Origin: a phage
Reading direction: 5' to 3' (one strand)
NCBI GenBank assembly: GCA_012212665.1
Contig: GCA_012212665.1_4517.1
Length of the DNA stretch: 64,000 bases
Within the stretch, counting starts at the first letter, position 1, and the number at the start of each line of letters is the position of its first letter. Of this stretch, positions 1 through 64,000 are shown in pieces. The translations under genes and the position numbers were made by a program. The notes beneath the pieces are model-generated. The model worked only from the letters and a program-made list of their open reading frames with translations, was not told the origin of the DNA and searched no databases.

Positions 1-657
1 ATTATTCGTGTAGGTAATCAGGAAAACGGTTACGACCCACAAGCTGTATATGAATTCCATCATAACGGTACTTTTTATGCTCCAAGCTTACTTAAGAGCA
101 GTAGAGTATCAGCTGGTGGTGGTGACCCTGCATGGGGCGGGCCGTGTATTGTACTTGGAGATAACGATACCGGTTTGCTTTGGGAAAACGATGGTATTTT
201 CAACGCATATGCAAACGGCCAAGGTGTGTTTAGTTTTAGACCTGGTTTAGCTCAGACATTCGGTGATGTTAACTTCCACTGTAATGCAGGTATGTATGTT
301 CGTGATAACATTGATGTTAACGACGTTTATATTCGTTCTGATATTCGTTGTAAGTCGGAAATTAAGCTTATTAAGAACGCTCAAGAGAAATCTAAACTAT
401 TGGGCGGTTATACTTATCTGCTTAAAAACTCTGTTACAGACGAAGTTAAACCGTCCGCAGGTTTAATTGCTCAGGAAGTTCAAGAAGTATTACCTGAACT
501 TGTTTCTGAAGATAAAGAGACCGGACTGCTTCGTTTGAACTATAACGGTATTATTGGTTTAAATACAGCTGCAATAAACGAGCATACAGATGAAATCAAG
601 GAATTGAAATCTGAAATTACCGAATTGAAAGCATTAATTAAATCATTGATAAAATAA
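1..657 (+). CDS. 37: Long tail fibre distal subunit gp37, C-terminal part (5' end lies upstream of the window)
   Basis: Frame 1 is open from base 1 to the stop at 657; C-terminal motif GLIAQEVQEVLPELV followed by a coiled coil resembles tail-fibre intramolecular chaperone domains; immediately precedes gene 38. Confidence 0.6.
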   Translation: MIRVGNQENGYDPQAVYEFHHNGTFYAPSLLKSSRVSAGGGDPAWGGPCIVLGDNDTGLLWENDGIFNAYANGQGVFSFRPGLAQTFGDVNFHCNAGMYVRDNIDVNDVYIRSDIRCKSEIKLIKNAQEKSKLLGGYTYLLKNSVTDEVKPSAGLIAQEVQEVLPELVSEDKETGLLRLNYNGIIGLNTAAINEHTDEIKELKSEITELKALIKSLIK

Positions 658-662
658 TAAAA

Positions 663-676
663 GGGCCTTCGGGCCC
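663..676 (+). other. GC-rich hairpin GGGCC-UUCG-GGCCC between genes 37 and 38
   Basis: Perfect 5-bp stem with UUCG tetraloop directly upstream of the gene 38 Shine-Dalgarno (GGAGG); no U-tract follows. Confidence 0.5.
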
Positions 677-687
677 TGGAGGTTTAT

Positions 688-1467
688 ATGGCAGTAGTAG
701 GAATCCCTGGTTGGATTGGGACTTCAGCCGTTGCTGAAACGGGACAAAGATGGATGACGGCTGCTTCAAGGGAACTTCGTTTAGGAAACCCTTCATGGAT
801 GTCCCAATTCGCGGGCCGTTCAAGAGAAATAATTCACACACTTGGAGCAGACCATAACTTCAACGGTCAATGGTTCCGAGATAGATGTTTTGAGGCAGGT
901 AGTGCACCTATAGTGTTTAATATCACCGGAAATTTGGTATCATATAGTAAAGATGTTCCATTATTCTTTATGTATGGCGATACGCCAAATGAATATGTTA
1001 CTTTGAATATTCATGGTGGAGTTCATATGTGGGGACGAGGTGGTAACGGTACTGTAAACGGAAACCCAGGCACTAATGGTGGCGATGTAATCCAAAATGA
1101 TATCGGCGGAAGACTTCGTATTTGGAACTATGGTGTTATTGCATCAGGCGGTGGCGGAGGTGGTGCAGTGTCATTACAGAATAGCTGGGCGCCAAATGCT
1201 ACAGCAGGTGGCGGTGGTGGTAGACCATTTGGCATCGGCGGAGGTGGCGTTAATTGGCCGGGTGGTAATGCTAGTTATGACGCCCCGGGCGGGGCCGGTT
1301 ACACTTCCCAATTCGGCGGAGGCAATGGCGGTGATGCTGGAGGTCGTGGCGGAGATGGATGGGGTAATCACTTATCTAGATCTGGCGGTGGTGCTCCTGG
1401 CAGAGCAGTATTCGGAAGTTCACCGTCATGGGGTGCTACAGGCACAATCTACGGCTCCTGGATTTAA
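688..1467 (+). CDS. 38: Tail-fibre adhesin gp38, T2-type receptor-recognition protein with glycine-rich motifs
   Basis: 259 aa with multiple poly-Gly blocks ([30 protein letters not shown]) typical of T2-like gp38 adhesins; follows gene 37; GGAGG Shine-Dalgarno. Confidence 0.65.
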
Positions 1468-1485
1468 ACGATAATACCTCTCAAT

Positions 1486-1493
1486 TATAAATA
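1486..1493 (+). promoter_or_regulatory. Late promoter (TATAAATA) upstream of holin t
   Basis: Exact TATAAATA about 20 nt upstream of the t start codon; T4 late promoter consensus recognised by gp55. Confidence 0.6.
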
Positions 1494-1512
1494 TTGATAA
1501 ATGGGAGGTAAT

Positions 1513-2172
1513 ATGGCAGCACCAAAAGTATCATTTTCGCCTAGTGATATTTTATTTGGGTTGCTAGACCGCATTTTCAAAGATAACGCCTCTGGAAATA
1601 TTCTTATTTCAAGAGTTGCTGTTGTAGTTCTTTTGTTCCTAATGGCACTAATATGGTACAAAGGGAATATTTTTATGGATTATTACGTGAGGTCGAAATA
1701 TGATACTTACACAGAAGTAATTCAAAAAGAAAGAAATACACGATTTGAATCTGCGGCTTTAGAACAACTACAAATAGTCCACGTCACATCAAGGGCGGAT
1801 TTTAGTTCGGTGTATTCTTTCAGACCTAAAAATCTAAATTATTTCGTCGACCTTATTGCGTATGAAGGTAAGTTACCTAGCACAGTAACTGAAAAATCTA
1901 TGGGAGGATTTCCTGTTGATAAAACGACAGCAGAATATTCGGTCCATTTAAGTGGACTTCACTTTACTTCTAAAACAGATTTTGCTTTCTTACCTACCAA
2001 ATCAAAAACTCCGGAACTGGCGTATATGTATAGTTGTCCTTACTTCAATTTGGATAACATATATGCGGGAACTGTTTCTATGTATTGGTATAAGGGATCG
2101 GATGTGCTAAATGAAGAACGCTTGGCTGCAATATGCAACCAAGCAGCAAGGATATTAGGGCGGGCTAAATAA
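1513..2172 (+). CDS. t: Holin t (lysis timing protein)
   Basis: Strong similarity to T4 holin T (MAAP..SFSPSDILFG..RVAVV..FRPKNLNYFVD..MYSCPYFNLDNIYAG); start taken at the second ATG, which has a GGGAGG Shine-Dalgarno. Confidence 0.9.
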   Translation: MAAPKVSFSPSDILFGLLDRIFKDNASGNILISRVAVVVLLFLMALIWYKGNIFMDYYVRSKYDTYTEVIQKERNTRFESAALEQLQIVHVTSRADFSSVYSFRPKNLNYFVDLIAYEGKLPSTVTEKSMGGFPVDKTTAEYSVHLSGLHFTSKTDFAFLPTKSKTPELAYMYSCPYFNLDNIYAGTVSMYWYKGSDVLNEERLAAICNQAARILGRAK

Positions 2173-2445
2173 TTAGTTGTTAGAATACATCGCTAAATGA
2201 CGATAAATATTTTCAAAACCTTCATTGAATTCACTAATCAGTGTTTTCTTTTCTTCGGCAGTTAAATTTGTAATTAGTTTTCTGAACGAATTCTGATTTA
2301 GCTGCCGACCATCTTTTTTAATTCCAATCTCATTCAAGAATCCGATGAAATTTGCTCGGTCTTCAACAATATCTTCCCTAGAGAATTTAATCAAAATAGA
2401 AGCAATAGTAATAATTTCACGTACGATTTCAATGTCTTTATTCAT
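2173..2445 (-). CDS. asiA: Anti-sigma-70 factor AsiA
   Basis: 90 aa, near-identical to T4 AsiA (MNK.I..VREIIT.ASILIKFSREDIVE.RANFI.FLNEIG...NEGFE). Confidence 0.9.
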   Translation of the reverse strand: MNKDIEIVREIITIASILIKFSREDIVEDRANFIGFLNEIGIKKDGRQLNQNSFRKLITNLTAEEKKTLISEFNEGFENIYRHLAMYSNN

Positions 2446-2491
2446 AACGTTTTATTCATTCCACTTAATTGTTAGGAGTATAGTACCATTA

Positions 2492-2707
2492 TCAGTGTTG
2501 ATTGTAAACGGCTTTTTCTACGCTTTTAACGTAATCAATGTAGTCTTCCTGTTCGTACGAGTGTAAGGCTAAGAACGAGGCCAATAGTTCATTATAGATT
2601 AAAGCCTCACGCTCACGTTCGGCCTCTACTACGTTCTGAAGATTATGACTCATATTGTTCCTTATAACTATCAATGTAGTCCTGTATGTCAAAGAACGAC
2701 ATTTCAT
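2492..2707 (-). CDS. Hypothetical small protein
   Basis: ORF of 71 aa in the asiA-motA interval; start uncertain; partly overlaps the neighbouring ORF. Confidence 0.3.
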   Translation of the reverse strand: MKCRSLTYRTTLIVIRNNMSHNLQNVVEAEREREALIYNELLASFLALHSYEQEDYIDYVKSVEKAVYNQH

Positions 2708-2942
2708 ATTCTAGGACATTAAGAGCCCGTTCTTCAGTATAGTCAGAACCAAAGACGATAGTGATTTCACCAGGCTTCATATGATTGAAATCAACGCTAA
2801 AAGGAATACGAGAACATACTTCGTCTGCCATATCTACGATAACACTACGATACACTTCTCGGTTAACCTGATAAAGCTCTGCAAGTTCTTCACATCGAAT
2901 AACAAGTTCAGTGGCAGGATTTTCTTTGATTTTAGTAAACAT
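2643..2942 (-). CDS. Hypothetical acidic protein, possibly Arn-like anti-restriction protein
   Basis: Position next to asiA as for T4 arn; acidic C-terminus (EYEMSFFDIQDYIDSYKEQYES); start taken at an internal Met. Confidence 0.35.
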   Translation of the reverse strand: MFTKIKENPATELVIRCEELAELYQVNREVYRSVIVDMADEVCSRIPFSVDFNHMKPGEITIVFGSDYTEERALNVLEYEMSFFDIQDYIDSYKEQYES

Positions 2943-3025
2943 AGTCTTTACCCTTATGTTTTTGTTTACGCTTAGATTGAAGTTCTGATTTCTTCTTGTC
3001 CTTATGGACAGAAGCCTTATTGAAA

Positions 3026-3244
3026 TCATGTTTTGCTACAAGATTGTTCATAATGATTTATAACCTCATTTAAACATTTATCGGTAAAAGAAAACTTTTT
3101 AGCCACAGAACATTCGATATTGTGTTCTTTCAAATCTTTAGAGTCAGTATAACCCATCTCAGTAATAAAGTGGCGAATTAAAGCTTTATTCTTATCATTA
3201 ACAGAATTAAAATAATCTGCTTTAGAATCAATTATTCTCATCAT
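3026..3244 (-). CDS. Hypothetical protein
   Basis: ORF of 72 aa, minus strand, tightly packed with neighbours. Confidence 0.4.
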   Translation of the reverse strand: MMRIIDSKADYFNSVNDKNKALIRHFITEMGYTDSKDLKEHNIECSVAKKFSFTDKCLNEVINHYEQSCSKT

Positions 3245-3509
3245 CTAATTTCCTTAATTGATATTGCAACGAGCTAATAATTTCTTCGTTCATTTTAATA
3301 TACATGTCACGCAAGAAAGGTTTTAACCCATCACGAATAATTGCTAACGTATCACCTTTACATAAATTAACCAAATAAGGATGGTCTAAAGCATCCCAAC
3401 CAGGCTGATTAGCATACATACCATAGTTTTCTTCCATCATATGATTAAGGCGTTTGATATCTTGGATACGTGATTCAATAGCATCTTTCTGGAGTTGTTT
3501 AATATTCAT
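3228..3509 (-). CDS. Hypothetical protein
   Basis: ORF of 93 aa, minus strand. Confidence 0.4.
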   Translation of the reverse strand: MNIKQLQKDAIESRIQDIKRLNHMMEENYGMYANQPGWDALDHPYLVNLCKGDTLAIIRDGLKPFLRDMYIKMNEEIISSLQYQLRKLDDENN

Positions 3510-3970
3510 TAATAAAGGTCCTCTGAATAAAGTTCTTTCTCACTTCCGCCACGTTCAATACGTACCTGTCCAGCATACGTTGCAATAATCATTGCTTCTT
3601 CCCGCGTCCAGTAATTAGAGTATTGGTCGATAAAGCCTTGGTCGTCACCACAAACTTGTTGCGAGACTAATTGAGGACCAACTATATCAAGTACTTCAGC
3701 CATATCTTTAGAGTAATGACGAACTCCAGGAATAACCAGAGTTCCACCGCTCTTCAATTTAAACCTATTAGCTGCACATACTATAACACGTTGAACTTTT
3801 TGGTCGTTATTCCAATAGCACGTTTGCCAACAGATTTCAGGAACTTCATTCATTATATCATCAGCAGAATAATTATAACCGTAGGACTGGAATTTTTCTG
3901 CTAGACTTTCAGGAGTCTCACGAGACAAGGCCAAATCTAATAGCTCTAAACGTTCTTTAAATGATTTCAT
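3509..3970 (-). CDS. Hypothetical protein
   Basis: ORF of 153 aa; stop/start overlap with flanking ORFs suggests translational coupling. Confidence 0.45.
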
Positions 3971-4296
3971 TTAAACCATTCCTTAATACGTTGCCAAATA
4001 GATTTTTGTGCTTGTTTATTTACACCAATCGAACGAATAACCGGTTGCGACTGCTGATATTCTTTATAATCTTCTTTATAGATTTCGTAAGCTGCATCAA
4101 CAAATGAACTGATCGCTGCCATGTAGTTTTTACGAAGGCCAAATGGCGCGTCATTATTTTCACGAATAACCGTATATTGGCCTGCTTTAATCTTTACAAT
4201 TGTCCCTAAATAAGCCCCGTGGTACCAAATATCCCATCCTTCCTGAGTAGGTTCTGCACATTTACGAAGTTCGTTAATAATATTCAGCTTATTCAT
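3967..4296 (-). CDS. Hypothetical protein (motA.1 position)
   Basis: ORF of 109 aa directly downstream of motA. Confidence 0.45.
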
Positions 4297-4306
4297 TATA
4301 TATTCC

Positions 4307-4939
4307 TCACAGTACGTTAGTTACAAGGGTAATGATTTCTTTGGACACATTAGGGAAGTCAATGTAAGTATATTTACCACCGATTTTAATCTTAACATCA
4401 TTTTCAAGAGAAGTAAACAGCTTTGATTCAGTTTCTGACATGTTGTATGCAAAGATTCTAAGAGCGCCATCTCGTCGAATTTCAATTTGGCGAATGCCTA
4501 GAACTCGTTTAGCGAATCGAACTTCTAAGTTACTACGGTTTTCACCAATTTCTTTAACTTCAACTTTATCTTTAATATTTTCAAAAACAAAGTTCGCTAG
4601 TTCATGCATTTCAGGAGTAACTCCACGTGCTTTTCTGGTGTTACGTTTCTGGAGAAGTTCTGGAGCATTTTCTTGAGCAAATAGGTCTGCAGCTTTTTGG
4701 ATAATATCCATTGCTTCGCCGGTTGCCACAAGTCCATCACCGGATTTTTCGACTAAACCTTTCTTAATCAATACACCAATGTTAGAGTTAACAACTGACG
4801 CATTGTATTCCGCTTCCAGAGCTTCACGGACATTGGCAGCAGTGGTGAAGTTGTTCTTAATGATATAAACCATTATTGCAGCAGTTTTTTCATTCAGAGC
4901 GTTTTCAGAAGCTTTGATGATGTAAGTAACTTTAGACAT
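4307..4939 (-). CDS. motA: Middle-transcription activator MotA
   Basis: 210 aa, N-terminus MSKVTYIIKAS..NEKTA and internal NSNIGVLIKKGLVEKSGDGL match T4 MotA; synteny with gene 52. Confidence 0.9.
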   Translation of the reverse strand: MSKVTYIIKASENALNEKTAAIMVYIIKNNFTTAANVREALEAEYNASVVNSNIGVLIKKGLVEKSGDGLVATGEAMDIIQKAADLFAQENAPELLQKRNTRKARGVTPEMHELANFVFENIKDKVEVKEIGENRSNLEVRFAKRVLGIRQIEIRRDGALRIFAYNMSETESKLFTSLENDVKIKIGGKYTYIDFPNVSKEIITLVTNVL

Positions 4940-4978
4940 TTTATTTCTCCAATTTGGTTGTTTTGTTTTGATAGGTCT

Positions 4979-5007
4979 ATAATATCATGTTTGAAGCACA
5001 TGTAAAC
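4979..5007 (-). promoter_or_regulatory. Early promoter (GTTTAC -35 / TATTAT -10) for motA
   Basis: Minus strand reads GTTTAC-17 nt-TATTAT about 40 nt upstream of the motA start. Confidence 0.55.
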
Positions 5008-5013
5008 TGTTTT

Positions 5014-5052
5014 GTGAGAAAAAAAAATGCACAAAAGGGAGCTTCGGCTCCC
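5014..5052 (-). terminator. Intrinsic terminator downstream of gene 52
   Basis: Minus-strand hairpin GGGAGC-CGAA-GCUCCC followed by UUUUGUGCAUUUUUUUUU. Confidence 0.65.
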
Positions 5053-5128
5053 TAATCATGTTTGTCTAACCAATACAGCCAAATCACTAGTGCAGCTATT
5101 GCACCGAGAAATCCTAAGGCTAGGGCAC

Positions 5129-6454
5129 TCAAAGTGCCTCCAAGTCTTTAGTGTACTCTGTCACAACATCAGTAGACTTCCAATACTCATTTTCTTCTTT
5201 CTTAGCTTTAGCTTCTTCTGCTAGTTTACGTGCTTCGTCAGAAGTGATATGGAAGATGTTAAGACCTACCAATTTATCGATATGTTCTTTATACATTTCG
5301 ATTTGTGCTAGCTCTTCAGTCAAAGCTTTACGAGTCTTGCCTTGAATCACAATTTCGCCACTGATAACTTTTTTGATGAAGTGTGCCTTAGCAAAAGCCA
5401 GTTTAAATGCTTTTTCAGATTCAATGATTTTGTTATCAATACGTTTCTGAACGTAAGTCTTACGGACTTCAACAAAATCTTTGATTAAGTCCACTACGTT
5501 ATCGTAGACCGTTAATTTACCCTTTTCATTAATCACTGTGATGTTTTGTGAACGACGTTCGATGAGACTAAAATCTTTCATGGTTTTTTCATGACGTAGC
5601 TCTTCATCATCAGGAAGCGAGTACTCTTTACGGAACTTCACCTTAAACCCAAAACCGTGTTCACCACAATCATCTTCCCATGAGATTAGACCTTTGTCTT
5701 CCAACGGGTCAAGAACCTTACTCACATACGTTTCACGGTCGAATTTATATGGGATTTCAGTTATCTGCATTTGAGTGCGAGATGTGAACTTATATGTTCC
5801 GTGAATCTCATAACGCCCATCAACTTCATGCACTTCACCGCGGAATTCCGGGAATTCAACTTTTGGTTTAGTGACATTTTTACCTTGAAGAGCTTGTAAT
5901 ACAGCCTTTTTGACCGATTTAAAACTATGAGGCAGAATATTTGTTGCGTAACCGGTTGCAATACCAGAGACACCGTTCAAAAGAACTGTCGGAATAATAG
6001 GAAGATAGAATTTTGGTGGAACGTGTTCTTTATCTTCATGAGCTGGAGCATATTCGGTATCTTTATAGACATTATAGAAATTTTTGCTTACACGAGCAAA
6101 AATATAACGAGATGCTGCAGCTTTTTGGACTGTTCGAGAACCAAAGTTGCCTTGACCATCTAATAGTGGATAGTTGTTATTCCATGTGTTAGCCATCAAT
6201 GCACCTGCATCTTGTGCAGAAGATTCACCATGGTGATAACCTAAATCTGCAACACCGCCTGCAATTGACGCAAGTTTATGAAATTTTTCTTTATTACCAC
6301 GAGCCAAATCTAATGCACGATGAACCACAAAACGTTGAACCGGCTTAAATCCATCAATCATGTTTGGGATTGCACGGTTTTCAACGGTGTACATAGCATA
6401 TGCTAAGGCTTCGTTATCAATAATACTTTTTAGATTACGAGAATTCAATTGCAT
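5129..6454 (-). CDS. 52: DNA topoisomerase II medium subunit gp52 (GyrA-like)
   Basis: 441 aa; topoisomerase II DNA-cleavage core similarity (GFKPVQRF.., LLDGQGNFGS, active-site region); T4 synteny motA-52. Confidence 0.9.
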   Translation of the reverse strand: MQLNSRNLKSIIDNEALAYAMYTVENRAIPNMIDGFKPVQRFVVHRALDLARGNKEKFHKLASIAGGVADLGYHHGESSAQDAGALMANTWNNNYPLLDGQGNFGSRTVQKAAASRYIFARVSKNFYNVYKDTEYAPAHEDKEHVPPKFYLPIIPTVLLNGVSGIATGYATNILPHSFKSVKKAVLQALQGKNVTKPKVEFPEFRGEVHEVDGRYEIHGTYKFTSRTQMQITEIPYKFDRETYVSKVLDPLEDKGLISWEDDCGEHGFGFKVKFRKEYSLPDDEELRHEKTMKDFSLIERRSQNITVINEKGKLTVYDNVVDLIKDFVEVRKTYVQKRIDNKIIESEKAFKLAFAKAHFIKKVISGEIVIQGKTRKALTEELAQIEMYKEHIDKLVGLNIFHITSDEARKLAEEAKAKKEENEYWKSTDVVTEYTKDLEAL

Positions 6455-6458
6455 ATTT

Positions 6459-6596
6459 TCACCATATTAATGAACGAATAACCATTATAACATCTGAAAT
6501 GAAAAGCACTACTTGGATTAGTCCAAACATCACACCGTAGTACAGAATCGTAAACAACAAGAGCCCGAAGGCTCCTGCTAAGATTTTCTTAATCAT
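6459..6596 (-). CDS. Small hydrophobic peptide (about 45 aa)
   Basis: Unannotated ORF below the 60-aa cut-off (MIKKILAGAFGLLLFTILYYGVMFGL...); occupies the T4 ac/stp position between gene 52 and ndd. Confidence 0.3.
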   Translation of the reverse strand: MIKKILAGAFGLLLFTILYYGVMFGLIQVVLFISDVIMVIRSLIW

Positions 6597-6734
6597 TACT
6601 CGCCTTTTAACACGTTAAGAAGAGCTAAGACCGCTAAGGTACCTTGTGATACGGCCTGTTGAAATACCGTTGTTTCGCCTGTAACTAAAGTGTTAACGAA
6701 TAAAAACGACCAACACAACAATGCAATAATCCAT
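6597..6734 (-). CDS. Small hydrophobic peptide (about 45 aa)
   Basis: Unannotated ORF (MVSWIIALLCWSFLFVNTLVTGE...), stop adjacent to the start of the next small ORF. Confidence 0.3.
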
Positions 6735-6794
6735 GATACCATTTTAATTACCTCACAAATAAATTAAAGGCCTAACTTAATAGGCCTGTATAAA

Positions 6795-7241
6795 TTAATA
6801 ACTCTGCAGAATGAATTTGAAATTATCAGCCAGAAGACGGTTCATTTCGGTGAGTGTTTGATATTCTGATGTATGATTGCGAGTGAATGCCAGAGCCAAT
6901 TGTCCTTTACCATAGCCAGTAGTCAGGGGTTTCATGTTCTTAGCTGCAACAAAGATTACATCGTATTCAATATTGTTAGTGCCCATGGTACGGGCGAGTT
7001 GTGAACGGCCTTGACGAATGTGAGAAAGAATTGCATCCAACCCTTGTTTAGAACGTTGACGACCTACAAAGAATCGTGCTGCCACTTGTCGCCAGTCAGA
7101 TGAACCTTTAACAAAGAAGTAAAAACCTTCACGAGAACGAAACTCTTTAGAAACTTCAGAACCGTATTCACCGTTACGAACTACTGCAACAACTTCACCG
7201 CCAACTGCCAGAAGGTCTTTACGAGTTAAATATTTGGACAT
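6795..7241 (-). CDS. ndd: Nucleoid disruption protein Ndd
   Basis: 148 aa; strong similarity to T4 Ndd (GFYF.V....RFYVGNQRSKQG..A.LSHIRQ.RSQLART...[41 protein letters not shown]). Confidence 0.85.
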
Positions 7242-7285
7242 GCTAATTTCCTCAATTGATTAATGTTTTTGTAATCCATGAGAGC

Positions 7286-7314
7286 ATTATACTCTGCTCT
7301 CAAGAGTTTGTACA
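7286..7314 (-). promoter_or_regulatory. Early promoter upstream of ndd
   Basis: Minus strand TGTACA-17 nt-TATAAT; a near-identical block recurs at 51952..51980. Confidence 0.45.
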
Positions 7315-7317
7315 ATT

Positions 7318-7518
7318 TTATTCGGCCATATCAGAACGTTCAAAAAGCTCTTCAACAGTTAAACATTCAGTGTCATCCTCGATAAAGAATCGGGTCCAAC
7401 ACGTTGGGGCGATGCAGTTATGAGTTTGTCCAGCTATAGAAGCTACACGAATAAGCTGCTGTCCATTATTCAGGACAAATTTTTCACCAATTTCAACATC
7501 TTTAAAAAGCTTAGCCAT
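7318..7518 (-). CDS. Hypothetical protein
   Basis: ORF of 71 aa; start placed at the second ATG, which has a GAGGAA Shine-Dalgarno; promoter immediately upstream. Confidence 0.4.
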   Translation of the reverse strand: MAKLFKDVEIGEKFVLNNGQQLIRVASIAGQTHNCIAPTCWTRFFIEDDTECLTVEELFERSDMAE

Positions 7519-7547
7519 TTTTGTATTCCTCATGTTTAAGTAGGACT

Positions 7548-7577
7548 ACTATACCATAATCCTACTGTGTTGTAAAC
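7548..7577 (-). promoter_or_regulatory. Early promoter, copy 1 of a perfectly duplicated 38-bp promoter block
   Basis: Minus strand GTTTAC-18 nt-TATAGT with TGG extended -10; block 7541..7578 is identical to 8053..8090. Confidence 0.55.
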
Positions 7578-7769
7578 AATTAAATTACATTAAAATATGT
7601 TAAAGCCAACCATGTTCCAGTGAACGAACATGCAATGTAAAAAACCGTATCACAAAATGTTCTTAGTACAATAAGAAGTGCATTTTTCATAAGTACCTCA
7701 ACACAATTGAAAATATTATACAAATCATTGGGATACTAAGCAACCATATTCCTATCCACATTTTAGAGC

Positions 7770-8033
7770 TCATATCTCAACTTCCGTGAGTTCCATATAT
7801 CCTTTGTTGATAACCTCTTTAAGGTCTTTAGAAAGAATAACACCAAAATGGTCGTTCATATGTCCATTAACTAAACGAGTTATTTCGGCTTCAGATGACA
7901 TATAAGGCACGTCTGAGTCCCAATGAGATAGACCTAAATGGGTATAAATCATCCCTTCGTCATCTGCCGTGTTGTACATTGAAACAAATTCGCCTGTTAC
8001 TTTATGTTTTGCGTAGAAAAATTTAAATTTCAT
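7770..8033 (-). CDS. Hypothetical protein
   Basis: ORF of 87 aa with AGAGGA Shine-Dalgarno; preceded by promoter copy 2. Confidence 0.45.
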   Translation of the reverse strand: MKFKFFYAKHKVTGEFVSMYNTADDEGMIYTHLGLSHWDSDVPYMSSEAEITRLVNGHMNDHFGVILSKDLKEVINKGYMELTEVEI

Positions 8034-8059
8034 GGTGTTATCCTCTTTTAGATAGGACT

Positions 8060-8089
8060 ACTATACCATAATCCTACTGTGTTGTAAAC
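8060..8089 (-). promoter_or_regulatory. Early promoter, copy 2 of the duplicated 38-bp block
   Basis: Identical to 7548..7577; GTTTAC -35 and TGgTATAGT -10. Confidence 0.55.
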
Positions 8090-8101
8090 ACTTTTATGAA
8101 A

Positions 8102-8659
8102 TTAAAGATGAAGATACCATCCGTTGTAGTTGCTCTTGCGGACGATTTTCTTTAGGTCTTCATGGTCTCCCACGAACTTTATAGAATAAGAGAAGACGTC
8201 AGGTGAGGTTTCTTTGACATTCAATATAATAATACAGTCAGCGACTCGATGATTCAGGAAGGGCCCTATGTTGATTCCGTTGCCGCCTGGATAATCACCA
8301 CTGTATCCTGTTGTAACAGAAATCCATTTAGAATCCATCTGATGTGTCTTGACTTCTACACGAATTCCACAATATTTGGGATGGGCTAACACATCCCATG
8401 CATATGTGTACGGGTCTTCTACGTCTTCATTACCTTTATTAACATATCCGTCTAGCCAATTTGCTACTACATACTCTGCAAAGACTGCAACCTTACAACG
8501 TCGAACTACATCTTCTTTGTTTTGGTCTGGATTTTGGCTCAGGGAATACCGAGCGGTGTCAGCAATCTTCACTTTCATTTCACTAGTCAAAAACTCATTC
8601 GACAGGATAAATGTCGGAAGATTCTTCAGTCTCAACAGTCCCAAGTTCGTCTTTACCAT
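8102..8659 (-). CDS. Hypothetical protein, possibly DenB-like (endonuclease IV position)
   Basis: ORF between ndd and rIIB as for T4 denB; start ambiguous (M1 at 8722, M22 at 8659, M49 at 8578); no motif confirmed. Confidence 0.35.
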   Translation of the reverse strand: MVKTNLGLLRLKNLPTFILSNEFLTSEMKVKIADTARYSLSQNPDQNKEDVVRRCKVAVFAEYVVANWLDGYVNKGNEDVEDPYTYAWDVLAHPKYCGIRVEVKTHQMDSKWISVTTGYSGDYPGGNGINIGPFLNHRVADCIIILNVKETSPDVFSYSIKFVGDHEDLKKIVRKSNYNGWYLHL

Positions 8660-8879
8660 AGATACCTCTGATGTGTAGTTCACCAAAATAAATGCGGTCT
8701 CCTTCTTCAAGATATTCTGCATCTACAGGTGGGATTTCAATAACAACTTCGTCGCATTCTAACCAGCCGTAGTGTGCATCACCAGGATGTTTTACCAATT
8801 TAGCACAATAAACTGATTTACACTTATGATGACCACGAAGATTAGCAATTTTGGATTCTGATACGTCAAATGGATGAAT
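8595..8879 (-). CDS. Hypothetical protein
   Basis: ORF in the rIIB-denB spacer; start placed at an internal Met; overlaps the preceding ORF depending on start choice. Confidence 0.35.
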   Translation of the reverse strand: MHPFDVSESKIANLRGHHKCKSVYCAKLVKHPGDAHYGWLECDEVVIEIPPVDAEYLEEGDRIYFGELHIRGIYGKDELGTVETEESSDIYPVE

Positions 8880-8894
8880 CATAATTACCCCTAA

Positions 8895-8919
8895 AGAAAA
8901 AAAGGGGACCGAAGTCACC
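8895..8919 (-). terminator. Putative weak terminator downstream of rIIB
   Basis: Imperfect UUCG-loop hairpin (GGUGAC-UUCG-GUCCCC, one mismatch) followed by a U7 run on the minus strand. Confidence 0.35.
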
Positions 8920-8924
8920 AATTA

Positions 8925-9860
8925 TTATTCTGCAAATAATTCAGTAACGTCTGAAATTACTTCATAACGACAAGTACGCATCTTAGCATCACCGTAGTCA
9001 ACCGGGATGGATACAACATCGCGTGGATGAACTTTAACTTTCACAACTTTATCTGAGCTTGAACCAAAGTGGCGAATATAAGATTTAGCACAAACGTGGA
9101 GACCGCGAGAACAGGTTTGAGTATCATCGTCGTTAACTCGAGTACGAGGCATTGAAACAACTTTACCTGGGGAGTTATCAAATGTACCACTATAGCAGTC
9201 TAAATAGTCTTTACGAACTACTTTCCACGCATAGAAATACCCATCTTCAGTGATTTCAATATCGTTTGCAACCAAGAAGTCGAATAAACGTTGTACAGCT
9301 TTTTCGCTTGGGTTTTCTAACAGGTTTTCAAGGAACGGCAGATAGAATTTAAAGTCTTCGCCTTTTTCCATAGAATCAATAATACGATTAACCAGTCCTG
9401 AACGAATTTCTATACCTTGATAAAATAAACTACCACCTTCAATAGTAACATTACCGTCAACAAACTTAGTAATAGCTTTCTTGATGTTAATAAGTTCGAC
9501 AGCTTTACTAAGGTTTCCTGCGACCAGATTAGCTTTAATTTCTTCAAAATTTGCATGACTTGATGGGGTCGCATTGTATGCTACGCGTCCTTCAATGATT
9601 GAAATAAATTTAGATGATGCGTTCCATACGATTTCTGGACGATGTCCGCCGATAATAGGTTCATTATTTTCTTGGACTTGTTCTTCGTCTTCAAATTCAG
9701 CGGCTTTCTCTTCGGCTTTAAAATTCTTAACAATCTTACGAAGAGTGTCAGTGGAAATATTGAAGTAATCAGCAATTTCCCGACGGGTCCATTGGCCTGA
9801 TTTAACCAGATCGTAAGCTTCTAACTGTTCTTCTTGAGACAAGCATTTAATATTGTACAT
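8925..9860 (-). CDS. rIIB: rIIB membrane-associated protein
   Basis: 311 aa; N-terminus MYNIKCL and C-terminal block RTRVNDDDTQTCSRGLHVC.KSYIRHFGSS.D.VVKVKVHPRDVVSIP.DYGDAKMRTC.YEVISDV match T4 rIIB. Confidence 0.9.
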   Translation of the reverse strand: MYNIKCLSQEEQLEAYDLVKSGQWTRREIADYFNISTDTLRKIVKNFKAEEKAAEFEDEEQVQENNEPIIGGHRPEIVWNASSKFISIIEGRVAYNATPSSHANFEEIKANLVAGNLSKAVELINIKKAITKFVDGNVTIEGGSLFYQGIEIRSGLVNRIIDSMEKGEDFKFYLPFLENLLENPSEKAVQRLFDFLVANDIEITEDGYFYAWKVVRKDYLDCYSGTFDNSPGKVVSMPRTRVNDDDTQTCSRGLHVCAKSYIRHFGSSSDKVVKVKVHPRDVVSIPVDYGDAKMRTCRYEVISDVTELFAE

Positions 9861-9869
9861 AATGTTTCC

Positions 9870-12083
9870 TTATTTGGCTGCTTCCACAGCCTTCATGAAT
9901 TTAACGATTTGAGCGACTTGTTCTTTAGAAAGAGTACCACGTCGTCCCATGTAGTCTGACACAATATGATAATTGGTTTCGAATTCAATAACCATTTTAT
10001 CATCATTATCGTAAGCATTATCTTTAAGCTTATCGAAAATTTTAGCACACAATTCTAACTTTTTATTCAGTTCTCTGTTAGTAGCACCTGAGAATCGATT
10101 CCATCCCCAACGATTATTTACTGTTGAGAGTTTTGCAAAATCTTTACTGATTTCTTTGTTTTTAGAGCTAAAATACTTACTAAGGAAGTTAAGCTCTTCA
10201 TTACGAGTAATATGATTCAAATAAGGCTGTGCTCTACGACTTGGTGATACATACTCATCATAATCCACTTTATCGATTAGCGTAATATAGTCATTAATTG
10301 ATTTTTCGAACAAGCATTCTACTTCACCAAGTTTACGAACTTTCTTAGCAATCTGTGGACGAACTACAGTGAACTCTTTAATACCTGACAAATCAGCAAT
10401 ACGGGTCAAGAAATTGGAGTCATAGTTCAACCAACCTTTATCTGCGTCAAGACATTCAGCATTAGAACGATTACGAACTATAGCATAACCTTGGATTTCA
10501 TCTGCTTCACTTGCCGGAATAAAGAGGTCTTCTGATACCCAAACATCGTTTTCATTCTTAAAGAATCGATGAGCACTTGGCGATTTAGGACGAGGCTCAT
10601 TAGTCCGTTTCCTGACTTCAATCCATGGCTTAACGATTTGTAAAAGCTCTGAAGTCTTGTACATGTTAATGTTGTCGCCATCAAAGATAACTTTAAGGCG
10701 TTCCAGAAGTTTCATTGCATCTTCGTCTGTAGGGTCAACGAATAGTACACTTTTACCAAAACCGCGTGGAACTTTACCAGTTAATTTAACCTCGTCTTTA
10801 GACATTTCAATTGAATTAAGAGCTCGCATTAATGGAACGCGTCCCTTAACGTCGTCAATAACAATTTCAACGTTTTTAATGTTAATGCCAATCAAACTGT
10901 TAATTGAAATGGTTGTCGTTGAGCTACCACTTTCACGAATACGACGAAGACGAGGGGATTCAACGATATCGTATACGACGCCAAGATTACACCACTCAGG
11001 CCCCATTTTAAAACGTTTGTACAACTCAGAATAAGTTAGTTGTTCTTTAGAGTATTTCAGTGATTCAATATTGGACCCGGCCTTTTCCATGTATTTACGA
11101 GCGGTATAGCCAAGAGAATCAATTTCACGGAACACATGGCGTGGGTATTTACAATCAATCCATTTCTTAGAATCTTCAGCGAACAATTTAGCATCGATTT
11201 CTGCAACACGTTTATGGATATTTGCTACTGTACGTTTATCAAATGACAATGCTTCACGAGACGGGGCTACATCTAGTTCACCCATAGGGAATTTAATATA
11301 AGCTGTAGTGCATCGCGTCATCATCCATGTTTGTTCTTTAATAACACTTCCGATCGGATATACAATACCGCCATAAACAGCCATGATATTACCACGTTCA
11401 CCCCATGGAGCTTCCTTGGCCAAATATACATCGTCAAATTCCGGGAAGTATTTGATATCTTTAACACCACGAACTTCTGCAATATCACCTAGAGGACGCA
11501 TAACATATGCAATTTCGGATGCAAACTTTTCAAAATCTTCCGGGTTAACCGGTACGACTACTTCTACACCCGTACGGTCATCAGGACCCATCTTATCTAC
11601 AAAGGTCGGCTTAATTTGTGGACCCGTGTCATCTTGGTAGATTACGTAACCACGAACTTCACCATTGTGATAAGACGTAAGGTTAAACGTATCGGTATAT
11701 GCTAGCGGAGCTTTAGAGCCGAGTCCGAATCCACCGATGAAATCGTTACTCGATGTTTTAGTTGAAGCAAAATATGAGTTATAGATTCCTGGCTCTTCGT
11801 CATTACCTCTAATGGTGAAATCACTCATACCAGGACCAAAGTCTCGAACTACAAAACGTGGGTCTAAACGACCTGGAGCCTGAACAATAAACTTATCAGT
11901 GCAACCGTTAAGAATTTGTCCATCGATACAGTTTGTAATTAATTCACGTACACAAGCCAATTCTTTGTTTGTATAAAGGTCATTAGACAAAATCTTATAA
12001 ACTTTGCTATTGCCTTGAATAGTGAATGCTGTGCTCTTACCGCCTGAACCAATAATCGTTTCTTTAGCCGTTTCAATAATCAT
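9870..12083 (-). CDS. rIIA: rIIA protein
   Basis: 737 aa; N-terminal region (LYTNK...VRELITN, PGRLDPRFV.RDFGPGMSDF, NDFIGGFGLGSK, GPQIKPTFV..MGPDD) matches T4 rIIA. Confidence 0.9.
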   Translation of the reverse strand: MIIETAKETIIGSGGKSTAFTIQGNSKVYKILSNDLYTNKELACVRELITNCIDGQILNGCTDKFIVQAPGRLDPRFVVRDFGPGMSDFTIRGNDEEPGIYNSYFASTKTSSNDFIGGFGLGSKAPLAYTDTFNLTSYHNGEVRGYVIYQDDTGPQIKPTFVDKMGPDDRTGVEVVVPVNPEDFEKFASEIAYVMRPLGDIAEVRGVKDIKYFPEFDDVYLAKEAPWGERGNIMAVYGGIVYPIGSVIKEQTWMMTRCTTAYIKFPMGELDVAPSREALSFDKRTVANIHKRVAEIDAKLFAEDSKKWIDCKYPRHVFREIDSLGYTARKYMEKAGSNIESLKYSKEQLTYSELYKRFKMGPEWCNLGVVYDIVESPRLRRIRESGSSTTTISINSLIGINIKNVEIVIDDVKGRVPLMRALNSIEMSKDEVKLTGKVPRGFGKSVLFVDPTDEDAMKLLERLKVIFDGDNINMYKTSELLQIVKPWIEVRKRTNEPRPKSPSAHRFFKNENDVWVSEDLFIPASEADEIQGYAIVRNRSNAECLDADKGWLNYDSNFLTRIADLSGIKEFTVVRPQIAKKVRKLGEVECLFEKSINDYITLIDKVDYDEYVSPSRRAQPYLNHITRNEELNFLSKYFSSKNKEISKDFAKLSTVNNRWGWNRFSGATNRELNKKLELCAKIFDKLKDNAYDNDDKMVIEFETNYHIVSDYMGRRGTLSKEQVAQIVKFMKAVEAAK

Positions 12084-12095
12084 ATTTTTCTCTCA

Positions 12096-12296
12096 TCACA
12101 AGTTACGTTTAAAAATTTCTGCTACTTCAAGAAGTTCTTCTTTAGTAGCTGTATCGGTTTGTATTTTATATCGAATTTCTTTAAAGCGTTCTTTAAAGGA
12201 CTCTGCTGATTCGATATCAAAAAATCTTTGGATAAGCCGGAATTCCCGGAGCACTGCTTTATCAAAAAGTTCCAAGTCCACGTTATACGTTCTCAT
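12096..12296 (-). CDS. Hypothetical protein (rIIA.1 position)
   Basis: ORF of 66 aa immediately upstream of rIIA. Confidence 0.5.
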   Translation of the reverse strand: MRTYNVDLELFDKAVLREFRLIQRFFDIESAESFKERFKEIRYKIQTDTATKEELLEVAEIFKRNL

Positions 12297-12321
12297 AATA
12301 TTCTCTTCAGTAGATTCCTAG

Positions 12322-12372
12322 GGCACTATTACTAAAGACCATATAATCTATCATCTTATGTGTAATAGTGCC
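12322..12372 (-). other. 11-bp perfect inverted repeat (GGCACTATTAC / GTAATAGTGCC) with 29-nt loop
   Basis: Located between the glycosyltransferase stop and the rIIA.1 start; loop contains a TATAAT-like element. Confidence 0.5.
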
Positions 12373-12388
12373 TCAGGCGATTCAGGAT

Positions 12389-13489
12389 TTACGCTGTGAA
12401 GATTTTATCCCACATCGCAACAACTGCATCTCGGTTATACTTCTTCCATACGGCTTCAGCACGTTTAACTCGAGCTTCGTATGTGTCAGTGAATTCTAAT
12501 ACAGCTTTTGTGTAAAGCGCAACTACTTCTTTCTTAGGAGTAGAGGAATCAATTTCTACACGCACAGTATCTGGGTCATATTCGAATGTCGCGTGCGGAT
12601 AATCCTTAAAAACTAACTGAATCACAGGGACACCTTTAGAGATGGCTTCAATAGAACTATTCTCTACCGTACCCGTGTCAGGACACGTATTGATAAGTGC
12701 TTTAGCTGTTTTAAGACGTTCCATGATTTCACTGTGTGGAGCATCAATAATAACAGGATACTTAGCCGGTGGTGCCCATTTACTAGGACAGTATCCTGCA
12801 CCATTTTCGCCTAGTGCTTTAATCGCTTCAAGAGCAACATCAGTACGACGCATTTTAGTGTCATAACGTTGTGCACTAATAATCAGATCAGTCGCCGGAA
12901 GAACTTCAGGTTTCTCATTCAAACAAATAACCGGATAATCTTCGGCTTCAAACAACGGATTTGCTCGCCAATAATCATAATCAATTTTGTCAGTCAGACC
13001 TGAAGTCATATAACAATATTTGCGTTCAAATTCACGGAAGGCTTTAGTAGGAGCATAACTCTTACCACCGTTCTTATGAATTTGAATAGTCTGGTCCCAA
13101 ATTTGAACAATGCCACGAGATACCGGTTCAAATGGTGTTGCCATAAAATTCTTATGAACTTTAGAGAGACCTGCGTCTTTAATTGCCTGAACGGTTAGTT
13201 TGGTCGGTTCCATTGTAACAACGAAATCGTACTCATTAATGCCGGCTAGTTCAACAATCTTACGAGCCATAGTATAACTCATACCTAGACTGAATTTAGT
13301 CAGATGACCAACAGGATGATGATTAACCTTCCAATCACCAAATGTGTCATTATCAAAACCGATATAATCAATATCGGCACCGATAGAAACTAAATATTTC
13401 AACACATTTAAATGTACTGCTTCAAGACCACCTTGTACACGTTCAGGATTAAATGGGACTGCACGAGATGGGATAAACATAACTTTCAT
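12389..13489 (-). CDS. GT-B fold glycosyltransferase (GT4-like), candidate DNA sugar transferase
   Basis: 366 aa; C-terminal motif TGTVENSSIEAISKGVPVI resembles the E-x7-E / EAxxxGxPVI signature of GT4 glycosyltransferases; lies between rIIA and gene 39. Confidence 0.6.
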   Translation of the reverse strand: MKVMFIPSRAVPFNPERVQGGLEAVHLNVLKYLVSIGADIDYIGFDNDTFGDWKVNHHPVGHLTKFSLGMSYTMARKIVELAGINEYDFVVTMEPTKLTVQAIKDAGLSKVHKNFMATPFEPVSRGIVQIWDQTIQIHKNGGKSYAPTKAFREFERKYCYMTSGLTDKIDYDYWRANPLFEAEDYPVICLNEKPEVLPATDLIISAQRYDTKMRRTDVALEAIKALGENGAGYCPSKWAPPAKYPVIIDAPHSEIMERLKTAKALINTCPDTGTVENSSIEAISKGVPVIQLVFKDYPHATFEYDPDTVRVEIDSSTPKKEVVALYTKAVLEFTDTYEARVKRAEAVWKKYNRDAVVAMWDKIFTA

Positions 13490-13500
13490 AATTAAGCCTT

Positions 13501-13533
13501 ATTAAAATTAAAATGAAGCTCCTAAAGGAGCTT
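13501..13533 (-). terminator. Terminator-like hairpin downstream of gene 39
   Basis: Minus-strand hairpin AAGCUCC-UUUA-GGAGCUU overlapping the gene 39 stop, followed by a U-rich tract. Confidence 0.45.
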
Positions 13534-15349
13534 AGGACATCCATTCTTTACGAAGTTCTGAATCATCACCCAACAACATTTCAAAGAGTTCTTTCCAATT
13601 TTCAGGAAGTTTAACTACGTCGTACACAGGGTTCTGAATCATTTCACGATACTCTGACTTTTCAAGGGAGCCTAATCCCTTGATGTATCGAATACTATGC
13701 TTAGGCAGTGTATCTTTAACTTCTTCATACTCAGCTACAGTATAAAACCATTTTTGAGTTTTGCCAATTTGTGCAATAATTACAGGTGTTTTAACAAAGC
13801 GAATACGTCCTTGTTCAAACAATTCAGGCCAATTACTAAAGAAAGCAAGCAAAGCCGGATAGATACTTCCAAGACCGTCATGATCGGCATCGGTCATAAT
13901 TGCAATATTACGATAGTTCGTATTCTCTGCCTTTTCACCAAGAATAAGACCTGTGATAGCACAGATATCGAATAACTCTTTGTTCTTCATCATATCAGCA
14001 TATGACATACCCCAGCTATTCATCACCTTACCACGTAATGGGAATCCACCGTGTAGTTCACGGTCACGAACATCAATGAGATATCCAATTGCCGAATCAC
14101 CTTCTGTTAAGAACAATGTCGTATCTGCATCTTTACCACATTGGTTAGCTTTAATATGCTTATGAACCTTAGCTTTAGTTGCCTTTTTAGCTGCTTTAGT
14201 TTCTGCAGCCTTTTCTGCTGCCAATTTACGAGCTAATGCTGCTTCAACAATAGGCATAATCAAGGCTTCGTTTTTAAGAAGTGCCTGGGCAATTTTCTTA
14301 GCATCTAATTGGATATGATTACGAATATCACCATACGTTGACGTTAAACGTTCTTTAGTCTGAGAATCAAAACGCATGTTGCTCATGTCTCGAATAAACA
14401 TCAACATTGTGAGGCATTCTTTAACACGAGCTTTAGTGACTTCAATACCCTTATATTTCTTTTTAATACCTGGCAAAAGATGTTCGCAGATATCATCCAT
14501 TACACATTCAACATGATGACCACCATTTTTAGTATGGATGTTATTCACATAAGTTAAATGACGGAAGCCATCTGGTGATGTTGTGAATGCTATAGAGACT
14601 TTATCATTTTCTTGAATGATGTTATCTTCACCAAATTGTTTAGCAAATCGTTTAAAATTACCATCGACCTTTTTACCATTAAATGTGAACTTGATATCAG
14701 GATAAACGACTGCCAATGTTTGAAGTCGATCTAAAGTAATATCTAAATAAATTTGAGATAAATTATGCTCTTCAAATGAAGTGAAATCAGGAGTGAAGAT
14801 TACTTTAGTGCCTTTACCTTTAGATTTCTTAGAAGACCATGATTTGTTTTCCATTCCGTTTGAACAGTTAACAGTGATTTCATTTTCGCCATCTGACGTG
14901 ATGCCTGTAAACAACGTAGAGAAGATATTAGTTAAACTACTCCCGACGCCGTTCATACCACCAGTCTTGCGTTCAGAGTCATCACCAAAGTTACCACCGG
15001 CCTTTGGAATAGTCCAGGCTGCTACAGGCCCAGGAATTTGTTCACCTGTTTGGTCGGTAACTAAACCTTGAGGAATACCACGTCCGTTATCTTCCACCGA
15101 AACTTGATTATTTTTAATTTGCACATCAATTTTATTTGCAAACTTAAATGATGTACGAATAGCTTCATCAACCGAGTTGTCAATAATCTCATCGATTAAT
15201 TTAACCAGGCCAGGAACATATTCAACTTGTTGATATTTACCAAACAAAAACCGCTCGTGGGCTTCTTTAGCAGAAGAACCAATATACATACCACTACGTT
15301 TCTTAATATGTTCTACATCTGACAATACCTTAATTTCATTTTTAATCAT
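13532..15349 (-). CDS. 39: DNA topoisomerase II large subunit, single fused polypeptide equivalent to T4 gp39 plus gp60
   Basis: 605 aa continuous ORF with GyrB-like ATPase (GHKL) and TOPRIM regions; T4 encodes this as gene 39 (516 aa) plus split gene 60. Confidence 0.9.
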   Translation of the reverse strand: MIKNEIKVLSDVEHIKKRSGMYIGSSAKEAHERFLFGKYQQVEYVPGLVKLIDEIIDNSVDEAIRTSFKFANKIDVQIKNNQVSVEDNGRGIPQGLVTDQTGEQIPGPVAAWTIPKAGGNFGDDSERKTGGMNGVGSSLTNIFSTLFTGITSDGENEITVNCSNGMENKSWSSKKSKGKGTKVIFTPDFTSFEEHNLSQIYLDITLDRLQTLAVVYPDIKFTFNGKKVDGNFKRFAKQFGEDNIIQENDKVSIAFTTSPDGFRHLTYVNNIHTKNGGHHVECVMDDICEHLLPGIKKKYKGIEVTKARVKECLTMLMFIRDMSNMRFDSQTKERLTSTYGDIRNHIQLDAKKIAQALLKNEALIMPIVEAALARKLAAEKAAETKAAKKATKAKVHKHIKANQCGKDADTTLFLTEGDSAIGYLIDVRDRELHGGFPLRGKVMNSWGMSYADMMKNKELFDICAITGLILGEKAENTNYRNIAIMTDADHDGLGSIYPALLAFFSNWPELFEQGRIRFVKTPVIIAQIGKTQKWFYTVAEYEEVKDTLPKHSIRYIKGLGSLEKSEYREMIQNPVYDVVKLPENWKELFEMLLGDDSELRKEWMS

Positions 15350-15371
15350 GTTGTCTCCTCGTTATGAAGGT

Positions 15372-15397
15372 ATTCTATCATCCGAAATCTAAAGCAA
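15372..15397 (-). promoter_or_regulatory. MotA-dependent middle promoter upstream of gene 39
   Basis: Minus strand TTGCTTTAG (MotA box) -12 nt- TAGAAT; same module as at 49498..49522. Confidence 0.6.
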
Positions 15398-15412
15398 AAA
15401 GGGCCGAAGCCC
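15391..15412 (-). terminator. Intrinsic terminator overlapping the MotA box
   Basis: Minus-strand hairpin GGGC-UUCG-GCCC followed by UUUUUUGCUUU, directly after the stop of the upstream ORF. Confidence 0.6.
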
Positions 15413-15835
15413 TTATTTAAATTTAATTTTCTGAAGTGCATCAATTGCAGCCAAACGCCCTTGTTCACTTTTAACCGTAATGACCACATCACCTGATACG
15501 ATCACTGAACCATCAACAAATTCTATAGAGCCTTTTTTGAAATCGACAGCTGTATCTGATTCCGGAACTTCTTCAAAGAATTTAAATTCTGCACCATAAA
15601 TCAGAATATCACCTTGCATACTAATGATTGTACGTCCAGGTCCATCGGTTTCAGCGGCAATCATTGAAACACCGTAGCCAATCATCTCTTCTACAATAAA
15701 ATCTCTTGATAATAAAACTGTATGCAGAGTAGTGTTAAGACGTTTACCAGTTGTATTAAGAATTCTCAAGAAATTATCTTCTTGGCCTTTGATAATACGA
15801 TATTTCTTACCAACTTCAAAACCTTTAAAAGCCAT
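15413..15835 (-). CDS. Hypothetical protein
   Basis: ORF of 140 aa upstream of gene 39. Confidence 0.5.
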   Translation of the reverse strand: MAFKGFEVGKKYRIIKGQEDNFLRILNTTGKRLNTTLHTVLLSRDFIVEEMIGYGVSMIAAETDGPGRTIISMQGDILIYGAEFKFFEEVPESDTAVDFKKGSIEFVDGSVIVSGDVVITVKSEQGRLAAIDALQKIKFK

Positions 15836-15837
15836 AA

Positions 15838-16017
15838 TTATCCCTTCTTAAGTAAGTCGTAAAAACCACCATTCACATGTTTAGGAGCAGAAACCCGACG
15901 AGTAGACAGACGATGACATTCAGGGCAAACATCGTTTTCTCGTTCAGAAATCCTTTTAATTTTTTCATATTCATGGCCACAATCTTCAGATTGACATTTA
16001 TAGTCGTATAACGGCAT
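15838..16017 (-). CDS. Small zinc-ribbon protein (FmdB-like CxxC...CxxC)
   Basis: Unannotated 59-aa ORF MPLYDYKCQSEDCGHEYEKIKRISERENDVCPECH..., two CxxC pairs; tightly packed between flanking genes. Confidence 0.45.
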   Translation of the reverse strand: MPLYDYKCQSEDCGHEYEKIKRISERENDVCPECHRLSTRRVSAPKHVNGGFYDLLKKG

Positions 16018-16019
16018 TA

Positions 16020-16442
16020 TTATTCCTTAAAATGTGCTTTCAACATTTGATACAAAGACCATGCCTGGTCGTTATTTTCGATAGTAACTTTCATTACTGG
16101 GAATTCTGTGAAATCTTCTATCTGTTCTTGCTCTTCAGATGCTTGATACGGATTTCCCACTTCATCAAAAAACTCTGCTTCACTAGTAGAGAGCCAGATA
16201 AAGTTTTCATCAAGAATATCACCGCCTGTTGCGTATCCAACCATGCCAGTAGATGTCACAATTTTAGTAGGACGACCAAGATGGTCAACATCTAATACTT
16301 TAAATGGTTCCAGGCCAAGACGTCGCGCATAAATCCCATTATCAGTGTGGTCTTTAATAAACTCTTCTTGGGCACGTTTATCTTTAAATTTGTACCATGA
16401 GTTAACGCGGAATTTATTAGCCATTAGTAAGTTTCCTTCCAA
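16020..16442 (-). CDS. Hypothetical protein
   Basis: ORF of 140 aa. Confidence 0.5.
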
Positions 16443-16651
16443 TAAGTTGTACCGTTTTCAGTGATTTCACGGAAGATACCATAGATAGGCATTTCATCAC
16501 CGAGTTTTTCGTAAACGTAAACCACTTCAGTGTAGCATAAAAATTCAGTCCAGTTTTTCTGTACAACAACTAAATCAGGATTAAACAGAACATCTTCAAA
16601 CTCATCGATGTTTGAATCAGTAGTTACGTTTTTAATGATTTGACGTTTCAT
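16424..16651 (-). CDS. Hypothetical protein
   Basis: ORF; start placed at the internal Met preceded by a GAGGAG Shine-Dalgarno. Confidence 0.4.
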
Positions 16652-16679
16652 AATATTCTCCTCTTGTTTTGATAGGTCT

Positions 16680-16708
16680 ATAGTATCATAGACCATAGTT
16701 GTTGTACA
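16680..16708 (-). promoter_or_regulatory. Early promoter
   Basis: Minus strand TGTACA-17 nt-TACTAT embedded in the GGTCTAT/ATAGACC inverted repeat. Confidence 0.45.
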
Positions 16709-17233
16709 TCATTTTAGCAAAATAAAATCAACTTGTTCTGCCAATGAACGTCTAAACATTAATTGACAACTTCCGAGGATGAAATCAGGTGCTTCATAGA
16801 CCGCGATGTAGTATCCTTTAGCTTTCAAGAGTTCAACATCTACCTGGTCATCAAACCATGCATAAACAGCGTCAACACTTTCAAATCCAAAATAGAACCC
16901 TTGAGCCCAATCTTCGTTCAATTCAAATGTGTGCTCAATTCTATAGTATCTTAAGATATTTTGTTCAAGGAGTTTGTCTTCATTTACTGTAGGACGATTA
17001 GGGACATTATAGTTGTCGCCGTGATGGTAGAAGTTACCTGAGAGTATTCCATGCTTATCAAGGAACTCCCATGTTTCTTCAGAGTTGTCGGTGCCTGACC
17101 AACCGTAAGGTGAGCGAGGTTCTTTATTCCAGGAGATTTCCCAAATTCTGACGGCTTTACCATCTTCGATAGCAACTCCTGGTAAAGATTCACGTTGGGT
17201 ACAAAAACTACGTTCTACGCGGTAAACTAACAT
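16709..17233 (-). CDS. Hypothetical protein
   Basis: ORF of 174 aa with AGAGGAG Shine-Dalgarno. Confidence 0.5.
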   Translation of the reverse strand: MLVYRVERSFCTQRESLPGVAIEDGKAVRIWEISWNKEPRSPYGWSGTDNSEETWEFLDKHGILSGNFYHHGDNYNVPNRPTVNEDKLLEQNILRYYRIEHTFELNEDWAQGFYFGFESVDAVYAWFDDQVDVELLKAKGYYIAVYEAPDFILGSCQLMFRRSLAEQVDFILLK

Positions 17234-17259
17234 ATTATTCTCCTCTAGTCGATAGATTT

Positions 17260-17288
17260 ATAGTATCAAAACTAGAGGAGAAGTAAAC
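17260..17288 (-). promoter_or_regulatory. Early promoter inside a Shine-Dalgarno-sequestering inverted repeat
   Basis: Minus strand GTTTAC-17 nt-TACTAT; 12-bp arms UUCUCCUCUAGU / ACUAGAGGAGAA flank the -10, and the 3' arm contains the Shine-Dalgarno of the downstream gene. Confidence 0.55.
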
Positions 17289-17292
17289 AACT

Positions 17293-17712
17293 TTATGCGA
17301 AAGCAGCTGGGCTATATTTTTTAATTTGGAATTCAGGAACTACCATGAACTGACCAGCGAAAACGATGTTATAAAGCTTAACACCATCTTCAACCCATTG
17401 GTCACTAATAAATCCGGCGATTTGCTTAGTTTTCCATGGCGTTCCATCAGTTGCCGCAGCAATAGTGAATTCATGGTCTTTTTCAACAGAAACTGATCTG
17501 CATAGTCCCCATTTGAACGCTTTTTCTTCTGGCTCAATGAACTGGCTTGAGACGTAGCCAATATTACCGTTAGCATCACGAACTTTAACTTGGTTACGAC
17601 CAAAAACCGGATCACTCACAGAAAGAACTTCAACCAACTTCCCGGCAACTTTAGAGCGAGAAGCAACAGATACATATACGTAATCACCTGTAGAGAGATT
17701 TACAATATTCAT
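17293..17712 (-). CDS. Hypothetical protein, member of a tandem paralogue family (shared C-terminal SDQWVEDG..LYNIVF motif)
   Basis: 139 aa; C-terminus GFISDQWVEDGVKLYNIVFAGQF.VV shared with the next two ORFs. Confidence 0.55.
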   Translation of the reverse strand: MNIVNLSTGDYVYVSVASRSKVAGKLVEVLSVSDPVFGRNQVKVRDANGNIGYVSSQFIEPEEKAFKWGLCRSVSVEKDHEFTIAAATDGTPWKTKQIAGFISDQWVEDGVKLYNIVFAGQFMVVPEFQIKKYSPAAFA

Positions 17713-17721
17713 AATAATTCC

Positions 17722-18207
17722 TTAAGCTTTACGAGGAGACACATAGCGAGTGATTTCAGATTCTTTAACAACTCGGAAGTCACCTAAGAATACGATATTG
17801 TATAACTTTTCACCATCTTCAACCCATTGGTCACTAATGAAGCCACACATAGTATCAGTTTTGTTTGGATAACCGTATTCATCGATGAAGTCAAATTCTT
17901 TATCAGTCTGGAATTCAACACCTTTACACAAGGCCCATTTGAACTGTGCATTAGGCTCTGTGGATTCAACTTTTTCTCTTGAAGCAAAAGCACCACTCAC
18001 AGGAGTTTCCAAGAACTTTGCACGAACATAAGCAAATTGGGTGTCCTGTGTCCCATGACTAGGAATAATACGAACTTTTACCTCAGAATCTTCATCTTTA
18101 ACGCCTTCTTTAAGTTGAATACTTACAACTTCGACCAATTTTCCTGCTGCTTTAGAACGAGATTTGTTAGATACGCGAACGATTTCACCAATAATACCAA
18201 GATTCAT
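17722..18207 (-). CDS. Hypothetical protein, tandem paralogue family member
   Basis: 161 aa; C-terminus GFISDQWVEDGEKLYNIVFLGDFRVV; N-terminal region also resembles the 17293..17712 product (KSRSKAAGKLVEV.S). Confidence 0.55.
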   Translation of the reverse strand: MNLGIIGEIVRVSNKSRSKAAGKLVEVVSIQLKEGVKDEDSEVKVRIIPSHGTQDTQFAYVRAKFLETPVSGAFASREKVESTEPNAQFKWALCKGVEFQTDKEFDFIDEYGYPNKTDTMCGFISDQWVEDGEKLYNIVFLGDFRVVKESEITRYVSPRKA

Positions 18208-18236
18208 AATTTTCTCTCTTTGTTTAAGTTGAATTC

Positions 18237-18266
18237 ATTATACTCCATCCGTCCTTGGATGTACAA
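18237..18266 (-). promoter_or_regulatory. Early promoter (variant of the TTATACTCCAACCATCCTTGGTTGTAAAC family)
   Basis: Minus strand TTGTAC-18 nt-TATAAT upstream of the 17722..18207 gene. Confidence 0.45.
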
Positions 18267-18268
18267 CA

Positions 18269-18763
18269 TTAATTAAGGATATTAACCACAGCACTACGTG
18301 GAACTACACTAAAATCACCTGCATGAACAACGTTCAGAAGTTCAACACCGTCTTCAATCCACTGGTCAGTTACCCATCCATTTACTGGACCTGCGAACGG
18401 GCGTCGAATTGAAACATATTTACACAACAAATCAGTAGGCTCAATAGGCTTAATCAGAGTACCGTACATACAAGCGATATCCATATCAATACAGATGTCT
18501 TTAACGGGTTCTACTTCTTCAATCAACAGTTCAAAGTCGGTGCTTGGAAGGGCGGTAGTAGAAATTGTACCATATGAATTTTTAATTTCTAAGAATAACC
18601 AAGGGCCTTCAGCTTGTTTGATGAAGTTAACAATAGTGAAACTATTGCCTTGAGTGGCACCTAAAATTTCACAAAACTTTTCGTAAGCTCGCACTGAAGC
18701 ACTGTACCAGTTGATTTGTTTTTCGTCTTTCAGGATGTAAGTAGCCGTAGTATTGATATTCAT
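18269..18763 (-). CDS. Hypothetical protein, divergent tandem paralogue family member
   Basis: 164 aa; C-terminus GWVTDQWIEDGVELLNVVHAGDFSVV. Confidence 0.5.
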   Translation of the reverse strand: MNINTTATYILKDEKQINWYSASVRAYEKFCEILGATQGNSFTIVNFIKQAEGPWLFLEIKNSYGTISTTALPSTDFELLIEEVEPVKDICIDMDIACMYGTLIKPIEPTDLLCKYVSIRRPFAGPVNGWVTDQWIEDGVELLNVVHAGDFSVVPRSAVVNILN

Positions 18764-18794
18764 AATGTTTTTCCTGTTTGGTTAAGATAGAAAG

Positions 18795-18824
18795 ATTATA
18801 CTCCAACCATCCTTGGTTGTAAAC
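18795..18824 (-). promoter_or_regulatory. Early promoter (conserved family block)
   Basis: Minus strand GTTTAC-18 nt-TATAAT; 30-bp block nearly identical to 60774..60803 and 61794..61822. Confidence 0.55.
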
Positions 18825-18829
18825 TGATT

Positions 18830-19507
18830 TTATCGCTGTTTTACACTTATCGGGTCAGGATTCTCAGGGACATCTTCAAGGCCAAGCGCATAACGCTGAG
18901 CATATTTTAACATCAAAATATCTTTAGCACAATCATGAACACTATCATGGGCAACGAATCCTTTTAGCGTACCCATCGGTAATGGACACATACTTAATCC
19001 TCGTGTCAACGAGTAAGCTTCGATTGCCGTACGAATATCGCGTTGAGCCCAGAATTTAACCGGTTCTAATTTATCAGTATCAATATCTGGTTCAAGAACA
19101 CCTTCATCACGATAGAGATCACGAATCAAATCGACCAATATCGGGAAGTCAAAGCTCATACCACGGCACCACATCTGTGATTTCCATTGGTCAACTTTAT
19201 TAGCTCGACAATAATCTAAAAAGATTTTAATGCCTTCAAGCGTAGTGACATCGTCTTCAGACGGGGCCAGGTTTTTACGTGCTTCTGCCGATTGTTCTTT
19301 CCACCATTTCATAGTGGATTTAGCGAAAACTCGCTTCCCTTTTTGAGAAGCTAAATTAAATTTAATTCGCTTACCTCGTTGAACAAGTTCTTCGAATGAT
19401 TCAACAACTTCAGGGTCTGAATTATATGCAATAACCGCAAGGTCAATAACAGCCGCTTTTGATGTATTGCCGAATGTTTCAAAATCTATAATAACATCAG
19501 TGCTCAT
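18830..19507 (-). CDS. dexA: Exonuclease A (DexA), DEDD-type 3'-5' exonuclease
   Basis: 225 aa; N-terminal D.E motif (VIIDFETFG); T4 synteny with dda. Confidence 0.8.
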   Translation of the reverse strand: MSTDVIIDFETFGNTSKAAVIDLAVIAYNSDPEVVESFEELVQRGKRIKFNLASQKGKRVFAKSTMKWWKEQSAEARKNLAPSEDDVTTLEGIKIFLDYCRANKVDQWKSQMWCRGMSFDFPILVDLIRDLYRDEGVLEPDIDTDKLEPVKFWAQRDIRTAIEAYSLTRGLSMCPLPMGTLKGFVAHDSVHDCAKDILMLKYAQRYALGLEDVPENPDPISVKQR

Positions 19508-19516
19508 AATTTTCTC

Positions 19517-20830
19517 TCAAATAAAATGGACGTCAAAACGACCACGAGTTGTGCCGACATACAATAACTGTTTAGCTAATTCTGAATCAGCATAATGGAT
19601 ACACGGTGTATAAACAAAGGCCGTGTCAACAGACATACCCTGGGCCTTATGGAAGGTTGATACTGGTAGTGCCTTTACCTTAGTGAACATACGTTTAGCA
19701 TCCCAGAATTCACTCCATGGAGCTTTACCACCTTTATTCCAGAATTTGTATGTTTCTGCAGTCTTAGCCAAAAACAAATTGAATTTATAAAGCTCTTCTT
19801 CAGAAGAAATAACCTTTATATCCTCGCGGACATATTCTTCGTCATCCCCATATGTTTCTACTGTAAGATTCCAGTATCGTATCATATATTCGCCTGAAAC
19901 ACCACGCGCTTTAACGAATGTAGTCGTTTCTACAGCATCTCGAATACGAACGAATTGCCCGTTATTGAAAAGCATTTCAGTCATATTTTTGCCATCTAGC
20001 TTATACGTCTTGGTAAACGGCTCTTGTAGAACAATGACTTCATCTTTAATAAATGGCTTTTCTGTTTCGAGAAGTTTTCGGCGAATAATTGAATTTAACT
20101 TGTCCACCGACTTATTTGTGAATGCCATCATTCGATTTTCGAAAAGGTCTTCAGGAGTTTTAACGACATTAAAATAGTTCATCATATACGATTTAAGGTC
20201 TGTATATCCATGAACACCATGCCCGTCAACTACTTTATCATAAATCCATTTGCCATTACGAATATCGGTCGCAACATCAATAATTGGTGCATTGCTACGT
20301 TTAACTTCTGTAAGGTCGCATTGCACGAAGTCTTTGTGCGTGAAGAAAGGACTTAGATACGCAGTGGATTCGCCGGGGTCGACCGGACGAATCTGACATC
20401 GGTCACCGATTCCAATTACTGTACACCATTTAGGGATACTAGCTAACATTATTTTAAACAGAGAACGGTCACACATTGACGCTTCATCAAATAACAGTAC
20501 ACGACACAAGGCTAAGTCGGGAACCTTTTTCTGTTCAAATAATACGTTTTCTTCGTATGTAGTTGGGTTGATTTTAAGAATGCTATGAATAGTCGATGCT
20601 TCTTGACCCGCAAGTTTGCTTAGAACCTTTTTAGCAGCATGTGTAGGGGCTGCTAAAATAATACCTGATTCTCCGGCGGAAATAAGAGCTTCAACGATGA
20701 ATCTAGTAAGAGTTGTTTTACCTGTACCAGCAGGCCCGTTAATAGTTACGTGATGTTTCTTTTCTTTAATAGCTTTCATAACAACGTTGAAGGCGTTTTT
20801 CTGGCCTTCGGTCAAATCATCAAATGTCAT
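19517..20830 (-). CDS. dda: Dda DNA helicase (SF1B)
   Basis: 437 aa; Walker A GPAGTGKTT and SF1 motifs; matches the T4 Dda N-terminus. Confidence 0.9.
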   Translation of the reverse strand: MTFDDLTEGQKNAFNVVMKAIKEKKHHVTINGPAGTGKTTLTRFIVEALISAGESGIILAAPTHAAKKVLSKLAGQEASTIHSILKINPTTYEENVLFEQKKVPDLALCRVLLFDEASMCDRSLFKIMLASIPKWCTVIGIGDRCQIRPVDPGESTAYLSPFFTHKDFVQCDLTEVKRSNAPIIDVATDIRNGKWIYDKVVDGHGVHGYTDLKSYMMNYFNVVKTPEDLFENRMMAFTNKSVDKLNSIIRRKLLETEKPFIKDEVIVLQEPFTKTYKLDGKNMTEMLFNNGQFVRIRDAVETTTFVKARGVSGEYMIRYWNLTVETYGDDEEYVREDIKVISSEEELYKFNLFLAKTAETYKFWNKGGKAPWSEFWDAKRMFTKVKALPVSTFHKAQGMSVDTAFVYTPCIHYADSELAKQLLYVGTTRGRFDVHFI

Positions 20831-21138
20831 CGTAAAGTCCCTGCAATTGGAATACTAACAATACGGCCAGTATCTAGAATTCGTTGATACAATCTTTGCG
20901 TCTCCGCATCTAGTTTAATGTGTTTCATTTCAAGCTTATTAAACCAGAACTTACGCGGAGTTTCGACCATTCTTAGAACTCCCATTTTTAAATCTGTTTT
21001 ATACTGTGTTTTCAAAGTATCGAAAACTTTATCTGCAATATCCTTTCTAAAAAATACTGCAGGACGATGTTCATCAAGTGGAACTGGGACAGTAAATCCT
21101 TCCATATCTCGATAAACTATTGCATATACATAAACCAT
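20827..21138 (-). CDS. Hypothetical protein (dda.1 position)
   Basis: ORF of 103 aa; ATGA-type overlap with the dda start. Confidence 0.5.
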   Translation of the reverse strand: MVYVYAIVYRDMEGFTVPVPLDEHRPAVFFRKDIADKVFDTLKTQYKTDLKMGVLRMVETPRKFWFNKLEMKHIKLDAETQRLYQRILDTGRIVSIPIAGTLR

Positions 21139-21140
21139 AA

Positions 21141-21887
21141 TTAACCTTTAATCAGTTGGAATAATGATGCGCTAAGTGGTAGGCCACGTTTCAATTTTAA
21201 TTTACCAATGAAACCAATCTTTTCAAAACGTTGCAAACCTTGGATAACTTTATCATATGTATCGAAAAGCGATTCAGCGTCAGTTAATTTAGTTTTAGTT
21301 TTCCAGTCAGAGCCTTTAAGAAGAACGTTGAGTTTAGTAAGTTCATGTCCTTCTGCTTGATGTGAGCCATTAATGCGTGCTTTCAAAGCAACAATTCTAA
21401 GTTTAGACTCGTTGGATAAAGGTTGATTTTTCATCATGTTCGCCATATGCTTAACACGATTTTCACGTTTTGCTCGGATTTTTAAAATAGTACCATAAAC
21501 CTTTTTAATTTGGGCCCATTTCTTCTCGTCGAGATTAAGTTTCTCTACTTTGCGGGCAGAAGGATTAGCGATACGTCTTGCAATGGCATCACGTTTCTCA
21601 ATAAGTTCTTCTAATGTTAAATCAGAACGAGCCGTGTTATATTTTTTCTTAACTGGGATAACATTACCTTTAATGTAGCCGATATCATTATTAAAACGTT
21701 CTAAGGATAATTTCTCACCTTCAACAGAGTTATTGAAAGATTCACCTGAGTAAGCGCAGACCTTTTGATCAAGAATGTTTTTAAGGTAATTAAAGTCTAA
21801 GTTAAAATCCTTAGAGCGCCTCTTCGCAGAAGCTCTGGTGTGGTCAAGACGACGATTGATTTTGTTAATTTTATTATTTGATACCAT
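21141..21887 (-). CDS. Hypothetical basic protein, possibly Srd-like (by position)
   Basis: 248 aa, Lys/Arg-rich; sits between dda and modA where T4 srd lies; no motif confirmed. Confidence 0.4.
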   Translation of the reverse strand: MVSNNKINKINRRLDHTRASAKRRSKDFNLDFNYLKNILDQKVCAYSGESFNNSVEGEKLSLERFNNDIGYIKGNVIPVKKKYNTARSDLTLEELIEKRDAIARRIANPSARKVEKLNLDEKKWAQIKKVYGTILKIRAKRENRVKHMANMMKNQPLSNESKLRIVALKARINGSHQAEGHELTKLNVLLKGSDWKTKTKLTDAESLFDTYDKVIQGLQRFEKIGFIGKLKLKRGLPLSASLFQLIKG

Positions 21888-21936
21888 AATATTTTCCTCT
21901 GTCTTACGGACGTTAGGTCATTTAGCTGATAAGTTT

Positions 21937-21965
21937 ATAATATCATGCCCTCAGGTAGTGTACAC
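21937..21965 (-). promoter_or_regulatory. Early promoter upstream of the 21141..21887 gene
   Basis: Minus strand GTGTAC-17 nt-TATTAT. Confidence 0.4.
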
Positions 21966-22039
21966 TCCTTTTTCATAAAATGCTTTAATTTTTTATGTGT
22001 TATAATGGTTCTGAGTTCCATCCGGTTATTCCAATCCAG

Positions 22040-22648
22040 TCAGTAACTGACAATAGTCAGATTCCAGATTGTATAATTTCCATCTTGAATAATAGAATCT
22101 ACACGCAGTGTAGTCCCTATAGGGAGCATAAATTCACATTCGTCAGATATAAGTCTAGCATTAGACCGTCTTGTCGCTTCAGGGAAAGCTCCATTGAACT
22201 CACAAGATGGCGCAGCCAGAATCATGTTAAGCATATGTTCACGGAAGTTGAAAGCAAACGGTGCATCTTTGATGCAGAACATATTAAATGTTCCATAAAA
22301 ATTATATGAAGCGAAGTTACGTGCTACACTGAACACCGGGCTGAAGCTCATTACTCTATCAAATTTAATAATACTACCAATGCCTTTATCATCGAGTGTG
22401 GTCATAGTTTTCTTAGAGATTCCACGATACATTGTCTCTGGAACTGAAGACGTCCAATTTCTACGAACAATTGCACTTAAATCTTGTTGAATGCTATCAG
22501 GCTTGTTTTCCATACATTGCCATAGTACACTTTGTTCAATGTCGCTGAATTGCTCATCGATTTTGTACTGAAGCATATCTTGATAATCTGGGCATTGAGC
22601 ACGACGAACCATTTCTTCAATTTCACACTCGTTATACGGCATAAACAT
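22040..22648 (-). CDS. modA: ADP-ribosyltransferase ModA-like
   Basis: 202 aa; R-S-E ADP-ribosyltransferase signature candidates (YRGIS, SFSP, ECEF); paralogue of the adjacent gene; T4 synteny srd-modA-modB. Confidence 0.65.
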   Translation of the reverse strand: MFMPYNECEIEEMVRRAQCPDYQDMLQYKIDEQFSDIEQSVLWQCMENKPDSIQQDLSAIVRRNWTSSVPETMYRGISKKTMTTLDDKGIGSIIKFDRVMSFSPVFSVARNFASYNFYGTFNMFCIKDAPFAFNFREHMLNMILAAPSCEFNGAFPEATRRSNARLISDECEFMLPIGTTLRVDSIIQDGNYTIWNLTIVSY

Positions 22649-22676
22649 TTAGGTTTCTCCTGTGGTTGATAAAGGT

Positions 22677-22705
22677 ATAGTATCATCATCGGAAGAGTTT
22701 GTACA
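22677..22705 (-). promoter_or_regulatory. Early promoter upstream of modA
   Basis: Minus strand TGTACA-17 nt-TACTAT. Confidence 0.4.
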
Positions 22706-23287
22706 CTAAAAATTCAACATTTTCAAATGAATGATTTTGTATAACCGAGATAAAGGGTCATATTCTAAGTCTTCAATTTCTACAATCTCAAATCTAGAGA
22801 TACTTGAGACCATGTATTCTTGTTCAGATTCAATCATATCTAGGACGTCAACACGTTTTTCTTCCATAACATGCTTAGGGTTCTTTCCGGCGAGTACAAT
22901 GTTAACCATGTTTTGGTAGTAATCGAAAATGAACGGAGCATTCCTGAGACTAAGAATAGTGTACGTTTGATATTCCCAACTCCCAGAGAACTGTCTGGCC
23001 GTACCAAAGTCTGTTGTAAACGATGTTACTCGTCCGGGAGACCAATGACATCCAACAGAAAGAAGGGAAAGACGTTCTACTTCTTCTGGAGTTACACCAC
23101 GGTAGAGTTCTACTGGTACTGTAGAAGTCATATGCTTACGAACAAGATGGTCTAATTCATAGTGGAAATCTGGGTCTTCCTTAGAATCAGTGCAAGCCCA
23201 GAGAATGTTTTGTTCTTGTTTAGTGAATTTATCATCAATTAGTGCTGCGAGATATTCGCGTTCTTGAAGTTCAGATTGACATGTCAT
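22706..23287 (-). CDS. modB: ADP-ribosyltransferase ModB-like
   Basis: 193 aa; shares architecture with ModA-like (NILWAC, LYRGV, SFTTDFG, E-rich C-terminal half). Confidence 0.65.
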   Translation of the reverse strand: MTCQSELQEREYLAALIDDKFTKQEQNILWACTDSKEDPDFHYELDHLVRKHMTSTVPVELYRGVTPEEVERLSLLSVGCHWSPGRVTSFTTDFGTARQFSGSWEYQTYTILSLRNAPFIFDYYQNMVNIVLAGKNPKHVMEEKRVDVLDMIESEQEYMVSSISRFEIVEIEDLEYDPLSRLYKIIHLKMLNF

Positions 23288-23342
23288 GATAGACCTCCAT
23301 TTAAAGATAAGCCTATCATAACACGAGAGGAGGGAATGTAAA

Positions 23343-23507
23343 CTACTTTTTAAGCTTTCCTACTAAAGGTCCATCAGGGCCAGGTTGTTCTAACATGAAT
23401 AACGATGCTTTAAAAAGCAATGTCAACCCTTTCACCATTCGATACCATGTCTCAAAGTCTTTTTCCTTGATTTCTAGTAAGAATTTCTCTTTAAATTTCT
23501 CTTTCAT
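23343..23507 (-). CDS. Small hypothetical protein (54 aa)
   Basis: Unannotated ORF whose ATG overlaps the TGA of the upstream gene (ATGA coupling). Confidence 0.3.
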   Translation of the reverse strand: MKEKFKEKFLLEIKEKDFETWYRMVKGLTLLFKASLFMLEQPGPDGPLVGKLKK

Positions 23508-23692
23508 TTCCAAGGACTCCATGGTGGAGGGTCGTCATAATAAGAGGCAAGGTCTTTCAGGGCTTCAACAGGTAAACTAAAGCCGTGTCGTTGTATAATA
23601 CTATCTAGTTCATCAACAAGTTCACTACGATGCACTTTAGGAGCCTTGACTTCAGGCTCATCAAACATACTCATAAGGTCCATATTATTCAC
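23504..23692 (-). CDS. Hypothetical acidic protein
   Basis: ORF of 62 aa. Confidence 0.45.
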   Translation of the reverse strand: MNNMDLMSMFDEPEVKAPKVHRSELVDELDSIIQRHGFSLPVEALKDLASYYDDPPPWSPWK

Positions 23693-24149
23693 CTAAATAA
23701 AAACTAGCAGGTTCAGAGAATGTTTCTAGTGCTACACCTTTTGTCTTAAAAAATTTCCAAATAGCTCGTTGCAAATGGATTAAATCTGCTAATGATGTAA
23801 TAAAGTATTTTTTGGCAAAATACGTATGGTCTCGCTTTTCAAACAGGTCTAAACGCTTTTCAGGATTCACATAAACAGCATTTTCTGTAGATTCATAACC
23901 TAAGTCCTTTATGCCTTCTTCAAGACTAAACGGAGAATTTTTAGAATGAGTAATAGCTCCAACTCGCTCTACACGAATTTTGTAACCTTTAGGAATCTGC
24001 AATTTGCAGAATTCTTCTACGATATATTGCGGATTATTTAGACTTTTGTTAATGAGAATAGCTATTTCTAGTGGAGTCTTATCTTCTACTGGTATATGTT
24101 TAAATGACTTGGCTTCAAGCAAATACATTTTAAATAACATAGCATCCAT
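23685..24149 (-). CDS. Hypothetical protein
   Basis: ORF of 154 aa. Confidence 0.5.
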   Translation of the reverse strand: MDAMLFKMYLLEAKSFKHIPVEDKTPLEIAILINKSLNNPQYIVEEFCKLQIPKGYKIRVERVGAITHSKNSPFSLEEGIKDLGYESTENAVYVNPEKRLDLFEKRDHTYFAKKYFITSLADLIHLQRAIWKFFKTKGVALETFSEPASFYLGE

Positions 24150-24355
24150 TATAATTTCCTCGATGGTTCACCCATATAAAGTTTTACAATACGTTCGCCT
24201 TCATCTTCGACGAGCTTTTCTTCATGTTTCTGGAATTCTTTAGCCATATTCTCTTCAAGAACATCTAACCAATCTTCTGGACCGACACCATCGTCCCAGC
24301 TTTTAAACCATTTAACTATCTTGTTCATTCGCAGCTCCCTGAGCTTGAACCACAA
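24149..24355 (-). CDS. Hypothetical protein
   Basis: ORF of 68 aa; start overlaps the stop of the upstream ORF. Confidence 0.45.
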   Translation of the reverse strand: MWFKLRELRMNKIVKWFKSWDDGVGPEDWLDVLEENMAKEFQKHEEKLVEDEGERIVKLYMGEPSRKL

Positions 24356-24513
24356 TCAGAATAACTTGACCCGGAATCACCAGGCCAAGACGATACGTAT
24401 GAATGATTATAACTTGAAGAGCTTGAAGCAGACTTAGGACGAATAACTTCTTCCATCATGCCGTCACCAATGTATTCCCAACTTTTTTCGTGTGTATCAG
24501 GAATAGGCATCAT
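24325..24513 (-). CDS. Hypothetical Ser-rich protein
   Basis: ORF with Ser/Gly/Cys-rich C-terminus (SSSSSYNHSYVSSWPGDSGSSYSDCGSSSGSCE); start placed at an internal Met to avoid overlap. Confidence 0.3.
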   Translation of the reverse strand: MMPIPDTHEKSWEYIGDGMMEEVIRPKSASSSSSYNHSYVSSWPGDSGSSYSDCGSSSGSCE

Positions 24514-24526
24514 ACCTTCGCCTGGT

Positions 24527-24754
24527 TTAACAGCAAATAACTTCTTCAGTATCGTAAGCATTAATTGTTCCTCGAACAAAACGAACACCACCATCATCCC
24601 AACGGATTTCGGCATTAAATTTGACGTCTTCACCATCCATCATGAATGAGTGTACGACTACGTCATCATAATATCCAAGTCCGTATTTCAACGAAACTTC
24701 TTGTGCAATCAAAGCGCCTAATGTGTTATTAGGTTTAATCCAACGATTTAACAT
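24527..24754 (-). CDS. Hypothetical protein
   Basis: ORF of 75 aa with GAGGAG Shine-Dalgarno, promoter upstream. Confidence 0.45.
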   Translation of the reverse strand: MLNRWIKPNNTLGALIAQEVSLKYGLGYYDDVVVHSFMMDGEDVKFNAEIRWDDGGVRFVRGTINAYDTEEVICC

Positions 24755-24782
24755 AATGTTCTCCTCTTGAGTAAGTAAGAAT

Positions 24783-24812
24783 ATCTTAACATAGTTTTTA
24801 GTGGATGTAAAC
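24783..24812 (-). promoter_or_regulatory. Early promoter
   Basis: Minus strand GTTTACATCC-...-TAAGAT; same GTTTACATCC start as the promoters at 30411..30440 and 53380..53408. Confidence 0.45.
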
Positions 24813-24820
24813 TCTAGAAA

Positions 24821-24846
24821 CGAAAAAAGGAATCCCGAAGGATTCC
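24821..24846 (-). terminator. Intrinsic terminator downstream of soc
   Basis: Minus-strand hairpin GGAAUCC-UUCG-GGAUUCC followed by UUUUUUCG. Confidence 0.65.
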
Positions 24847-24855
24847 TTAAATTAT

Positions 24856-25092
24856 TTAACCACTTACTGGTGTAGGGGTAAACATTGCAGCGTTCTTAGT
24901 ACGCCAATCTGCTGCGTCAGTCACCACAGTAGTGTAAGCAGCTTTTTCAGACGGGAAAGTCTGATAATGAGAATCTGCAATCCGATGTTCGTTTGAATAA
25001 ATCTCAAACGGAACAGAAACTTCCATACCTTTAACTTCTTTGCCTTCACCAGCAGGATGCGTAAAGGTTTTGATGTTTACATAACCACCCAT
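24856..25092 (-). CDS. soc: Small outer capsid protein Soc
   Basis: 78 aa; matches T4 Soc (GYVNIKTF, HYQTFPSEKAAY.TV). Confidence 0.85.
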   Translation of the reverse strand: MGGYVNIKTFTHPAGEGKEVKGMEVSVPFEIYSNEHRIADSHYQTFPSEKAAYTTVVTDAADWRTKNAAMFTPTPVSG

Positions 25093-25123
25093 AATTAACT
25101 CCTTTGTTGTTTAATTACAGGTG

Positions 25124-25131
25124 TATTTATA
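25124..25131 (-). promoter_or_regulatory. Late promoter (TATAAATA) upstream of soc
   Basis: Exact TATAAATA on the minus strand about 30 nt upstream of the soc start; soc is a late capsid gene. Confidence 0.6.
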
Positions 25132-25137
25132 ACTTAA

Positions 25138-25659
25138 TTAGTAACCATTATCCTGACGTTCAAAGTTGTGTTGGTTTTTCAAGTAGTAAAGTTTAAAGAT
25201 TTCTTCAGCAGAAAGACCAAGACCTTGGAACATATTTAGAACGAAATGCAGAATATCAATCATTTCAAATTTAATTTCAAGCTGGTCTTCAGGAGACAGT
25301 TCATCGATACGACGATTTCGATATTCAGCATGTTGTGCTTTCCATGGCTTCCATACACTGCTAGCGGCTTTTTCACCATTGCTCATACCACCAAGTGAAG
25401 TCAGCAGTTCACGGAATTCATCATCAATATAATCTTTCTGATTACGCAGCCAATCAACAACATCACCAGCAGTAGCCAATTCATCAGGATGTTTGTTATG
25501 TTCAGGCTTGTCATTTGCCAGACGAACCTGTAAAGATTTCTGCATATCAAGCATTACCTGCAGTGGGTCTTTATCTTCGTGAATCAGAGCATTAAAATAA
25601 GCTTCTTCTGCTTTATCAACACCAGAAATAAGTTGTGAACATTCATTAAAGTGCGCCAT
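25138..25659 (-). CDS. 56: dCTP pyrophosphatase gp56 (MazG-like dCTPase/dUTPase)
   Basis: Near-identical blocks to T4 gp56 (MAHFNEC, DPLQVMLDMQ, ETAGDVV.W.R.QKD.IDDEFRELLTSLG, SPEDQLEIKFE..DI.HFVLNMF.GLG); start at MAHF. Confidence 0.9.
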   Translation of the reverse strand: MAHFNECSQLISGVDKAEEAYFNALIHEDKDPLQVMLDMQKSLQVRLANDKPEHNKHPDELATAGDVVDWLRNQKDYIDDEFRELLTSLGGMSNGEKAASSVWKPWKAQHAEYRNRRIDELSPEDQLEIKFEMIDILHFVLNMFQGLGLSAEEIFKLYYLKNQHNFERQDNGY

Positions 25660-25747
25660 TATTTTTCCTTTCAATTCAGTATAAGAGAGTTAATTCTAAT
25701 ATTAATTTTATAAAGCGTAATAAATAATAGGTAACTAAGGAGATATT

Positions 25748-25945
25748 ATGTTTAAACTTCCATCGTTAATCAACGCTATTAAAGGCAATAAAAAGAAAAC
25801 TGCTATCGCCGCAATAGTTGTAGGTGGCATTATTTCATGGAACTTCGGGATTGCACCATTGTTAGTTGCCCATGGTATTATAGTTCCTTCTGTTCCATTG
25901 GATACTGTAGTTGATTTGGCCTTTGCTATTATAGGGCTTGTTTAA
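25748..25945 (+). CDS. Small membrane protein (plus strand)
   Basis: 65 aa, two predicted TM segments, strong AAGGAG Shine-Dalgarno 7 nt upstream of the ATG; convergent with gene 61. Confidence 0.45.
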   Translation: MFKLPSLINAIKGNKKKTAIAAIVVGGIISWNFGIAPLLVAHGIIVPSVPLDTVVDLAFAIIGLV

Positions 25946-26964
25946 ATCTTCGAATAACGAGATAATCTCATTTTAGCATGCAACCCACTTGAAATATTCT
26001 GTTTCATATATTCTAAAATTTCTTGTGGTGTTGCATTTTCTTTCATTACCATATCATTCACATCCTTTGAACTCCATGGAGCTCGGTCCCAGAACATAAC
26101 ACGTTCGCCTGCATCTACTAATCGCTTCATACGAGCTATAGTATCCGGATGCCTAGGTTCATTATCCATCACCCATACCCGACGTTCTTTAAATGGTACC
26201 ACATCTAAATCTATTGAACCGCCTGTAATAGCGATTGCATTGGGTATGAATAAACTATCAATAGGGCCTTCCATTACCCAGACGTCTCCTTCCTTAACAC
26301 GTTCAACACCATAAATTTTTGTTGCAGACTCAAACGCTTTAATAGTTATATATTTCTGAGGAGCATCTTTGCGAAGTGCACGTCCTTGAAATGACTCAGC
26401 CTTCCCGTCTTTATTAAAAATAGGAATCACTAAACGCGGTTCTGGAATCTCTTTCTTATACGTGCCTGGTTGAATCTTGTTGACCAATTTAGGCCATTCT
26501 AATGTGAACCATAATCTGTTCCACGATTCTTTAGGAATACACCGAGACTTAACATATTTCACAATAGGATGCTCTTCAGGCAACTTGTCCAGACGAGAAC
26601 AAGACGGCAAAGAATTTATAGTCTTTTTCTCCGGTTCTGGTTTATGTTCAGGAACCTTTTCAATCTTTGGTTCCATTCTAGCTTTTTCTTTACGAACTTC
26701 CATTAGATATTCACGATAAAGCTCTTCGTCATACTCTTTTAAGTATCCGGAAATCGTATTATGATATTGACAGTTATAGCAATGCACATTACCTGGAGTA
26801 CCGCCATAATACCATCCGCGGGCTTTCATTGCATCTGTCTGAGAGTCGCCACAAACTGGACAACGAAACGTTAATTTAAATGTGCTTGAATTATTGATTT
26901 GTCTAAAACGAGGGAGGTGAGAAAACGCACGATAAGCAAATTCATTATCTATCCATTCAGCCAT
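25942..26964 (-). CDS. 61: DNA primase gp61
   Basis: 340 aa; N-terminal zinc ribbon CPVCGDS...CYNC and TOPRIM-like core; T4 synteny 61-41. Confidence 0.9.
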   Translation of the reverse strand: MAEWIDNEFAYRAFSHLPRFRQINNSSTFKLTFRCPVCGDSQTDAMKARGWYYGGTPGNVHCYNCQYHNTISGYLKEYDEELYREYLMEVRKEKARMEPKIEKVPEHKPEPEKKTINSLPSCSRLDKLPEEHPIVKYVKSRCIPKESWNRLWFTLEWPKLVNKIQPGTYKKEIPEPRLVIPIFNKDGKAESFQGRALRKDAPQKYITIKAFESATKIYGVERVKEGDVWVMEGPIDSLFIPNAIAITGGSIDLDVVPFKERRVWVMDNEPRHPDTIARMKRLVDAGERVMFWDRAPWSSKDVNDMVMKENATPQEILEYMKQNISSGLHAKMRLSRYSKI

Positions 26965-27003
26965 AGTATTCTCCAGAGGCCTTAAATTAATAAGGCCATC
27001 ATA

Positions 27004-27498
27004 TCACAACTTATTGATATTTACTTTAATTCGCTTTCTTTTCTTGGAAGGAATTTGTTCTGGACCTTTATTTACGACTGCACCTGTAGTTGTTCCTGAT
27101 GCAATAGCTTGAGGGCTGCCACCTGAATCACCGGCCACCATATCCTCAAATAAAGGGAGTTCTTTAAATATTTCTTTCTGCTGTTCTTCCGTAATGTTAT
27201 AGCGTGAAGCTACAGCACTCCAGGCAGACATCATTGAGGCCATTCCATTAAGACCTGGAACAGTACTCATCATTCGCTTCATTGAACGAACTGAAGCGTG
27301 AAAAGGTGTATAAGCCGCTTTCTCTTCGGGAGTAGAAGGACGTTTAAGAACACTTCCACGTTCGTCGATTATTTTGGCTTCGTACGCTTTCCATTCGGTA
27401 AAAGGTTTTTGCATTAGTCGAATAAACTTATATGCGTAAACAGAATCTATTGCAGTGTTAATAATACCCATAGGTACCTCCTGAGTATATTTAATCAA
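27004..27498 (-). CDS. Hypothetical protein (61.1 position)
   Basis: ORF of 164 aa with basic C-terminal tail. Confidence 0.5.
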   Translation of the reverse strand: MIKYTQEVPMGIINTAIDSVYAYKFIRLMQKPFTEWKAYEAKIIDERGSVLKRPSTPEEKAAYTPFHASVRSMKRMMSTVPGLNGMASMMSAWSAVASRYNITEEQQKEIFKELPLFEDMVAGDSGGSPQAIASGTTTGAVVNKGPEQIPSKKRKRIKVNINKL

Positions 27499-27688
27499 TC
27501 ACAAAGATCGCTTTATCACCGTTCGCATCTGTGACTTCATATGTAGTGTCTTCATAGTGTGGAATATTCCAAATTACACCATCATTAGCTTTTACGCTAA
27601 TATGGTATTGGTGTTTTGAAACAACTTCATAATCTTCAAAACTTGTAAAAACACTAATTTTAGAACCAGTGCAAATTGCAGTAGTCAT
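27491..27688 (-). CDS. Hypothetical protein
   Basis: ORF of 65 aa. Confidence 0.4.
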   Translation of the reverse strand: MTTAICTGSKISVFTSFEDYEVVSKHQYHISVKANDGVIWNIPHYEDTTYEVTDANGDKAIFVID

Positions 27689-27689
27689 T

Positions 27690-28349
27690 TTAACCTCGAT
27701 TCATAAATGCATTAAATATTTGGTCATCAACAGAAATTTCTAATTCGGCTTCAATTGCTTCAGCCTTTTCTTCAGGTGGTAATTCGTATCCACACACTAC
27801 AATTTTTTCATCGATATCAAAATATACAGAAGCAATACGATTAATGTTACTTTCAGTTAAGTCTAAATCAACATCAACATCTTTTTGACCTACACTTAAA
27901 GGATAACTAATACGGGTTATTTTATTATCTTTAACAAAGAGTCCACCAACATACTCTGTACTACGTTTGAAGTTTACACGTTTCCGAATTGAAAGATATG
28001 ATACATCTTTACCGTGAGCTCGGCTCATAGGACATAATGAATAGCTAGAATAAGAGATGTCAAATCCTACACCTTCAATATGAGCCAACGTGTCATGAGT
28101 AAACCAATTATAATCATATGCCAAATCCATTAAATTATAATATGTGAAAGGCACTGGATTAACATCATATGTTGTACCTTTAAAATCAGCCCAGGCAACG
28201 ATTTCGTTATCTTTAACAATTACAAAAATTACACCAATATGGTATCCGTTATTATTTTCATTCGGCGTTATATTATAACATTGTGCATTAGGAAATTTAC
28301 CATATTTAAATGGTGCGTTTTTGTGCATGTAATAAATCATATTATTCAC
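27690..28349 (-). CDS. Hypothetical protein
   Basis: ORF of 219 aa. Confidence 0.5.
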   Translation of the reverse strand: MNNMIYYMHKNAPFKYGKFPNAQCYNITPNENNNGYHIGVIFVIVKDNEIVAWADFKGTTYDVNPVPFTYYNLMDLAYDYNWFTHDTLAHIEGVGFDISYSSYSLCPMSRAHGKDVSYLSIRKRVNFKRSTEYVGGLFVKDNKITRISYPLSVGQKDVDVDLDLTESNINRIASVYFDIDEKIVVCGYELPPEEKAEAIEAELEISVDDQIFNAFMNRG

Positions 28350-28635
28350 CTGTGATTTCGGTTACGATATCTTTGTTATCGAAATTAGGGTCACAATACA
28401 AAACATAGTTGTACTGCATGATACCGCCAGACTTAAGTTGTTCAACAACTTTATTAACCATATTAGGACGGTCTCGTTTAGTGATGTTCATGATATCAGA
28501 GAAGATTTGTTGTTCAACATCTTCTTGATTTGCAGTCATTGACCACTCACAGAGGTCTTTATCATAACCTGCTGTAACTGGAGCTGGTGCACATGATACT
28601 GCGAGTAAGATTGCTGCCAATGATAACTTTTTCAT
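28342..28635 (-). CDS. sp: Spackle periplasmic protein (superinfection exclusion, lysozyme inhibitor)
   Basis: 97 aa with signal peptide; GYDKDLCEWSMTA and KSGG.MQYNYVLYCD match T4 Sp (gene 61.3). Confidence 0.8.
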   Translation of the reverse strand: MKKLSLAAILLAVSCAPAPVTAGYDKDLCEWSMTANQEDVEQQIFSDIMNITKRDRPNMVNKVVEQLKSGGIMQYNYVLYCDPNFDNKDIVTEITGE

Positions 28636-28663
28636 TTTAACTCCTTAGTTGATTTGATAGGAC

Positions 28664-28694
28664 TACTATACCATAGTCCATCTATAATGTAAAC
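28664..28694 (-). promoter_or_regulatory. Early promoter upstream of sp
   Basis: Minus strand GTTTAC...TGGTATAGT; shares the GGACTACTATACCATA block with 7541 and 8053. Confidence 0.5.
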
Positions 28695-28698
28695 AAGT

Positions 28699-28947
28699 TT
28701 ATTCTTTTTCGCGAATAATAATTACTTGTTGAGGCTGCTGAGCAGATTTCTTTTCGGCAACGATAGACCAAATTAAAGTTCCAATCCAACCAACCATCGT
28801 CCAGTTAAAGAGTAAAGATACAAAGAAGATTGCTGTTGTGCTTTTTGTGCCACGAATAAGTGCGATTACCCAAGGCAACATGTAAATGATGATCGAACCA
28901 ATACCTGCGATTAAAACTGCTACTGAACTAGCTACGAATAATTCCAT
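28699..28947 (-). CDS. Small membrane protein, superinfection-immunity-like
   Basis: 82 aa with two TM helices; motif WVIALIRG resembles the superinfection immunity protein family. Confidence 0.45.
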   Translation of the reverse strand: MELFVASSVAVLIAGIGSIIIYMLPWVIALIRGTKSTTAIFFVSLLFNWTMVGWIGTLIWSIVAEKKSAQQPQQVIIIREKE

Positions 28948-29008
28948 GTTAATTTCCTCTTGATTTGTTATGTTTATAGTATCTTGTTTTAACTTTGGCG
29001 TAAACCAA

Positions 29009-29377
29009 TTAATTAAATTTGTTTAAACGTTCAATACACTGGACGTAGTTATTCGCGATTTGTTTCTGGGTAGGCTCTTTACCAGTTGTTTCAACATAGC
29101 GAATGAATGCGATTTCAGTAGCCTGTAAGCAATGTTCTTTAACGCGTTGTTCTTTTGACAATGCTACAGTATCAGAGTCACGATAACGTTGAGCATGGGC
29201 ATCAGCTTGAATCATTCGATTACCTACAGTAACCGGGTCTTCTACTTCAACTTTAGGTTGGTTGTACTGTTTAACATTCGGGTTATAAATCAATTGGCCA
29301 ACATTATTAGGGATAAAGCCGTGAGCACCACATCCAGTTAATCCAAATACCATTGCTAAAGCGATTAATTTTTTCAT
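29009..29377 (-). CDS. Putative lipoprotein
   Basis: 122 aa; signal peptide with lipobox LTGC. Confidence 0.5.
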   Translation of the reverse strand: MKKLIALAMVFGLTGCGAHGFIPNNVGQLIYNPNVKQYNQPKVEVEDPVTVGNRMIQADAHAQRYRDSDTVALSKEQRVKEHCLQATEIAFIRYVETTGKEPTQKQIANNYVQCIERLNKFN

Positions 29378-29448
29378 TTCAATTTCCTCTGTAGTTGATA
29401 GAAAGATAGTAACACAGTATGCGGTGCTTGTAAACAGTTATTTTAAAA

Positions 29449-29637
29449 TTATCGAAAATCTGCTTCGAAAACTTTCTCGTCATTAATAAATGCTTTAACT
29501 AATGCATTGTTCACTTCAGCAAGTTGTACCGTAACCCACTCGATTTCTTCGCGATCACCTGATAATATGATATCTTTAGTGAACATCTCGCCGCTTTTAA
29601 ACCAGCCAATAAAAGTAACTTTAGTTAATTTGCTCAT
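29449..29637 (-). CDS. dmd: Dmd antitoxin (inhibitor of host RnlA/LsoA toxins)
   Basis: About 62 aa; matches T4 Dmd (V.F.GWFK...MFTK.I......V....AEVN.ALVKAFI.D.KV.E.D.R). Confidence 0.75.
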   Translation of the reverse strand: MSKLTKVTFIGWFKSGEMFTKDIILSGDREEIEWVTVQLAEVNNALVKAFINDEKVFEADFR

Positions 29638-29951
29638 ATTTCCTCGCAAAATGCCCATTCAGCATGATAAACTGTAGCACCTTTAGTATCATTCATTTGA
29701 ACTACATCTACCGGAGAAATTACTCGATAGAGACGTGGTTCACCTCCATAAGAGCGTGCTGCTCGTCCTGCGTAAATCTTTGCTAAACCGATATCTTCAG
29801 TAAAGAATACACGATTCAAGTTTTTCTTACGTCCGGTTTCAGACAGAACTCCTGTTTCTTCAGGAGGACAAAGCATGTTTTCGATTTTAGCTGAACTACT
29901 TGAACCGTGATAAAAAATCTTAAATTCTGCTTTACAATCGATGGTTTTCAT
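29634..29951 (-). CDS. Hypothetical protein
   Basis: ORF of 105 aa with GGAGAA Shine-Dalgarno. Confidence 0.5.
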   Translation of the reverse strand: MKTIDCKAEFKIFYHGSSSSAKIENMLCPPEETGVLSETGRKKNLNRVFFTEDIGLAKIYAGRAARSYGGEPRLYRVISPVDVVQMNDTKGATVYHAEWAFCEEI

Positions 29952-29978
29952 TTTGTTCTCCAGTAGTTGATAGGTCTA

Positions 29979-30006
29979 TAATAACACAACTACTGGAGAA
30001 GTAAAC
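29979..30006 (-). promoter_or_regulatory. Early promoter inside a Shine-Dalgarno-sequestering inverted repeat
   Basis: Minus strand GTTTAC-17 nt-TATTAT; 12-bp arms CUCCAGUAGUUG / CAACUACUGGAG flank the -10 and the 3' arm carries the Shine-Dalgarno. Confidence 0.55.
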
Positions 30007-30381
30007 TTAAAAACGTAATTTAGATATATCTGCGTTGATTTCGTTTTGGTTTGCGTCGTATGCAATTAAACGAACCGCTTTAGATGGGTCATTCAATGCA
30101 TAGAAATGATGGAACATTGCTCGAACGATATCACCATTTACGAGTTCTACCTGGATAGGAGAACCTTTTTCGAGTTGGAAATGTTCATAAGCTTTGATGG
30201 TTCGCAGATAATCAAGTTTTTGATTTCCAGCTCCAACTATTTGTACGATACGTTTGCCCATGTTTTCCATACGAGATACAATAGTTTTAGGAGCAAGAAT
30301 AACGTAGGTTGCCAGTGGAGAAACTACTTCAACAGTTGTGTTTTCGGTGATTGCAGTAAAAATTGCTTGAGACATATTCAT
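30007..30381 (-). CDS. Hypothetical protein
   Basis: ORF of 124 aa. Confidence 0.5.
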   Translation of the reverse strand: MNMSQAIFTAITENTTVEVVSPLATYVILAPKTIVSRMENMGKRIVQIVGAGNQKLDYLRTIKAYEHFQLEKGSPIQVELVNGDIVRAMFHHFYALNDPSKAVRLIAYDANQNEINADISKLRF

Positions 30382-30410
30382 AATGTTTTCCTCTTGGTTG
30401 GTGTAAGTTC

Positions 30411-30440
30411 ATCATATCATGCCTAGAGGAAGATGTAAAC
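30411..30440 (-). promoter_or_regulatory. Early promoter
   Basis: Minus strand GTTTACATC-...-TGATATGAT. Confidence 0.45.
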
Positions 30441-30447
30441 CCCGAAA

Positions 30448-30463
30448 GGAGACCGAAGTCTCC
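30448..30463. terminator. UUCG-tetraloop hairpin downstream of gene 41 (terminator-like, strand ambiguous)
   Basis: GGAGAC-CGAA-GUCUCC; a T-run follows on the plus strand and UUUCGGGG on the minus strand. Confidence 0.4.
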
Positions 30464-30469
30464 TTTTTA

Positions 30470-31912
30470 TTAAAATTTTAACTCATTGGCTAAGCTATCT
30501 AGGTCCGCCCGTGTTGCTTTGGCTTTACCTACGCGTTCCGTGCGATTCACCTCTGCCTGACGCATCTGAGCACCTGCGTTTTCATTTACCGTGTTAGGTG
30601 TGTTCATGCCTTCTTGCTCAATCTCAACCCATTTCTGATTGCCTTTACGTACACCCATCAAGAACTTGTTCCACTTATTCTTATCACCGTATCGTGATTT
30701 GATTTGTTTGATAAGTTGTTGTTCAGCTTGTGCAAGTTCTTCGGTTTCAATTACAGCCAACATGAAATCTGCCGTTGCTGGTAAACCTGCTGATTCTGCG
30801 ATATCACTCATGTTCATGTCTGAAGCATCCCATGCTGCACGTCCTACTTGAGCTGCAGTCCATAGAACTGTTTCAGATTCTACTGCTAATGCACGAAGTT
30901 CTTCTGCGATAGCTTTAACTAATGTGTAGCTATTTTCAGTGTAAACTCTGATACGACAAGACCCACAAATACCTAAGTAATCGACTATGATTACAGACGG
31001 CACAAAGTTCTTCTTGAGTTTCAATTCATTAAGCAATGCACGGAATGTATTAGCATTAGCTCCACCAGTAGGATACTGTTTGACTACTAAACGTCCTAAT
31101 GTTGATTTTGAACGCCATTTTTCCATCTTGGCTTTATATTCAGCATAAGATACATTACCATCATCGATATCATCGAGTGATACGTCAAGCATGTTTGCAT
31201 CTATACGCTTAGCACAAACTTCTTCAGCCATTTCCATGGAAATATAAAGAACATTATGTCCTGTTTGAAGATAATCTGCAGCAAGTGAACAAAGGCCTAA
31301 AGATTTACCAACGTTAACACCGGCCATTAAAACGTTCAGTGTACCTGTTTCTGCACCGCCTTTGGTGATTTTATTCAAAATGTTTAATTTGAACGGGACC
31401 TTACGTGCTTTATTTAGATAAGAAAGCCAGCGTGCTTCATAGTCTTCCATCCAGTCATGACCAACATAACTATCAAACGAAATTGAAAGTGCTTGACGCA
31501 TAATATCAGGAATAGCTCCTACGTCAGGCATTTTCTTGTTACGTTGTTCTGGAGGTAGTTCAGCATTAGACTGAATCTCAATGATTTTGGATGTAGCATT
31601 ATACATCGCTTTTTGCTGAACATATTTCTCAGTTTCTTTAACCAACCATTCATGGTCTTCAGGAGTGTCAGCCAATTTTTCAATTAGGTCTGAAGTTCCT
31701 TTATATTCGGCTTCAGTTAAAGAACTGTTATCTAAAGCCACCTTTAATGCATTGATAGATGGCATTGCATTATATTCGTTAACGTGGCTCTTTATAATTT
31801 TAAAGACATTTTTTGCCGGTCCACGCTCAAAATACTCAGAATCCATATAAGGCCAGACCTTAGAAAAATAAGCCTGGTCATATACGAGATGAGACAAAAT
31901 AATTTCTACCAC
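30470..31912 (-). CDS. 41: Replicative DNA helicase gp41 (DnaB-like)
   Basis: 480 aa; Walker A GVNVGKS and DnaB-family motifs; T4 synteny. Confidence 0.9.
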   Translation of the reverse strand: MVEIILSHLVYDQAYFSKVWPYMDSEYFERGPAKNVFKIIKSHVNEYNAMPSINALKVALDNSSLTEAEYKGTSDLIEKLADTPEDHEWLVKETEKYVQQKAMYNATSKIIEIQSNAELPPEQRNKKMPDVGAIPDIMRQALSISFDSYVGHDWMEDYEARWLSYLNKARKVPFKLNILNKITKGGAETGTLNVLMAGVNVGKSLGLCSLAADYLQTGHNVLYISMEMAEEVCAKRIDANMLDVSLDDIDDGNVSYAEYKAKMEKWRSKSTLGRLVVKQYPTGGANANTFRALLNELKLKKNFVPSVIIVDYLGICGSCRIRVYTENSYTLVKAIAEELRALAVESETVLWTAAQVGRAAWDASDMNMSDIAESAGLPATADFMLAVIETEELAQAEQQLIKQIKSRYGDKNKWNKFLMGVRKGNQKWVEIEQEGMNTPNTVNENAGAQMRQAEVNRTERVGKAKATRADLDSLANELKF

Positions 31913-31921
31913 GATAACTCC

Positions 31922-32263
31922 TTAAAAGAATTTAAATTTTTTCTTGGTTCGTTCATTAAAAGCTTGTTGTACCTGCATTGTAACACATTTTTCAACATGT
32001 GGTGCAAGTTCTGCTTTTCTGTCCTGGTCAAGAACTGCAAAGTCCATTACGATTTTACCATCAACCCAATCTAGTTTTGTAATATAGACTATATGATGGG
32101 AACCATCTTCAAGTGTAATCAGAATCTCTTGAATGACATTTTCCATTGCTGAACGGATAATTTTAAGAGATTCATTAAACACTCGTTCTTTGCGAATGTC
32201 TTCCCCTTCCGAAGAAGGGGATTCATCAACGATTTCTAGATTTAAATCATCGAGATTATTCAT
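31922..32263 (-). CDS. 40: Head vertex assembly protein gp40
   Basis: About 113 aa from internal Met MNNLDDLNLEIVDES; position between 41 and uvsX. Confidence 0.55.
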   Translation of the reverse strand: MNNLDDLNLEIVDESPSSEGEDIRKERVFNESLKIIRSAMENVIQEILITLEDGSHHIVYITKLDWVDGKIVMDFAVLDQDRKAELAPHVEKCVTMQVQQAFNERTKKKFKFF

Positions 32264-33428
32264 CGAAATCTTCCATTTCGTCAAGGTCGTTTTCAATATC
32301 TGCTGCAGACGGAGCATCAGAAGCTTTAACCGGAACTTTAGTTGTTGCTTTGCAATTAATAAGGTCGTTAACAGCGTCATCAACTTCTTTAATAGAAGAG
32401 ATAGCGCCTAGTTTATATTTAGTTTCAATTGCATCTCGGAAAGGTTTGTGTTTAAACAACGGTCCCCAGAATTCTACACAATCAGTAGCTTTAGCACGCC
32501 ATGATTTCTCTTCACGAACCATTTCGCCTGTTTCTTCGTCAAGAAATTCGCGAGCATACCAACCGGCTTTAGGTTTAACTACAAAACCAATTTCAGTTGC
32601 CATTTCTAGCAAGCCACTGAATGGGTCAATACCGCCATCAAAATTAACCGTGATCGGGAAAGTAGATTTCTCTTTAACTGTACGAGATTTTTCTGCTTTC
32701 AACGTGAAGTCATAACCGGTCAATTCTGTACCTTCTTTAACCTGACGTTTAGAGATAAAGAATACAGTGTTAGCAGAGTAAAGAATACCTGTACCACCAC
32801 CCATAATCTCTTTAGGATATAGTCCGCCGATTTCCATTGCTGTATGGTTGATTGCAACACATGGAATATCTTTAATAGTCAGATACGGGGTTACAATACG
32901 GAAAAGAGATTTAAGTGCCTTAGCACGAGACATATCACCTACGACTTTCTCGTTCAATGCATCTTCGGTTTCTTTCTTAGATGCAGTATTACCGATTGAA
33001 TCGATAAAGATAATAACTTTATCACCGCGTTCAATAGCGTCAAGCTGATTAGTCATATCAACTTTAAGTTGTTCGACGGACTGAATTGGTGTGTGAACTA
33101 CACGGTCTAAATCAACACCCATTGAACGAAAATAAGATTCTGAAGCACCAAATTCCGAGTCATAAAACAAACAGATTGCATCTTTATATTTCTTCATATA
33201 CGCTGCAACCATAGTCAGCCCAAACAATGTTTTAAAATGTTTAGAAGGTGCAGCAAAAATAGTCAAGCCTGATTGCAATCCTGCATTCAGAGCACCACCT
33301 AGTGCGATATTCAACATCGGAATACGAGTAGGGACTTCATCACGATTATTAAACAGCTTAGACTTAGTCAAGTCTGCAGTCATTTTAGAAGTAGAAGCTT
33401 TAATCAGACGAGATTTTAAATCAGACAT
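32256..33428 (-). CDS. uvsX: Recombinase UvsX (RecA-like)
   Basis: 390 aa; RecA-fold Walker A (AAPSKHFKT) and T4 UvsX N-terminus MSDLKSRLIKASTSK. Confidence 0.9.
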   Translation of the reverse strand: MSDLKSRLIKASTSKMTADLTKSKLFNNRDEVPTRIPMLNIALGGALNAGLQSGLTIFAAPSKHFKTLFGLTMVAAYMKKYKDAICLFYDSEFGASESYFRSMGVDLDRVVHTPIQSVEQLKVDMTNQLDAIERGDKVIIFIDSIGNTASKKETEDALNEKVVGDMSRAKALKSLFRIVTPYLTIKDIPCVAINHTAMEIGGLYPKEIMGGGTGILYSANTVFFISKRQVKEGTELTGYDFTLKAEKSRTVKEKSTFPITVNFDGGIDPFSGLLEMATEIGFVVKPKAGWYAREFLDEETGEMVREEKSWRAKATDCVEFWGPLFKHKPFRDAIETKYKLGAISSIKEVDDAVNDLINCKATTKVPVKASDAPSAADIENDLDEMEDFDE

Positions 33429-33526
33429 TGTATTTTTCCATAGGCATCATTATATTTTACTCATGTTTAAAAGATAAGACGATTATATACTAAGGGTTAT
33501 ACAGCATTTAAAACTTTAAATGGCTC

Positions 33527-34075
33527 TTAACGAGCCCATTTGATGATTTCTGTAATCAAACCATTACGTTCGCTTGCATTAAATCCTATAACTTTGTTAG
33601 CACCATCATGATTAAGTAATTGATATGTTTGGATTTTGTTATGAATTGCAAACTCTTCAAAATGTGAAATGACTGTATTAAAACCGAATGAAGACAAAGT
33701 AATAAGGTCGTCTTCAAAACTTTCAGTCATTTCATTACGTGTTAAAATAATTGTGAACACATCATGGTTTTGGCAAAGACGAACATAGTCCTGTTCATAA
33801 ACGTCAAGAACCGAGTCCGCATCTTGTCGAATACGTCCATAAACCCAGTTACTAATATATCCACGGTCTAACAGATAAATCTTAGTAGGGTCTAAATAAT
33901 TCAACATCGTTTCGAAACAGCCAACTTCATTTCGAGACTTAACATCGAAACGTCCATCAACTGTTCGTTTAGGGAAATCAATCTTTACATATCTTTCACT
34001 AATTTCCATTATGTCATTAATGAAAGTTGTTTTACCAGCATTATCTGGGCCGTCTACTAAAATAATTTTAGCCAT
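33527..34075 (-). CDS. P-loop nucleotide/nucleoside kinase-like protein (thymidylate kinase / dNK fold)
   Basis: 182 aa; Walker A GPDNAGKTT and LLDRGYIS (DRY/DRH-like) motif; part of the uvsX-43 insertion. Confidence 0.5.
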   Translation of the reverse strand: MAKIILVDGPDNAGKTTFINDIMEISERYVKIDFPKRTVDGRFDVKSRNEVGCFETMLNYLDPTKIYLLDRGYISNWVYGRIRQDADSVLDVYEQDYVRLCQNHDVFTIILTRNEMTESFEDDLITLSSFGFNTVISHFEEFAIHNKIQTYQLLNHDGANKVIGFNASERNGLITEIIKWAR

Positions 34076-34076
34076 T

Positions 34077-34976
34077 TTATTCCTCGATTACGACATCTTC
34101 GTATTTAGGTATATTATACGGTGAAGAAATTAAAGCATTAAAGTAGATGAACTCACCAAGACCTGGATGGAATACTTCTTCAGGATTTTCGAAATATTGA
34201 ATCTTCGGACGTCCTTTAAGAATTTGATAGTACTCAGTTTTAGTTGGATTAAAAATTCGAATCAGCGCTTCTTCAGGATACTTATTTCTGTCGAAGCTAT
34301 TATTTGGATCGGTTATATAAAGCGGTTGACCTAATTGAATTGCACATTCAACCACTTGTTCAAAACGATAACATGGGTCACTAATTCGAAATGGATGAAA
34401 AATACCATCTAGATGAATAGGAGCCAAATCACCTACAAGACGCTGCATGATGGAAGGACGTATAACTTTCTGAGTTACGATAATCTTATTACCATCTGCA
34501 CCTGCGTTAACCAGCACTTCCTTTTGACGTTCATTCAACACAGTAGTTTGAAGTGAACGATTAACTGACAACATATCGGTTTTTAAGAATTCATCAATAT
34601 AAAAGCGTGGTTTATTAGGGTCTGCAGTGATATTGAAATTGAATTCTACGTCAAAAGCGCCATCATATCCAGTGATATCTGTGATTAGAAAATCACAATC
34701 ATAATAAGCAATTAATGAATCAACAACAAATTCATTTTCAGACCAGAAATATTTACGAGTGTTATACGCGTTATCTTTATACCATAATGGAACAAACTTA
34801 AATTCTGGGAAAAGACGTTCACATTCTTTAATATCAGATGCATTACGTGGATATGTAATCACATCACCCGGATTAGCACGGTGCAAATGAAGTTGGAAGT
34901 TGCCATCCTTAAGGATAGCATACTGTCCAGTTTCATAAGACCGCATACTCAAGATTGGTACGCGGAAAATAGCCAT
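34077..34976 (-). CDS. Hypothetical protein at the T4 beta-gt locus; candidate modification transferase
   Basis: 299 aa, no recognisable motif; occupies the position of beta-glucosyltransferase between uvsX and gene 42. Confidence 0.4.
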   Translation of the reverse strand: MAIFRVPILSMRSYETGQYAILKDGNFQLHLHRANPGDVITYPRNASDIKECERLFPEFKFVPLWYKDNAYNTRKYFWSENEFVVDSLIAYYDCDFLITDITGYDGAFDVEFNFNITADPNKPRFYIDEFLKTDMLSVNRSLQTTVLNERQKEVLVNAGADGNKIIVTQKVIRPSIMQRLVGDLAPIHLDGIFHPFRISDPCYRFEQVVECAIQLGQPLYITDPNNSFDRNKYPEEALIRIFNPTKTEYYQILKGRPKIQYFENPEEVFHPGLGEFIYFNALISSPYNIPKYEDVVIEE

Positions 34977-35692
34977 TAGTCAAGGAATCCTTTAACATAA
35001 TCAAAATCACGTTCAAACACATGGGCACTTACCATGGTATGAGTATAATCACCAACTTCTACACCGCATTCGTTAGCGATATAATGAAGTAATTTTCCTT
35101 GGAGATAAAAATCCAACTGCATAACAACAGCACAGTTCTGAGAACGCATATGGCAGTGGGTATAAAGCTTACCATCACGAATATAATAAGTCACTGAGTC
35201 AGTACATGGATATTCAAGTGTTTCGTCCGAATCAAGCAAAGCCTGATCAGAACTTTCTAGAATTTGGAACACAACTCTTCGAGAGTTAGGTTTCTCTTTA
35301 AGTTCTTTTAGAAGAGCTGGTAATTGGGCCGCAATGCGAGGACCATAGAAAGTGTTGAAGTTCGCCGGCAAAGCGTCTGATTTAGGTTTAGAAATAAATT
35401 TAGCGACATTAGGATATGCCTTAAACGCTTCTTCTGCATCAGTACCACCAGAAATCATAAACTTCCAGAAGTCTTCGGCATATTCATAAGAGATGCGGTT
35501 AATACGTGGGTCGGTCATTTTGAATGATGATGGATTGTCAACAACTACTGTCATGGACCCAATTTCATTACAACGTCCAATACGAGAATCAGTTACGAAT
35601 TCAGGGTTTTCTAAAATTTCACGATTGACTGCTTTAAATGCGGTTTGAAAATCTGCGGCTTTGATATATTTCATTGTGTTATGTTTTCCCAT
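34976..35692 (-). CDS. 42: dCMP hydroxymethylase gp42 (thymidylate synthase family)
   Basis: 238 aa; active-site region YPCTDSVTYYIRDGKL...HMRSQN aligns with T4 gp42 (FMCTNTVQYLIRD...NMRSND). Confidence 0.85.
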   Translation of the reverse strand: MGKHNTMKYIKAADFQTAFKAVNREILENPEFVTDSRIGRCNEIGSMTVVVDNPSSFKMTDPRINRISYEYAEDFWKFMISGGTDAEEAFKAYPNVAKFISKPKSDALPANFNTFYGPRIAAQLPALLKELKEKPNSRRVVFQILESSDQALLDSDETLEYPCTDSVTYYIRDGKLYTHCHMRSQNCAVVMQLDFYLQGKLLHYIANECGVEVGDYTHTMVSAHVFERDFDYVKGFLD

Positions 35693-35734
35693 GTTTACCT
35701 CAATACAATTTATTATATACTCAATTCATAAAGC

Positions 35735-35974
35735 TTATTTGAATTTCTTGGCAATGTTGATATAACGTAAAGCTTCAGAATCTATACTTCCAAGAACACT
35801 ATGAAGGAATGCATCAGTGTAGTATTCCAATTGAACAGGTTCTTTAATCACTTTAGCCGCTTTGGTTTCAAACAGGCCCATAAGGGCCTTTTTAAGAATT
35901 TGTTCGTTAGTGTTCAGTTTCATAGTCAAAATCTCTTCGTTAAGTTTATAATTAAAACTTTTTCTAGAAATCAT
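35735..35974 (-). CDS. Hypothetical protein (imm position, but not hydrophobic)
   Basis: ORF of 79 aa between gene 42 and the Cys-rich protein. Confidence 0.4.
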   Translation of the reverse strand: MISRKSFNYKLNEEILTMKLNTNEQILKKALMGLFETKAAKVIKEPVQLEYYTDAFLHSVLGSIDSEALRYINIAKKFK

Positions 35975-37131
35975 TCCGGGTACCTCAAAGCGTCATCAGA
36001 GTTAGTTATATCAATAATAGATATGGAGTTTTCTGCTAACCCGTTTTTAGATAATTGACGTTTATAATACCTTTCACAATATGTACACGTTGACCCACAG
36101 ATTTCATTAGCACAATCAAAATCTGGGTGTCTGAACCACCTTTTTTCTAAAAAGCCATCTAACAAAGAGGTTTCAATATTTACTGTATGTGAAAACTCAG
36201 TCTCATTTTCAAGAGTGAAAATAGTCTCTAAAGGCTTCCACAGTTCTAACAAATTACCTTCAAACTTTTCAGAAGCGTATGCTTCAAGAACTTTCAAAAT
36301 GTAGTCTGTGCTACCTGTACGTCCTGAAACTTTGAATTGAGTGATACCAATATCATTATAAAGTTTCAAATCTTGAGGACGAACAAAACGAGTTCTCAAC
36401 CAGTTAAATGGGTCTGTATCACGAGCTTTAATACAGTGCTGCATAGGATATCCATTTAAGGATTTAGCATCGTCAGCGGTAACATCAGTACTATGGAAAA
36501 TATAGCAAGAGTCACGATAGCTACAATGTGTTGTATACCCTTTACCAGCATTAGAACAGAACTCATTTACAAGAACTTCAAATATTATATTGTTCTTATT
36601 GCAAAACTCTGCTGCACGCTTCAGGAAAGAAACTGAACGGTTCTTATGAATTCCGCAGCAGACCTTTTTGATGTTATATTGGTCATGTAAGTATTTGATT
36701 TGAGTTACAGCATCGACATGTAGAATTGTTGAAACTTCAATCTCAATATCTTTATTGACTTCACGAACAATTTCCATAACAACAGGGTTAGCGATAGTAA
36801 TACGCCATACGCCTATTGACCAAAGATACTGAACATAATCCTGAATAGCTTTCTTCTTCCACTCAACTAGTTCTCTTTTTGAACCAGGATTTATCGTGTT
36901 GAGTGTATAGTTAAAGCAAATACCTAATTCGTTACAACGTTTAACGTAGTCTTCTAACATCTTTTTGTCAACGTCAGGAAGCCTAAAATCAGGTCTGGCT
37001 GCTACAAAAGCCATTTCTCTTGTAGAGCCATATACTTCGTTTATCAAGCTATTAGGATAGGTTTTATTGAGCTCTACGATTTTATCAAGAAGAGCTAAAT
37101 CAAAATTCGTTCCGATTTTAAAAGTATTCAT
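35971..37131 (-). CDS. Cys-rich putative metalloenzyme (possible peptidase U32-like / Fe-S protein)
   Basis: 386 aa; C-terminal CANEICGSTCTYC cluster (C-x4-C-x3-C-x2-C) and EVLVNEFCSNAGKG block loosely resembling the U32 family signature; assignment tentative. Confidence 0.45.
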   Translation of the reverse strand: MNTFKIGTNFDLALLDKIVELNKTYPNSLINEVYGSTREMAFVAARPDFRLPDVDKKMLEDYVKRCNELGICFNYTLNTINPGSKRELVEWKKKAIQDYVQYLWSIGVWRITIANPVVMEIVREVNKDIEIEVSTILHVDAVTQIKYLHDQYNIKKVCCGIHKNRSVSFLKRAAEFCNKNNIIFEVLVNEFCSNAGKGYTTHCSYRDSCYIFHSTDVTADDAKSLNGYPMQHCIKARDTDPFNWLRTRFVRPQDLKLYNDIGITQFKVSGRTGSTDYILKVLEAYASEKFEGNLLELWKPLETIFTLENETEFSHTVNIETSLLDGFLEKRWFRHPDFDCANEICGSTCTYCERYYKRQLSKNGLAENSISIIDITNSDDALRYPE

Positions 37132-37191
37132 TTTTTTTGCATCTCGCGTTAATTGATGCGATGGTTTTTTTTGCAGGTCTTACTTAAATTA

Positions 37192-37593
37192 TTATAGATT
37201 CGGTTTATACGATTTAAATGTTTCGAATTCGCCTTTATTCATAAGAGCTTTGAATTCGTCAGGACGCATAGCTTTGTCGTCGATAATCCAATCATATACT
37301 GGTTTATGTGTTAGCAAATTATGGTACTTCAAGCCAATGTTTGCCAAGTTCTGAATCAGACTTGGGAGAATGTCAATTGCTATACGACCAGGACCTACTG
37401 ACTTCATACCGCGAGCAGTGTAAAGCGTTATGGTATGCCCTGCATCATACAGGGCATTAATGGCGGTCACCATTTCGACGTCTGGTTTGAAGTTCACATA
37501 ATCACGATTGTTATTCCACTCTGTTATACAATCATCGACATCAAAACAAAGATTAAGCATGTTTTCTACACGGTGCATTAGATTCGTTCCCAT
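37192..37593 (-). CDS. HAD-superfamily phosphatase (KdsC-like small sugar-phosphate phosphatase)
   Basis: 133 aa; motif I FDVDDCIT (DxDx[TV]) near the N-terminus. Confidence 0.55.
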   Translation of the reverse strand: MGTNLMHRVENMLNLCFDVDDCITEWNNNRDYVNFKPDVEMVTAINALYDAGHTITLYTARGMKSVGPGRIAIDILPSLIQNLANIGLKYHNLLTHKPVYDWIIDDKAMRPDEFKALMNKGEFETFKSYKPNL

Positions 37594-39266
37594 TGATGAG
37601 TGATATCGCCACCGATTGGACGATAGGAAACACCAGTTTCTTTATCAGTTAGTACCCATTTACCAGGATTTTTTGTAATCAGAGTAGCCGTTACAGGTTC
37701 TGCTACGTCATAACTAATAGAGCCGTCTTGAAGTACACGGCCCATGTTACGTAATTGCTTAGTCAGAAGTTCCATACCTTTATAATATGCGGCAACCGCT
37801 TTAAGTGGATTATTCTTGAAATAACCACCTAATGCAATCCAGATAATTGCTACTGCCAAATGATGATACTCGTTAAACGAACTCATCTTTCCATATTTGT
37901 AAACTAATGGATTGATGTTAATAGTCACATTACAAGTTGTTTCATCAATAGTAAACTGACCCCAGGTCGGATTAGCATTGAATTCATCATAACCTGAAAC
38001 AGCATAAAGCACTTTAGCTTCATCATACAATTTTGGCCCGTAAATCTTGGTTTCACCAAAATATCCACGAGGGTCGATAAACTTGACTTCGCCGTTATCG
38101 GTAATCATAGTATTACTGAAGTTCGGGTCACCATGAATAACAGAGTACTGTCCCTGAGAACGGTTATGATAACGAATAAGATGTTCTAAAGCTTGTTTCA
38201 ACATTGGCTTCAGACGTCCAATCTTAGTGTAGTTCACATGTGTGATTTTACCAAATGAATCAATCAATGGCTGAATGCTTTCACAACGATCAATAACTTT
38301 CGTATAGAACTCTTTAGTGAAATCACGGCGAACAGTTTCAGGACTTACAAAATAAGTGTCCGTGCTGAATTTCAGTGCATCTAAAATTGCATCAACAATT
38401 TGTGGACGAGCAAGACTTGATTTGGATTTAATATATTCAAATGCCGGCTTACCTTTAATGCGTTCCATAATAAAGTGGCCGCCAGGATGATAACTTACAA
38501 TCCGTGGAACTGAATCTGATTTAACTTTCTTATACCAATTGACTTCATCTTTTTGAAGTGCAACGCCCTGTTCTGTTAAAGCAATCTTTGTTACAGTTTC
38601 TTCGCCAATTTCAACTGCATTAAAACTACGATTCAGTTCACGAACTTCATGAGCCTTTTCAAGTTTAGGCATATCACCTAAATCAATTAGATTCATAAGC
38701 TCTGATTTATTGAATGCACTGCCGTAAAGGAATTCTACGAAATCACGACCTTTGCAGTATTCGTGAATTTCCTCATCAGTAGAACCCATGTAGAATTCCC
38801 AGTCTTTGAACTGATAAATTCCTACAACATTACCACCTGTTGAACCTACGTTAGTGATATTTTCACCATCGAAATTATATCGACATTCATCACCCTTAAC
38901 ATAGATTGCGTTAACATTCCAAGACCATGAACCAAAGTCAGGAATAATATCACACCAGTTAACAATTACGTTATGGCCATCTAAATCTTTGTATAATTTA
39001 GCAAGAGCATAAGCAGAACCATACGCTTCATCAACTGTACGAATAGTCACATTGAACCCTTCTTGCTCGCAATAAGCTCGAACAGTTTCAGCAAATTTTG
39101 AATGAACTACTACAATAATTTCATCTGCGCCAAGGTCAGAATAAATTGTATACAAATTGCTCAGAATAGTGTCTTGTTTATAGTTAACAAGCACCTTAGG
39201 AATATGGTGCGTTATTGGATACAAACGAGTTGCCAGTCCAGCACCAAGAATAACAGCTTTTTTCAT
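37578..39266 (-). CDS. Bifunctional sugar-1-phosphate nucleotidyltransferase / anomeric sugar kinase (APH/choline-kinase fold)
   Basis: 562 aa; N-terminus KAVILGAGLATRLYPIT (G-x-G-T-R-L nucleotidyltransferase); C-terminus VIHGDPNFSN...FIDPRGYFG (APH/ChoK catalytic motifs). Confidence 0.7.
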   Translation of the reverse strand: MKKAVILGAGLATRLYPITHHIPKVLVNYKQDTILSNLYTIYSDLGADEIIVVVHSKFAETVRAYCEQEGFNVTIRTVDEAYGSAYALAKLYKDLDGHNVIVNWCDIIPDFGSWSWNVNAIYVKGDECRYNFDGENITNVGSTGGNVVGIYQFKDWEFYMGSTDEEIHEYCKGRDFVEFLYGSAFNKSELMNLIDLGDMPKLEKAHEVRELNRSFNAVEIGEETVTKIALTEQGVALQKDEVNWYKKVKSDSVPRIVSYHPGGHFIMERIKGKPAFEYIKSKSSLARPQIVDAILDALKFSTDTYFVSPETVRRDFTKEFYTKVIDRCESIQPLIDSFGKITHVNYTKIGRLKPMLKQALEHLIRYHNRSQGQYSVIHGDPNFSNTMITDNGEVKFIDPRGYFGETKIYGPKLYDEAKVLYAVSGYDEFNANPTWGQFTIDETTCNVTININPLVYKYGKMSSFNEYHHLAVAIIWIALGGYFKNNPLKAVAAYYKGMELLTKQLRNMGRVLQDGSISYDVAEPVTATLITKNPGKWVLTDKETGVSYRPIGGDITHQWERI

Positions 39267-39307
39267 GTTGTGGTCCTCATTGGTAAGTAGGTGTATCGTA
39301 CACTATT

Positions 39308-39451
39308 CTAGTTAAAGCATTCATACTTTGCTTGTAGTCCAATCATAATCCATCCGATTATAAGAGTCGGAATCATTACTGGAGCCGTTAAGCTCCAGTA
39401 GATAGTCATGACAAGCATCAATAGTAAAAGTCCTATTGTTATTGCTTTCAT
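39308..39451 (-). CDS. Small hydrophobic peptide (47 aa)
   Basis: Unannotated ORF MKAITIGLLLLMLVMTIYWSL...; its ATG overlaps the TGA of the SIS gene (ATGA). Confidence 0.3.
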   Translation of the reverse strand: MKAITIGLLLLMLVMTIYWSLTAPVMIPTLIIGWIMIGLQAKYECFN

Positions 39452-40083
39452 TGTTCGCCTCGTAACATGGCACCTAGTGCACCACCAGGGTGGAACTTAA
39501 GGAAGTCATTAGAGGTAAATCCACGTTCAGACGAAAGGTTGATAGCAAACGTATCGATAAGCGCTAACAACAATGTAGTGGACATGGTCGGAGCCAGAGA
39601 ATTCTCATCAACCTCTACCGCGATGCCTGTACAGAACGTATAATCAAAAAGAGCTTCGTATTCTTGCGGAATGTCAGGGTTACAATGTAACAGAATCTGT
39701 TTAACCTGAGGACGAATCATACGAAGATGTTTAGCAACACCTATCATTTCTTCAGTCTTACCAGAACGACTGATGTGAACTAATACATCATTAGGCGCAA
39801 TGAATCCTGCATCACCGTGAGAATAATGCCCGGTGTTCAAATACATGCTAGGAATACCTAGTGAAGCAAAAGTCTCGGAAGCTTTAGTTGCGATATTAGC
39901 GTTCTTACCAACACCTGTAATAATTACTCGGCTTTCATAATTACTCAGTCCAGGGCGACGAAGAGTTTCAAGAATAGCATTATATCGGGCAGAGTTTTGA
40001 CTAATTACTTTAGCCATAGTGGCAAGAGATGAAGCTTGTTTTACGATTGCGTCAATAGCGATAGTGATTGGTGTAGTTTTCAT
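39448..40083 (-). CDS. SIS-domain sugar-phosphate isomerase, arabinose-5-phosphate isomerase (KdsD/GutQ)-like
   Basis: 211 aa; motifs ITGVGKNANIA, HGDAG, SRSGKTEE, APTMSTT, FHPGGALG align with the KdsD SIS domain; no CBS domains. Confidence 0.75.
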   Translation of the reverse strand: MKTTPITIAIDAIVKQASSLATMAKVISQNSARYNAILETLRRPGLSNYESRVIITGVGKNANIATKASETFASLGIPSMYLNTGHYSHGDAGFIAPNDVLVHISRSGKTEEMIGVAKHLRMIRPQVKQILLHCNPDIPQEYEALFDYTFCTGIAVEVDENSLAPTMSTTLLLALIDTFAINLSSERGFTSNDFLKFHPGGALGAMLRGEQ

Positions 40084-40123
40084 ATTTCTCTCATTTAATT
40101 AGTTTACCGTCCATGGCATTATA

Positions 40124-42835
40124 TCAAAAATCGAACATATCGAACAGAGATGCTTTCTTCTCGTAATCGAGTTTCGCTGCTGATGTGAATCCTTCAAGTG
40201 GTTTAATAAATGTCTTCTCAAGGAGAACAGTGTAGTCCATCCAATGAAGTACGTCGTCTTTAATTAAATCTGTGATTTCAGTACCAGAAGGCCATGCGAT
40301 ACATTTATCACCGAATGGGTTTCCTTCACGTAAAGGCAGAACATATACTTTTTCACCTTCTACAACTTGTGGAGCATCAATATTACCTTTGATAGCTCTG
40401 TTATATGTCAGAATTCCACGAATATGGAACGGGCATTTAGGACCAGGGAATCCACCAACGTCGTATTTAGCAATGTTATTCGCAGAAGATACTGACGCGA
40501 TGCTAATATAATTCAATTGACGGAATTCTTTTTCAAACTCTTTAAAATATTCTTGTAATGATTCTTCACCTTCCTGAAGCATACGACGAATACATTCCTT
40601 AAGAGCTTTCTGTACTGCTTTAGGAGTCGAAGATTTCTGTGTTTCGAGACCCATGATTTTGAGTTTAGGCTCAGCGTAACGAGTACCTTCCATATCCCAC
40701 ACGTTTAATGCATAACGTTTCTTACCTGTCCAAAATCCGCCAATACCTTTAGAACCAAGCGGAGGACCAGCGATAGCTTCTCGGTCCATGAACATTAAGT
40801 GTTGTTTATTGTTCATGTATTCACACATTTCACAGAAACCTCTATCAATAGCTGGTTCCATACGTTCACGTGCAAACTTATCTAAGAAGTCTACCCAATG
40901 GTTGGTATCACGGAATTTAGATTCACCAACCTTATCGATAATTTTATCAGCAGATACGTAAATAGAGTCTGTATCACCATAAAGAACGAAAGCTTCACCT
41001 TCTGTACCGCAAACTTCGTTCAGATATTCATTAACTTTACGTTCAATCCACTGTAAAGCCATTTGCCCGAATGTTGTGATTGCAGTTGCATTACGCAAAT
41101 CATAATAACGGAACCAAACGTTTCCAAGTGCACCATAAAGCGAGTTGATGAGCAATTTACGGTTAATCTGTGCAGTCATACCTGCAACTTCAGTACGTTG
41201 AGCTCTAAACAACATTTCATTAAGAGATTTAGCAGACAACTTTTTAATCTTTTCTTTAATCTCATCACTGAAGTCAAAACGATAATCAACGTCTAATGGT
41301 TCATCAACAGAAAGATTAGGATTATGTAAGGCTTCTTTAATTATTTCACCATTACGTTGAGCTGCAAGCATGTAACCTTTATGTTCTTTACGTTGATTAA
41401 AGACCTTAGTGATTTCAGTTGGAACTACACCATCACGGTCTTTATAATACATCATGCCGTTAGGAGAGCAACTGTACACATCTGAAGGACGTTCAGCGAT
41501 TGCGTTAATATAATCATGCAATGGAGCTACTTTAAACGTTCCTGCTATTGTTTCTGGGCTAATATTCACTTGGCGAATAATACTTGGATACAGAGATGTA
41601 AGGTCGAAACTCATTACATATTTGTATCGATTTGGAATAGGTTCCTTAACAAAAGCGCCAGGATAAGGTTGAACCGGGTGAGAACGACCTTGTGGAATCA
41701 CCTTGTTCTGCTCTTTAAGGCTATTAAAAATAATAGCATCCCATGTTTTAATTGGACTGAACACGGATTGAATCTGAATTTTAGCATAATAACCCATGTC
41801 CAAACTCAAGTTAATGAACTGGCGTTTAGCATCAATTTGCAATACACGATATACGTCGATGATGTTATAAGAAATATATCGTTGATGATTGCTTTCACGA
41901 AGTTTAGAAATAGGACCGTCATATTTCAGTTTACCAACGTTCAATTCAAATTCTGAAATGTAATCCAGAGAATATGACGGTTGGTTCGTGAAAGAGAACT
42001 TTTTGTAAAGGTCAATATAATCAAGAACAGAGATACCAAACAATGTAATGATTTCACGAGAACCATACATGTTTTCGATAACTTTAACACGAGTTTTACG
42101 ATGTGGTGATAAACGTTTCGCAGTAGATTCGCCAAAAATATTCTTGATTCGGTTATACACATATGGAATATCAAATGACTCAACGTTCCATCCAGTCAAA
42201 ATGACAGGAGTTTTCTGTTGCCAGAAGTTGAGATATTCCATCAACAATTCTTTTTCATTATCGAATGGCATATAAATGATTTTATCGATAATTTCGGATG
42301 GAACTTCATCACCACCTTGTTCTTGAAGCTTAGCCGCAATTTCGATAGACCATTCTTCCACATTACCGTATGGAGAATTCAATAGATCAAATACGTAGAA
42401 CCTGTCGTCAATTGAGTCATAATGGGTGATAGCATCAATCGGATGTTTTGCTTGTGACGGCTCAGGGAACCCATCCGGAGATGTTACTTCGATGTCGAAG
42501 TTAGCCACACGAATTTTTGTATGGTCGTATTTGATTTCATAGTTATAAGTGTCAGACAAATACGCCAATTTGAAATCGTCCATGCCAAGTGCTTCAAGTC
42601 CGATATCTTCCATGCGTTTAATCCATTGGGAGGCATCACGCATATTAGCGAACAACTTACGAGTACACGGTTTACCGTAGATATCGAAATATTTCGTAGC
42701 CTGGCTTTCTGGACAATGAGCAAACAGTGATGGTTTATATTCTACTTCACGAGTACGTTCACGACCATTAGAATCGATGTAACGTTCAAAAATTGAATCA
42801 CCAATCTGTTCAACCGTTAAGTAAAATTCTTTCAT
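40124..42835 (-). CDS. 43: DNA polymerase gp43 (family B)
   Basis: 903 aa; exonuclease and polymerase motifs (FDIE, YGDTDS, K.KK.YA); T4 synteny regA-43. Confidence 0.95.
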   Translation of the reverse strand: MKEFYLTVEQIGDSIFERYIDSNGRERTREVEYKPSLFAHCPESQATKYFDIYGKPCTRKLFANMRDASQWIKRMEDIGLEALGMDDFKLAYLSDTYNYEIKYDHTKIRVANFDIEVTSPDGFPEPSQAKHPIDAITHYDSIDDRFYVFDLLNSPYGNVEEWSIEIAAKLQEQGGDEVPSEIIDKIIYMPFDNEKELLMEYLNFWQQKTPVILTGWNVESFDIPYVYNRIKNIFGESTAKRLSPHRKTRVKVIENMYGSREIITLFGISVLDYIDLYKKFSFTNQPSYSLDYISEFELNVGKLKYDGPISKLRESNHQRYISYNIIDVYRVLQIDAKRQFINLSLDMGYYAKIQIQSVFSPIKTWDAIIFNSLKEQNKVIPQGRSHPVQPYPGAFVKEPIPNRYKYVMSFDLTSLYPSIIRQVNISPETIAGTFKVAPLHDYINAIAERPSDVYSCSPNGMMYYKDRDGVVPTEITKVFNQRKEHKGYMLAAQRNGEIIKEALHNPNLSVDEPLDVDYRFDFSDEIKEKIKKLSAKSLNEMLFRAQRTEVAGMTAQINRKLLINSLYGALGNVWFRYYDLRNATAITTFGQMALQWIERKVNEYLNEVCGTEGEAFVLYGDTDSIYVSADKIIDKVGESKFRDTNHWVDFLDKFARERMEPAIDRGFCEMCEYMNNKQHLMFMDREAIAGPPLGSKGIGGFWTGKKRYALNVWDMEGTRYAEPKLKIMGLETQKSSTPKAVQKALKECIRRMLQEGEESLQEYFKEFEKEFRQLNYISIASVSSANNIAKYDVGGFPGPKCPFHIRGILTYNRAIKGNIDAPQVVEGEKVYVLPLREGNPFGDKCIAWPSGTEITDLIKDDVLHWMDYTVLLEKTFIKPLEGFTSAAKLDYEKKASLFDMFDF

Positions 42836-42889
42836 TTAATTTCCTTTAGACGAGTTATTGTCTTTTGTTTGTTGATGAACTTATTATAC

Positions 42890-42907
42890 TCCAAATGGGA
42901 CCGAAGT
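42890..42907 (-). promoter_or_regulatory. Hairpin upstream of gene 43 (candidate translational operator)
   Basis: Minus-strand AUGGGAC-UUCG-GUCCCAU, about 55 nt upstream of the gene 43 ATG, between regA and 43. Confidence 0.35.
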
Positions 42908-42916
42908 CCCATTGCT

Positions 42917-43285
42917 TTAATTACCAATTGTATATTTTGCTTTCAAAGTCCAGTCATCTTTCTGTTTAAAAGAGATAACACGGAAGTTATTAGTCAGGCC
43001 AAACAGATCTTCACGAGCAGAGTCTTCAATAACAATCAATCCCCAGTCTTCAAGCAACTGAGCAATCGAATCACGTCGCTGATAGTCTTCACCGTCAATA
43101 TCAACCTGACGTCCGTCCATACGCAGCATTTCTTTAAAGTGGACGATGTAATATTTACCTTGCTTTTGGAGGATATGACAGGACTGATAAAGAACTTTAT
43201 CCTTGTTATTAGCGATGCCCATACGGGTTAGAGTCTCTTTGACTTTCAGAAAATCTTCGGGGTTCTTCAATTTAATTTCGATCAT
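42917..43285 (-). CDS. regA: Translational repressor RegA
   Basis: About 122 aa from MIEIKLKNPEDFLKVKETLTRMGIANNKDKVLYQSCHILQK; matches T4 RegA. Confidence 0.85.
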   Translation of the reverse strand: MIEIKLKNPEDFLKVKETLTRMGIANNKDKVLYQSCHILQKQGKYYIVHFKEMLRMDGRQVDIDGEDYQRRDSIAQLLEDWGLIVIEDSAREDLFGLTNNFRVISFKQKDDWTLKAKYTIGN

Positions 43286-43287
43286 TT

Positions 43288-43851
43288 TTACCATTCCAAT
43301 GCTAATTTTTTAAATTGTTTTTGTTCTTTCACGTTTTTGGTAACTTCTTTGAGAAATTCATCAGTGACCATGGCCTTCAGTTCTTTAAGGACTATTGGCA
43401 GCTTGTTATTTTTTTCAAGGAGCCGCTTATACTCAGTAGCATCATTCATGTCGATTGTGTAATGTTTCATCAACAGTTTGATAACTAGTAACTCTGAAGT
43501 GTCTTCGACTAGTTTAGCCCATTTAGAGAATCGACGACCACGAGGAATTGCCGCCATCATATAGTTGAAGTGCGCTTCATCACTTAATTCAGAACCGACT
43601 AAGTTCATCATGTAAACAGCTGGCATACATTCTGGGAACTGGGATAATGAGTTCTCAACCATAAATTTTGAGTAGTCGACCTGAGCAATTGACATAGATT
43701 TCTTTTCATTAATAGCATTAATGATTTTAAAGAATTCATTCTCAGGTTTTTCTTTAAACATATCAGCACATTTTTGAATCGCATCGGCGTCATTAGACTT
43801 CCATGCAATTTGGTGCTCGTTAAGCTGGACGTCATCATCAAATAAGTTCAT
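43288..43851 (-). CDS. 62: Clamp loader small subunit gp62
   Basis: 187 aa; blocks [29 protein letters not shown] and VKEQKQ.KKLALEW match T4 gp62. Confidence 0.9.
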
Positions 43852-43852
43852 A

Positions 43853-44815
43853 TTATTTCCAAGTCAGTTCGCAGGTCAGTTGAAGAAGCATATACATAAC
43901 ATGTAATTCAATATTACTTGCTAATCCATGAAACTTATTATTTTCGCCTGCGATTTCATAAAGCGAAATAATACTTTTACCAGGTGCAACTTGGTCATAA
44001 CATTCTGAAACTAATTTATCGATGAACCATGAATAATCTGCGGCATATTTTGGAGCTAATGCACGAAGCTGTTTGATATCTTTGTTCTTCATTGCTTCGA
44101 TAACATCAGAGACTGTGCCACGGTCATTAGTTACGATAGACAAAATACCCGCATCAAGAACACCTTTAGACGAGTACTGGTCTAATTGACCAATTGTACG
44201 ACGAAAGTCCGGGAAGTTCTTTTTAACCAGAGCTGCAACAACTTTCATATCAGCGATTTCGATATTTTCGTTCTTACAGATTTCAACCATACGATGAATC
44301 ATTTTCTTCATCATCGAGATTTTATCTTCTTCGGTTGGACGTCCGAATTCGATAACTCGACAACGACTACGTAATGGTTCAATAATTCCATCGATGTTGT
44401 TAGCAGTAATAACAATAGAGCAGTTACTAGAGAATTCTTCCATAAACGTACGAAGATGGCGTTGTGATTCGGCGAGGCCACTACGGTCGAATTCATCAAT
44501 AACAATAACTTTAGGCTTGCCTTCCATTGAGACCGAACGAGCGAATGCAGTTAACGGACCACGCACAAAATCAATCTTACAATCAGAACCGTTGACGAAC
44601 ATCATTTCGGCATTGATATCATTACATAGTGCTTTTGCTACGGTTGTTTTACCTGTACCAGGAGAAGGAGAGTGCAAAATAATATGAGGAAGTTTTCCTT
44701 TAGATACTAAAGACTTGAATGTTTCATGGTCATACGCAGGCAGAATACATTCGTCAATGGAAGAAGGACGATATTTCTGTTCTAGAATGTGTTCTTTGGA
44801 ATTGATAGTAATCAT
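43853..44815 (-). CDS. 44: Clamp loader large subunit gp44 (AAA+ ATPase)
   Basis: 320 aa; Walker [11 protein letters not shown], Walker B VIVIDEFD. Confidence 0.9.
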
Positions 44816-44841
44816 GTAATTTTCCTCATTATCATTAAACT

Positions 44842-44857
44842 GGAGGATTTCTCCTCC
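44842..44857 (-). other. Hairpin GGAGGA-UUUC-UCCUCC in the 45-44 intergenic region
   Basis: Perfect 6-bp stem about 27 nt upstream of the gene 44 ATG. Confidence 0.45.
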
Positions 44858-44890
44858 ATAATCGTACTACATTAAACGTAAAGCTTTGAC

Positions 44891-45577
44891 TTAGAAGTCG
44901 TGGGTAGAATCGGCTTCCATCGCAATAACATAACTTACTTGAGAGCTTTCAAACTTGGCTGCAACTTTATCACCAGCTCCCCACAACATTACTTTATAGT
45001 TACCTGGCTGGATTTTCATATTAGCCATATTGATTACGAAGTTAAAGTTGTTAGAACCATCATAATCGGTAAGAGTCAAAGAGTACTTAGGACGAGTTAG
45101 TCCAGAATCTTCAACTTTATTATAGCCATTGATAACAATTTTACCATCTTTATTTGTAATAGCAATTGTATCAATCTGAAGACCACGTGAAACTCGAAGC
45201 AATTGTTGAAGGTCTTCAGCTTTAATTTCAGTAATCACAGAAGCCACTGGGAATTGAATTGGCTTATTAGGAAAAACAATGGTGCTCTTGTCGGCAGCAG
45301 GCCAATAAACTGTGGAACGTGTATCTGCAATTTTAATATTGCCATCAGTGTGCATTGAAATTTCAGCATCATCAGACACTAGACTCAAAATGCTTAAGAA
45401 GCTATTCAAATCATAAAGTGCTACGTCAAAATCAATTTCATCAGAGATATTTGCTTCCGCATAAGTGGTGCCATTAACTGCACGGGTCATAATAAATTTA
45501 CCTTGACTCAGCAGAATACCGGAGTTAATAGAGGCAAAGTTTTTCAGAATAGCGATAGTATCTTTAGACAGTTTCAT
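44891..45577 (-). CDS. 45: Sliding clamp gp45
   Basis: 228 aa from MKLSKDTIAILKNFASINSGILL; matches T4 gp45. Confidence 0.9.
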   Translation of the reverse strand: MKLSKDTIAILKNFASINSGILLSQGKFIMTRAVNGTTYAEANISDEIDFDVALYDLNSFLSILSLVSDDAEISMHTDGNIKIADTRSTVYWPAADKSTIVFPNKPIQFPVASVITEIKAEDLQQLLRVSRGLQIDTIAITNKDGKIVINGYNKVEDSGLTRPKYSLTLTDYDGSNNFNFVINMANMKIQPGNYKVMLWGAGDKVAAKFESSQVSYVIAMEADSTHDF

Positions 45578-45617
45578 TTTATTTCCTTTCAAGACAATTC
45601 AAAGTATAACAAATTTA

Positions 45618-46034
45618 TTACGCAGCAACCATCTGCTTTTTAATAGCTTCAGGCAGCGATTCAATATATTCTGGAATTTTAGAAGCAACAATTTCGCCGG
45701 CTGCAATTAATTGTTCGTCGGCATCAACACAGTAGAAATCTTCCAGACGCTCAGAACCATCTTTATCAAGAACGATTTTTCCACCAGCTTCAATAGAATC
45801 TTTATAGTGCTTACGCATCAGATGAATCCACATATCAGATACATCGTTATCAATAAAACCATAAATCATAAAACGAGTTTCTTGTGGCAAAGATTGAAGC
45901 TTTTTAGCACTTGCGTCATCACAATGCAGGACCCATGCTTTACGAACACGATTATGGTTATGTGGGTTAGCGTCAGTACGGATAGAAGTAACTTTCAGAT
46001 CAGCAGCAGTGAAACCTTTAGCAGTAGTAAACAT
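45618..46034 (-). CDS. rpbA: RNA polymerase-binding protein RpbA
   Basis: 138 aa; position between 46 and 45 as in T4. Confidence 0.6.
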   Translation of the reverse strand: MFTTAKGFTAADLKVTSIRTDANPHNHNRVRKAWVLHCDDASAKKLQSLPQETRFMIYGFIDNDVSDMWIHLMRKHYKDSIEAGGKIVLDKDGSERLEDFYCVDADEQLIAAGEIVASKIPEYIESLPEAIKKQMVAA

Positions 46035-46046
46035 ATTATTTCTCTC

Positions 46047-46247
46047 TTATTCGTAGAAGTCAGTAACTGTCCATGCGGAATTGCGATTAGACATTATTTT
46101 ATTATACTCATCTTTAAAAGCAGATTTGAGCATTTGTTCAGTAACAATATGTTCTTCACCTGAAAACGTATTGGTCAAAACATATTTTTTAATTTCAGGG
46201 ACAACGAGAAGATGTTGACCGGTTGAATACTCCATGTTGTTCTCCAT
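46047..46247 (-). CDS. Hypothetical protein
   Basis: ORF of 66 aa. Confidence 0.45.
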   Translation of the reverse strand: MENNMEYSTGQHLLVVPEIKKYVLTNTFSGEEHIVTEQMLKSAFKDEYNKIMSNRNSAWTVTDFYE

Positions 46248-46289
46248 TTAATTTGATGTGGTCATTATAACCACATCGTGTTAAAGCGT

Positions 46290-47978
46290 TTATGAAACAG
46301 ACATTACAGTAAATCGTCCAACTTTACTCATCTGAAGATGTTGTCCATAAGCTTGTGGGTCATGGTCTCTGTGACTAATTATAAACACGTTTGCATCGGT
46401 TAGAGAGTTAAGAATTGTTGAAATAGCTTTAATACCTTCAGAATCAGTCGCGGAATCCATGACTTCGTCCATAATTAATGTATTGATTCTAACACCAGAG
46501 ACCTTTTCAGCAATATCTCGCCATGTAAACAACAATGCGATATCGATACGTGCCTTTTCACCTTGACTAAATGAAGCATAACTAAAATCTTCACGACCAC
46601 GTGATTTTATAGATTCATTGAATTCTTCATCAATAGAAAACACGTAATCGGCTTCCATGATTTTAAGATAATGGTTAATCTGCTTGTTGAACAGAGGCAC
46701 ATATTTTTTAATGATAGCACCTTTAATACCAGAATCTTTTAACATATCTGTGATAATACCACGATGGTATTTTTCAAGAACGATATCTGATTTTGTTTTA
46801 ATGATTTTATCAAGTTCTTTTTGAAGCAAAGCTATCTCATCGGCATGGTCGATAAATTCCGCCGAGGCTTGCTCTATTGCAGCTTTAACTTTCTTAGCTT
46901 TATCAATAGTGGCAATCATTGCTTGTTTCTTGGTACGGATATCGGATGCAAGGTCCTGTTTAGTCTTAACATTAGCTCGATATTCGTCCACTAGGACACT
47001 CAGATTATCTCTGTGGCAGGTAAGTTGCTCGAATGAGTGATTACATTCATGAAGCTTATCGGTAATCTTAGAGACAATAGGGTCACCCTGGTGCAACTGT
47101 GATGCGCAAGTAGGACATGTACCGCCATCATGATACATCTTAATAACTTTGTTATATGAGTCAATTTTAGATTTAATCAAGAATGCTTCTTGTCCGATCT
47201 TGTTGAATGCCTCAGTAGGGTCTTCGTCAAGAACGATATTAAGTAGACGCTCGTTAGCTTCTTCAATTTCTGCTTTTAATGAACGAGCTTCTTTGGCTAG
47301 GTCGTCATACATATTCTGTAGACGCGCTACATTATCGCCAGATAATTTCTTTTGACGTTCGATATTCTCGTTATAAATCTTAATTTGTTGGATAATACCA
47401 TCTTTCTTGGCATCGAGAACTTGTCCCTGGGAATTAAGTTCTCGAACTTGAGACTTATTGATTTTATCCATTTCAGCTAGTGTTCCAACTTCTAATAAGT
47501 CTTCAACAAGCTTTCTGCGAGCAGGGGTGCTAAGAGCCATGAAAGGGGTATACCCTGCCGTCCCAAGCACAACGATTTGTTTAAAAGACGCGTATGACAT
47601 TCCGATGCTACGTTCAAATTCTTCTTGGAAGTCCCGACTGCTGGCAGATTCATCAAGACGAACACCGTCAACGGAGATTTCGAAAATATTGGGCTTTTGG
47701 CCGCGTTTAATGAAGTATTTTTTACCATCGAATTCCATCCAAAGCTCAACTAAGAGCTCTTTCTTGTTCGTGCTATTAATGATTTGTCCTTTCTTAACAT
47801 CACGAAATGGTTTACCGAAAAGTCCGAAAGTAATGGCTTCTAACATCGTAGATTTACCACCACCATTTTTACCAGTGATTAATGTCTTTTGGACTTTATC
47901 TAATTGGATATCAATAGGATTCCCACCTACCGACATGATGTTTTGATAACGAACACGATTTAATTTAAATGATTTCAT
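46290..47978 (-). CDS. 46: Recombination nuclease subunit gp46 (Rad50/SbcC-like ATPase)
   Basis: 562 aa; Walker A GKNGGGKST, coiled-coil middle with CxxC hook (CPTC), signature/Walker B near the C-terminus. Confidence 0.9.
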   Translation of the reverse strand: MKSFKLNRVRYQNIMSVGGNPIDIQLDKVQKTLITGKNGGGKSTMLEAITFGLFGKPFRDVKKGQIINSTNKKELLVELWMEFDGKKYFIKRGQKPNIFEISVDGVRLDESASSRDFQEEFERSIGMSYASFKQIVVLGTAGYTPFMALSTPARRKLVEDLLEVGTLAEMDKINKSQVRELNSQGQVLDAKKDGIIQQIKIYNENIERQKKLSGDNVARLQNMYDDLAKEARSLKAEIEEANERLLNIVLDEDPTEAFNKIGQEAFLIKSKIDSYNKVIKMYHDGGTCPTCASQLHQGDPIVSKITDKLHECNHSFEQLTCHRDNLSVLVDEYRANVKTKQDLASDIRTKKQAMIATIDKAKKVKAAIEQASAEFIDHADEIALLQKELDKIIKTKSDIVLEKYHRGIITDMLKDSGIKGAIIKKYVPLFNKQINHYLKIMEADYVFSIDEEFNESIKSRGREDFSYASFSQGEKARIDIALLFTWRDIAEKVSGVRINTLIMDEVMDSATDSEGIKAISTILNSLTDANVFIISHRDHDPQAYGQHLQMSKVGRFTVMSVS

Positions 47979-48229
47979 ATGTATTCTCTTCGAATGAAGT
48001 CCTCTACATATTTTAACATGTCATCCCTATCAGCAAAATATTCATCTAGTTCTGCATACATAACAACACCTGGTGCGTACTCACAGGTAACATACATTGT
48101 TCCAAAGAAACGAGGAGTTGATTCCTCGTAATTCTCAGTCCATTCAACGATACCAATATAACCGTCACCAATACTAAATTCGTGACGATGGATTTCATAG
48201 TCAGTCTTCGTTATTATACGCATCCTCAA
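47975..48229 (-). CDS. Hypothetical protein
   Basis: ORF of 84 aa between 47 and 46. Confidence 0.45.
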   Translation of the reverse strand: MRMRIITKTDYEIHRHEFSIGDGYIGIVEWTENYEESTPRFFGTMYVTCEYAPGVVMYAELDEYFADRDDMLKYVEDFIRREYI

Positions 48230-48458
48230 TACACGCTTCAGCCATTTTAAGAATAGAGCCAGGAGTATCGTTGTCCATTATATTAAAGCTAAATTCAATA
48301 GCCCAGTCGGTACAGACATGAACGGCTTTAACTTCATTGCCTTCAACGCGTAACGGCTCAATCCAATACTTGATAGTGTTCTCGAATCCATCATCATCTT
48401 TAACGTCTATTTCAACTTCAAGCCCAAGCCCAGCATTGTTAAATTCATCTAAAGTCAT
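48201..48458 (-). CDS. Hypothetical acidic protein
   Basis: ORF of 85 aa. Confidence 0.45.
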   Translation of the reverse strand: MTLDEFNNAGLGLEVEIDVKDDDGFENTIKYWIEPLRVEGNEVKAVHVCTDWAIEFSFNIMDNDTPGSILKMAEACIEDAYNNED

Positions 48459-49474
48459 TGTGTTGCCTCAATATAAAGTTCGTTGGAATATTTGACCAGC
48501 GCTTCTCTGTCTTCGTCTGAGATATCTGGAATCGCGTCAATATATTCTTTAATGATATCTTGAAGTGATTTAATCTCGATTTCCTGGTCGTCATCAGATT
48601 CAACACTGTTATCAACTTTAGAAACCATACGAAGAGAGTGAACTACTTTTTCAAGTTCAGATTCAAACTTAGTCAACTCTGAATCAATTTCTGATACTAT
48701 AACACGTACGGCTAGATTAGTATAATCAGAATAATTGATTTTGCCTTTAAATGGATAAGTGATTCGTCGATGCCATGTCGTTTCATTAGGAATAAATTCC
48801 ATACGTTCAACATCAGTGTCAAATACCCAGAATCCACGTGGGTCGTTCTCGTCACCTGCAGTAAGGGTCCATGGTGTCCCAATATATTTGACGTTAGCAG
48901 CTTCAGAGATTGTGTGGAAGTGGCCGGACCAGACTTGTTTATAGGTCTTTAAGAAATCAGGTTCAAGCCCATGAGACTTCATTCCTTTATAGAAATAAAA
49001 GCCATTCAGTTCCCAGTGCCCAACACAATACGCAGCAGAAGAAGTCTTGATATGCTCTAAGATTTCACCTGTATTTTCTTCACACATCCATGGAACGATA
49101 TCAATCAGACATCCATCAAAATCTACAGTAGTTGGATGTTCGTAAATAGTAAAGTTTTCAAATTGAGTTAACAATTCAGAAACAGTGTTAGGTGTTATTG
49201 TATTCTTAAACGCCATGTCATGGTTTCCTATCGTGACATGAACGTGAATGCCTGCTTTAGAAATCATATCAACGATTTCACGATTGAATTCCATTGTACG
49301 ATGTGTTATTGCTTTACGGACGTCGAACCAATCACCGTACTGAATCCAAGTTTTAATCCCGTGTTTCTTAGAGTATTCAATTGCTTGACGAATACCATCA
49401 CGTTGAATATCTTGAACCCATGGGTCATCTTGTTTGACTCCGATATGGAAGTCTCCTAAGTGCAAAATTTTCAT
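48455..49474 (-). CDS. 47: Recombination nuclease subunit gp47 (Mre11/SbcD-like phosphoesterase)
   Basis: 339 aa; calcineurin-like motifs (HLGDFH, GNHD, GHFH). Confidence 0.9.
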   Translation of the reverse strand: MKILHLGDFHIGVKQDDPWVQDIQRDGIRQAIEYSKKHGIKTWIQYGDWFDVRKAITHRTMEFNREIVDMISKAGIHVHVTIGNHDMAFKNTITPNTVSELLTQFENFTIYEHPTTVDFDGCLIDIVPWMCEENTGEILEHIKTSSAAYCVGHWELNGFYFYKGMKSHGLEPDFLKTYKQVWSGHFHTISEAANVKYIGTPWTLTAGDENDPRGFWVFDTDVERMEFIPNETTWHRRITYPFKGKINYSDYTNLAVRVIVSEIDSELTKFESELEKVVHSLRMVSKVDNSVESDDDQEIEIKSLQDIIKEYIDAIPDISDEDREALVKYSNELYIEATQ

Positions 49475-49497
49475 ATTATTTCCTCATTAGTTAATTC

Positions 49498-49522
49498 ATT
49501 CTATCATCCGTTTATAAAGCAA
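49498..49522 (-). promoter_or_regulatory. MotA-dependent middle promoter upstream of gene 47
   Basis: Minus strand TTGCTTTAT (MotA box) -11 nt- TAGAAT; GGATGATAGAAT identical to the gene 39 middle promoter. Confidence 0.6.
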
Positions 49523-49544
49523 AAAAGGAACTCCGAAGAGTTCC
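49513..49544 (-). terminator. Intrinsic terminator overlapping the MotA box
   Basis: Minus-strand hairpin GGAACUC-UUCG-GAGUUCC followed by UUUUUUGCUUU. Confidence 0.6.
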
Positions 49545-49717
49545 TATCCACATAGTACACCGTACAGAGGCTCATTTGGACTTTTAAATCGAATGGGCTT
49601 GTACGTAATAGTTCCTTCGGCTTTAGCTTTATCATAAGACTCTTTAAAACGTCTCATTCTTTCTGCTTTGCCTTTACGGATTTTATCGAAATTTTCAGAA
49701 GTCGGGATGTTCATCAT
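49544..49717 (-). CDS. Small hypothetical basic protein (57 aa)
   Basis: Unannotated ORF with GAGAGGTG Shine-Dalgarno-like sequence; its stop abuts the terminator hairpin. Confidence 0.3.
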   Translation of the reverse strand: MMNIPTSENFDKIRKGKAERMRRFKESYDKAKAEGTITYKPIRFKSPNEPLYGVLCG

Positions 49718-49756
49718 GCATAAGCACCTCTCGGAAAATGCCTAAATCGATTTCTC

Positions 49757-49978
49757 TCATCGTTTCCACCATTTCTTAACTTGAAATGAATCAACCCACA
49801 CGAGTTGTTTTGGGTCTGCCTTTACAATAGGCGGACAAATTTCTGTAATAGAACCGTCGTGATATTCCTTTTCAGAAATTTTAACACAAAGAGGACCACC
49901 CAATTTAACGGTGAACCCTGCGTTCAGCTTCAGACGTTTAAACTTTGTTTGAACTAGCGCCATTAATGATGTCCTCAA
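49757..49978 (-). CDS. Hypothetical protein
   Basis: ORF of 73 aa in the interval where T4 carries alpha-gt. Confidence 0.4.
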   Translation of the reverse strand: MRTSLMALVQTKFKRLKLNAGFTVKLGGPLCVKISEKEYHDGSITEICPPIVKADPKQLVWVDSFQVKKWWKR

Positions 49979-50261
49979 TAGCCTGACGAGTAGTAACCCA
50001 CTGGATTTTAATTAACTTGTCATTATATGGTTGTCGTAGAATATCCCGAGATTTCTTAATAGCGTATTCGTAAGCTTCGAAGTTGTTTTGAATTGCTGCT
50101 TCTTGAGCATGAGCATAAAGACGGTTTAGTTCAAAACGATTCTTTTTAAGAATCTTTTCGGATTTTTTACGTGCTTCAGCTTCGTTTTTCTTTTGGATTT
50201 CTTGTAGCATTTTAGCTACTGCATCTTCTGCTTCTTTATTTTCAATAATCTCGGTAGTCAT
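49938..50261 (-). CDS. Hypothetical protein
   Basis: ORF of 107 aa, Lys/Glu-rich, in the alpha-gt interval. Confidence 0.45.
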   Translation of the reverse strand: MTTEIIENKEAEDAVAKMLQEIQKKNEAEARKKSEKILKKNRFELNRLYAHAQEAAIQNNFEAYEYAIKKSRDILRQPYNDKLIKIQWVTTRQAIEDIINGASSNKV

Positions 50262-50262
50262 A

Positions 50263-50478
50263 TTATCTCATTAAATTAAAATAAAAACGTCCGTCCTCTT
50301 CAATACAGAACTCGTACTCAACTGGAGTCCCATTTATCGAAAATGACACGTCATGTGGGTTCAAAGGGTCGATGTCAAAATTAATTTTAAATTCTCGGCC
50401 CAACAGTTTTACCAAATAAGGGATTGCTTCGTCAAAAGGTTCTTCTAAGTAGTTAGAGATGTCAATTGTCATCCTCAT
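50263..50478 (-). CDS. Hypothetical protein
   Basis: ORF immediately downstream of gene 55; start placed at an internal Met to limit overlap. Confidence 0.4.
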
Positions 50479-51037
50479 ATAAAAAATCCAAACTAGGTGA
50501 ATCGCTAACAACTTCCTTCTTTTCAGCCCCAGGAGCTTTATAAGCGGATTCTTCATAATGCGTCATTTTATCGTAGATGTCTTGAATAAACGTTTCATCT
50601 ACCAACGCTACCATATCATCGTCATGACTGTCGTAGACATTATGAACGAAGTAACTATATTTCTTTGCAACTTCCTTACGTTCTTTTTTGATACGTTGGA
50701 CAAAAGCATTAAAACAAGCTCGAGTTATGTATGCATGTGGGTTATTGTACTTAGTTTCGTCGAAATTATGAAGTCCCTTAATAGAGGCTTCAATCCCATC
50801 TGCAATCATCTCCTGCTTCCAAGACTGGGTATATCCTGAAAAGTTGAAACGTTTGGACAGGCCTTCGGCGATAAGCATAATTGCTAAACCGATGGTATCA
50901 TTCTGACGAATAATTTTGTTTGGGTCTTTATTATTTAAGAGCTCCTTTTTCCACTCGATTATAGCAGCGAGAAGCTCTTTATTATTCACATAGTTATTTT
51001 TAGGTTTTTGTTCAGTCATAAGTACCTCTTGGCTCAA
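50462..51037 (-). CDS. 55: Late sigma factor gp55
   Basis: 191 aa; long identical blocks to T4 gp55 ([77 protein letters not shown]). Confidence 0.92.
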
Positions 51038-51091
51038 TTCATAGGTCTATTATATCATAATATTTAGAGACCTATCTTAAAGCACGAGATA

Positions 51092-51361
51092 CTATCGGAG
51101 CAAACAATAAGCCTGAAACACTTTTTCCATTAAACGTTTGAACTCATGGATATCGATATAAAGCTCAGTAAGACCGGCGTTATAAAGAAAATCTAAAAAG
51201 TTCTCATGTGTTTCGTTATAGTCGCCTTCGTTTAATTGAGATACATGAGATTCCCAAAAACCGACACCTTTAACAAATGGAAAATACGTAACTTTCATAA
51301 AGTTGTCGACGTAAAATTCGCCCAGCTTTTCTTCAGTTATACTGATTCGAGTTAATTTCAT
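51092..51361 (-). CDS. Hypothetical protein (55.x)
   Basis: ORF of 89 aa. Confidence 0.45.
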   Translation of the reverse strand: MKLTRISITEEKLGEFYVDNFMKVTYFPFVKGVGFWESHVSQLNEGDYNETHENFLDFLYNAGLTELYIDIHEFKRLMEKVFQAYCLLR

Positions 51362-51585
51362 TCTAGTTCCTTTGCTGCAAATAAGGCAGCATCCAATGAA
51401 TCAAATTGGTCAACGAAATCAATATTCAACGCATCGTCAACCGTAGCATATAACCACCATTGTTTGAATTCGTATTCTAGAATAAATCCAGGACCTTCAA
51501 TCTGAGGAAGACCTAGGCTATTTGTACCAACTTCGTAACCAGCTAGACGCAGGTCATTAATCAAAGTTTCTGTTAATACGCTCAT
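51358..51585 (-). CDS. Hypothetical protein (55.x)
   Basis: ORF of 75 aa; ATGA overlap with its neighbour. Confidence 0.45.
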   Translation of the reverse strand: MSVLTETLINDLRLAGYEVGTNSLGLPQIEGPGFILEYEFKQWWLYATVDDALNIDFVDQFDSLDAALFAAKELE

Positions 51586-51914
51586 TTTACCGCCTTAACA
51601 ATTTTCAGGTCAACGAATTTTTTCTTACGTTGATTTTTCATACGACGGATAGTCTTTTCAGAGATTTCATGTTTCTGATAAGCTTTAGATTCAACACCAA
51701 ATGCAGCAACGTCAAATTCAGAAAGAATATATTGTACTAGAATTTCGCGAATAGAATTACGTCCAATTTTCTGGTCGTGTTTTTGCATGATTTCATAAAG
51801 ACGGAATTCCCACGCGTCAAGAACTTGAGGAGTAACAATATTGCCGGATTCCAGAAGAGCAACAACTTTATCGAAAGCGAAAGAATTAACTACGTTTTTG
51901 ATTTTAGTAGACAT
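51582..51914 (-). CDS. Hypothetical protein (55.x)
   Basis: ORF; start placed at the internal Met preceded by a GAGGAAA Shine-Dalgarno. Confidence 0.45.
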   Translation of the reverse strand: MSTKIKNVVNSFAFDKVVALLESGNIVTPQVLDAWEFRLYEIMQKHDQKIGRNSIREILVQYILSEFDVAAFGVESKAYQKHEISEKTIRRMKNQRKKKFVDLKIVKAVK

Positions 51915-51951
51915 ATTATTTTCCTCGGTTATTTTATTATCCAATGAGAGA

Positions 51952-51980
51952 ATTATACTCATCTCTCAAGAGTTTGTATA
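51952..51980 (-). promoter_or_regulatory. Early promoter (copy of the ndd-type promoter block)
   Basis: GAGAATTATACTCATCTCTCAAGAGTTTGTA closely matches 7281..7315. Confidence 0.45.
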
Positions 51981-52220
51981 TTATTTTTTAAGCATGAAAA
52001 GTAAGTAATTTGTATCACGTGGAGTAATATCAACACCCATATCAAAGATGCCTTTATAGATTGGGTATTTGTTTTCGGTTGTATCGAAGCTGAAACTATT
52101 TCCATCACAACTAACAGTAATAGCATCTGTTAAAATGTCATACTCAATCCTAACAATTGAATTACCAATTTTAACGTCGAGGTGTTTTTTGAATTTGATA
52201 AAATCTAATTCTTGGGCCAT
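51981..52220 (-). CDS. Hypothetical protein (55.x)
   Basis: ORF of 79 aa. Confidence 0.45.
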   Translation of the reverse strand: MAQELDFIKFKKHLDVKIGNSIVRIEYDILTDAITVSCDGNSFSFDTTENKYPIYKGIFDMGVDITPRDTNYLLFMLKK

Positions 52221-52283
52221 GATATTTTCCTCATTTTAAGACGATAGGAAGATAATAACATGTCTTCCTATCGTTGTACATTA

Positions 52284-52496
52284 TTAACCGAACTTTTTAG
52301 CGCCTTTCCAGCCTTCGTACATAGTTGCGCAAGTCAATAGCACAGCATGTTGACATTCTTTGTATTTGTAAATCCAGAACCAACGTAAAAAGTCTTCATC
52401 CTCAACACCGTTGAGTTTCATATTGGCAAAGAATTCGGCACGTTCTTCACGAAGTTGCCATGACACAATATTTTCAGGATTCATTTTGTGTTCCAC
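52284..52496 (-). CDS. Hypothetical protein (55.x)
   Basis: ORF of 70 aa. Confidence 0.4.
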   Translation of the reverse strand: MEHKMNPENIVSWQLREERAEFFANMKLNGVEDEDFLRWFWIYKYKECQHAVLLTCATMYEGWKGAKKFG

Positions 52497-52615
52497 GCCC
52501 CGTTTTCGTCGATGAACTTAATCCAGTCATTTACAGACCATTTAGTTGTATCACCCTTTGGATTAGCATTTAAAGTATATAATCCCTGCTTAAAAAGCAT
52601 TCGTTTGATATTCAT
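52481..52615 (-). CDS. Hypothetical small protein
   Basis: Start placed at the internal Met with a GAGGAAA Shine-Dalgarno; the longer ORF would overlap its neighbour. Confidence 0.35.
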   Translation of the reverse strand: MNIKRMLFKQGLYTLNANPKGDTTKWSVNDWIKFIDENGAWNTK

Positions 52616-52622
52616 AATTTCC

Positions 52623-52916
52623 TCAACTATAACGATAACATTCATTAGCTTTACGTTTGGCTTCAGTATGAGAAGTATTATAATCATAATCTTCTTTACT
52701 GTAAACATCTTTTTTCAACTTACGAACTTCTTTGCGGAGTTGTCGATTCATTTCGTTCTTGACTTCGGAATCAACGCCTTTCATACGTTTCCATTTATCT
52801 GAGCGGAAAATGTTTTCAACCATGTCTTTGTGGCTAACACCGTCAGGAGCTTTACGTTTACCAAAATAGTCGTAATCACGAACTTTCAAATCTTTACGAC
52901 GATACGTTTTACCCAT
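52623..52916 (-). CDS. Hypothetical basic protein
   Basis: Lys/Arg-rich ORF; start placed at an internal Met. Confidence 0.4.
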   Translation of the reverse strand: MGKTYRRKDLKVRDYDYFGKRKAPDGVSHKDMVENIFRSDKWKRMKGVDSEVKNEMNRQLRKEVRKLKKDVYSKEDYDYNTSHTEAKRKANECYRYS

Positions 52917-52923
52917 AAGTACC

Positions 52924-53172
52924 TCAGAGGTTGATTGATACGACACGTTTGATAAAATTCACTTCACTTACTGAAAGGTCTTTGAGACCGATTGATTCTA
53001 AACGCTGAGTAAGCGTCAACATCGGGATATAATCCCATTGTGTTTTAGTCGTTTGATAAGTACGGACGCCATTAGCAATTTCAACATGTAAATCGGAAAT
53101 GGTAATGAATACCAGTCGCTCGTCATTAACTTTAAGGGTTAGAACAACTTTCTTTGAATCTAAACTAATCAT
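52924..53172 (-). CDS. Hypothetical protein (55.x)
   Basis: ORF of 82 aa. Confidence 0.45.
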   Translation of the reverse strand: MISLDSKKVVLTLKVNDERLVFITISDLHVEIANGVRTYQTTKTQWDYIPMLTLTQRLESIGLKDLSVSEVNFIKRVVSINL

Positions 53173-53351
53173 GGCTTAATTTCCTTCGCAATTGAACAAA
53201 AGATACCACGGTCACAAAGCATTTCACCAATTTCTGGATATTTGATTGAACGGTACCAAACATCCAGGCTTGAAACTCTGGTTATCTGTACTGCATTACC
53301 GTTGACAGAATAGTACTGGTCAACCTTAATTTCTTTATCTTCAATTGTCAT
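53169..53351 (-). CDS. Hypothetical protein
   Basis: Start placed at the internal Met with a GAGGAAAA Shine-Dalgarno downstream of a promoter. Confidence 0.4.
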   Translation of the reverse strand: MTIEDKEIKVDQYYSVNGNAVQITRVSSLDVWYRSIKYPEIGEMLCDRGIFCSIAKEIKP

Positions 53352-53379
53352 TTTATTTTCCTCTATAGTAGATGGTTTA

Positions 53380-53408
53380 ATCTTAACACATCTATTGAGG
53401 ATGTAAAC
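53380..53408 (-). promoter_or_regulatory. Early promoter
   Basis: Minus strand GTTTACATCC-17 nt-TAAGAT. Confidence 0.45.
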
Positions 53409-53485
53409 TGTTTTATGAAAATATTTTTGATTTGAGAGGGGCACAAGGAGATAGTGAAGTGAAGATTCCAATGGATTATATTAGA

Positions 53486-53518
53486 AATGAGATAAAGAAG
53501 ACCAGGCGGCACCTGGTC
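53486..53518 (-). terminator. Terminator-like hairpin downstream of the nrdH-like gene
   Basis: Minus-strand GACCAGG-UGCCG-CCUGGUC overlapping the stop codon, followed by a U-rich tract. Confidence 0.45.
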
Positions 53519-53840
53519 AATCTTCTATGATATCGGAGTCATATCCTAATGAAATCAAGGACTTTTTAAACTCTGCAATATTCTTTTGTTTCTTATCATT
53601 TAAAAATATGACAGGATAACGAATATTAAGTGAAGTGAATCCTGCACGTTTAGCAAGAGATACGATTAAAGGACGGTCATATTCAATCTTACCATTATTA
53701 GTGAGGACTTTATAAAATGTATAAGGAGCATTGAGCTCCTTTAAAAGTTTTGTAACAGTATAACATCCCGGACAACGTCCTACTTCTTCAGGGATGCCAT
53801 AAATTTCAATCTTGTTCTTTAAGTTCGAGTTTTGTTCCAC
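53517..53840 (-). CDS. nrdH: NrdH/glutaredoxin-like small redoxin (CPGC motif), probable GTG start
   Basis: KIEIYGIPEEVGRCPGCY...GKIEYDRPLIVSLAKRAGFTSLNIRYPVIF; no in-frame ATG near the N-terminus, but a GTG with AAGGAA 9 nt upstream. Confidence 0.5.
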   Translation of the reverse strand: MEQNSNLKNKIEIYGIPEEVGRCPGCYTVTKLLKELNAPYTFYKVLTNNGKIEYDRPLIVSLAKRAGFTSLNIRYPVIFLNDKKQKNIAEFKKSLISLGYDSDIIED

Positions 53841-54123
53841 GAGAAATAATTCCTTGGTAAGCCCAATAAGGAGGATTAACAGAATCCTCGCCAGAGTTTT
53901 CTTCAGGAAAATAAACCTGGATAACAAATCCAGATTCATCAAAGGTAAAATAAACTGTAGGCAGTTCACCTAACAATTCGGCACGAGCATTAATTTCTTC
54001 GAGATCTCGTTCACGTCCAGCCCAAAAACTAGGATTTAGACTACATTCGTAAAAATAATAGTCATTACCGAACATATCAAACCCCTTCCAACTCTCTACC
54101 ACATACCGCTCAAAACTAATCAT
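53806..54123 (-). CDS. Hypothetical acidic protein
   Basis: ORF of 105 aa; its 3' end overlaps the 5' end of the nrdH-like gene in another frame. Confidence 0.45.
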   Translation of the reverse strand: MISFERYVVESWKGFDMFGNDYYFYECSLNPSFWAGRERDLEEINARAELLGELPTVYFTFDESGFVIQVYFPEENSGEDSVNPPYWAYQGIISRGTKLELKEQD

Positions 54124-54125
54124 AA

Positions 54126-54365
54126 TTAAGCCTTTTTATCAAGAACAGAATTCAGTTTATTAGTAATTTTGTCCAAACGTTCATTGAATTCGCTGGAGGA
54201 TAAACCCTTTTCCGGAGAAATTAAACTAATCACGAAAAATACAACAGTAAAAGGAATAAGAAAAATAGCTCCAACTGCCATAAACAAAAAGAACGTTACA
54301 GTTGTAAGAAAATCAGCTAAACCTTTACGAAATTTATACATATTTACCCTTAATTGGTTAACCAA
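54126..54365 (-). CDS. Small membrane protein
   Basis: 79 aa with a hydrophobic central segment. Confidence 0.45.
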   Translation of the reverse strand: MVNQLRVNMYKFRKGLADFLTTVTFFLFMAVGAIFLIPFTVVFFVISLISPEKGLSSSEFNERLDKITNKLNSVLDKKA

Positions 54366-54455
54366 GCATTGATAAGCACTAAACTACACTGTGAATAAAA
54401 TTCTGGACCAAAATGAAAAATCATATCATTTATAGTATCCATAATATAATTCAAT

Positions 54456-54926
54456 TTAATCATGTTTCCACACCCCATCGGTATTTGACCAAAGTCGCTG
54501 ATTATCTGATCCTCGCCACAACTTTTTGGTCGGAAGATTTTTCTCATACTTCCCATCAATAATAACATCAACATATTTAAGCATTTCTAGTTGTTTAATA
54601 TCTTCAAACTTATATCCTGTCCACAACCAAATGCTTTTATTGGGATAAAGATTTTTAATAGTTTGTACCACAGAGTGAATCACGTCTCTGTTATCAGGAT
54701 AAAGAGGGTCACCTCCAGTTATAGTTAATCCTTCTATATAATCATTATTCAAACATTCAATTAATTGTTCTAGTGTTTCACCAGTGAATGGAATACCATT
54801 TCTAGCATTCCATGTTGATTTATTATAACACCCTTCGCATTTATGCAAACAACCTGTAACGAAAAGAACGACCCTGCAACCAGGGCCATTCACAAAATCA
54901 CAAGGATAAAATCTATCATAATTCAT
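54456..54926 (-). CDS. nrdG: Anaerobic ribonucleotide reductase activating protein NrdG (radical SAM)
   Basis: 156 aa; N-terminal Cys cluster (CRVVLFVTGCLHKCEGC) typical of NrdG; T4 synteny. Confidence 0.9.
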   Translation of the reverse strand: MNYDRFYPCDFVNGPGCRVVLFVTGCLHKCEGCYNKSTWNARNGIPFTGETLEQLIECLNNDYIEGLTITGGDPLYPDNRDVIHSVVQTIKNLYPNKSIWLWTGYKFEDIKQLEMLKYVDVIIDGKYEKNLPTKKLWRGSDNQRLWSNTDGVWKHD

Positions 54927-56740
54927 TGGTGTTTAACCCTATGCATTATTTCTTTATTTTTACCGAGATTAAATCCGCGTTCGTTCGGATTTCCCAGATA
55001 GCCGCATGTTCTTCTTATTGTGTTCATCTTTTTAGGATCAGTTTCTCCACAAACTGAACAAACAAATCCATTTTCAGTAGGAGTCATTTCATGGGTACTT
55101 CCGCATGTAAAACATTTATCTACTGGCATATTAACACCAAAATAATCTAAATGCTGTGCAGCATAATCCCATACAGCCTCAAGTCCCTTTAAGTTATTTT
55201 TCATATCAGGAAGTTCAACATAAGAAATGTGACCACCCGTCGCAATGAAATGATATGGCGCTTCACGAGAAATTTTTTCAAACGGAGTGATATTTTCTTC
55301 TACTGAAACGTGGAAACTGTTAGTGTACCATCCTTTATCAGTAACATCCTTTACACTTCCATATTTTTCAGTATCGAGTTTACAGAAACGATAACACAAG
55401 TTTTCAGCAGGAGTAGAATACAAGCTAAAAGCAAATCCGGTTCTTTCTGTCCACTGTTTAAGACGGGCATTCATTTTAGTTAAAATTTCTTGTCCGATAT
55501 CACGACCAACAAGAATATTCAATTCGTGAATACCAATGTATCCTAAGGACACTGAACTTCTGCCGTTTTTAAATAACTCAATTATATCGTCATCGGGTTT
55601 AAGACGAACCCCGAATGCACCTTCTTGGTAAAGAATAGGAGCAACAGTCGCTTTAACTCCTTTTAAGGAACTAATTCTACACATCAATGCTTCAAAACAC
55701 AAATCCATTCGTTCATTGAACAATTCAACAAATTTCTGTTCGTTAAATTGTGTTCCAACATAAGAATCTAACGCAATTCGAGGAAGATTCAGCGTTACAA
55801 CACCAAGATTATTACGTCCATCAAGAATTTCATTACCAGTCGAATCTTTCCATACGCTCAAGAAACTACGGCAACCCATCGGAGAAACAGGAATAGATGA
55901 ACCAGTGATAGCTTTATTATTCTTAACTGAAATAATATCAGGATACATCCTTTTACTTGCACACTCTAGAGCAAGCTGCTTAATATCATAGTTCGGGTCG
56001 TCTTTATAAAGATTAACACCTTCTTCAACGAACATGACAAGCTTAGGAAAAATAGGAGTTATCCCATCACGGCCAAGACCTTTAATACGATTTTTCAGAA
56101 TTGCTTTCTGAATCATTCGCTCGGCCCAGTCAGTTCCCGTACCAAATGTAATCGTTACAAAAGGCGTTTGCCCGTTTGAACTAAAGAGAGTATTTACTTC
56201 ATATTCATAAGCTTGGAATGCATCATATACATCTTTTTCTGTTTTAGATTGAGCATAATTCAGTGCATCAGCGATTTGCCATTTTTCCGCGTCCTCGATA
56301 TGTTTTGCATAGGTGCGTTTAACATAAGGAGAAAGTACTTTATCTACATTCGCAAAAGTCGTTCCGCCGTATTGATGAGAAGCAACTTGCGCAGTAATTT
56401 GTGCCATAATTGCAGTAGCAACACCGATTGATTTAGGTGTTTCAATCTGCGCATTACCAAGCTTAAACCCGTTCTCAAGCATTCCTTTTAAATCTACTAA
56501 ACAGCAATTAGTAAACGGAAGAGCAGGAGAATAATCAATATCGTGGAAATGGATAATTCCGCTTTCATGCGCTTTCATAATAAAAGACGGGACCATATTT
56601 TTGGCAATGTGTTTAGACACAATACCAGCCATAAGGTCCCGTTGAGTTGGAAAAACACGAGAATCTTTATTAGCATTCTCGTTCAAAAGATCTTTATTAG
56701 TTTTACGAATTAATCCTTCAATTTCTTTTTCAATTTTCAT
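54923..56740 (-). CDS. nrdD: Anaerobic ribonucleoside-triphosphate reductase NrdD (intronless)
   Basis: 605 aa continuous ORF; C-terminal zinc ribbon (CFTCGSTH...CSVCG) and glycyl-radical motif RRTCGYLG. Confidence 0.92.
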   Translation of the reverse strand: MKIEKEIEGLIRKTNKDLLNENANKDSRVFPTQRDLMAGIVSKHIAKNMVPSFIMKAHESGIIHFHDIDYSPALPFTNCCLVDLKGMLENGFKLGNAQIETPKSIGVATAIMAQITAQVASHQYGGTTFANVDKVLSPYVKRTYAKHIEDAEKWQIADALNYAQSKTEKDVYDAFQAYEYEVNTLFSSNGQTPFVTITFGTGTDWAERMIQKAILKNRIKGLGRDGITPIFPKLVMFVEEGVNLYKDDPNYDIKQLALECASKRMYPDIISVKNNKAITGSSIPVSPMGCRSFLSVWKDSTGNEILDGRNNLGVVTLNLPRIALDSYVGTQFNEQKFVELFNERMDLCFEALMCRISSLKGVKATVAPILYQEGAFGVRLKPDDDIIELFKNGRSSVSLGYIGIHELNILVGRDIGQEILTKMNARLKQWTERTGFAFSLYSTPAENLCYRFCKLDTEKYGSVKDVTDKGWYTNSFHVSVEENITPFEKISREAPYHFIATGGHISYVELPDMKNNLKGLEAVWDYAAQHLDYFGVNMPVDKCFTCGSTHEMTPTENGFVCSVCGETDPKKMNTIRRTCGYLGNPNERGFNLGKNKEIMHRVKHQ

Positions 56741-57210
56741 TTTAAACTCTTTCTAAGCTGCTTTTTGAATGAAGCTATTAATTGTGTTTTAGTATCAGAT
56801 TCATTATATTCAAATCCTCTTTGAAGCATCTCGGCCATCATTTCATCTTTACCTAGTCTTGAGAACTCTTTAGTTTTGTCTGGAACAAAATTAGGATGGA
56901 TATTATTATCAGAATAATCTTGTTTCAAATAATCAAGAAGAGATTCAAGCCATTCTAGGTAGTCAACGTTTTGACCTTTCAAACCGGAACGGTTGAACTT
57001 ATGCTTCATTTGACCTTCTGCTGCGTTGCACAGATTACAGAGTAATCCACGAACTCTACCGGCTTTTGGCCCATTTAATTCGTGGTCATGGTCAAGATGG
57101 TTACCTTGAACATCAGGGTCTAATTCACGGTGGCAAATAGGACACTTACCGTTCTGTGCATCATAAAATTTTTGTTTTTCTTCTTTATATTTTGCGCCTG
57201 ATAATAACAT
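56737..57210 (-). CDS. 49: Recombination endonuclease VII gp49 (Holliday junction resolvase)
   Basis: 157 aa; near-identical to T4 endo VII (KYKEEKQKFYDAQNGKC.IC.REL.PDVQ.NHLDHDHELNGPKAG.VRGLLCNLCNAAEGQMKHKFNRSGLKGQ). Confidence 0.92.
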   Translation of the reverse strand: MLLSGAKYKEEKQKFYDAQNGKCPICHRELDPDVQGNHLDHDHELNGPKAGRVRGLLCNLCNAAEGQMKHKFNRSGLKGQNVDYLEWLESLLDYLKQDYSDNNIHPNFVPDKTKEFSRLGKDEMMAEMLQRGFEYNESDTKTQLIASFKKQLRKSLK

Positions 57211-57239
57211 GATAAACCCTTACCTTAAATAGATAAGGG

Positions 57240-57247
57240 TATTTATA
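57240..57247 (-). promoter_or_regulatory. Late promoter (TATAAATA) upstream of gene 49
   Basis: Exact TATAAATA on the minus strand about 30 nt upstream of the gene 49 ATG; T4 gene 49 is known to have a late promoter. Confidence 0.55.
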
Positions 57248-57248
57248 A

Positions 57249-57428
57249 TTTAGTAAACGTTATAAAAGTCTCGATGGAAACGCTTATACTGTCGAATCAT
57301 TCTTTTAGTAGGACGAGTTTCTGAAATAATTGAAGTCCTCATATTTGGATTGTTTGGGGCCCCAATCATAATAAATTTCCAGGATTTTTGCCCATTTTTT
57401 CTTTCACCATAAAATAATTCAGTTTTCA
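57249..57428 (-). CDS. Small basic protein (59 aa), paralogue of 57854..58051
   Basis: Unannotated ORF; C-terminus SETRPTKRMIRQYKRFHRDFYNVY parallels FTVRPTKRQLRKAKRSHRNFYRGY. Confidence 0.35.
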
Positions 57429-57438
57429 TAATAAACCT

Positions 57439-57852
57439 TTAACTTAAACGTCTTTCTAAATATTCAATGTATTCCGCTGCGGCTTGCATCAGATTACCTT
57501 CATAGCCATCGTTATTTTCTTGTCCAGCTAATTTAGCTAACGCATAAGAAATACGTTCACCTTCGAATTCGCCAAGTCCACCATCACAAACTACTCGGTC
57601 AATTTCTTCGAGTTCATCTATTGAATGGGATTCCCAGAAGCACCAAAGAGAAGTATCACGGTCATAGATGCAAAGTTTCTCACCTGTGTTCAACATCACT
57701 TCGATAATGCCATGGTCGCCATAACCATCTTCGGTAGTAGTACCAATTACCTTGATGATCGTATCTTTCTTTAATTCAGGAAACTTGTCTTGTAGTTCTT
57801 CATCTTCTTTAACAATCTTGAACCATTTACCGCGAGTTTCAGAAATATTCAT
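57439..57852 (-). CDS. Hypothetical acidic protein (pin-region)
   Basis: Start placed at internal Met MNISETRGKWFK; the upstream part of the ORF looks like non-coding read-through. Confidence 0.4.
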   Translation of the reverse strand: MNISETRGKWFKIVKEDEELQDKFPELKKDTIIKVIGTTTEDGYGDHGIIEVMLNTGEKLCIYDRDTSLWCFWESHSIDELEEIDRVVCDGGLGEFEGERISYALAKLAGQENNDGYEGNLMQAAAEYIEYLERRLS

Positions 57853-57853
57853 A

Positions 57854-58051
57854 TCAATATCCTCTATAAAAGTTACGATGAGAACGTTTAGCTTTGCGAA
57901 GCTGACGTTTAGTAGGACGAACTGTAAATGGTTGCCCAGAGAAAAAATTCGGATCGGTTTTAATAAGCAAATACCAATCATGTTTGCCATTTTTTAATAA
58001 ACGGTACAATAATTTAACTTGCATAATAATCTCTTCCAATTTCCATATCAA
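57854..58051 (-). CDS. Small basic protein, paralogue of 57249..57428
   Basis: 65 aa; shared C-terminal RPTKR...R.HR.FY..Y motif. Confidence 0.4.
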   Translation of the reverse strand: MIWKLEEIIMQVKLLYRLLKNGKHDWYLLIKTDPNFFSGQPFTVRPTKRQLRKAKRSHRNFYRGY

Positions 58052-58152
58052 TTAATTCATTTATTGAAGGTTCATCATAACATGGTTCTTCGTCGTTGTA
58101 AACCGTTTCGACGTCTGGCTCGACAGTCTCCCATCGAGCAGAATACCACGGT

Positions 58153-58509
58153 TTAACCCCGGAGTTTATTGAGCTCTTCATAATCAATCCAGGATTCTAG
58201 CCCTGACGGCAGGTCACATTCAATGTTCCACAGAAGCTCTTCAATGGCTTGCAGGCGATTATATTCTTCAACGGTAATGGTAACCATTGGTGCAACCGGT
58301 TCTGCCTTTTTAACAATCATATCGTTCATCAGGATGTAAAGGTCATCACGAACGACAGTGTCGTTCCATCCCCATGATTTGGCTTCGTAAGCTAATGTTG
58401 AAGGTAGCACATTTAAAACTTCAATAATAGTTGGAGCATCAGGACCAAGTTCATTGGCACAAACTTCGTATACATCCTGGAAATCTTTAAGATTTAATGA
58501 ATATGTCAT
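58153..58509 (-). CDS. Hypothetical acidic protein
   Basis: ORF of 118 aa. Confidence 0.5.
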   Translation of the reverse strand: MTYSLNLKDFQDVYEVCANELGPDAPTIIEVLNVLPSTLAYEAKSWGWNDTVVRDDLYILMNDMIVKKAEPVAPMVTITVEEYNRLQAIEELLWNIECDLPSGLESWIDYEELNKLRG

Positions 58510-58527
58510 TTAAAATTTTCTCGCAGG

Positions 58528-58824
58528 TTATTGTTCTACCCATGAACAAGAGACTTCAAAATCAGGACCACCGTATTCCCAGTGATATTCACCAACAGGA
58601 ATCCAGTCACCGTGCTCGTTTTCTTCATAGTCCTCAGGCTCAAGGCCAACGAATCGCCATTGGACACCGATGATTCGATTACCCATCATTACTCGAAATT
58701 CGCCCCATGGATTATCGATAGCATACTGAATATCGTTCTTGGCACGAGAGCACATTTCTTGATATAATAAAGCTTCTAATTCACCCTGGTCATAAGGGCC
58801 AGGGAAAGTTAAATCAATACTCAT
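58528..58824 (-). CDS. Hypothetical acidic protein
   Basis: ORF of 98 aa. Confidence 0.5.
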   Translation of the reverse strand: MSIDLTFPGPYDQGELEALLYQEMCSRAKNDIQYAIDNPWGEFRVMMGNRIIGVQWRFVGLEPEDYEENEHGDWIPVGEYHWEYGGPDFEVSCSWVEQ

Positions 58825-59084
58825 TTAAAATATTCTCGTAGTTGGTCAAATCCACCAATGTGACTTCCGTCAGGAGCAAACACCTGAGGCATCGTCAATC
58901 CAACATGTGTTTCACGTCCAAGCTTAGCCAGAAGCTCAGCAATTTTCTCATCATCAAAAACACCTTTTTCCGGCATAACATTAATGAATTCGAATGGCTG
59001 TTTCTTAACAGTCAGCAATCGTTTCGCATTATCGCAATAAATGCATTTATGAATAGTAGAGTCGTACCCGTACACTTTAAACAT
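58821..59084 (-). CDS. nrdC: Thioredoxin/glutaredoxin NrdC
   Basis: About 87 aa from MFKVYGYD; CIYC active site; near-identical to T4 NrdC (KRLLTVKKQPFEFIN.MPEKGVFDDEKIAELL.KLGR.T..GLTMPQVFAPDGSHIGGFDQLREYFK). Confidence 0.88.
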   Translation of the reverse strand: MFKVYGYDSTIHKCIYCDNAKRLLTVKKQPFEFINVMPEKGVFDDEKIAELLAKLGRETHVGLTMPQVFAPDGSHIGGFDQLREYFK

Positions 59085-59490
59085 TATTTTTCCTTTCATC
59101 GATTAAATATGCAACGCCAAATACAATACATGTAATAAAACCTGTGATACAGATAGAAACCAACAACACTGTACCAAAGAACCAAATCAAGTTATCTTTA
59201 GTAGTTTGTTTGATATCCATCTCACGAATTTCTATAGCTATCGTATCACCTTTATTCAGAAGCGTATAAAACGACGGTGATACACGCCTGTCAAAAACTC
59301 GTCCTTGCTCATCTTTATAGACTGCAATAAATTCCAATTTAGAATATTTTCCTGTAGATTGTCCTGAGATTAATTCCACTACCTCCACAGGAATTACTTT
59401 AGTTTCCATGTAAGTATTCTGGCTGTTCCAAATGAATGGAATAATAGCAAAAACTAAAGCTGCGATAAAACAACGAAGGCTATATCTCAT
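59077..59490 (-). CDS. Membrane protein
   Basis: 137 aa; N- and C-terminal hydrophobic helices. Confidence 0.5.
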   Translation of the reverse strand: MRYSLRCFIAALVFAIIPFIWNSQNTYMETKVIPVEVVELISGQSTGKYSKLEFIAVYKDEQGRVFDRRVSPSFYTLLNKGDTIAIEIREMDIKQTTKDNLIWFFGTVLLVSICITGFITCIVFGVAYLIDERKNNV

Positions 59491-59795
59491 TATAATGTTC
59501 TCTCAAAATTGTGGAAGCATTTACGGCATTTCAATTTCAAGTTATCAGTGGTCCAGTTAACCAGTTGGACTTGGATAGTTCCACATTCCGGACATGGGTG
59601 TTTTGCTGCCGATTTGGCAGCATTTTCACGTCGTTCAACCATTTTCATGATTTCGTTCCATGCTGGAGGAACGAACTCTTCTTCACCGTGGATTTTATCT
59701 CGCTGAACAAATTCAATCTTTGAACTATCGTCAATAAACTTAACCAAGCTGTGATTAGTGTTCATATCAATATCCTCTAAAAGACGTAGTTTCAT
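59490..59795 (-). CDS. Hypothetical protein with C-terminal zinc ribbon
   Basis: 101 aa; CPECG...CRKC. Confidence 0.5.
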   Translation of the reverse strand: MKLRLLEDIDMNTNHSLVKFIDDSSKIEFVQRDKIHGEEEFVPPAWNEIMKMVERRENAAKSAAKHPCPECGTIQVQLVNWTTDNLKLKCRKCFHNFERTL

Positions 59796-60745
59796 TATAA
59801 AACCTCAATGGCATTTCGTAAACCATCCGCTTTCGCATTCAGAGCTTTTAACGATTTAGTTTGTTCTGCAATCTGGGCTTCGACTTCTTTCAGACGAGAT
59901 TTGAGATATTCGCGTTCTTCTCTTAAGTTATCAACTTTTTCTGCTTTAGGCTCTTTAATAGTCTTAAGTTTATACTCGTTAGGGGACTTCAGCTTAATTC
60001 GGGTACGAGAACTGTATAACATTGAACCGTTATCTTCGGATTCGTCGAACGTTTCAACAACATCCATAGTCTCTAACAATGTAATAAGTTTATAAGACAA
60101 CGAACGAACGGTTTTGTTATGCTTATTAATTTCTTCAGCTTTCATGGTACCGAGATTACGTGAGTAGTAATAAGGAACCTGGATATCAATTGATAATGAT
60201 GCGTTACCATTACCGGTTGGTTTGAATACTGCAGTAACCCAATCTTTAACATGAACTTTATTTGTACGACCATCGCCACCTGTGAATAATTTACGAGAAT
60301 GTTTAAAAAGCATATTCACTTGGTTATTGAATTCACAAGCAAATTTATCAGCAAATTTAGTTTCAGGAATGGTAGATAACCAATCAGCCAAATGAGTCTT
60401 TTTAACATCATTAACAATAGTGAATTCAACCAAATCGGTTTTAGATGTCACAGATTTAATAAAGCTCGGCTTCATAAAGTTTTTGATGTTATCACGAGCT
60501 ACAGTAGAAGATAATAAACGAGAACGTTTGAACCATTGAAGCAGTGTCCCTAATGAATGAGAATATGCATTTTGAGTATCTTTACAGATATGATTTTCTT
60601 GGCCTGTGTATGTACCAAAATCGCGAAGAATACCACTTACTACATCTCGGTGTGGAACATCAAATCCTAGTGCACCAGAAGCGCGCTGAGCATGAACGTT
60701 AGCGATAAGACCGGCAAAGTATTCAATGTAATGTGAACGTGTCAT
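59795..60745 (-). CDS. Hypothetical protein with C-terminal coiled coil
   Basis: 316 aa; C-terminus LREEREYLKSRLKEVEAQIAEQTKSLKALNAKADGLRNAIEVL; own conserved early promoter. Confidence 0.5.
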   Translation of the reverse strand: MTRSHYIEYFAGLIANVHAQRASGALGFDVPHRDVVSGILRDFGTYTGQENHICKDTQNAYSHSLGTLLQWFKRSRLLSSTVARDNIKNFMKPSFIKSVTSKTDLVEFTIVNDVKKTHLADWLSTIPETKFADKFACEFNNQVNMLFKHSRKLFTGGDGRTNKVHVKDWVTAVFKPTGNGNASLSIDIQVPYYYSRNLGTMKAEEINKHNKTVRSLSYKLITLLETMDVVETFDESEDNGSMLYSSRTRIKLKSPNEYKLKTIKEPKAEKVDNLREEREYLKSRLKEVEAQIAEQTKSLKALNAKADGLRNAIEVL

Positions 60746-60773
60746 AATATTTTCCTCTCGTTAAGATAGGTTC

Positions 60774-60803
60774 ATTATACTCCAACCATCCTTGGTTGTA
60801 AAC
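60774..60803 (-). promoter_or_regulatory. Early promoter (conserved family block)
   Basis: TTATACTCCAACCATCCTTGGTTGTAAAC on the forward strand, i.e. GTTTAC-18 nt-TATAAT on the minus strand; near-identical to 18795..18824. Confidence 0.55.
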
Positions 60804-60807
60804 TGAT

Positions 60808-61767
60808 TTATGATTTTAACGCATTCATTGCGTTAAAAAGTTTAGAGTACTGCAACTGGAGCTTAGTAACTACTTGTTGAGCATCACGAAGCTTAGCTTG
60901 TGCTTTGTCAAGTTCAACAGACAGTTGGTCCATAGTGGCCTTGATTTGATTGTAATGGTAATCTTCGACCGGAAGAAGGTCATTAGAAACATTTAGTTTT
61001 ACTGCAGACAGTTTGCACACATTTGGCAAACCTTTAAACATTGATTTACCCGAAGTAGAATAAGCACTTAGGACTTCGGCCTGTTCAATTGGGGTCCCAG
61101 TAAGCGATGCTTCAAACAATGCATTTTCCTTTTTAAGATTTTGATAATATTCGGAGTCTTTGTGCCACCATGGCGCAGGAACCTTTTTACCAATAGATAC
61201 ACGAGCCTGGATAGCGATATGGCCCTTATTCTTGATAGGGTCGATAATATTAAGCTCACGAGAATAAATTGCTTTAATCTGGTGGATATTATCACCTAAC
61301 ACTTCCAACGCTTGGTGGAATACACGAGCAACGTTATCATTCTTAGGTTTATACGTAAGAGTGAACTCATTCTCACTGATAACCATGATTTCCAACTTAT
61401 CGTAAGTATATTTCAAATGTTTCATGTTAATTGCTTGAGGACGAATACGAGAAGCAATGGCCATCAGATTGTTAAGGTTATTCCGGAACTGCTTAGCGAA
61501 ATATTGTCCTTCACCGCCAATACAAAAATTACGAAGTTTCTGTTTGGCTAATAAACGGCTGAACTCACCATTTTTAATGAACTCTTTAACGGGTGTGTTA
61601 GTAACGCATTCAAATTGGGTAAACATACGAGAAGTAATCCCATAATATGAACAGATTTCCTCAATCTCTTCAGGAGTCTTTACAGGCATACGGATAGGAT
61701 TAGGTCCTGGAGTATATGCGTTCGAGGTAAATTCTTTGATAAGTTCTCTACGTGTAATAAAAGCCAT
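60808..61767 (-). CDS. Hypothetical protein with C-terminal coiled coil
   Basis: 319 aa; C-terminus QLSVELDKAQAKLRDAQQVVTKLQLQYSKLFNAMNALKS. Confidence 0.5.
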   Translation of the reverse strand: MAFITRRELIKEFTSNAYTPGPNPIRMPVKTPEEIEEICSYYGITSRMFTQFECVTNTPVKEFIKNGEFSRLLAKQKLRNFCIGGEGQYFAKQFRNNLNNLMAIASRIRPQAINMKHLKYTYDKLEIMVISENEFTLTYKPKNDNVARVFHQALEVLGDNIHQIKAIYSRELNIIDPIKNKGHIAIQARVSIGKKVPAPWWHKDSEYYQNLKKENALFEASLTGTPIEQAEVLSAYSTSGKSMFKGLPNVCKLSAVKLNVSNDLLPVEDYHYNQIKATMDQLSVELDKAQAKLRDAQQVVTKLQLQYSKLFNAMNALKS

Positions 61768-61793
61768 TTTATATTCCTCATGTTGAAAAATTT

Positions 61794-61822
61794 ATTATAC
61801 TCCAACCATCCTTGGTTGTACA
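61794..61822 (-). promoter_or_regulatory. Early promoter (conserved family block, -35 variant TGTACA)
   Basis: TTATACTCCAACCATCCTTGGTTGTACA block upstream of the 60808..61767 gene. Confidence 0.5.
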
Positions 61823-62818
61823 TCATTCCTTAAGAAGTTTTACTACCTGAATAAGATTAGCTCGTTCTGTTTTATTTTTACCATTTAAGCCTGCTAATCG
61901 TGAGATTTCATCGTCAGTCTGTTGAATAGTTACATTAAGTTCATTAATCAAAGCTTCAAAGTATTTGATTTGCTCAGCATGTTTTGATTCAAATTTCTGA
62001 ACCGGAATAACGTCTTGGTTTAGTTCGTCAATAAGGTCTTTAAGAGCATCTTCTTGGTTGATATCATATTCAACTTCTTTTATTTCTTCAACGAGCTCGT
62101 CTTTATATCTAACGTCTTTTAGTCCTGGTGCTGGTCCTGAAATCTCTTCTTTAAGAGTACAAACATACCCAATACGGTATCCAATGCCGTCTCGCTTAAT
62201 ATCAACTTCGTCGATAAATCCACAATGTTTAAGACCAGAGCCGATTATGTCAAAATATCCTTGACGTCGTCCTTCAAACGTTACACGAACTACTAAGACA
62301 GTTTTGCCACCAACCTTTTGAAGCTCACATTTATAAAAGTCTGTTGAACCTGAATAACGTGGATGAGTTTTAAAGTTCATCTGACGATCTAGGCCCATTT
62401 GTAAACGTGCTGTTACGGCCATAAAACGTGTTTGGTTCTCGTTAAGATGAGCAACAATCCATTTCAAAGGCATTTTACACTGTTCACGACCGAACAAATC
62501 AGTACGTCCTAGATTACGCAGGATATTGTTAGAGTTAATCATCGACAGAACGTTAAGTTTATTCAGCGCGCTGAAGATTCCATCAGCCATTGATTTTCCA
62601 TAACCTTTACACGCTTTAATAAGTGCTCGCGGCAGATTAGTATAGATTTCAGACGGCATATGAAAATCAAATTTACTAGTCAGTAATTGATGAACTTGGA
62701 TAGCAATTTGCTCATAATTAAGTGCTCTGCGATCGTTATGGTCTTTAAACCACACTTTAATCTGTGAAGCACATAAACCGTTAATTTCATGTTTTACCGC
62801 ATCAGATGTAATGCTCAT
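61823..62818 (-). CDS. Hypothetical protein with acidic region and C-terminal coiled coil
   Basis: 331 aa. Confidence 0.5.
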   Translation of the reverse strand: MSITSDAVKHEINGLCASQIKVWFKDHNDRRALNYEQIAIQVHQLLTSKFDFHMPSEIYTNLPRALIKACKGYGKSMADGIFSALNKLNVLSMINSNNILRNLGRTDLFGREQCKMPLKWIVAHLNENQTRFMAVTARLQMGLDRQMNFKTHPRYSGSTDFYKCELQKVGGKTVLVVRVTFEGRRQGYFDIIGSGLKHCGFIDEVDIKRDGIGYRIGYVCTLKEEISGPAPGLKDVRYKDELVEEIKEVEYDINQEDALKDLIDELNQDVIPVQKFESKHAEQIKYFEALINELNVTIQQTDDEISRLAGLNGKNKTERANLIQVVKLLKE

Positions 62819-62880
62819 AACTATTTCCTCAGATTGAATTGGAACTCAAAACCATTATAACCCGTCCTTGGGTAAAGCGT

Positions 62881-63408
62881 TTATGCGTGAACCGTCTTTA
62901 AACGTTCTTCAAATTTCCGAAGAGTACTAATACGTTCTGCTTTCTGTTTTGTATAGTTTGCAATACGTTCTGAAGTGAGAGCGTATCGTTCGTTTACTGT
63001 TTCTTTCATGAAGTCAGGGATTTCACGAGAAGCTTTAATTTCATCAAACTTGTCGAGTACTGCCTGGTCTTCAGCGATTAAATTTTCATACATCTCGATA
63101 TCTTTCTTGATAAACTCGATATCTTCCTGGGTTACTTTGGATAAACGAGACGCTTTATCCTTTTTGTACTGCTCGTTAGTTTCACGAGACCAGAATAATG
63201 TACGTTTTTTGTTAGTGTTTTTGTAGACTTCCACAATTCCAACTGAATCGATGATAACAATCCAATTCCAGCGAGATTTGAAAATCTGACCTCCGTCAAC
63301 GGTAATCTCGTTATCATAAGCAACGTCATTAAAGAACTTGCTTTGTGCTTCAGATTTAAATTTACCGTCGTTATAATTTACCAGGTTGAAAATATCTTTA
63401 GCGTTCAT
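62881..63408 (-). CDS. Hypothetical protein
   Basis: 175 aa with GGAGGT Shine-Dalgarno and upstream early promoter. Confidence 0.5.
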   Translation of the reverse strand: MNAKDIFNLVNYNDGKFKSEAQSKFFNDVAYDNEITVDGGQIFKSRWNWIVIIDSVGIVEVYKNTNKKRTLFWSRETNEQYKKDKASRLSKVTQEDIEFIKKDIEMYENLIAEDQAVLDKFDEIKASREIPDFMKETVNERYALTSERIANYTKQKAERISTLRKFEERLKTVHA

Positions 63409-63435
63409 GTTTTACCTCCAGTAGTTGATAGGTCT

Positions 63436-63464
63436 ATAATAACATAACCATAGACCTTGTAAAC
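63436..63464 (-). promoter_or_regulatory. Early promoter
   Basis: Minus strand GTTTAC-17 nt-TATTAT with the GGTCTATAATA block shared with 4971 and 29971. Confidence 0.5.
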
Positions 63465-63466
63465 AA

Positions 63467-63754
63467 CTAAAAGAAACTTTTTTCAGTATTTTTTCCACTG
63501 AACCAAACAGACTTCGGGATTTTTTGTAATTTTTCAGATTTAAGTTTCTCTTCCTGTTCTTTCTTATATACACTCTTGTCGTACTGGAGCATCTCTATGG
63601 CATTCTTTTGCAAATGATCTAAGGTAATTAAGGCTTTAGTTTTTCCTTTCAAGGAAGAGTCCTGGCGAACTTCCTCGCTATATTGCATCGTAGAACTAAC
63701 CATACGATGTGCATACAGTTCGACTGCGGCTTTGATTTTTTGCATAAAATCCAT
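63467..63754 (-). CDS. Hypothetical protein
   Basis: ORF of 95 aa. Confidence 0.45.
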   Translation of the reverse strand: MDFMQKIKAAVELYAHRMVSSTMQYSEEVRQDSSLKGKTKALITLDHLQKNAIEMLQYDKSVYKKEQEEKLKSEKLQKIPKSVWFSGKNTEKSFF

Positions 63755-64000
63755 AACATATCCTCTTTGATTTGTACATCATTATTTTTAAATATTTCTA
63801 TGCCCTCAGTAGGTTCCTAGTGTCCTTCTTTGAGGTAAGCCATATGATTATTCATCTTTATGGCTTTTGTTACCTCAGGACTTCCTGTAAGCTTATTTCA
63901 GTAAAGTTACTTCAGAGATTTCCTCCCAACCATCTTTATCAGTTGAAATAAAATCTGCTACATAAAGAGCCGTACGTAATGATACATTGCGAAGACGAGA

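Follow-up and report, generated by a model that had tools for sequence, protein, structure and literature searches.

A dispersed family of probable PeSL-type early promoter cassettes in an RB69-like phage

INTRODUCTION

The closest described systems to the locus studied here are the PeSLs (promoter-early stem-loops) of phages RB49 and phi1, in which an AT-rich tract, sigma-70 hexamers, and a stem-loop are combined (Arbiol et al. 2010, PMC2839356). Their stem-loops fall into five positional subclasses, the commonest of which lie between the −35 and −10 hexamers or overlap the −10. The copies concentrate in variable regions, beside genes that are non-essential or of unknown function, where recombination between them deletes, inserts, and swaps the intervening genes. 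Mini-circles are described as products of recombination between neighbouring cassettes, and the G/C-rich stem of RB49 (a G-run and a C-run) was shown to terminate transcription, with read-through attenuation as the published proposal for PeSL function (PMC2839356). PeSLs were subsequently extended to T4/PST, with the consensus TTTACW-N17-TAYWAT, and to KVP40/nt-1 (Comeau et al. 2014, PMC4122927). The role of the stem-loop was left open by the original papers, the candidates being attenuation, RNA processing, and recombination.

Three other bodies of work are relevant to promoters and intergenic signals of this kind. The early promoters of T4 are composed of UP, GTTTAC −35, TGn, and TATAAT elements (Hinton 2010, PMC2988021). 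In RB69, early promoters were predicted in 2006 by an HMM search, and their coordinates were listed (Nolan et al. 2006, PMC1524935, additional file 3). At the RNA level, the target of RegB and ribosomal protein S1 lies between the genes of early transcripts and is defined as a single-stranded 11-mer, GGAGRAYARAA; the model substrate, T4 motB RNA, ends in GGAGUAUAAAA (Durand et al. 2006, PMC1702504).

Here, we analyse a repeated block in a window of 64,000 nt of phage DNA (the whole stretch under study, contig GCA_012212665.1_4517.1). The original prediction for this block, made from the letters of the window, was that it forms a dispersed family of early promoters whose conserved spacer suggests recognition beyond the sigma-70 hexamers, for example, by a phage-modified RNA polymerase.

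RESULTS

A repeated block lies in four intergenic cassettes

The window region is 97% identical to many Mosigvirus (RB69-like) coliphage genomes, and by this sequence comparison the phage is RB69-like (Mosigvirus) and of the T4 type. Nearly all of the window genes are on the − strand, and the gene order, taken from annotated relatives, runs from a dda-dexA-motB cluster through gene 43 to an nrdC cluster.

The claim that a block of about 30 bp recurs in this DNA is correct. The 29-mer TTATACTCCAACCATCCTTGGTTGTAAAC is found as exact copies at 18796-18824 and 60775-60803 on the + strand and, with 2 mismatches, as a third copy at 61795-61823. Matches to it were found in none of 100 dinucleotide-preserving shuffles, and 0 are expected by chance. 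The 30-nt coordinates first given to these copies were right to within 1 nt, although the third copy ends at 61823 and not at 61822. Read on the − strand, in the sense of the genes, the block is GTTTACAACCAAGGATGGTTGGAGTATAAT, which has the layout TTTACA-N17-TATAAT and contains the inverted repeat CAACCA/TGGTTG around an AGGA loop.

Two variants had also been proposed, with different outcomes. The one at 18237-18266 is a true, diverged fourth member of the family (TTGTACATCCAAGGACGGATGGAGTATAAT, identity 25/30), whereas the one at 42881-42907 shares only TTTGGAGTATAAT with the block. We refer to the four members as cassettes A through D and to the latter site as site E (Table 1). The Mosigvirus genomes gave 2-4 BLAST places each, and A-D account for all of them in the seven genomes examined.

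Table 1. Coordinates of the cassettes, their predicted target genes, and site E in the window
Feature	Coordinates	Strand	Description
Cassette A	18764..18829	−	Entire dexA-to-motB.1 intergenic gap (from ORF map, sequence, and alignment)
Cassette A core, GTTTACAACCAAGGATGGTTGGAGTATAAT	18795..18824	−	−35 TTTACA 18823-18818; −10 TATAAT 18800-18795
Cassette A hairpin arms	CAACCA 18819-18814; TGGTTG 18809-18804	−	AGGA loop between the arms; −6.9 kcal/mol
motB.1-like gene, 164 aa	18269..18763	−	3′ of cassette A, its predicted promoter
Cassette D	18208..18268	−	motB.1-to-motB intergenic gap; core 18237-18266, TTGTACATCCAAGGACGGATGGAGTATAAT
motB-like gene, 161 aa	17722..18207	−	3′ of cassette D, its predicted promoter
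Cassette B	60746..60807	−	nrdC.5-to-nrdC.3 intergenic gap; core 60774-60803
nrdC.3-like gene, 316 aa	59795..60745	−	3′ of cassette B, its predicted promoter
Cassette C	61768..61823	−	nrdC.6-to-nrdC.5 gap; core 61794-61823; −35 TGTACA
nrdC.5-like gene, 319 aa	60808..61767	−	3′ of cassette C, its predicted promoter
Site E	42883..42913	−	Between regA and gene 43 (903-aa DNA polymerase)

The cassette-bearing intergenic gaps are 55-66 nt long, and the contents of cassette A are an AT-rich tract, the promoter core, a 5′ leader, and a Shine-Dalgarno sequence. Cassettes A and B are alike in the alignment from −42 to about +14: their cores are the same, and the identity extends upstream to AAATCAG and downstream to CTATCTTAAC. 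Cassette D carries an ATCC/GGAT version of the stem, and the −35 of cassette C directly adjoins, by about one base, the stop codon of the ORF that precedes it. The sequence GGAGTATAAT occurs 5 times in the window, compared with 0.12 expected. All five occurrences are on the − strand, which is the sense strand, and within the non-coding part of the window, which makes up ~11% of it on a crude gene map.

Site E was considered as a full family member and rejected, as it has only 13 nt in common with the block (TTTGGAGTATAAT, 42883-42895) and differs in both hairpin and context. Its hairpin, AATGGGAC-TTCG-GTCCCATT (42913-42894), has a UUCG loop, is distinct from and stronger than that of the block (centroid −11.7 kcal/mol), and is followed by TGGAGTATAAT. 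The site has a −10-like TATAAT at 42888-42883 with no good −35, and it is in neither the early nor the middle RB69 promoter list.

The copies are very probably early promoters

In a simple scan for the sigma-70 consensus with a 17-nt spacer, copies A and B scored 11/12 and copies C and D scored 10/12, and in both scanned regions the two top-scoring sites were copies of the block. The −35 region reads GTTTAC in A and B and (A/T)TGTAC in C and D, which is a one-base departure in the hexamer (TGTACA). The 25 nt upstream of the −35 have an AT content of 68-76%, a modest enrichment over the 62.8% of the window. A TGn or GT-rich extended −10 is absent at the copies, where GGAG precedes the −10 and the scan reports no TG.

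All four copies are intergenic and on the sense strand, with 29-34 nt between the end of the −10 and the end of the ATG, and they sit 5′ of, and in the same orientation as, orthologues of the T4 early genes motB.1, motB, nrdC.3, and nrdC.5. An absence of enrichment upstream of genes, which would have spoken against the original prediction, was not what we observed. Their RB69 orthologues are present in the list of Nolan et al. (2006) as Pe:8947 (A), Pe:8387 (D), Pe:51019 (B), and Pe:52042 (C), and we confirmed the orthology by reading the RB69 sequence at the published coordinates. In addition, copy B is annotated as a promoter in one GenBank record. Altogether, the scores of 10-11/12, the T4-type −35, the sense-strand intergenic position, and the RB69 Pe orthologues bear out the part of the original prediction that concerned early-type promoters, and consensus, position, and the earlier predictions make it very probable that the copies are active as such.

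On this reading, the block would represent the core (−36 to −7) of an early promoter cassette that depends on sigma-70 and is present in four paralogous copies. Judging from consensus and context, the host RNA polymerase holoenzyme would bind the AT-rich tract, TTTACA, and TATAAT right after infection, and transcription of each gene would start about 7 nt downstream of the −10. The TATAAAT variants, found in RB69 copy D and in the T4 nrdC.3 copy, were also considered as late promoters, a reading that we rejected since none is predicted there in RB69. The T4 orthologue of the block, upstream of nrdC.3, has weak hexamers (TTTAAA-N18-TATAAA), and in the T4 lineage the core appears to have been kept by something other than promoter strength.

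The spacer is not shared by the other early promoters

Our scan found about 20 T4-type early promoters before ORFs on the − strand of the window. The ~16 that are not copies of the block have spacers unrelated to it, which group into small sequence families of their own (for example, 7548/8060/28665 are of one type and 7286/51952 of another). A general spacer consensus across early promoters was rejected on these grounds. Since the other early-type promoters have unrelated spacers, the spacer of the block is not a general recognition signal.

This result bears directly on the proposal that the conserved spacer is read by RNA polymerase itself, for example, after ADP-ribosylation by Alt or ModA. 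Alignments of T4 early promoters do show consensus beyond the hexamers, and stimulation by Alt is restricted to a subset of early promoters and does not depend on their −35, TGn, and −10 sequences (Hinton 2010, PMC2988021); moreover, modA and modB are present in the corresponding region of the RB69 genome. However, the spacer sequence is confined to the four-copy family, while the other early-type promoters of the window differ, and the changes within the family are compensatory, such that complementarity rather than base identity is kept (see below). Furthermore, Alt and ModA target Arg265 of alpha, whose CTD contacts DNA upstream of the −35 and not the spacer (PMC2988021). Direct reading of the spacer by a modified polymerase is thus very improbable. 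Nor is such recognition needed as the reason for the identity of copies 42 kb apart, for which paralogy together with recombination or gene conversion gives an explanation. We instead attribute the conservation of the spacer to two causes, namely that paralogous copies are kept alike by recombination or gene conversion and that the hairpin itself is maintained.

The spacer hairpin covaries across four genera

The site orthologous to cassette B is present in Dhakavirus, Gaprivervirus, and Tequatrovirus. The block precedes nrdC.3 in Mosigvirus and Tequatrovirus and nrdC.4 in Dhakavirus and Gaprivervirus. Conservation of the block greatly exceeds that of its flanks: in Dhakavirus JS10 and Gaprivervirus VR7, 27-28 of 30 positions match copy B, and the flanking proteins are 20-22% identical. 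We aligned 14 distinct sequences from the four genera. The stem arms read AACCA/TGGTT in Mosigvirus A, B, and C, ATCCA/TGGAT in Mosigvirus D and JS10, TTCCA/TGGAG (with a U.G pair) in VR7, and AGCCA/TGGCT in Tequatrovirus, including T4. Pairing holds in 92.9% of the cells of the alignment, compared with 7-49% once the 3′ partner is shifted along the alignment. Pair 8-19 is U:A in 7 sequences, A:U in 6, and G:C in 1. The covariation score was reached by none of 500 shuffles. The closing A:T pair is frequently A.C, owing to a T/C polymorphism. Across the four genera, the invariant columns comprise the hairpin top and GAGTATAA and do not include the −35. Hairpin free energies lie between −5.8 and −8.2 kcal/mol in all lineages, and complementarity is absent from unrelated IMG/VR sequences with the same anchors (TTTA-N6-AGGA-N6-GAGTATAAT).

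These results indicate that compensatory substitutions have preserved the 5-6-bp spacer hairpin itself in four genera. Template-switch mutation in quasi-palindromes can yield a compensatory pattern without selection, and the covariation, which comprises only two or three independent events, could have arisen by this route instead of by selection.

Two alternative readings of the inverted repeat can be weighed against the same alignment. The first is that it is an operator for a dimeric DNA-binding protein, of the phage or of the host, that switches the four promoters together. The palindrome lies between the −35 and −10, a classic repressor position, the symmetric changes keep the two half-sites matched, and the shut-off of T4 early promoters is unexplained (Hinton 2010, PMC2988021). 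Nonetheless, the three different base pairs at position 8/19 make a base-specific contact there unlikely, the AGGA centre is not symmetric, and the inverted repeats of other window promoters have unrelated arms at different positions, a pattern that favours structure over a shared protein site. We therefore regard an operator as extremely improbable.

The second is that the repeat is neutral, a product of recent duplications whose small palindrome is a chance feature without a function of its own. The hairpin is indeed weak and not significant against shuffles: in its context, folds of 81-nt RNAs gave z of −0.3 to +0.5, and p against the genome background was 0.3-0.4. The near identity of A, B, and C would also fit recent copies or gene conversion. 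A neutral origin does not, however, account well for the persistence of the core at the orthologous nrdC site of four genera, with flanking-protein identities of about 20-55%, for complementarity that is restored in three different ways, or for a hairpin free energy that is similar in every lineage, and we consider it very unlikely.

Structure is also a property of the window promoters as a group. The 20 − strand promoters fold better than the background (mean −11.2 vs −8.7 kcal/mol, Mann-Whitney p = 0.009), and about ten of them have z around −3 or lower, most with hairpins that enclose the −10. The PeSL class is thereby represented elsewhere in the window as well. One of these promoter families covaries with the T4 motB promoter, with arms GAGAGC/GCTCTC, GAGAGA/TCTCTC, and GGGACC/GGTCCC. 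Separately, at window promoters 29978 and 63436, a hairpin is predicted to mask the Shine-Dalgarno sequence in read-through RNA.

Cassettes exchange sequence by recombination

A simple tandem duplication of a gene together with its promoter was rejected as the origin of the copies, as the nrdC.x proteins of 316, 319, and 331 aa have no detectable similarity to one another. The likeness between motB.1 and motB, which is confined to a 36-aa C-terminal segment, also argues against it.

Comparison of close relatives shows how the cassettes behave instead. An indel of 555-558 bp comprising motB.1 segregates among these relatives, the gene being present or absent exactly between cassettes A and D. 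Phages vB_VIPECOMC06 and JK45 are without motB.1 and have a single chimeric cassette between dexA and motB, in which the upstream flank, −35, and stem are A-type and the leader is D-type. Consequently, the crossover is placed within the common TGGAGTATAAT. Phage database matches to the junction are accordingly of two kinds, one piece of ~176-180 nt or two pieces spanning 732-735 nt.

Exchange is also visible between cassettes A and B. The tetranucleotide that follows the −10 in copy B is of the A type (CTTT) in RB69 and TH58 but GAAT or GAAC in 5 other genomes. Strict co-variation of A and B within genomes was rejected, since the 2-3 nt upstream of the −35 do not track in the seven genomes, where a clear A/B conversion signal is limited to the downstream CTTT/GAAT tract. 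Altogether, the sequence comparisons indicate that cassette copies exchange sequence by recombination or gene conversion.

The hairpin in read-through RNA

At the RNA level, the hairpin could form only where transcripts from upstream promoters read through the block. The block stem has 3/6 G:C pairs, and the tail that follows it, GAGUAUAAU, has no U-run. A terminator scan found no − strand terminator-like site at any of the four copies, and we rejected the reading of the block as an intrinsic terminator because it has neither a U-run nor a scan match. Given the weak stem and the lack of a U-tract, a terminator role of the hairpin is doubtful, and this family lends no support to the terminator component of the PeSL definition. 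Rfam gave no match anywhere in the window at the gathering threshold. A role in RNA processing or RNA stability appears as possible as the published read-through attenuation.

One such processing role can be specified further. The core, i.e., the hairpin followed by GGAGUAUAA, might primarily be an RNA processing signal in read-through early transcripts on which the promoter hexamers are superimposed. RegB and ribosomal protein S1 would then cut GG^AG 3′ of the hairpin and so uncouple the upstream and downstream cistrons. Several features are compatible with this idea. After its hairpin, the block reads GGAGUAUAAU(G/C/A), which is 9/11 identical to the T4 motB substrate of Durand et al. (2006), and the T4 copy upstream of nrdC.3, with its weak promoter hexamers, reads GGAGUAUAAAU, which is 10/11 identical to it. 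TATAAA is also found in RB69 copy D, the invariant columns leave out the −35 while retaining the hairpin top and GAGTATAA, a hairpin likewise precedes GGAGUAUAAUA in site E, and regB, whose product cleaves GGAG, is conserved in RB69. The block GGAG site is intergenic and in predicted read-through RNA, with only its first G paired, and that in a weak hairpin.

Other features do not agree with such a signal. The 3′ 7-mer of the block, UAUAAU(N), fits RAYARAA at 4-5/7 positions. According to the RegB study (PMC1702504), the U at position 10 is rare among cleaved sites (3/26), the C that copy A has at position 11 is almost excluded there (an A being found only in C and E), and structured GGAG sites are resistant, which matters for a site whose first G is paired. 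The likeness may also be a by-product of the A/T-rich −10 box, and a processing signal leaves unexplained the good, well-spaced −35 in Mosigvirus, Dhakavirus, and Gaprivervirus. We consider it unlikely that RNA processing is the primary function of the core. The related view that the signal is dual-coded, serving as promoter spacer and −10 in DNA and as a structured RegB/S1 site in read-through RNA, also has only a small chance of being correct. If true, such dual coding would mean that selection at the RNA level explains the survival of the core in T4 despite its decayed promoter hexamers.

DISCUSSION

The dispersed repeat found here has a largely ordinary identity, in that it corresponds to early promoters for which RB69 predictions existed and matches a class of mobile regulatory cassettes known from the literature. 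The additions made here are modest. PeSL-type cassettes are extended to the RB69/Mosigvirus group, with an unusually clean one-gene indel (motB.1) as the example, the junction of which is resolved to 11 bp within the cassette. In addition, a spacer hairpin that is kept through three different base pairs in four genera offers a handle on the role of the PeSL stem-loop. Our literature search found no description of PeSLs in RB69-like phages.

Hairpins that surround promoters are known from T4 lysozyme e, soc, 49, and I-TevI, where the promoter sits within a hairpin that, in long transcripts, masks the ribosome-binding site. As at those genes, the upstream hairpin arm of the block would be missing from the transcript of the internal promoter, and the structure would be confined to read-through RNA. 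Unlike them, the promoters here are not late promoters, and the block hairpin does not reach the Shine-Dalgarno sequence. With RegB/S1 sites, the block has in common a GGAG followed by UAUAAU, an intergenic position, and a predicted presence in early read-through RNA, but it deviates at positions 10 and 11 and overlaps the −10 box rather than the Shine-Dalgarno sequence.

Like T4 early promoters, the block has a −35 of the GTTTAC type, a perfect −10, A-rich sequence upstream, and a location before orthologues of T4 early genes, but it has GAG in place of the TGn or GT-rich extended −10, and the −35 of C and D is TGTACA. The RB69 promoters Pe:8387, Pe:8947, Pe:51019, and Pe:52042 are the orthologous sites, identical in sequence except for a few substitutions; the repeat family, the covarying hairpin, and the recombination breakpoints were not noted in that study (Nolan et al. 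2006, PMC1524935).

The closest correspondence is with the PeSLs. The published hosts of these elements are RB49/phi1, T4/PST, and KVP40/nt-1 and not RB69-like phages, the stems of the block are A/T-rich, of 5-6 bp and about −7 kcal/mol with no U-run after them, and this particular sequence family is limited to four copies. The two agree in several respects: the block has the AT-rich tract, the sigma-70-like hexamers, the N17 spacer, and the small stem-loop of a PeSL; its stem-loop lies between the −35 and −10, one of the two commonest PeSL positions; it fits the T4/PST consensus TTTACW-N17-TAYWAT; it is repeated beside variable, poorly characterised genes (the motB and nrdC.x clusters); and indel breakpoints between close relatives fall inside its cassettes, as at motB.1. 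Every sequence-level PeSL feature that we looked for, breakpoints included, was present in the block, which is very probably a family of PeSL-type early promoter cassettes, with four paralogous copies, in an RB69-like phage.

Hairpins at early-type promoters elsewhere in the window

Stem-loops are associated with further predicted early-type promoters (see table). At the promoter lying within an inverted repeat, the repeat is a perfect one of 12 bp, ACGATAGGAAGA...TCTTCCTATCGT, which encloses the -10 box, and the corresponding RNA fold reaches -16.7 kcal/mol (z = -3.1). Stems also enclose the -10 box in the paralogous pair at 7286 and 51952, where the two arms carry compensatory differences (TGAGAGC/GCTCTCA versus TGAGAGA/TCTCTCA). 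The T4 motB promoter (about 630-700 of the T4 record L046, minus strand) belongs to the same family, with the stem GGGACC/GGTCCC and, directly 3' of it, the known RegB site GGAGUAUAAAA. In the second repeated promoter block, two copies (7548 and 8060) are identical and the third (28665) is related to them; a stem, AGTAGGA/TCCTACT, forms around the -10 box, with z-scores from -3.2 to -3.9.

Coordinates and sequences of the features
Feature	Position	Strand
Predicted early-type promoter TGTACA-N17-TATTAT within inverted repeat	window 52241-52280	-
Paralogous promoter pair T[GA]TACAAACTCTTGAGAG..GAGTATAAT	window 7286-7314, 51952-51980	-
Second repeated promoter block, TTTACAACACAGTAGGATTATGGTATAGT	window 7548-7576, 8060-8088, 28665-28693	-
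Hairpins of 10-13 bp, CCAGTAGTTG / CAACTACTGG(AG), around early-type promoter	window 29950-30025, 63410-63485	-
(C)CTATC motif shortly after -10	window 4979, 8060, 18795, 28665, 29978, 60774, 63436	-
16-nt hairpin AGACAAUAACUCGUCU, UAAC in loop	window 42848-42863	-
Stable UUCG-tetraloop hairpin, 8-bp stem, -11.7 kcal/mol	window 42894-42913	-
ORFs at window left end	window 688-1467, 1501-2172	+
T4/PP01 nrdC.4 promoter GTTTACTTTGCCACAAGGATGTGGTATAAT (Tequatrovirus), upstream of nrdC.4	L033 2410-2446; L045 247-280 (records of relatives)	

Many early-type promoters in the window also share the motif (C)CTATC, which follows the -10 box at a distance of about 4-10 nt (for example TATTATAGACCTATCAA, found three times), and at several of them this motif is the right arm of the hairpin. 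For RB69, a preference for C at positions -3 to -1 has been described (Nolan 2006, PMC1524935).

The gene 43 leader and the surroundings of site E

Two hairpins lie close to site E, between regA and gene 43. The one with UAAC in its loop precedes the start codon of gene 43 by about 12 nt, or by about 20 nt if measured from its centre, and it agrees with what has been published on the RB69 gp43 translational operator. Since site E has its -10-like box upstream of this hairpin, a transcript starting there would contain it. The UUCG hairpin directly follows regA on its 3' side and overlaps the would-be -35 position of site E; its role may be to end the transcript or to stabilise it.

Other features

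The left end of the window (1-2172) carries plus-strand ORFs and a positive GC skew, in contrast to the remaining window; the coding strand changes at about 2.2 kb. In the GenBank record of phage ATK47 (L002), a misc_feature within nrdC.6 (3961-3971) reads "direct repeat sequence1 posible binding site of StbAB"; this annotation has no relation to the block.

Comparison with related promoters and known T4 leaders

The T closing the hairpin loop, at block position 16 (18251 of the window in copy D, at motB), is replaced by C in several copies and lineages, namely Mosigvirus copies B, C and D and Dhakavirus. That this T/C polymorphism recurs at one position suggests that the site has mutated repeatedly or that the copies have converted one another. 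In the T4/PP01 nrdC.4 promoter, too, an AGGA loop is closed by a stem (CCACA/TGTGG, -8.2 kcal/mol), but one placed 4 nt nearer the -10 box than the block stem.

At the hairpins near 29950 and 63410 (z from -3.3 to -5.6), the right arm covers the Shine-Dalgarno sequence. Therefore, the ribosome-binding site would be masked in read-through RNA only, and would be free in RNA from the internal promoter. This recalls the arrangement of T4 e, soc and 49, with the difference that the promoters here are early ones.

Follow-up and report, generated by a model that had tools for sequence, protein, structure and literature searches.

Known exclusion and anti-toxin genes and two new computational leads in an accessory region between helicase 41 and primase 61 of an RB69-like phage

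The interval at positions 27004-30381 of the window (the whole 64-kb stretch of phage DNA that was analysed) is an ordinary gene cluster, mostly known already, from which two new computational leads emerge: a minimal ADP-ribosyltransferase fold in a 105-aa protein, and an apparent copy of a capsid-protein processing site in gp61.1. The phage is a Mosigvirus, that is, an RB69-like T-even coliphage, and the best explanation of the interval, to which we give a probability of roughly 80% as a whole, is that the core replication genes 41 and 61 enclose a plastic region of accessory genes. A sequence-only reading had pictured an early accessory cluster with many exclusion and anti-toxin genes, and in general terms this was right. 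The functions given here are predicted ones, transferred through homology or fold. The interval holds ten genes, all on the minus strand, between primase 61 and helicase 41; the features of the region, in the direction of transcription, are as follows.

30470..31912, minus strand: gene 41, replicative helicase, the upstream flank (ORF list; annotated as helicase 41 in p000v and RB69)
about 30448-30463: GGAGAC-TTCG-GTCTCC hairpin after the gene 41 stop codon, read from the sequence
30411..30440, minus strand: T4-early-type promoter match, GTTTACA-17-TATGAT, TG-extended, upstream of the 124-aa ORF
30007..30381, minus strand: 124-aa ORFan, RB69ORF041c, phrog_10668 (E=3e-86)
29978..30006, minus strand: T4-early-type promoter match, GTTTACT-16-TATTAT, TG-extended, upstream of the mini-ART/dmd pair
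29634..29951, minus strand: 105-aa minimal ADP-ribosyltransferase-fold protein (mini-ART), RB69ORF040c, phrog_2110
29449..29637, minus strand: dmd, antitoxin against RnlA/LsoA RNase toxins (PF17587, E=1e-20, 74 bits)
29447..29448, no strand: junction of a 206-bp deletion removing gene 61.4 (alignment, annotations and sequence)
29406..29435, minus strand: T4-early-type promoter match, GTTTACA-17-TACTAT, upstream of imm.1
29009..29377, minus strand: imm.1 homologue, predicted lipoprotein of the DUF5481 family (PF17578, E=4e-9, 37.3 bits; annotated as imm.1 in RB69)
28976..29005, minus strand: T4-early-type promoter match, GTTTACG-17-TACTAT, upstream of imm
28699..28947, minus strand: imm, superinfection immunity membrane protein (PF14373, E=2e-15, 56.9 bits)
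28665..28694, minus strand: T4-early-type promoter match, GTTTACA-17-TATAGT, TG-extended, upstream of sp
28342..28635, minus strand: sp (61.3), Spackle, periplasmic superinfection-exclusion protein (PF25676, E=1e-42, 145 bits)
27690..28340, minus strand: adfA (61.2), anti-DarT factor A (PF23813, full length, E=8e-119, 395 bits)
27491..27688, minus strand: 65-aa acidic ORF, RB69ORF033c, phrog_3249 (E=1e-33)
27004..27471, minus strand: gp61.1, long form of 155 aa, phrog_2086 (E=1e-73)
25942..26964, minus strand: gene 61, primase, the downstream flank (ORF list; annotation in relatives)

Many sequenced Mosigvirus genomes match the interval over its full length at 98-99% identity, and p000v, CAU_ECP01 and RB69 match it gene for gene. 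From 61.1 to ORF041c, RB69 shows the same gene order and orientation as the window, with proteins that are 97-100% identical. RB69 differs, however, in carrying gene 61.4, which the window has lost by deletion, and in its gp61.1, which a frameshift splits into two ORFs in the RB69 reference and which is intact in the window. Gene 61.4 is also present in the closest relatives and in CAU_ECP01 and is absent from p000v, and the 206-bp deletion adjoins the dmd stop codon. At the same locus T4 has a shorter set, 61.1-61.2-sp-61.4-dmd, of which 61.1 (its C-terminal part), 61.2, sp and dmd are shared with the window. Relative to T4, the window has three additional genes (ORF033c, the mini-ART and ORF041c), and its imm.1-imm pair lies in the 41-61 region, whereas that of T4 lies between genes 43 and 42. 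A lack of conservation or of expression in related phages would have spoken against the sequence-only reading of the ORFs, but all of them are conserved, in 135 to 1474 phage records, and the T4 homologues 61.1, 61.2, sp, 61.4, dmd and imm.1 are early (PMC9697503 supplement). Two starts had to be corrected: the TTG at 27498 gives way to an ATG at 27471 that has a ribosome-binding site and is used in related records of gp61.1, and the GTG at 28349 to the annotated ATG at 28340, which yields an AdfA of 216 aa.

The proposal that many of the genes have their own early promoters was supported. In the 64-kb window we counted 23 occurrences of the T4-early-like pattern GTTTAC-N15-19-TANNNT where 4.9 would be expected; 0 of 100 shuffles reached this count, and five of the matches fall in exactly the five intergenic gaps of the interval. 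The match at 28665..28694 heads the run sp-adfA-ORF033c-61.1-61, in which the downstream genes are separated by gaps of 1, 1, 19 and 39 bp. The ten small genes would be transcribed in one direction from at least five predicted early promoters, and because such promoters read the genes, their products would be made in the first minutes of infection. For 61.2, sp, 61.4, dmd and imm.1 of T4, transcript and protein alike are early; 61.1 is early as RNA, and its protein is unclassified in the T4 proteome time course (PMC9697503 supplement).

The exclusion and anti-toxin genes that had been named outright were all recovered. Their four products and AdfA make five from characterised families, with functions as established for the T4 homologues. 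For Spackle, a PDB sequence search returned the solved structures of this protein, 6x6o and 7cn6 (E=1e-39), and the N-terminus has the hydrophobic, signal-like segment expected of the signal peptide. Spackle is periplasmic and inhibits the gp5 tail lysozyme of a superinfecting phage. The two-TM protein likened to superinfection immunity is Imm: it has two hydrophobic segments and the sequence LPWVIALIRG, and a pairwise alignment gives 64% identity with T4 Imm. Imm is an inner-membrane protein that stops DNA entry from superinfecting phage, and the conserved lipoprotein Imm.1 would sit beside it. The lipobox claimed for the latter is present as MKKLIALAMVFGLTGC (LTGC), and the protein is a T4 Imm.1 homologue (32% identity, pairwise E=1e-18). 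Dmd, which binds and neutralises RnlA/LsoA RNase toxins, matched PDB 5i8j at E=7e-37 as well as 5hy3_B, "Antitoxin Dmd".

Four further genes had been put forward as unknown neighbours with possible anti-defence or exclusion roles, and one of them was never an open unknown. By homology, 27690-28340 is AdfA, the published anti-DarT factor, which binds the DNA ADP-ribosyltransferase toxin DarT (PMC11257639). It is 97% identical to RB69 gp61.2 and 68% identical to T4 gp61.2 by alignment, occurs in 487 phage records and, in RB69, T4 and the window alike, has the same position adjoining sp. The allele has Arg at RB69 position 164 (residue 168 from the MIYY start), within NINRIAS in the window and RB69 as opposed to IINHIAS in T4. 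In this respect the window resembles wild-type RB69, Bas46 and Bas47, whereas T4 and evolved RB69 have His (PMC11257639). The RB69-type Arg164 protein showed no binding or neutralising of the E. coli DarT1 tested, and R164H alone activates it (PMC11257639); the non-neutralising report concerns one DarT1 only.

The first of the new leads is the 105-aa protein at 29634-29951, which is a minimal ADP-ribosyltransferase fold whose nearest neighbours are Tpt1/KptA, Arr and AcrIF11; we found no publication that deals with the function of the protein. The family reaches 610 phage records, with 60-80% amino-acid identity across three Straboviridae subfamilies. Among 103 family members, His15-Gly16 is invariant (103/103) and Phe49, Thr51, Tyr60, Glu38 and Arg41 are near-invariant, and hhalign places the mini-ART FYHG onto the FYHG of Arr-3 and Phe49 onto the Arr motif Tyr. 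Against the Pfam Arr-ms model, whose threshold is 25 bits, the window protein reaches 13.9 bits and some relatives exceed the threshold; profile searches against PDB sequences gave no match. Relatives also occur inside giant polyvalent proteins with ART-PolyVal, NUDIX, CHAP, portal plus 2H/Acb1-like, and GNAT plus Toprim domains. The ORF probably encodes a free-standing minimal ADP-ribosyltransferase that uses NAD+ and belongs to the His-aromatic (H-Y-E) clade, with Tpt1/KptA and Arr as its nearest kin. It ends in the ATGA where its stop codon and the start codon of dmd overlap, and it would be co-transcribed and translationally coupled with dmd. Most likely it would modify a conserved host target or a nucleic-acid or small-molecule target early in infection, and a host-takeover or counter-defence enzyme is plausible.

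The mini-ART differs from better-known relatives in several respects. Arr, the rifampin ADP-ribosyltransferase (PF12120, PDB 9iaf), has about 140-150 aa as against 105; the mini-ART lacks the C-terminal part of Arr, the acidic residue of the Arr "EDDPN" region is not conserved, and there is no sign that rifamycin is its substrate. AcrIF11 and the T4 enzymes Alt, ModA and ModB are phage ADP-ribosyltransferases whose targets are host proteins. AcrIF11 occurs in Pseudomonas elements only, with Cas8f as its target, unlike the mini-ART family, which is highly conserved across many host genera. The three T4 enzymes are members of the R-S-E clade (PMC5512222), unlike the His-aromatic mini-ART.

One could conceive of the protein as a non-enzyme, an NAD+ or ADP-ribose binder or decoy that retains the ART fold without its catalysis and that might, for instance, soak up NAD-derived immune signals or titrate an ART-binding partner by mimicry. 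Where the catalytic Glu/Asp would be expected (strand 5, the usual third acidic residue) the family conserves no acidic residue, and it has Phe in place of Tyr at the aromatic position; it could therefore be inactive or chemically unusual; the very small core of about 93 aa and the low Arr-ms score lean the same way. This reading is nevertheless unlikely, as the invariant His-Gly and near-invariant Glu38, Arg41 and Tyr60 in 103 diverse members suggest that an active site has been preserved, and the domain adjoins other enzymes in polyvalent proteins. Moreover, in the ART classification Tpt1/KptA, the best structural match, also functions without the catalytic Glu.

A Tpt1/KptA-like role in RNA end processing is quite doubtful. 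Here the enzyme would place ADP-ribose onto a 2'- or 5'-phosphate of RNA or DNA and so counter host RNase toxins alongside Dmd and the RNA-repair enzymes of the phage. Tpt1/KptA is an RNA 2'-phosphotransferase (PDB 9ld3, 7kw9), but the mini-ART corresponds to its NAD-binding lobe only (75/179 residues aligned) and lacks the N-terminal RNA-binding lobe. Profile searches detected no sequence similarity between the two, the sequence affinity being to Arr, not KptA, and in the loci examined the mini-ART is not consistently partnered by RNA ligase or 2H genes. The link with dmd is itself Mosigvirus-specific, because the downstream genes are unrelated in other genera.

The second lead is gp61.1, another of the four supposed anti-defence candidates. 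On sequence comparison, its conserved C-terminus is a copy of the protease (maturation) site and "N-fist" of gp23, the major capsid protein, which points to a head-associated role, not anti-defence. The protein combines a helical N-terminal domain (from an AF2 model), conserved I/L-x-E sites (ITE95, LFE109), an N-fist-like DMVAGDSGG...GAVVNKGP and a basic tail, KKRKR. It matches T4 gp23 residues 49-102 by BLASTP (E=1e-4) and hhalign (probability 94.6%), and in a PDB-wide hmmsearch its profile had T4 gp23 as sole significant match (E=3e-7, aligned to residues 49-101). An [ILMV]-x-E site is kept in 39/40 homologues, and the conserved I/L-x-E site has the same spacing before the (V/I)(A/G)GD motif as in the gp23 site LTE65|AEIGGD. 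The N-fist of gp23 (PMC9958956) and the capsid targeting sequence and gp21 cleavage rules (PMC9026906, PMC12991175) have been described; the T4 gp61.1 N-terminus, MKTFKEFIKE, compares with the IPII/IPIII capsid targeting sequence MKTYQEFIAE. In the gp61.1 of the window, the capsid-targeting-like segment is internal, not N-terminal.

Most likely, gp61.1 would be a substrate of the prohead protease gp21, and its C-terminal peptide, once released, would imitate the N-fist of the mature capsid protein. Compared with gp23, it lacks the HK97-fold body, has an unrelated helical N-domain and basic tail, and is transcribed early. We are not aware that gp61.1 has been reported from T4 virions. An early decoy or regulator outside the head could be imagined, its capsid-like peptide occupying a host sensor of capsid protein or prohead protease, or competing as a substrate and so tempering cytoplasmic gp21. 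Its early transcription, with no late promoter (TATAAATA) nearby in the 64-kb window, would suit such a role, as would a motif made up of the gp23 cleavage site and the residues after it, and gp21 cleavage of I/L-x-E loops can trigger host immunity (PMC12991175). This too is improbable: a peptide resembling an activating ligand should set a sensor off and not silence it, the N-terminus of the T4 short form is capsid-targeting-like, and a near-universal presence in Straboviridae (1474 phage records, many hosts) argues for a tie to the phage's own conserved machinery.

That all four ORFs (61.1, 61.2, the 105-aa and the 124-aa) are further anti-defence or superinfection-exclusion factors is very unlikely. 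The proposal holds for the already known AdfA and is plausible for the mini-ART, but gp61.1, near-universal and with a capsid-derived motif, is unlike fast-turnover anti-defence genes, the degree of identity that the mini-ART keeps across very different hosts would be unusual in an inhibitor of fast-evolving defence proteins, and the 124-aa ORF gives no match of note in Pfam, NCBIfam, PADLOC or PDB. The latter forms only 2 clusters among 5.8 billion proteins and occurs in 135 phage records, all Mosigvirus except 2 distant ones. A further gene of 65 aa, at 27491-27688, had been left out of the earlier list; it has no PDB match and is carried in 266 phage records.

The interval at 27004-30381 is bordered by the genes for DNA primase (gene 61) and the replicative helicase (gene 41), and every gene within it, together with both flanks, lies on the minus strand. 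When 26900-30500 was compared with the 40 best-matching Escherichia/Shigella phage records, identity was 97.7–99.4% over the full length, and 153 records covered at least 80% of this stretch. The matching phages include p000v and RB69, which are classified as Straboviridae, Tevenvirinae, Mosigvirus. These relatives and the two flanking genes identify the interval as the 41-61 accessory region of a T-even phage like RB69. T4 differs in keeping a shorter set at this locus, namely 61.1, 61.2, sp, 61.4, and dmd. The features are as follows.

Genes of the 41-61 region and its flanks, with profile and structure matches
25942-26964, minus, DNA primase gene 61, one flank of the interval
27004-27471, minus, gp61.1, 155 aa
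27491-27688, minus, 65-aa ORF (ORF033c)
27690-28340, minus, gp61.2, assigned to AdfA by its profile match
28342-28635, minus, Spackle (sp); PF25676, E=1e-42, 145 bits; PDB 6x6o, E=1.4e-39
28699-28947, minus, Imm; PF14373 (Imm_superinfect), 56.9 bits against a cut-off of 27.9
29009-29377, minus, Imm.1 lipoprotein; DUF5481, 37.3 bits against a cut-off of 27
29449-29637, minus, Dmd; PF17587, 74 bits; PDB 5i8j, E=6.8e-37, and 5hy3_B, E=3.3e-17
29634-29951, minus, 105-aa predicted ADP-ribosyltransferase-like ORF, "mini-ART" (RB69ORF040c, phrog_2110)
30007-30381, minus, 124-aa ORF (RB69ORF041c)
30470-31912, minus, replicative helicase gene 41, the other flank

A sequence-only reading had placed Spackle, a two-TM Imm, a lipoprotein, and Dmd between genes 61 and 41, and comparison with Pfam, PDB, and T4 found all of them there. 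It had further proposed that four unknown neighbouring ORFs are candidates for anti-defence or exclusion functions, an interpretation that is partly supported: AdfA is indeed such a protein (and already published), a role of this kind is plausible for mini-ART, and it is unlikely for gp61.1. The starts in 27004..27498 and 27690..28349 were too long (the likely start codons are ATG at 27471 and ATG at 28340, respectively) and the 65-aa gene at 27491-27688 had been left off the list. Characterised or named families account for five of the 10 cluster genes, AdfA adds a sixth gene with a published anti-defence role, and the region is well sampled and already annotated. As a whole, the cluster is textbook T-even biology and adds little; the new matter lies in mini-ART and gp61.1.

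The mini-ART ORF is predicted to adopt the split β-sheet fold of ADP-ribosyltransferases (ARTs). Its own scores are below threshold both for Arr-ms (PF12120; 13.9 bits, cut-off 25) and for the NCBIfam rifampin ART model NF033144 (12.9 bits, cut-off 130), and PDB sequence searches with the single sequence and with a profile returned no matches. Since some relatives do pass the Pfam Arr-ms cut-off (P0238 at 27.5 bits and P0263 at 29.4 bits), the family is better viewed as a sister group of the rifampin ADP-ribosyltransferase Arr than as a rifampin ART equivalog. Across 103 diverse family members, His15-Gly16 is invariant (103/103), Pro29-Pro30, Thr33, Glu38, Arg41, Phe49, Thr51, Ala57, Tyr60, Gly69-Gly70, and Gly91 are nearly so, and conservation is also good at Lys43 and Arg63. 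In an hhalign comparison with Arr-3, the sequence of which was verified beforehand, the FYHG segments of the two coincided and Phe49 fell at the motif tyrosine of Arr. His15 corresponds to the conserved strand-1 histidine that contacts NAD+ in ARTs. The strand-2 position held by tyrosine in the H-Y-E clade is Phe in 101 of the members and Tyr in the other two; Phe49 retains the aromatic character and loses the hydroxyl, and the near-invariant Tyr60 sits in the next helix. At the start of strand 5, as placed by secondary structure and sequence mapping rather than by coordinates, the family has no conserved acidic residue in the position of the catalytic Glu/Asp, the consensus being G-[TAS]-[TS]-V. 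Conservation is lacking for the Asp that aligns near the "EDDPN" segment of Arr, and for Glu103 it is confined to T4-like members.

When 1.84 billion representative proteins were searched with a family profile, 249 mini-ART relatives were recovered, many of them of about 100 aa. The window copy is a solo domain, and the same domain also forms part of much larger proteins, as long as 3924 aa, where its partners are ART-PolyVal, NUDIX, CHAP, a lambda-type portal with a 2H/Acb1-like phosphoesterase, GNAT with Toprim, and DUF7178. These giant proteins share the architecture of the polyvalent proteins described by Iyer et al. (2017), which have been proposed to be delivered by phages and conjugative elements along with the DNA (PMC5512222). 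Among phages, 610 records carry the gene (Escherichia, Klebsiella, Acinetobacter, Aeromonas, Vibrio, and others), with identities of 60–80%, and a few submitters have called its homologues "ADP-ribosyl transferase". Its usual site is the 41-61 region, as in Kanagawavirus and Lazarusvirus, although it lies beside tk in Aeromonas phage 65, and it is not present at the T4 locus. Here, it has its own early promoter, by consensus match, and its stop overlaps the dmd start (ATGA). A conserved downstream gene partner was ruled out, as the genes in that position differ among Kanagawavirus, Lazarusvirus, and Aeromonas phage 65. A further candidate, in which the N-terminus MKTIDCKAEF would serve as a capsid targeting sequence, was rejected because positions 4, 7, and 8 do not fit and the extension is missing from many homologues. 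No paper on the function of mini-ART was found in the literature, and in a survey of viral NAD+ systems (PMC9503650) the mentions of Arr-family ARTs are limited to actinophages and one rhizobiophage.

Mini-ART would most likely be an active NAD+-dependent transferase that is made early and acts on a target conserved across host genera. It could possibly be an inactive NAD-binding protein instead. Should mini-ART be an active transferase, then, given the missing acid and a basic conserved loop (SE-GRKKN, with Arg63), a protein side chain would be no likelier as its substrate than a phosphate-bearing or small-molecule one. We would give about one chance in five to a bolder version, in which mini-ART is the founding phage member of a minimal ART branch that places ADP-ribose on a phosphate-bearing or small-molecule target, such as RNA or DNA ends or a nucleotide immune signal, and not on a protein side chain. 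If true, T4-like phages, and the polyvalent proteins of other mobile elements, would have a new enzymatic route by which to disarm a conserved host response. The fold-level assignment to a minimal Arr/Tpt1-like ART branch common to polyvalent proteins is new and computational. As a candidate for a new NAD+-dependent activity in host takeover or counter-defence, mini-ART is tractable.

The second finding concerns gp61.1, one of the unassigned genes that are spread most widely among T4-like phages. Its family comprises 1474 phage records, and in 589 of them the match spans 80% or more of the long, 155-aa form, while T4 and its close relatives retain only the C-terminal ~54 aa (L003:1467-1631, the T4 comparison locus). 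In the AlphaFold model of gp61.1, the N-domain is helical, with moderate confidence, and the C-terminal motif is disordered yet strongly conserved. This motif, LFE-DMVAGDSGGSPQAIASGTTTGAVVNKGP, resembles residues 63-93 of gp23, the major capsid protein of T4, LTEAEIGGDHGYNATNIAAGQTSGAVTQIGP, by BLASTP (E=1e-4) and by hhalign (probability 94.6%, E=7e-8), and gp23 chains were the sole significant matches when the gp61.1 profile was run against all PDB sequences (E=3e-7), with residues 3-36 of mature gp23* matched. Taken in full, the C-terminal third of gp61.1, encoded by 27004-27180, is homologous to about residues 49-101 of T4 gp23, a stretch that holds the gp21 cleavage site and the N-fist and that, in the N-fist region, is ~96% identical between T4 and Mosigvirus. 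This homology is likewise a new, computational result. A few records and UniRef entries carry stray "major capsid protein" labels for gp61.1, probably because of its resemblance to gp23.

The prohead protease gp21 cuts gp23 after Glu65. In gp61.1, LFE109 stands immediately before DMVAGD and constitutes a candidate gp21 cleavage motif; an [ILMV]-x-E ahead of (M/V)VAGD occurs in 39 of 40 diverse homologues, with the spacing of gp23 LTE65|AEIGGD. The preference of gp21 is for I/L-x-E sites (PMC12991175, PMC9026906). The N-fist, which is the first 25 residues of mature gp23*, touches four neighbouring subunits and helps to form the Soc binding site (PMC9958956). Moreover, the 54-aa T4 protein begins MKTFKEFIKE-DMVAGD, the first 10 residues of which are identical at seven positions, including 7, 8, and 10, to the capsid targeting sequence of IPII/IPIII (MKTYQEFIAE), with an aromatic residue at position 4. 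The resemblance takes in the positions reported to be important for targeting and processing (PMC9026906). No other ORF of the window was found to have a capsid-targeting-like N-terminus.

From these likenesses, we infer that gp61.1 is probably processed by gp21 and yields a head-associated peptide imitating the N-fist, the first concrete hypothesis for this gene with its free-standing copy of the gp23 protease site and N-fist. Several points weigh against a head role, however. Transcription of gp61.1 is early in T4, with the protein unclassified in the T4 time course; no late promoter lies near the gene; and in the 155-aa form the equivalent targeting-like segment, KEIFKELPLFE, is internal rather than N-terminal. 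We know of no report of gp61.1 in virions. The main rival is that gp61.1 works early, as a decoy or regulator of the protease gp21. Under either reading, the profile of gp61.1 is unlike that of a variable anti-defence gene. No literature on gp61.1 function was found.

Two side observations touch gp61.1. In the RB69 reference (L004:2318-2784, ORF031/ORF032c), the gene is split by a frameshift after "...STPEEK", which is either a genuine mutation of the lab strain or an error of early sequencing, whereas it is intact, at 155 aa, in the window and in most relatives; the split suggests that the N-terminal domain is dispensable. Separately, comparison with where soc and gene 56 lie in RB69 marks the 78-aa ORF at 24856-25092 (minus strand) as a probable soc (small outer capsid protein), and this would put a head gene ~2 kb from gp61.1. 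The late-promoter sequence TATAAATA has only three matches in the window, one of which, at 25124-25131 (minus strand), is just upstream of the probable soc.

The ORF at 27690-28340 is assigned to AdfA, the published anti-DarT factor, by a match to PF23813 (Anti-DarT factor A) of 395.1 bits against a cut-off of 27, with residues 4-219 aligned to profile positions 1-211 of 211. The protein shares 97% identity with gp61.2 of RB69 and 68% with that of T4, and adfA lies immediately downstream of sp, the position it also has in RB69 and T4. AdfA came to light in RB69 mutants that had escaped the toxin-antitoxin defence DarTG1, where the R164H substitution enabled the RB69 protein to bind and neutralise E. 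coli DarT1; His is found naturally at position 164 in T4, and Arg in RB69, Bas46, and Bas47 (PMC11257639). The window protein has Arg at the equivalent position ("NINRIAS"), like wild-type RB69 and unlike T4, so it is the allele reported inactive against that DarT1, one mutation short of neutralising it; this residue bears on activity against one DarT1 and not on membership in the AdfA family. Perhaps the Arg164 form is adapted to a different DarT. Of the 487 records that carry AdfA, every one listed calls it "hypothetical protein", and annotation therefore trails the literature. In the 41-61 region of the Klebsiella phage KLB31 (Kanagawavirus; L005:3306-3686), a 126-aa ORF ends in "...SQIFNCWMKK", which resembles the AdfA C-terminus "DDQIFNAFMNRG", and phrog_4122 also matches AdfA residues 129-219; shorter proteins like the AdfA C-terminus may hence exist in other genera.

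The PADLOC models had 0 matches to the nine cluster proteins, and the NCBIfam search gave only sub-threshold noise. The anticipated membrane and export signals were seen in the exclusion genes. Spackle combines its family profile and similarity to a solved structure with a hydrophobic, signal-like N-terminus (residues 4-24), Imm has two hydrophobic segments and shares 64% identity with its T4 counterpart (E=4e-37), and the Imm.1 homologue has the lipobox LTGC and is 32% identical to T4 Imm.1 (E=1e-18), which, with the Pfam scores, places each in its family. The imm.1 gene is directly upstream of imm, as in T4. Because T4 keeps this pair between genes 43 and 42 and not at the 41-61 locus, imm.1-imm is a relocated module. 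Dmd is identified as the antitoxin by its profile and by the solved Dmd structures. Beside its stop codon, a clean 206-bp deletion (junction 29447-29448) has removed gene 61.4 (70 aa) and also the last Dmd residue. Presence of 61.4 is polymorphic within Mosigvirus: RB69, CAU_ECP01, and PECP20 have the gene, this phage and p000v lack it, and the two closest relatives retain it.

The two remaining ORFs are narrowly distributed, which fits accessory genes. The 65-aa ORF at 27491-27688 occurs in 266 records and had no PDB match. The 124-aa ORF at 30007-30381, which has its own early promoter by consensus match, forms two protein clusters among 5.8 billion sequences and occurs in 135 phage records, essentially all Mosigvirus. 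Searches of Pfam, NCBIfam, PDB, and PADLOC gave no informative match to it, the only ones being very weak and non-significant, namely to a SIS-domain isomerase (a phosphoheptose isomerase in PDB; E=0.08) and to a dehydroquinase model (E=0.003). Residues ~40-70 of this ORF (30180-30260), KRIVQIVGAGNQKLDYLRTIK, resemble a nucleotide-binding motif of strand, Gly-rich loop, and helix.

Many of the genes had been said to have early promoters of their own, and at the level of consensus this was borne out. A scan of the 64-kb window for GTTTAC-N15-19-TANNNT gave 23 matches against 4.9 expected, and five of them fall in the five intergenic gaps of the interval. Where such a gap is missing, the genes follow each other closely or overlap (mini-ART/dmd and sp/adfA/ORF033c/61.1), and the T4 counterparts of the cluster genes are expressed early. 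For 26500-31000, Rfam yielded a single miRNA match, which was below threshold and was put down to chance. A hairpin with a UUCG tetraloop (GGAGAC-TTCG-GTCTCC, 30448-30463) immediately follows the stop codon of gene 41 and closely precedes the next early promoter; it has too few T residues for a terminator-scan call and may serve to terminate transcription or to stabilise RNA. Elsewhere in the window, identical 30-nt early-promoter-like sequences occur as widely separated pairs at 7548-7577 and 8060-8089 and at 18795-18824 and 60774-60803 (GTTTACAACACAGTAGGATTATGGTATAGT and GTTTACAACCAAGGATGGTTGGAGTATAAT), which suggests duplicated promoter cassettes or repeated segments.

Follow-up and report, generated by a model that had tools for sequence, protein, structure and literature searches.

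Gene content of the interval between uvsX and gene 43

What modification, if any, do the genes between uvsX and gene 43 of this phage place on its DNA? An earlier note on the 64,000-nucleotide stretch of contig GCA_012212665.1_4517.1 analysed here (the window) had proposed that a pentose-activation module replaces beta-gt and imm at this position and adds an arabinosyl-type sugar to hydroxymethylcytosine (hmC). Judging from sequence identity, we consider the interval to be, with a probability of about 0.9, the core of the arabinosyl-5-hydroxycytosine (ara-5hoC) DNA hypermodification system of Mosigvirus. The features on which this reading rests are the following.

12389–13489, minus strand: candidate for a second arabinosyltransferase acting on DNA, orthologous to RB69 ORF003c; lies between rIIA and gene 39, 20 kb off and outside the interval of the earlier note
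25141–25659, minus strand: gp56 dCTPase, an enzyme that prevents incorporation of unmodified dCTP into phage DNA; 97% identical to RB69 gp56, also outside that interval
28702–28947: imm, sharing 100% identity with its RB69 counterpart and 64% with that of T4
29012–29377: imm.1, 100% identical to RB69 imm.1
32256–33428: uvsX, flanking the cluster
33527–34075, minus strand: 182-aa nucleotide kinase of the P-loop, thymidylate-kinase-like type, orthologous to RB69 gp45; Walker A GPDNAGKT
34077–34976, minus strand: GT-B glycosyltransferase of 299 aa, orthologous to RB69 gp46:47; proposed as the DNA arabinosyltransferase for the first (base-proximal, alpha) sugar
34976–35692, minus strand: thymidylate synthase (TS) homolog, 5-hydroxy-dCMP synthase by identity to RB69 gp48, its orthologue; 238 aa, YPCTDS
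35735–35974, minus strand: 79-aa ORF (RB69 gp49 orthologue), PHROG 8601, unknown function
35971–37131, minus strand: U32-family Fe-S protein (RB69 gp50 orthologue), 386 aa, Pfam PF01136
37192–37593, minus strand: HAD-family phosphatase (RB69 gp51 / HY126 AfhF type), 133 aa, DxD motif FDVDDCIT
37578–39266, minus strand: fused sugar-1-P nucleotidyltransferase (N-terminal) and APH/choline-kinase-type kinase (C-terminal), 562 aa, GAGLATRL / HGDPNFSN / IDPRG
39321–39473, minus strand: small conserved ORF of about 47–50 aa (RB69 gp54 region), lying between the genes for the 562-aa and SIS proteins
39448–40083, minus strand: SIS-domain protein, predicted D-arabinose-5-phosphate isomerase (RB69 gp55 orthologue), 211 aa, HGDAG / SRSGKTEE / HPGGALG, Pfam SIS
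40124–42835: gene 43, flanking the cluster

The eight minus-strand ORFs of the earlier note were all recovered in an ORF check at the coordinates it implied, with every motif that it quoted. Its claim that beta-gt is missing also holds, as no homolog was found in the whole window (tblastn, E ≤ 1); imm, which it took to be replaced, has been relocated, and imm.1 is likewise present. The window belongs to a Mosigvirus, an RB69-like coliphage, and is collinear with bases 1–34000 of RB69 at 95–97% DNA identity; the proteins of the interval are 90–100% identical to RB69 gp45–gp55. About 150 phage genomes carry the 6.8-kb stretch at full length with 95–99% identity, and the synteny from uvsX to gene 43 is kept in at least 10 phage genera. 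The genes for the 299-aa and 562-aa proteins are intact here, and each is split into two ORFs in the RB69 reference record.

The family assignments of the earlier note were borne out by profile searches of Pfam, NCBIfam and PHROGs. Pfam families in the interval are Thymidylat_synt, Peptidase_U32, NTP_transferase (with weak APH/choline-kinase matches) and SIS, and NCBIfam matches are to KpsF/GutQ, KdsD, the EcbF/BcbF capsule phosphatase and nucleotidyltransferase families. The module itself has already been described (Thomas 2018; Mahler 2025; He 2026; Lee 2026). The one new lead of this analysis is the U32 protein.

The modified base

RB69 DNA carries beta-D-Araf-(1-3)-alpha-D-Araf-O-5-hydroxy-dC, as determined by MS/MS and NMR; a base fragment of m/z 128.05, together with NMR, places the arabinose in an ether linkage to cytosine C5, the sugar is D-arabinofuranose, and UDP-Araf served as the donor on RB69 DNA in vitro (PMC13326640). 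In an independent study, DNA of the Mosigvirus NP contained 5-ara-dC and 5-ara-ara-dC, and the assignment as hmC was termed erroneous (PMC13390438). The same gene set, in the same order, makes up the ara-5hoC system of RB69, HY126, Bas46-47 and DLP3, from which the window shows no essential difference; its phage is another Mosigvirus isolate. Through the 90–100% identity of its proteins to those of RB69 and HY126, this chemistry can be assigned to the window phage with high confidence. Thus arabinose as the sugar, its activation and its final position on cytosine of phage DNA, all foreseen in the earlier note, are upheld, but the acceptor is 5-hydroxycytosine in place of hmC.

The enzyme that sets this acceptor had been read as gp42, a dCMP hydroxymethylase. 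The 238-aa protein is 99.6% identical to RB69 gp48, 98% to PDB entries 9IQC/9IR2/9IQU and only 25% to T4 gp42. It has a catalytic Cys163, an Asn186 at the position of E. coli ThyA-D169 and an Asp at that of ThyA-N177. RB69 gp48 makes 5-hydroxy-dCMP with oxygen taken from O2 (18O2 labelling) and a bound flavin (FMN) (Lee et al. 2026, PMC13326640). According to the same paper, no other phage protein than the TS homolog is needed for 5hodC to form in E. coli. On the low identity to T4 gp42, the Asn at ThyA 169 and the activity of RB69 gp48, we rejected a T4-type dCMP hydroxymethylase and assign the protein, by its near-identity to gp48, as a flavin- and O2-dependent 5-hydroxy-dCMP synthase. In the proposed base branch gp56, listed in the pathway (PMC13326640, Table 1), would by homology supply dCMP, which the TS homolog would hydroxylate at C5 with flavin and O2. 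A phage dNMP kinase, encoded outside the window and with its step shown for RB69 gp159 (PMC13326640), and the host NDK would then yield 5ho-dCTP for replication.

The glucosyl-hmC system of T4 (gp42, alpha-gt/beta-gt, gp56, gp1) has a similar plan: a dCTPase, a TS-family enzyme that modifies C5 of dCMP, a nucleotide kinase and GT-B transferases that use a UDP-sugar; in both phages the stretch from uvsX to gene 43 includes a transferase/TS-homolog pair. However, T4 adds a hydroxymethyl group via methylene-THF, whereas the window enzyme would add a hydroxyl via flavin and O2, and T4 draws on host UDP-glucose, while a D-Araf phage must synthesise its own sugar donor. The two TS homologs share only the 25% identity given above, and the window is without a beta-gt homolog.

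Synthesis of the sugar donor

The SIS protein is 96% identical to RB69 gp55 and matches the NCBIfam models KpsF/GutQ (111 bits) and KdsD (105 bits); as the CBS pair is absent, neither score reaches its full-length cutoff. Its closest solved relatives are PDB 3ETN, 5UQI and the KdsD core 2XHZ, in agreement with the KdsD likeness seen in the earlier note, and it is predicted to be of the arabinose-5-phosphate isomerase type (ribulose-5-P to arabinose-5-P). The 562-aa protein is 96–100% identical to RB69 gp52 and gp53 (gp52:53 / HY126 AfhE type). Pfam and NCBIfam matches confirm its reading as a fused nucleotidyltransferase and APH-type kinase, with NTP_transferase at residues 3–99, weak APH, fructosamine-kinase and EcKL matches at 238–410, and a PDB match to LicC (1JYK). 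The HAD assignment is likewise sound: the 133-aa protein is 98% identical to RB69 gp51, matches EcbF/BcbF (E 5e-13) and is near-identical to PDB 9IQW (E 2e-87).

Nucleotide-heptose synthesis uses the SIS isomerase GmhA, an anomeric kinase that forms a bisphosphate, the HAD phosphatase GmhB and a nucleotidyltransferase. The sugar branch of the window matches this pathway (GmhA / HldE or HddA / GmhB) in its four-step logic and enzyme classes, and the kinase and nucleotidyltransferase are fused in HldE as in the 562-aa protein. PMC13326640 also lists GmhB among the structures close to the HAD protein. The proteins are not orthologous, though. The substrate is a heptose there and a pentose here, and the HldE kinase is of the ribokinase type in contrast to the APH/choline-kinase type.

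The SIS isomerase is predicted to make D-arabinose-5-P from ribulose-5-P. The kinase domain at the C-terminus of the 562-aa protein would convert it to arabinose-1,5-bisphosphate and the HAD phosphatase would remove the 5-phosphate to leave arabinose-1-phosphate, as reported for HY126 AfhE and AfhF; the N-terminal nucleotidyltransferase would finally join Ara1P and UTP to UDP-D-arabinofuranose, an activity likewise reported for AfhE (He et al. 2026, cited through the summary in PMC13326640). According to that summary the kinase acts before the phosphatase and there is no free pentose intermediate. The earlier note had named the right four enzymes, isomerase, phosphatase, anomeric kinase and nucleotidyltransferase, but its phosphatase-first order and its free pentose are not retained. 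Its remark that nucleotide, sugar and pathway were unproven is out of date, since UDP, D-arabinofuranose and most of the steps were published in 2025–2026 (PMC13326640, which also summarises Mahler et al. 2025 and He et al. 2026).

The transferases and the nucleotide kinase

The 299-aa protein, unknown to the earlier note, is the probable missing transferase. It is 99% identical to RB69 gp46 and gp47 and has no Pfam match and no PDB sequence match. Its AlphaFold2 model (pLDDT 94.8) identifies it as a GT-B glycosyltransferase, with the retaining enzyme MshA (3C4Q) as the top PDB match in Foldseek, followed by other GT-B enzymes. The role of RB69 gp46:47 as first arabinosyltransferase is a proposal (PMC13326640), as is the transferase role of ORF003c (PMC6024577, PMC13326640), whose counterpart here is 99% identical to RB69p003 and has no Pfam match. 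In the proposed scheme the 299-aa enzyme would add the first alpha-Araf to the 5-OH, either in DNA or at the mononucleotide stage, and the ORF003c-type enzyme the second, beta-1,3-linked Araf. The DLP3 transferases were singly inactive on 5hoC-DNA (PMC13326640).

The P-loop kinase was correctly recognised in the earlier note. It matches PHROG 761 'thymidylate kinase' (E 6e-45) and is 99% identical to RB69 gp45. In each of the 15 T4-like loci, and in 17 of 26 other phage loci, the transferase and hydroxylase genes are accompanied by a homolog of this TMPK-like kinase.

Alternative readings of the module

The scheme of the earlier note, in which a T4-type enzyme makes hmC and Ara5P passes through free arabinose, a C1 phosphate and an NDP-sugar to arabinosyl-hmC, accords with the name ara-hmC given to the RB69 base in the first report of the sugar (Thomas et al. 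2018, PMC6024577), with the many GenBank records that annotate genes of the 238-aa type as 'dCMP hydroxymethylase', and with Table 1 of PMC13326640, where the phosphatase still precedes the kinase among the putative functions. It is nevertheless contradicted by published data, namely the ether linkage to C5 in RB69, the 18O-labelled 5hodC made by gp48, the correction of the hmC assignment in PMC13390438 and the substrates reported for AfhE and AfhF in the summary cited above; the divergence of the window TS homolog from T4 gp42 and its Asn at ThyA-169 point the same way. We regard this scheme as very improbable.

Even less credit is due to a 'moron' module for remodelling or mimicry of host capsule, LPS or Kdo that has no connection with DNA, although the closest curated families of the sugar enzymes (KpsF/GutQ/KdsD, EcbF/BcbF) are capsule and LPS enzymes and PHROGs files two interval proteins under 'moron, auxiliary metabolic gene'. 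The base-modifying TS homolog and a transferase are encoded in among the sugar genes, this order is kept across the genera mentioned above, and in RB69 D-arabinofuranose is found on the DNA itself, with UDP-Araf as its donor in vitro.

A U32 protein as a possible second hydroxylase

The U32 protein is the best conserved of the cluster. It scores 42 bits against PF01136 (cutoff 22.4), its AlphaFold2 model (pLDDT 92.4) has the U32 protein 5D88 as top PDB match, and it contains ten invariant cysteines, including C340-x4-C-x3-C-x2-C352. Its Pfam domain and fold are those of RlhA (23S rRNA ho5C2501), TrhP (tRNA ho5U34) and UbiU/UbiV (anaerobic ubiquinone). Those members of the family that have been characterised are O2-independent Fe-S hydroxylases that depend on prephenate, RlhA being a cytidine-C5 hydroxylase (PMC10990095; PMC6599085), and the expected product in the window, a C5-hydroxylated pyrimidine, would be that of RlhA/TrhP chemistry. 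The window protein is only distantly similar to RlhA, TrhP and UbiU. RlhA is the closest E. coli paralog with a modest match (probability 87%), in which only two canonical U32 Cys positions and a C-x5-CY-x2-H motif align. In contrast to the known factors, it belongs to a separate subfamily of about 360–390 aa, so far found only in phage genomes and phage-hallmark contigs, has the extra C-terminal CX4CX3CX2C and is without their RNA-binding C-terminal domains; it would act on a deoxynucleotide or on DNA.

Among T4-like phages with a chorismate mutase (CM; Pfam CM_2 above threshold), this gene adjoins U32 in all eight for which Pfam was run on the small ORFs, and it does so in 13 of 15 IMG/VR T4-like loci; in Thanatos-2 the two genes move together as a cassette. 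Only 51 of 50,697 phage records contain this type of CM, which is beside U32/TS genes in 25 of 25 among the matches listed. CM and/or DAHP synthase also adjoins U32 in 11 of 26 unrelated, metagenomic, non-T4-like phage contigs. None of these 26 has a TS homolog within 9 kb of U32, and 19 carry GT299-like, AfhE-like or TAGT genes. They combine U32 with transferase, kinase and sugar-activation genes, and the acceptor hydroxyl must there come from an enzyme other than a TS homolog. A TAGT-family transferase directly follows U32 in contigs L023/L028 and L050, together with UDP-galactopyranose mutase. This layout, which is not that of the window, resembles the TET/JBP-TAGT arrangement, where an oxidase makes a handle that a transferase decorates; the oxidase would however be an O2-independent U32 protein, not an Fe/2OG dioxygenase.

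From these neighbours and the U32 family chemistry we infer, tentatively and at slightly less than even odds, that the protein is a prephenate-dependent, O2-independent cytosine C5 hydroxylase. If so, it would be a back-up that lets these enteric phages make 5hoC where the O2-dependent synthase cannot work. There is an even chance that it is something else: a peptidase, a 'sugar or heterocycle reductase' (the label of gp50 in Table 1 of PMC13326640) acting on arabinose or base, or an enzyme that modifies RNA of the host. The cluster of the E. coli Dhakavirus WG01 does without U32, so that U32 is not required for modification as such, and the same holds for the clusters of those Acinetobacter and Pseudomonas phages that were examined. 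The sufficiency of the TS homolog in E. coli, the remote likeness to known U32 proteins and the lack of a recognisable CM in the window also favour another function. On the other side, peptidase is a database name, no U32 member has a demonstrated peptidase mechanism in the literature covered, and the characterised members are O2-independent hydroxylation factors. The lack of U32 in the Acinetobacter and Pseudomonas clusters can also be counted here, as can the fact that Acinetobacter and Rhizobium phages, in 57 and 20 of which the TS homolog occurs, are not among the ten commonest names in the U32 matches. The recurrent neighbours, CM (a rare type in phages) or DAHP synthase, supply prephenate, and the 26 contigs without a nearby TS homolog need another source of the acceptor hydroxyl.

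Small ORFs of the cluster

The family of the 79-aa ORF is confined to Mosigvirus, with members 73–97% identical and often truncated; phiR1-RT has a homolog, g049 (44%), beside a true CM. The ORF fills the slot beside U32 where other genera have CM, and its identity as a CM was rejected by hhalign against phage CMs (probability 0.08%). The ORF at 39321–39473 has no PHROG match. By tblastn it is 88–98% identical to RB69 and p000v, and its counterpart is annotated as a 47-aa ORF in p000v, LC53 ('transmembrane segment'), EcS1 and PEi20.

Gene content and synteny of the module

The module lies between uvsX (32256-33428) and gene 43 (40124-42835) and comprises eight minus-strand ORFs in 33527-40083, with a GC content of 34-42% that is uniform with the flanking DNA. 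All eight ORFs described in the earlier note, and the motifs quoted for them, are present where that note placed them. A further small ORF lies between two of them.

33527-34075, minus strand: thymidylate-kinase-like (TMPK-like) protein, 182 aa; PHROG "thymidylate kinase"
34077-34976, minus strand: GT299, 299 aa; without a Pfam or NCBIfam family
34976-35692, minus strand: thymidylate synthase (TS) homolog, 238 aa; Pfam Thymidylat_synt
35735-35974, minus strand: orf79, 79 aa; without a Pfam or NCBIfam family
35971-37131, minus strand: U32, 386 aa; Pfam Peptidase_U32
37192-37593, minus strand: HAD phosphatase, 133 aa; NCBIfam EcbF/BcbF capsule phosphatase
37578-39266, minus strand: AfhE-type nucleotidyltransferase/kinase, 562 aa; Pfam NTP_transferase and weak APH-type kinase matches
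39321-39473, minus strand: small ORF, ~47-50 aa; between the AfhE-type and SIS genes, overlapping the 3' end of the latter
39448-40083, minus strand: SIS isomerase, 211 aa; Pfam SIS, NCBIfam KpsF/GutQ/KdsD

The small ORF at 39321-39473 is kept and annotated in p000v, LC53 (as a 'transmembrane segment'), EcS1 and PEi20, and is labelled 'similar to T4 42-imm intercistronic region' in the RB69 record.

About 150 phage genomes, exclusively Mosigvirus (RB69-like), contain the 6.8-kb module stretch at full length with 95-99% identity; FP43 and p000v match best (98.4%). The window is collinear with bases 1-34000 of RB69 (95-97% DNA identity). Protein identity to RB69 is 90-100% across the module (gp45-gp55) and 99.8% for gp43. 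The GT299 and 562-aa genes are each a single intact ORF in the window, p000v and other Mosigvirus records, and both are divided in the RB69 record NC_004928 (gp46/47, 24597-25497; gp52/53, 28094-29780). These splits have been described as sequencing errors (PMC13326640), a view that the intact ORFs of the window support.

In T4 the gene order is uvsX / segA / beta-gt / 42 / imm / imm.1 / 43. No beta-gt or segA homolog was found within the window with T4 queries. The module does not replace imm, as had been proposed: imm (28702-28947) and imm.1 (29012-29377) are retained on the minus strand and, like their RB69 counterparts, lie between sp and 61.4. They flank gene 42 in T4, whereas in the window they are about 5 kb away. 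Gene 43 still has an imm gene as its neighbour in Dhakavirus WG01 and in PspYZU05, a Pseudomonas phage.

Some variation was observed in related clusters. A seg-type homing endonuclease gene separates U32 from the HAD phosphatase gene in Serratia phage LC53 (locus L004, 4352-4990), Yersinia phage phiR1-RT (L009, 3852-4490) and Edwardsiella phage PEi20 (L010, 3852-4490); there is no such insertion between these genes in the window. An arabinose-5-phosphate isomerase gene was not found in the locus (~4.5-6 kb around the match) of two Klebsiella phages (L006 and L007), WG01, Pm5461 and Thanatos-2, and the TMPK-like kinase gene is placed elsewhere in the clusters of the same five phages. Phages without the isomerase gene at the locus presumably use host KdsD/GutQ for arabinose-5-phosphate.

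Arabinosylated 5-hydroxycytosine as the probable product of the module

The arabinosyl-5-hydroxycytosine (5hoC) system encoded by the module is already known: the base, the UDP-arabinofuranose route and defence-evasion phenotypes were published in 2025-2026. Arabinose was reported on RB69 DNA with the base then named ara-hmC (Thomas et al. 2018, PMC6024577). Lee et al. 2026 (PMC13326640) used NMR and an MS/MS base fragment of m/z 128.05 to identify the RB69 modification as beta-D-Araf-(1-3)-alpha-D-Araf (Araf, arabinofuranose) ether-linked to C5 of 5-hydroxy-dC. Mosigvirus NP carries 5-ara-dC and 5-ara-ara-dC, and the hmC assignment was deemed erroneous (PMC13390438). The choice of arabinose as the sugar in the earlier note was therefore borne out, given D-Araf on RB69 DNA and the close identity of the module proteins to those of RB69.

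The same note had derived the base, hmC, from a T4-type dCMP hydroxymethylase (gp42). The TS homolog is only 25% identical to T4 gp42, and structures of T4 gp42 are absent among the best 60 of its 108 PDB sequence matches. When it is aligned to T4 gp42 and E. coli ThyA, the catalytic Cys (C163) is kept and Asp occupies ThyA-N177 (QLD), which indicates dCMP specificity. At ThyA-D169, where T4 gp42 and ThyA both have the Asp typical of folate-dependent TS and hydroxymethylase enzymes, the TS homolog has Asn186 (RSQN), and Asn at this position is the signature and predictor of 5hodCMP synthases (Lee et al. 2026, PMC13326640). The protein is 99.6% identical to RB69 gp48 and 98% to PDB 9IQC/9IR2/9IQU; RB69 gp48 binds FMN and yields 5-hydroxy-dCMP with oxygen from 18O2 (PMC13326640). 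The Asn residue, the identity to gp48 and the 5hoC of RB69 DNA contradict the hmC assignment, and we rejected the gp42 annotation. The dCTPase gene 56 was located at 25141-25659.

The enzyme families proposed for the sugar route could be confirmed. The best NCBIfam matches of the SIS protein are KpsF/GutQ and KdsD and its closest solved relatives are 3ETN, 5UQI and 2XHZ, in line with the predicted KdsD-type isomerase. Full-length KdsD/GutQ proteins (~320-330 aa) carry a SIS domain and a tandem CBS pair, whereas the window protein is a SIS-only core like 3ETN/5UQI; it covers positions 47-202 of the 328-position KdsD model and scores 105-111 bits against curated cutoffs of 204-505. The fused nucleotidyltransferase/kinase also stands, by its Pfam/NCBIfam domains and 96-100% identity to RB69 gp52:53. 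The HAD protein is 98% identical to RB69 gp51 and near-identical to PDB 9IQW (E 2e-87). The proposed order of phosphatase before kinase has to be reversed according to work on phage HY126, as cited in PMC13326640 (He et al. 2026): AfhE combines arabinose-5-P kinase with UDP-arabinose pyrophosphorylase activity, and AfhF, the HAD type, is a Mg-dependent phosphatase that then converts Ara-1,5-P2 to Ara-1-P.

The 299-aa protein, previously listed as unknown, is a candidate transferase that had been missed. Its model (pLDDT 94.8) has a GT-B fold, with the retaining glycosyltransferase MshA (3C4Q) as top Foldseek PDB match, followed by other GT-B proteins; the same match has been reported for RB69 gp46:47. 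Between rIIA and gene 39 lies a 366-aa ORF (12389-13489) with 99% identity to RB69p003 (ORF003c). From sequence and fold, GT299 and this product are two candidate GT-B DNA arabinosyltransferases. Glycosyltransferases of phage DLP3 add further arabinose to RB69 DNA with UDP-Araf as donor (PMC13326640). Because the trio of TMPK-like kinase, GT299-like glycosyltransferase and hydroxylase recurs, the first sugar could possibly be added at the mononucleotide stage.

Verification was chiefly corrective: the labels "dCMP hydroxymethylase", "phosphoheptose isomerase", "peptidase" and "GlmU" mislead for hundreds of therapeutic-candidate coliphages. With the earlier interpretation out of date, the remaining interest of the module is a directly testable lead that concerns U32 and prephenate.

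Properties and conservation of the U32 protein

The 386-aa protein matches PF01136 with 42.2 bits (cutoff 22.4), and the closest PDB fold to its AF2 model (pLDDT 92.4) is the U32 protein 5D88. Ten Cys residues are invariant or nearly so among 121 homologs (C158, C177, C192, C203, C209, C233, C340, C345, C349 and C352), the last four forming a C-terminal CX4CX3CX2C motif. Pairwise phmmer gave no significant match to E. coli RlhA, TrhP, UbiU or UbiV, and a PDB sequence search with U32, GT299 and the TMPK-like kinase gave no matches. When the U32 profile was compared to the four E. coli U32 paralogs, RlhA was best (probability 87%, 202 columns) and TrhP, UbiU and UbiV were lower. U32 hydroxylation factors characteristically ligate a [4Fe-4S] cluster with four conserved Cys. 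C203-x5-C209-Y-x2-H aligns on RlhA C-x6-CYisHA, and the other two canonical Cys positions are unaligned. The similarity to RlhA by profile methods is modest.

All 222 phage-genome matches of U32 are at least 80% identical to it. Across genera U32 is the best-conserved protein of the cluster (79-87% identity; TS homolog 72-83%, glycosyltransferase 47-69%, UvsX 68-90%). The values for U32 across T4-like genera (79-87%) exceed those for UvsX in the more distant phages (68-71%), which is unusual for an 'accessory' gene. Strong constraint, or else a recent horizontal spread, may account for this conservation.

PMC13326640 names the RB69 ortholog, gp50, solely in its Table 1, with the label "sugar or heterocycle reductase". 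Chorismate, prephenate, peptidase and U32 go unmentioned in this connection both there and in the Thanatos paper. A full-text literature search for U32, prephenate and phage returned nothing relevant, and no report of O2-independent hydroxylation by a phage U32 protein was found in the searchable literature; gp50 may be addressed by He et al. 2026 or Mahler et al. 2025.

Linkage of U32 to chorismate mutase

In several T4-like phages U32 is adjacent to a chorismate mutase (CM) of the AroQ type (Pfam CM_2, 33-47 bits, cutoff 27). The pair was found in Serratia LC53, Enterobacter Entb_45, Klebsiella CP-p-KP-21072, Shewanella Thanatos-2, Yersinia phiR1-RT, Edwardsiella PEi20, Proteus Pm5461 and E. 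coli EcS1, and in Thanatos-2 it has been relocated jointly to the opposite end of the cluster. This CM type is present in 51 of 50,697 phage records, and in 25/25 of those listed it lies beside U32/TS genes. The clusters of Acinetobacter Berthold and Pseudomonas PspYZU05 are syntenic except that they lack both U32 and CM.

The window contains neither CM nor DAHP synthase. We considered orf79, which adjoins U32, as a diverged AroQ CM and rejected it: Pfam is empty even at E <= 10, hhalign against the phage CMs gives 0.08%, and phiR1-RT has an orf79 homolog alongside a true CM. Mosigviruses thus lack CM, and their prephenate would have to come from PheA/TyrA of the host. orf79 is a separate, fast-evolving gene found in Mosigvirus and Tegunavirus. 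Within Mosigvirus its family shows 73-97% identity, against 99-100% for U32, and it is shortened to 47-58 aa in many genomes, a pattern that suggests relaxed selection or decay. RNA folding of the 42/orf79 intergenic region is unremarkable (z = 0.2).

U32 loci in other phages

A protein search revealed many non-T4-like U32 homologs of ~360 aa and 45-58% identity. On metagenomic contigs with phage hallmark genes they lie within nucleotide-metabolism and replication modules, next to genes for dCMP deaminase, dUTPase/DCD, NT5C, dNK, UDG, primase and Pol III alpha. An IMG/VR scan yielded 15 T4-like and 26 other U32 loci, which were annotated with custom HMMs over ~9 kb around U32.

Genes found near U32 in the IMG/VR scan (T4-like loci; other loci)
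TS homolog: 15/15; 0/26
Chorismate mutase: 13/15; 9/26
CM and/or DAHP synthase, including DAHPS-CM fusions: 13/15; 11/26
GT299-like glycosyltransferase: 15/15; 13/26
AfhE-like nucleotidyltransferase/kinase: 15/15; 14/26
SIS isomerase: 11/15; 8/26
TMPK-like kinase: 15/15; 17/26
Any of GT299-like, AfhE-like or TET-associated glycosyltransferase (TAGT): 15/15; 19/26

Pfam confirmed the CM and DAHPS genes of the other loci with 39-72 bits. On the metagenomic contig L021/L027 the order is GT299-like, SIS, AfhE-like and U32, followed by a DAHP synthase gene (NCBIfam: DAHPS 237 bits, KDO8PS 63 bits), with no TS homolog within 10 kb. Contig L023/L028 encodes a kinase, a GT299-like protein, U32, a TAGT-family glycosyltransferase and UDP-galactopyranose mutase, again with no TS homolog at the locus.

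A possible O2-independent hydroxylase

UbiU/V, TrhP and RlhA are Fe-S U32 proteins required for O2-independent hydroxylations, with prephenate as oxygen donor, and RlhA is the 23S rRNA cytidine-C5 hydroxylase (PMC10990095; PMC6599085). The simplest account of our linkage data is that phage U32 is a prephenate-dependent cytosine C5 hydroxylase, acting on a deoxynucleotide or on DNA cytosine. The phage-specific subfamily would then consist of prephenate-dependent, O2-independent pyrimidine-C5 hydroxylases that serve enteric T4-like phages as an anaerobic back-up and phages without the TS homolog as the sole source of the hydroxyl handle. We give this reading a probability of about 45% and not more, since the window is without CM and Dhakaviruses are without U32.

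To our knowledge, the only known phage 5hoC synthase requires O2. In Mosigviruses and other enteric T4-like phages U32 would be the anaerobic alternative to this flavin- and O2-dependent 5hodCMP synthase, a division that would parallel the host pairs UbiU/V and UbiH/F/I, and TrhP and TrhO. In many uncultured phages without the TS homolog, U32 alone would create the hydroxyl, which GT299-like or TAGT enzymes would then decorate, and such phages often carry a CM or DAHP synthase gene of their own, which would feed U32.

The distribution among hosts was also considered. The TS homolog is found in 57 Acinetobacter and 20 Rhizobium phage records, and neither host is among the ten commonest names of the U32 matches. 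A strict rule that ties U32 to facultatively anaerobic hosts fits the Acinetobacter, Pseudomonas and Rhizobium phages examined, but is broken by the E. coli Dhakavirus WG01, whose cluster does not include U32.

The lead matters because these phages infect gut bacteria, their synthase needs O2, and their dCTPase removes the normal precursor. If true, a prephenate-fed hydroxylase would explain their anaerobic replication, would be the first member of U32 with DNA precursors as substrates, and would give many uncultured phages a new way to begin the synthesis of glycosylated DNA bases. Phage U32 also opens simple genetic tests of the proposed U32/prephenate hydroxylation chemistry.

Further genomic contexts of U32

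The U32 subfamily was also observed on large phage-like contigs with a GC content of ~27-30%: L060-L062, L065 and L066 (IMG/VR, 219-294 kb) and L019 (466 kb). On five of these a CM gene adjoins U32 and an AfhE-like gene is present; on L019 genes for dCMP deaminase and Pol III alpha neighbour U32. This gene content suggests DNA hypermodification in jumbo or mega-phages. The 86-kb contig L020 (6001-7098, 10160-11185, 11227-12360) encodes two U32 paralogs with 22% mutual identity and a radical-SAM/SPASM gene between them, surrounded by NT5C, dNK, NMN-transporter and nucleoside deoxyribosyltransferase genes. In two further metagenomic loci, L024 and L025, a radical-SAM gene lies just upstream of the GT299-like and U32 genes.
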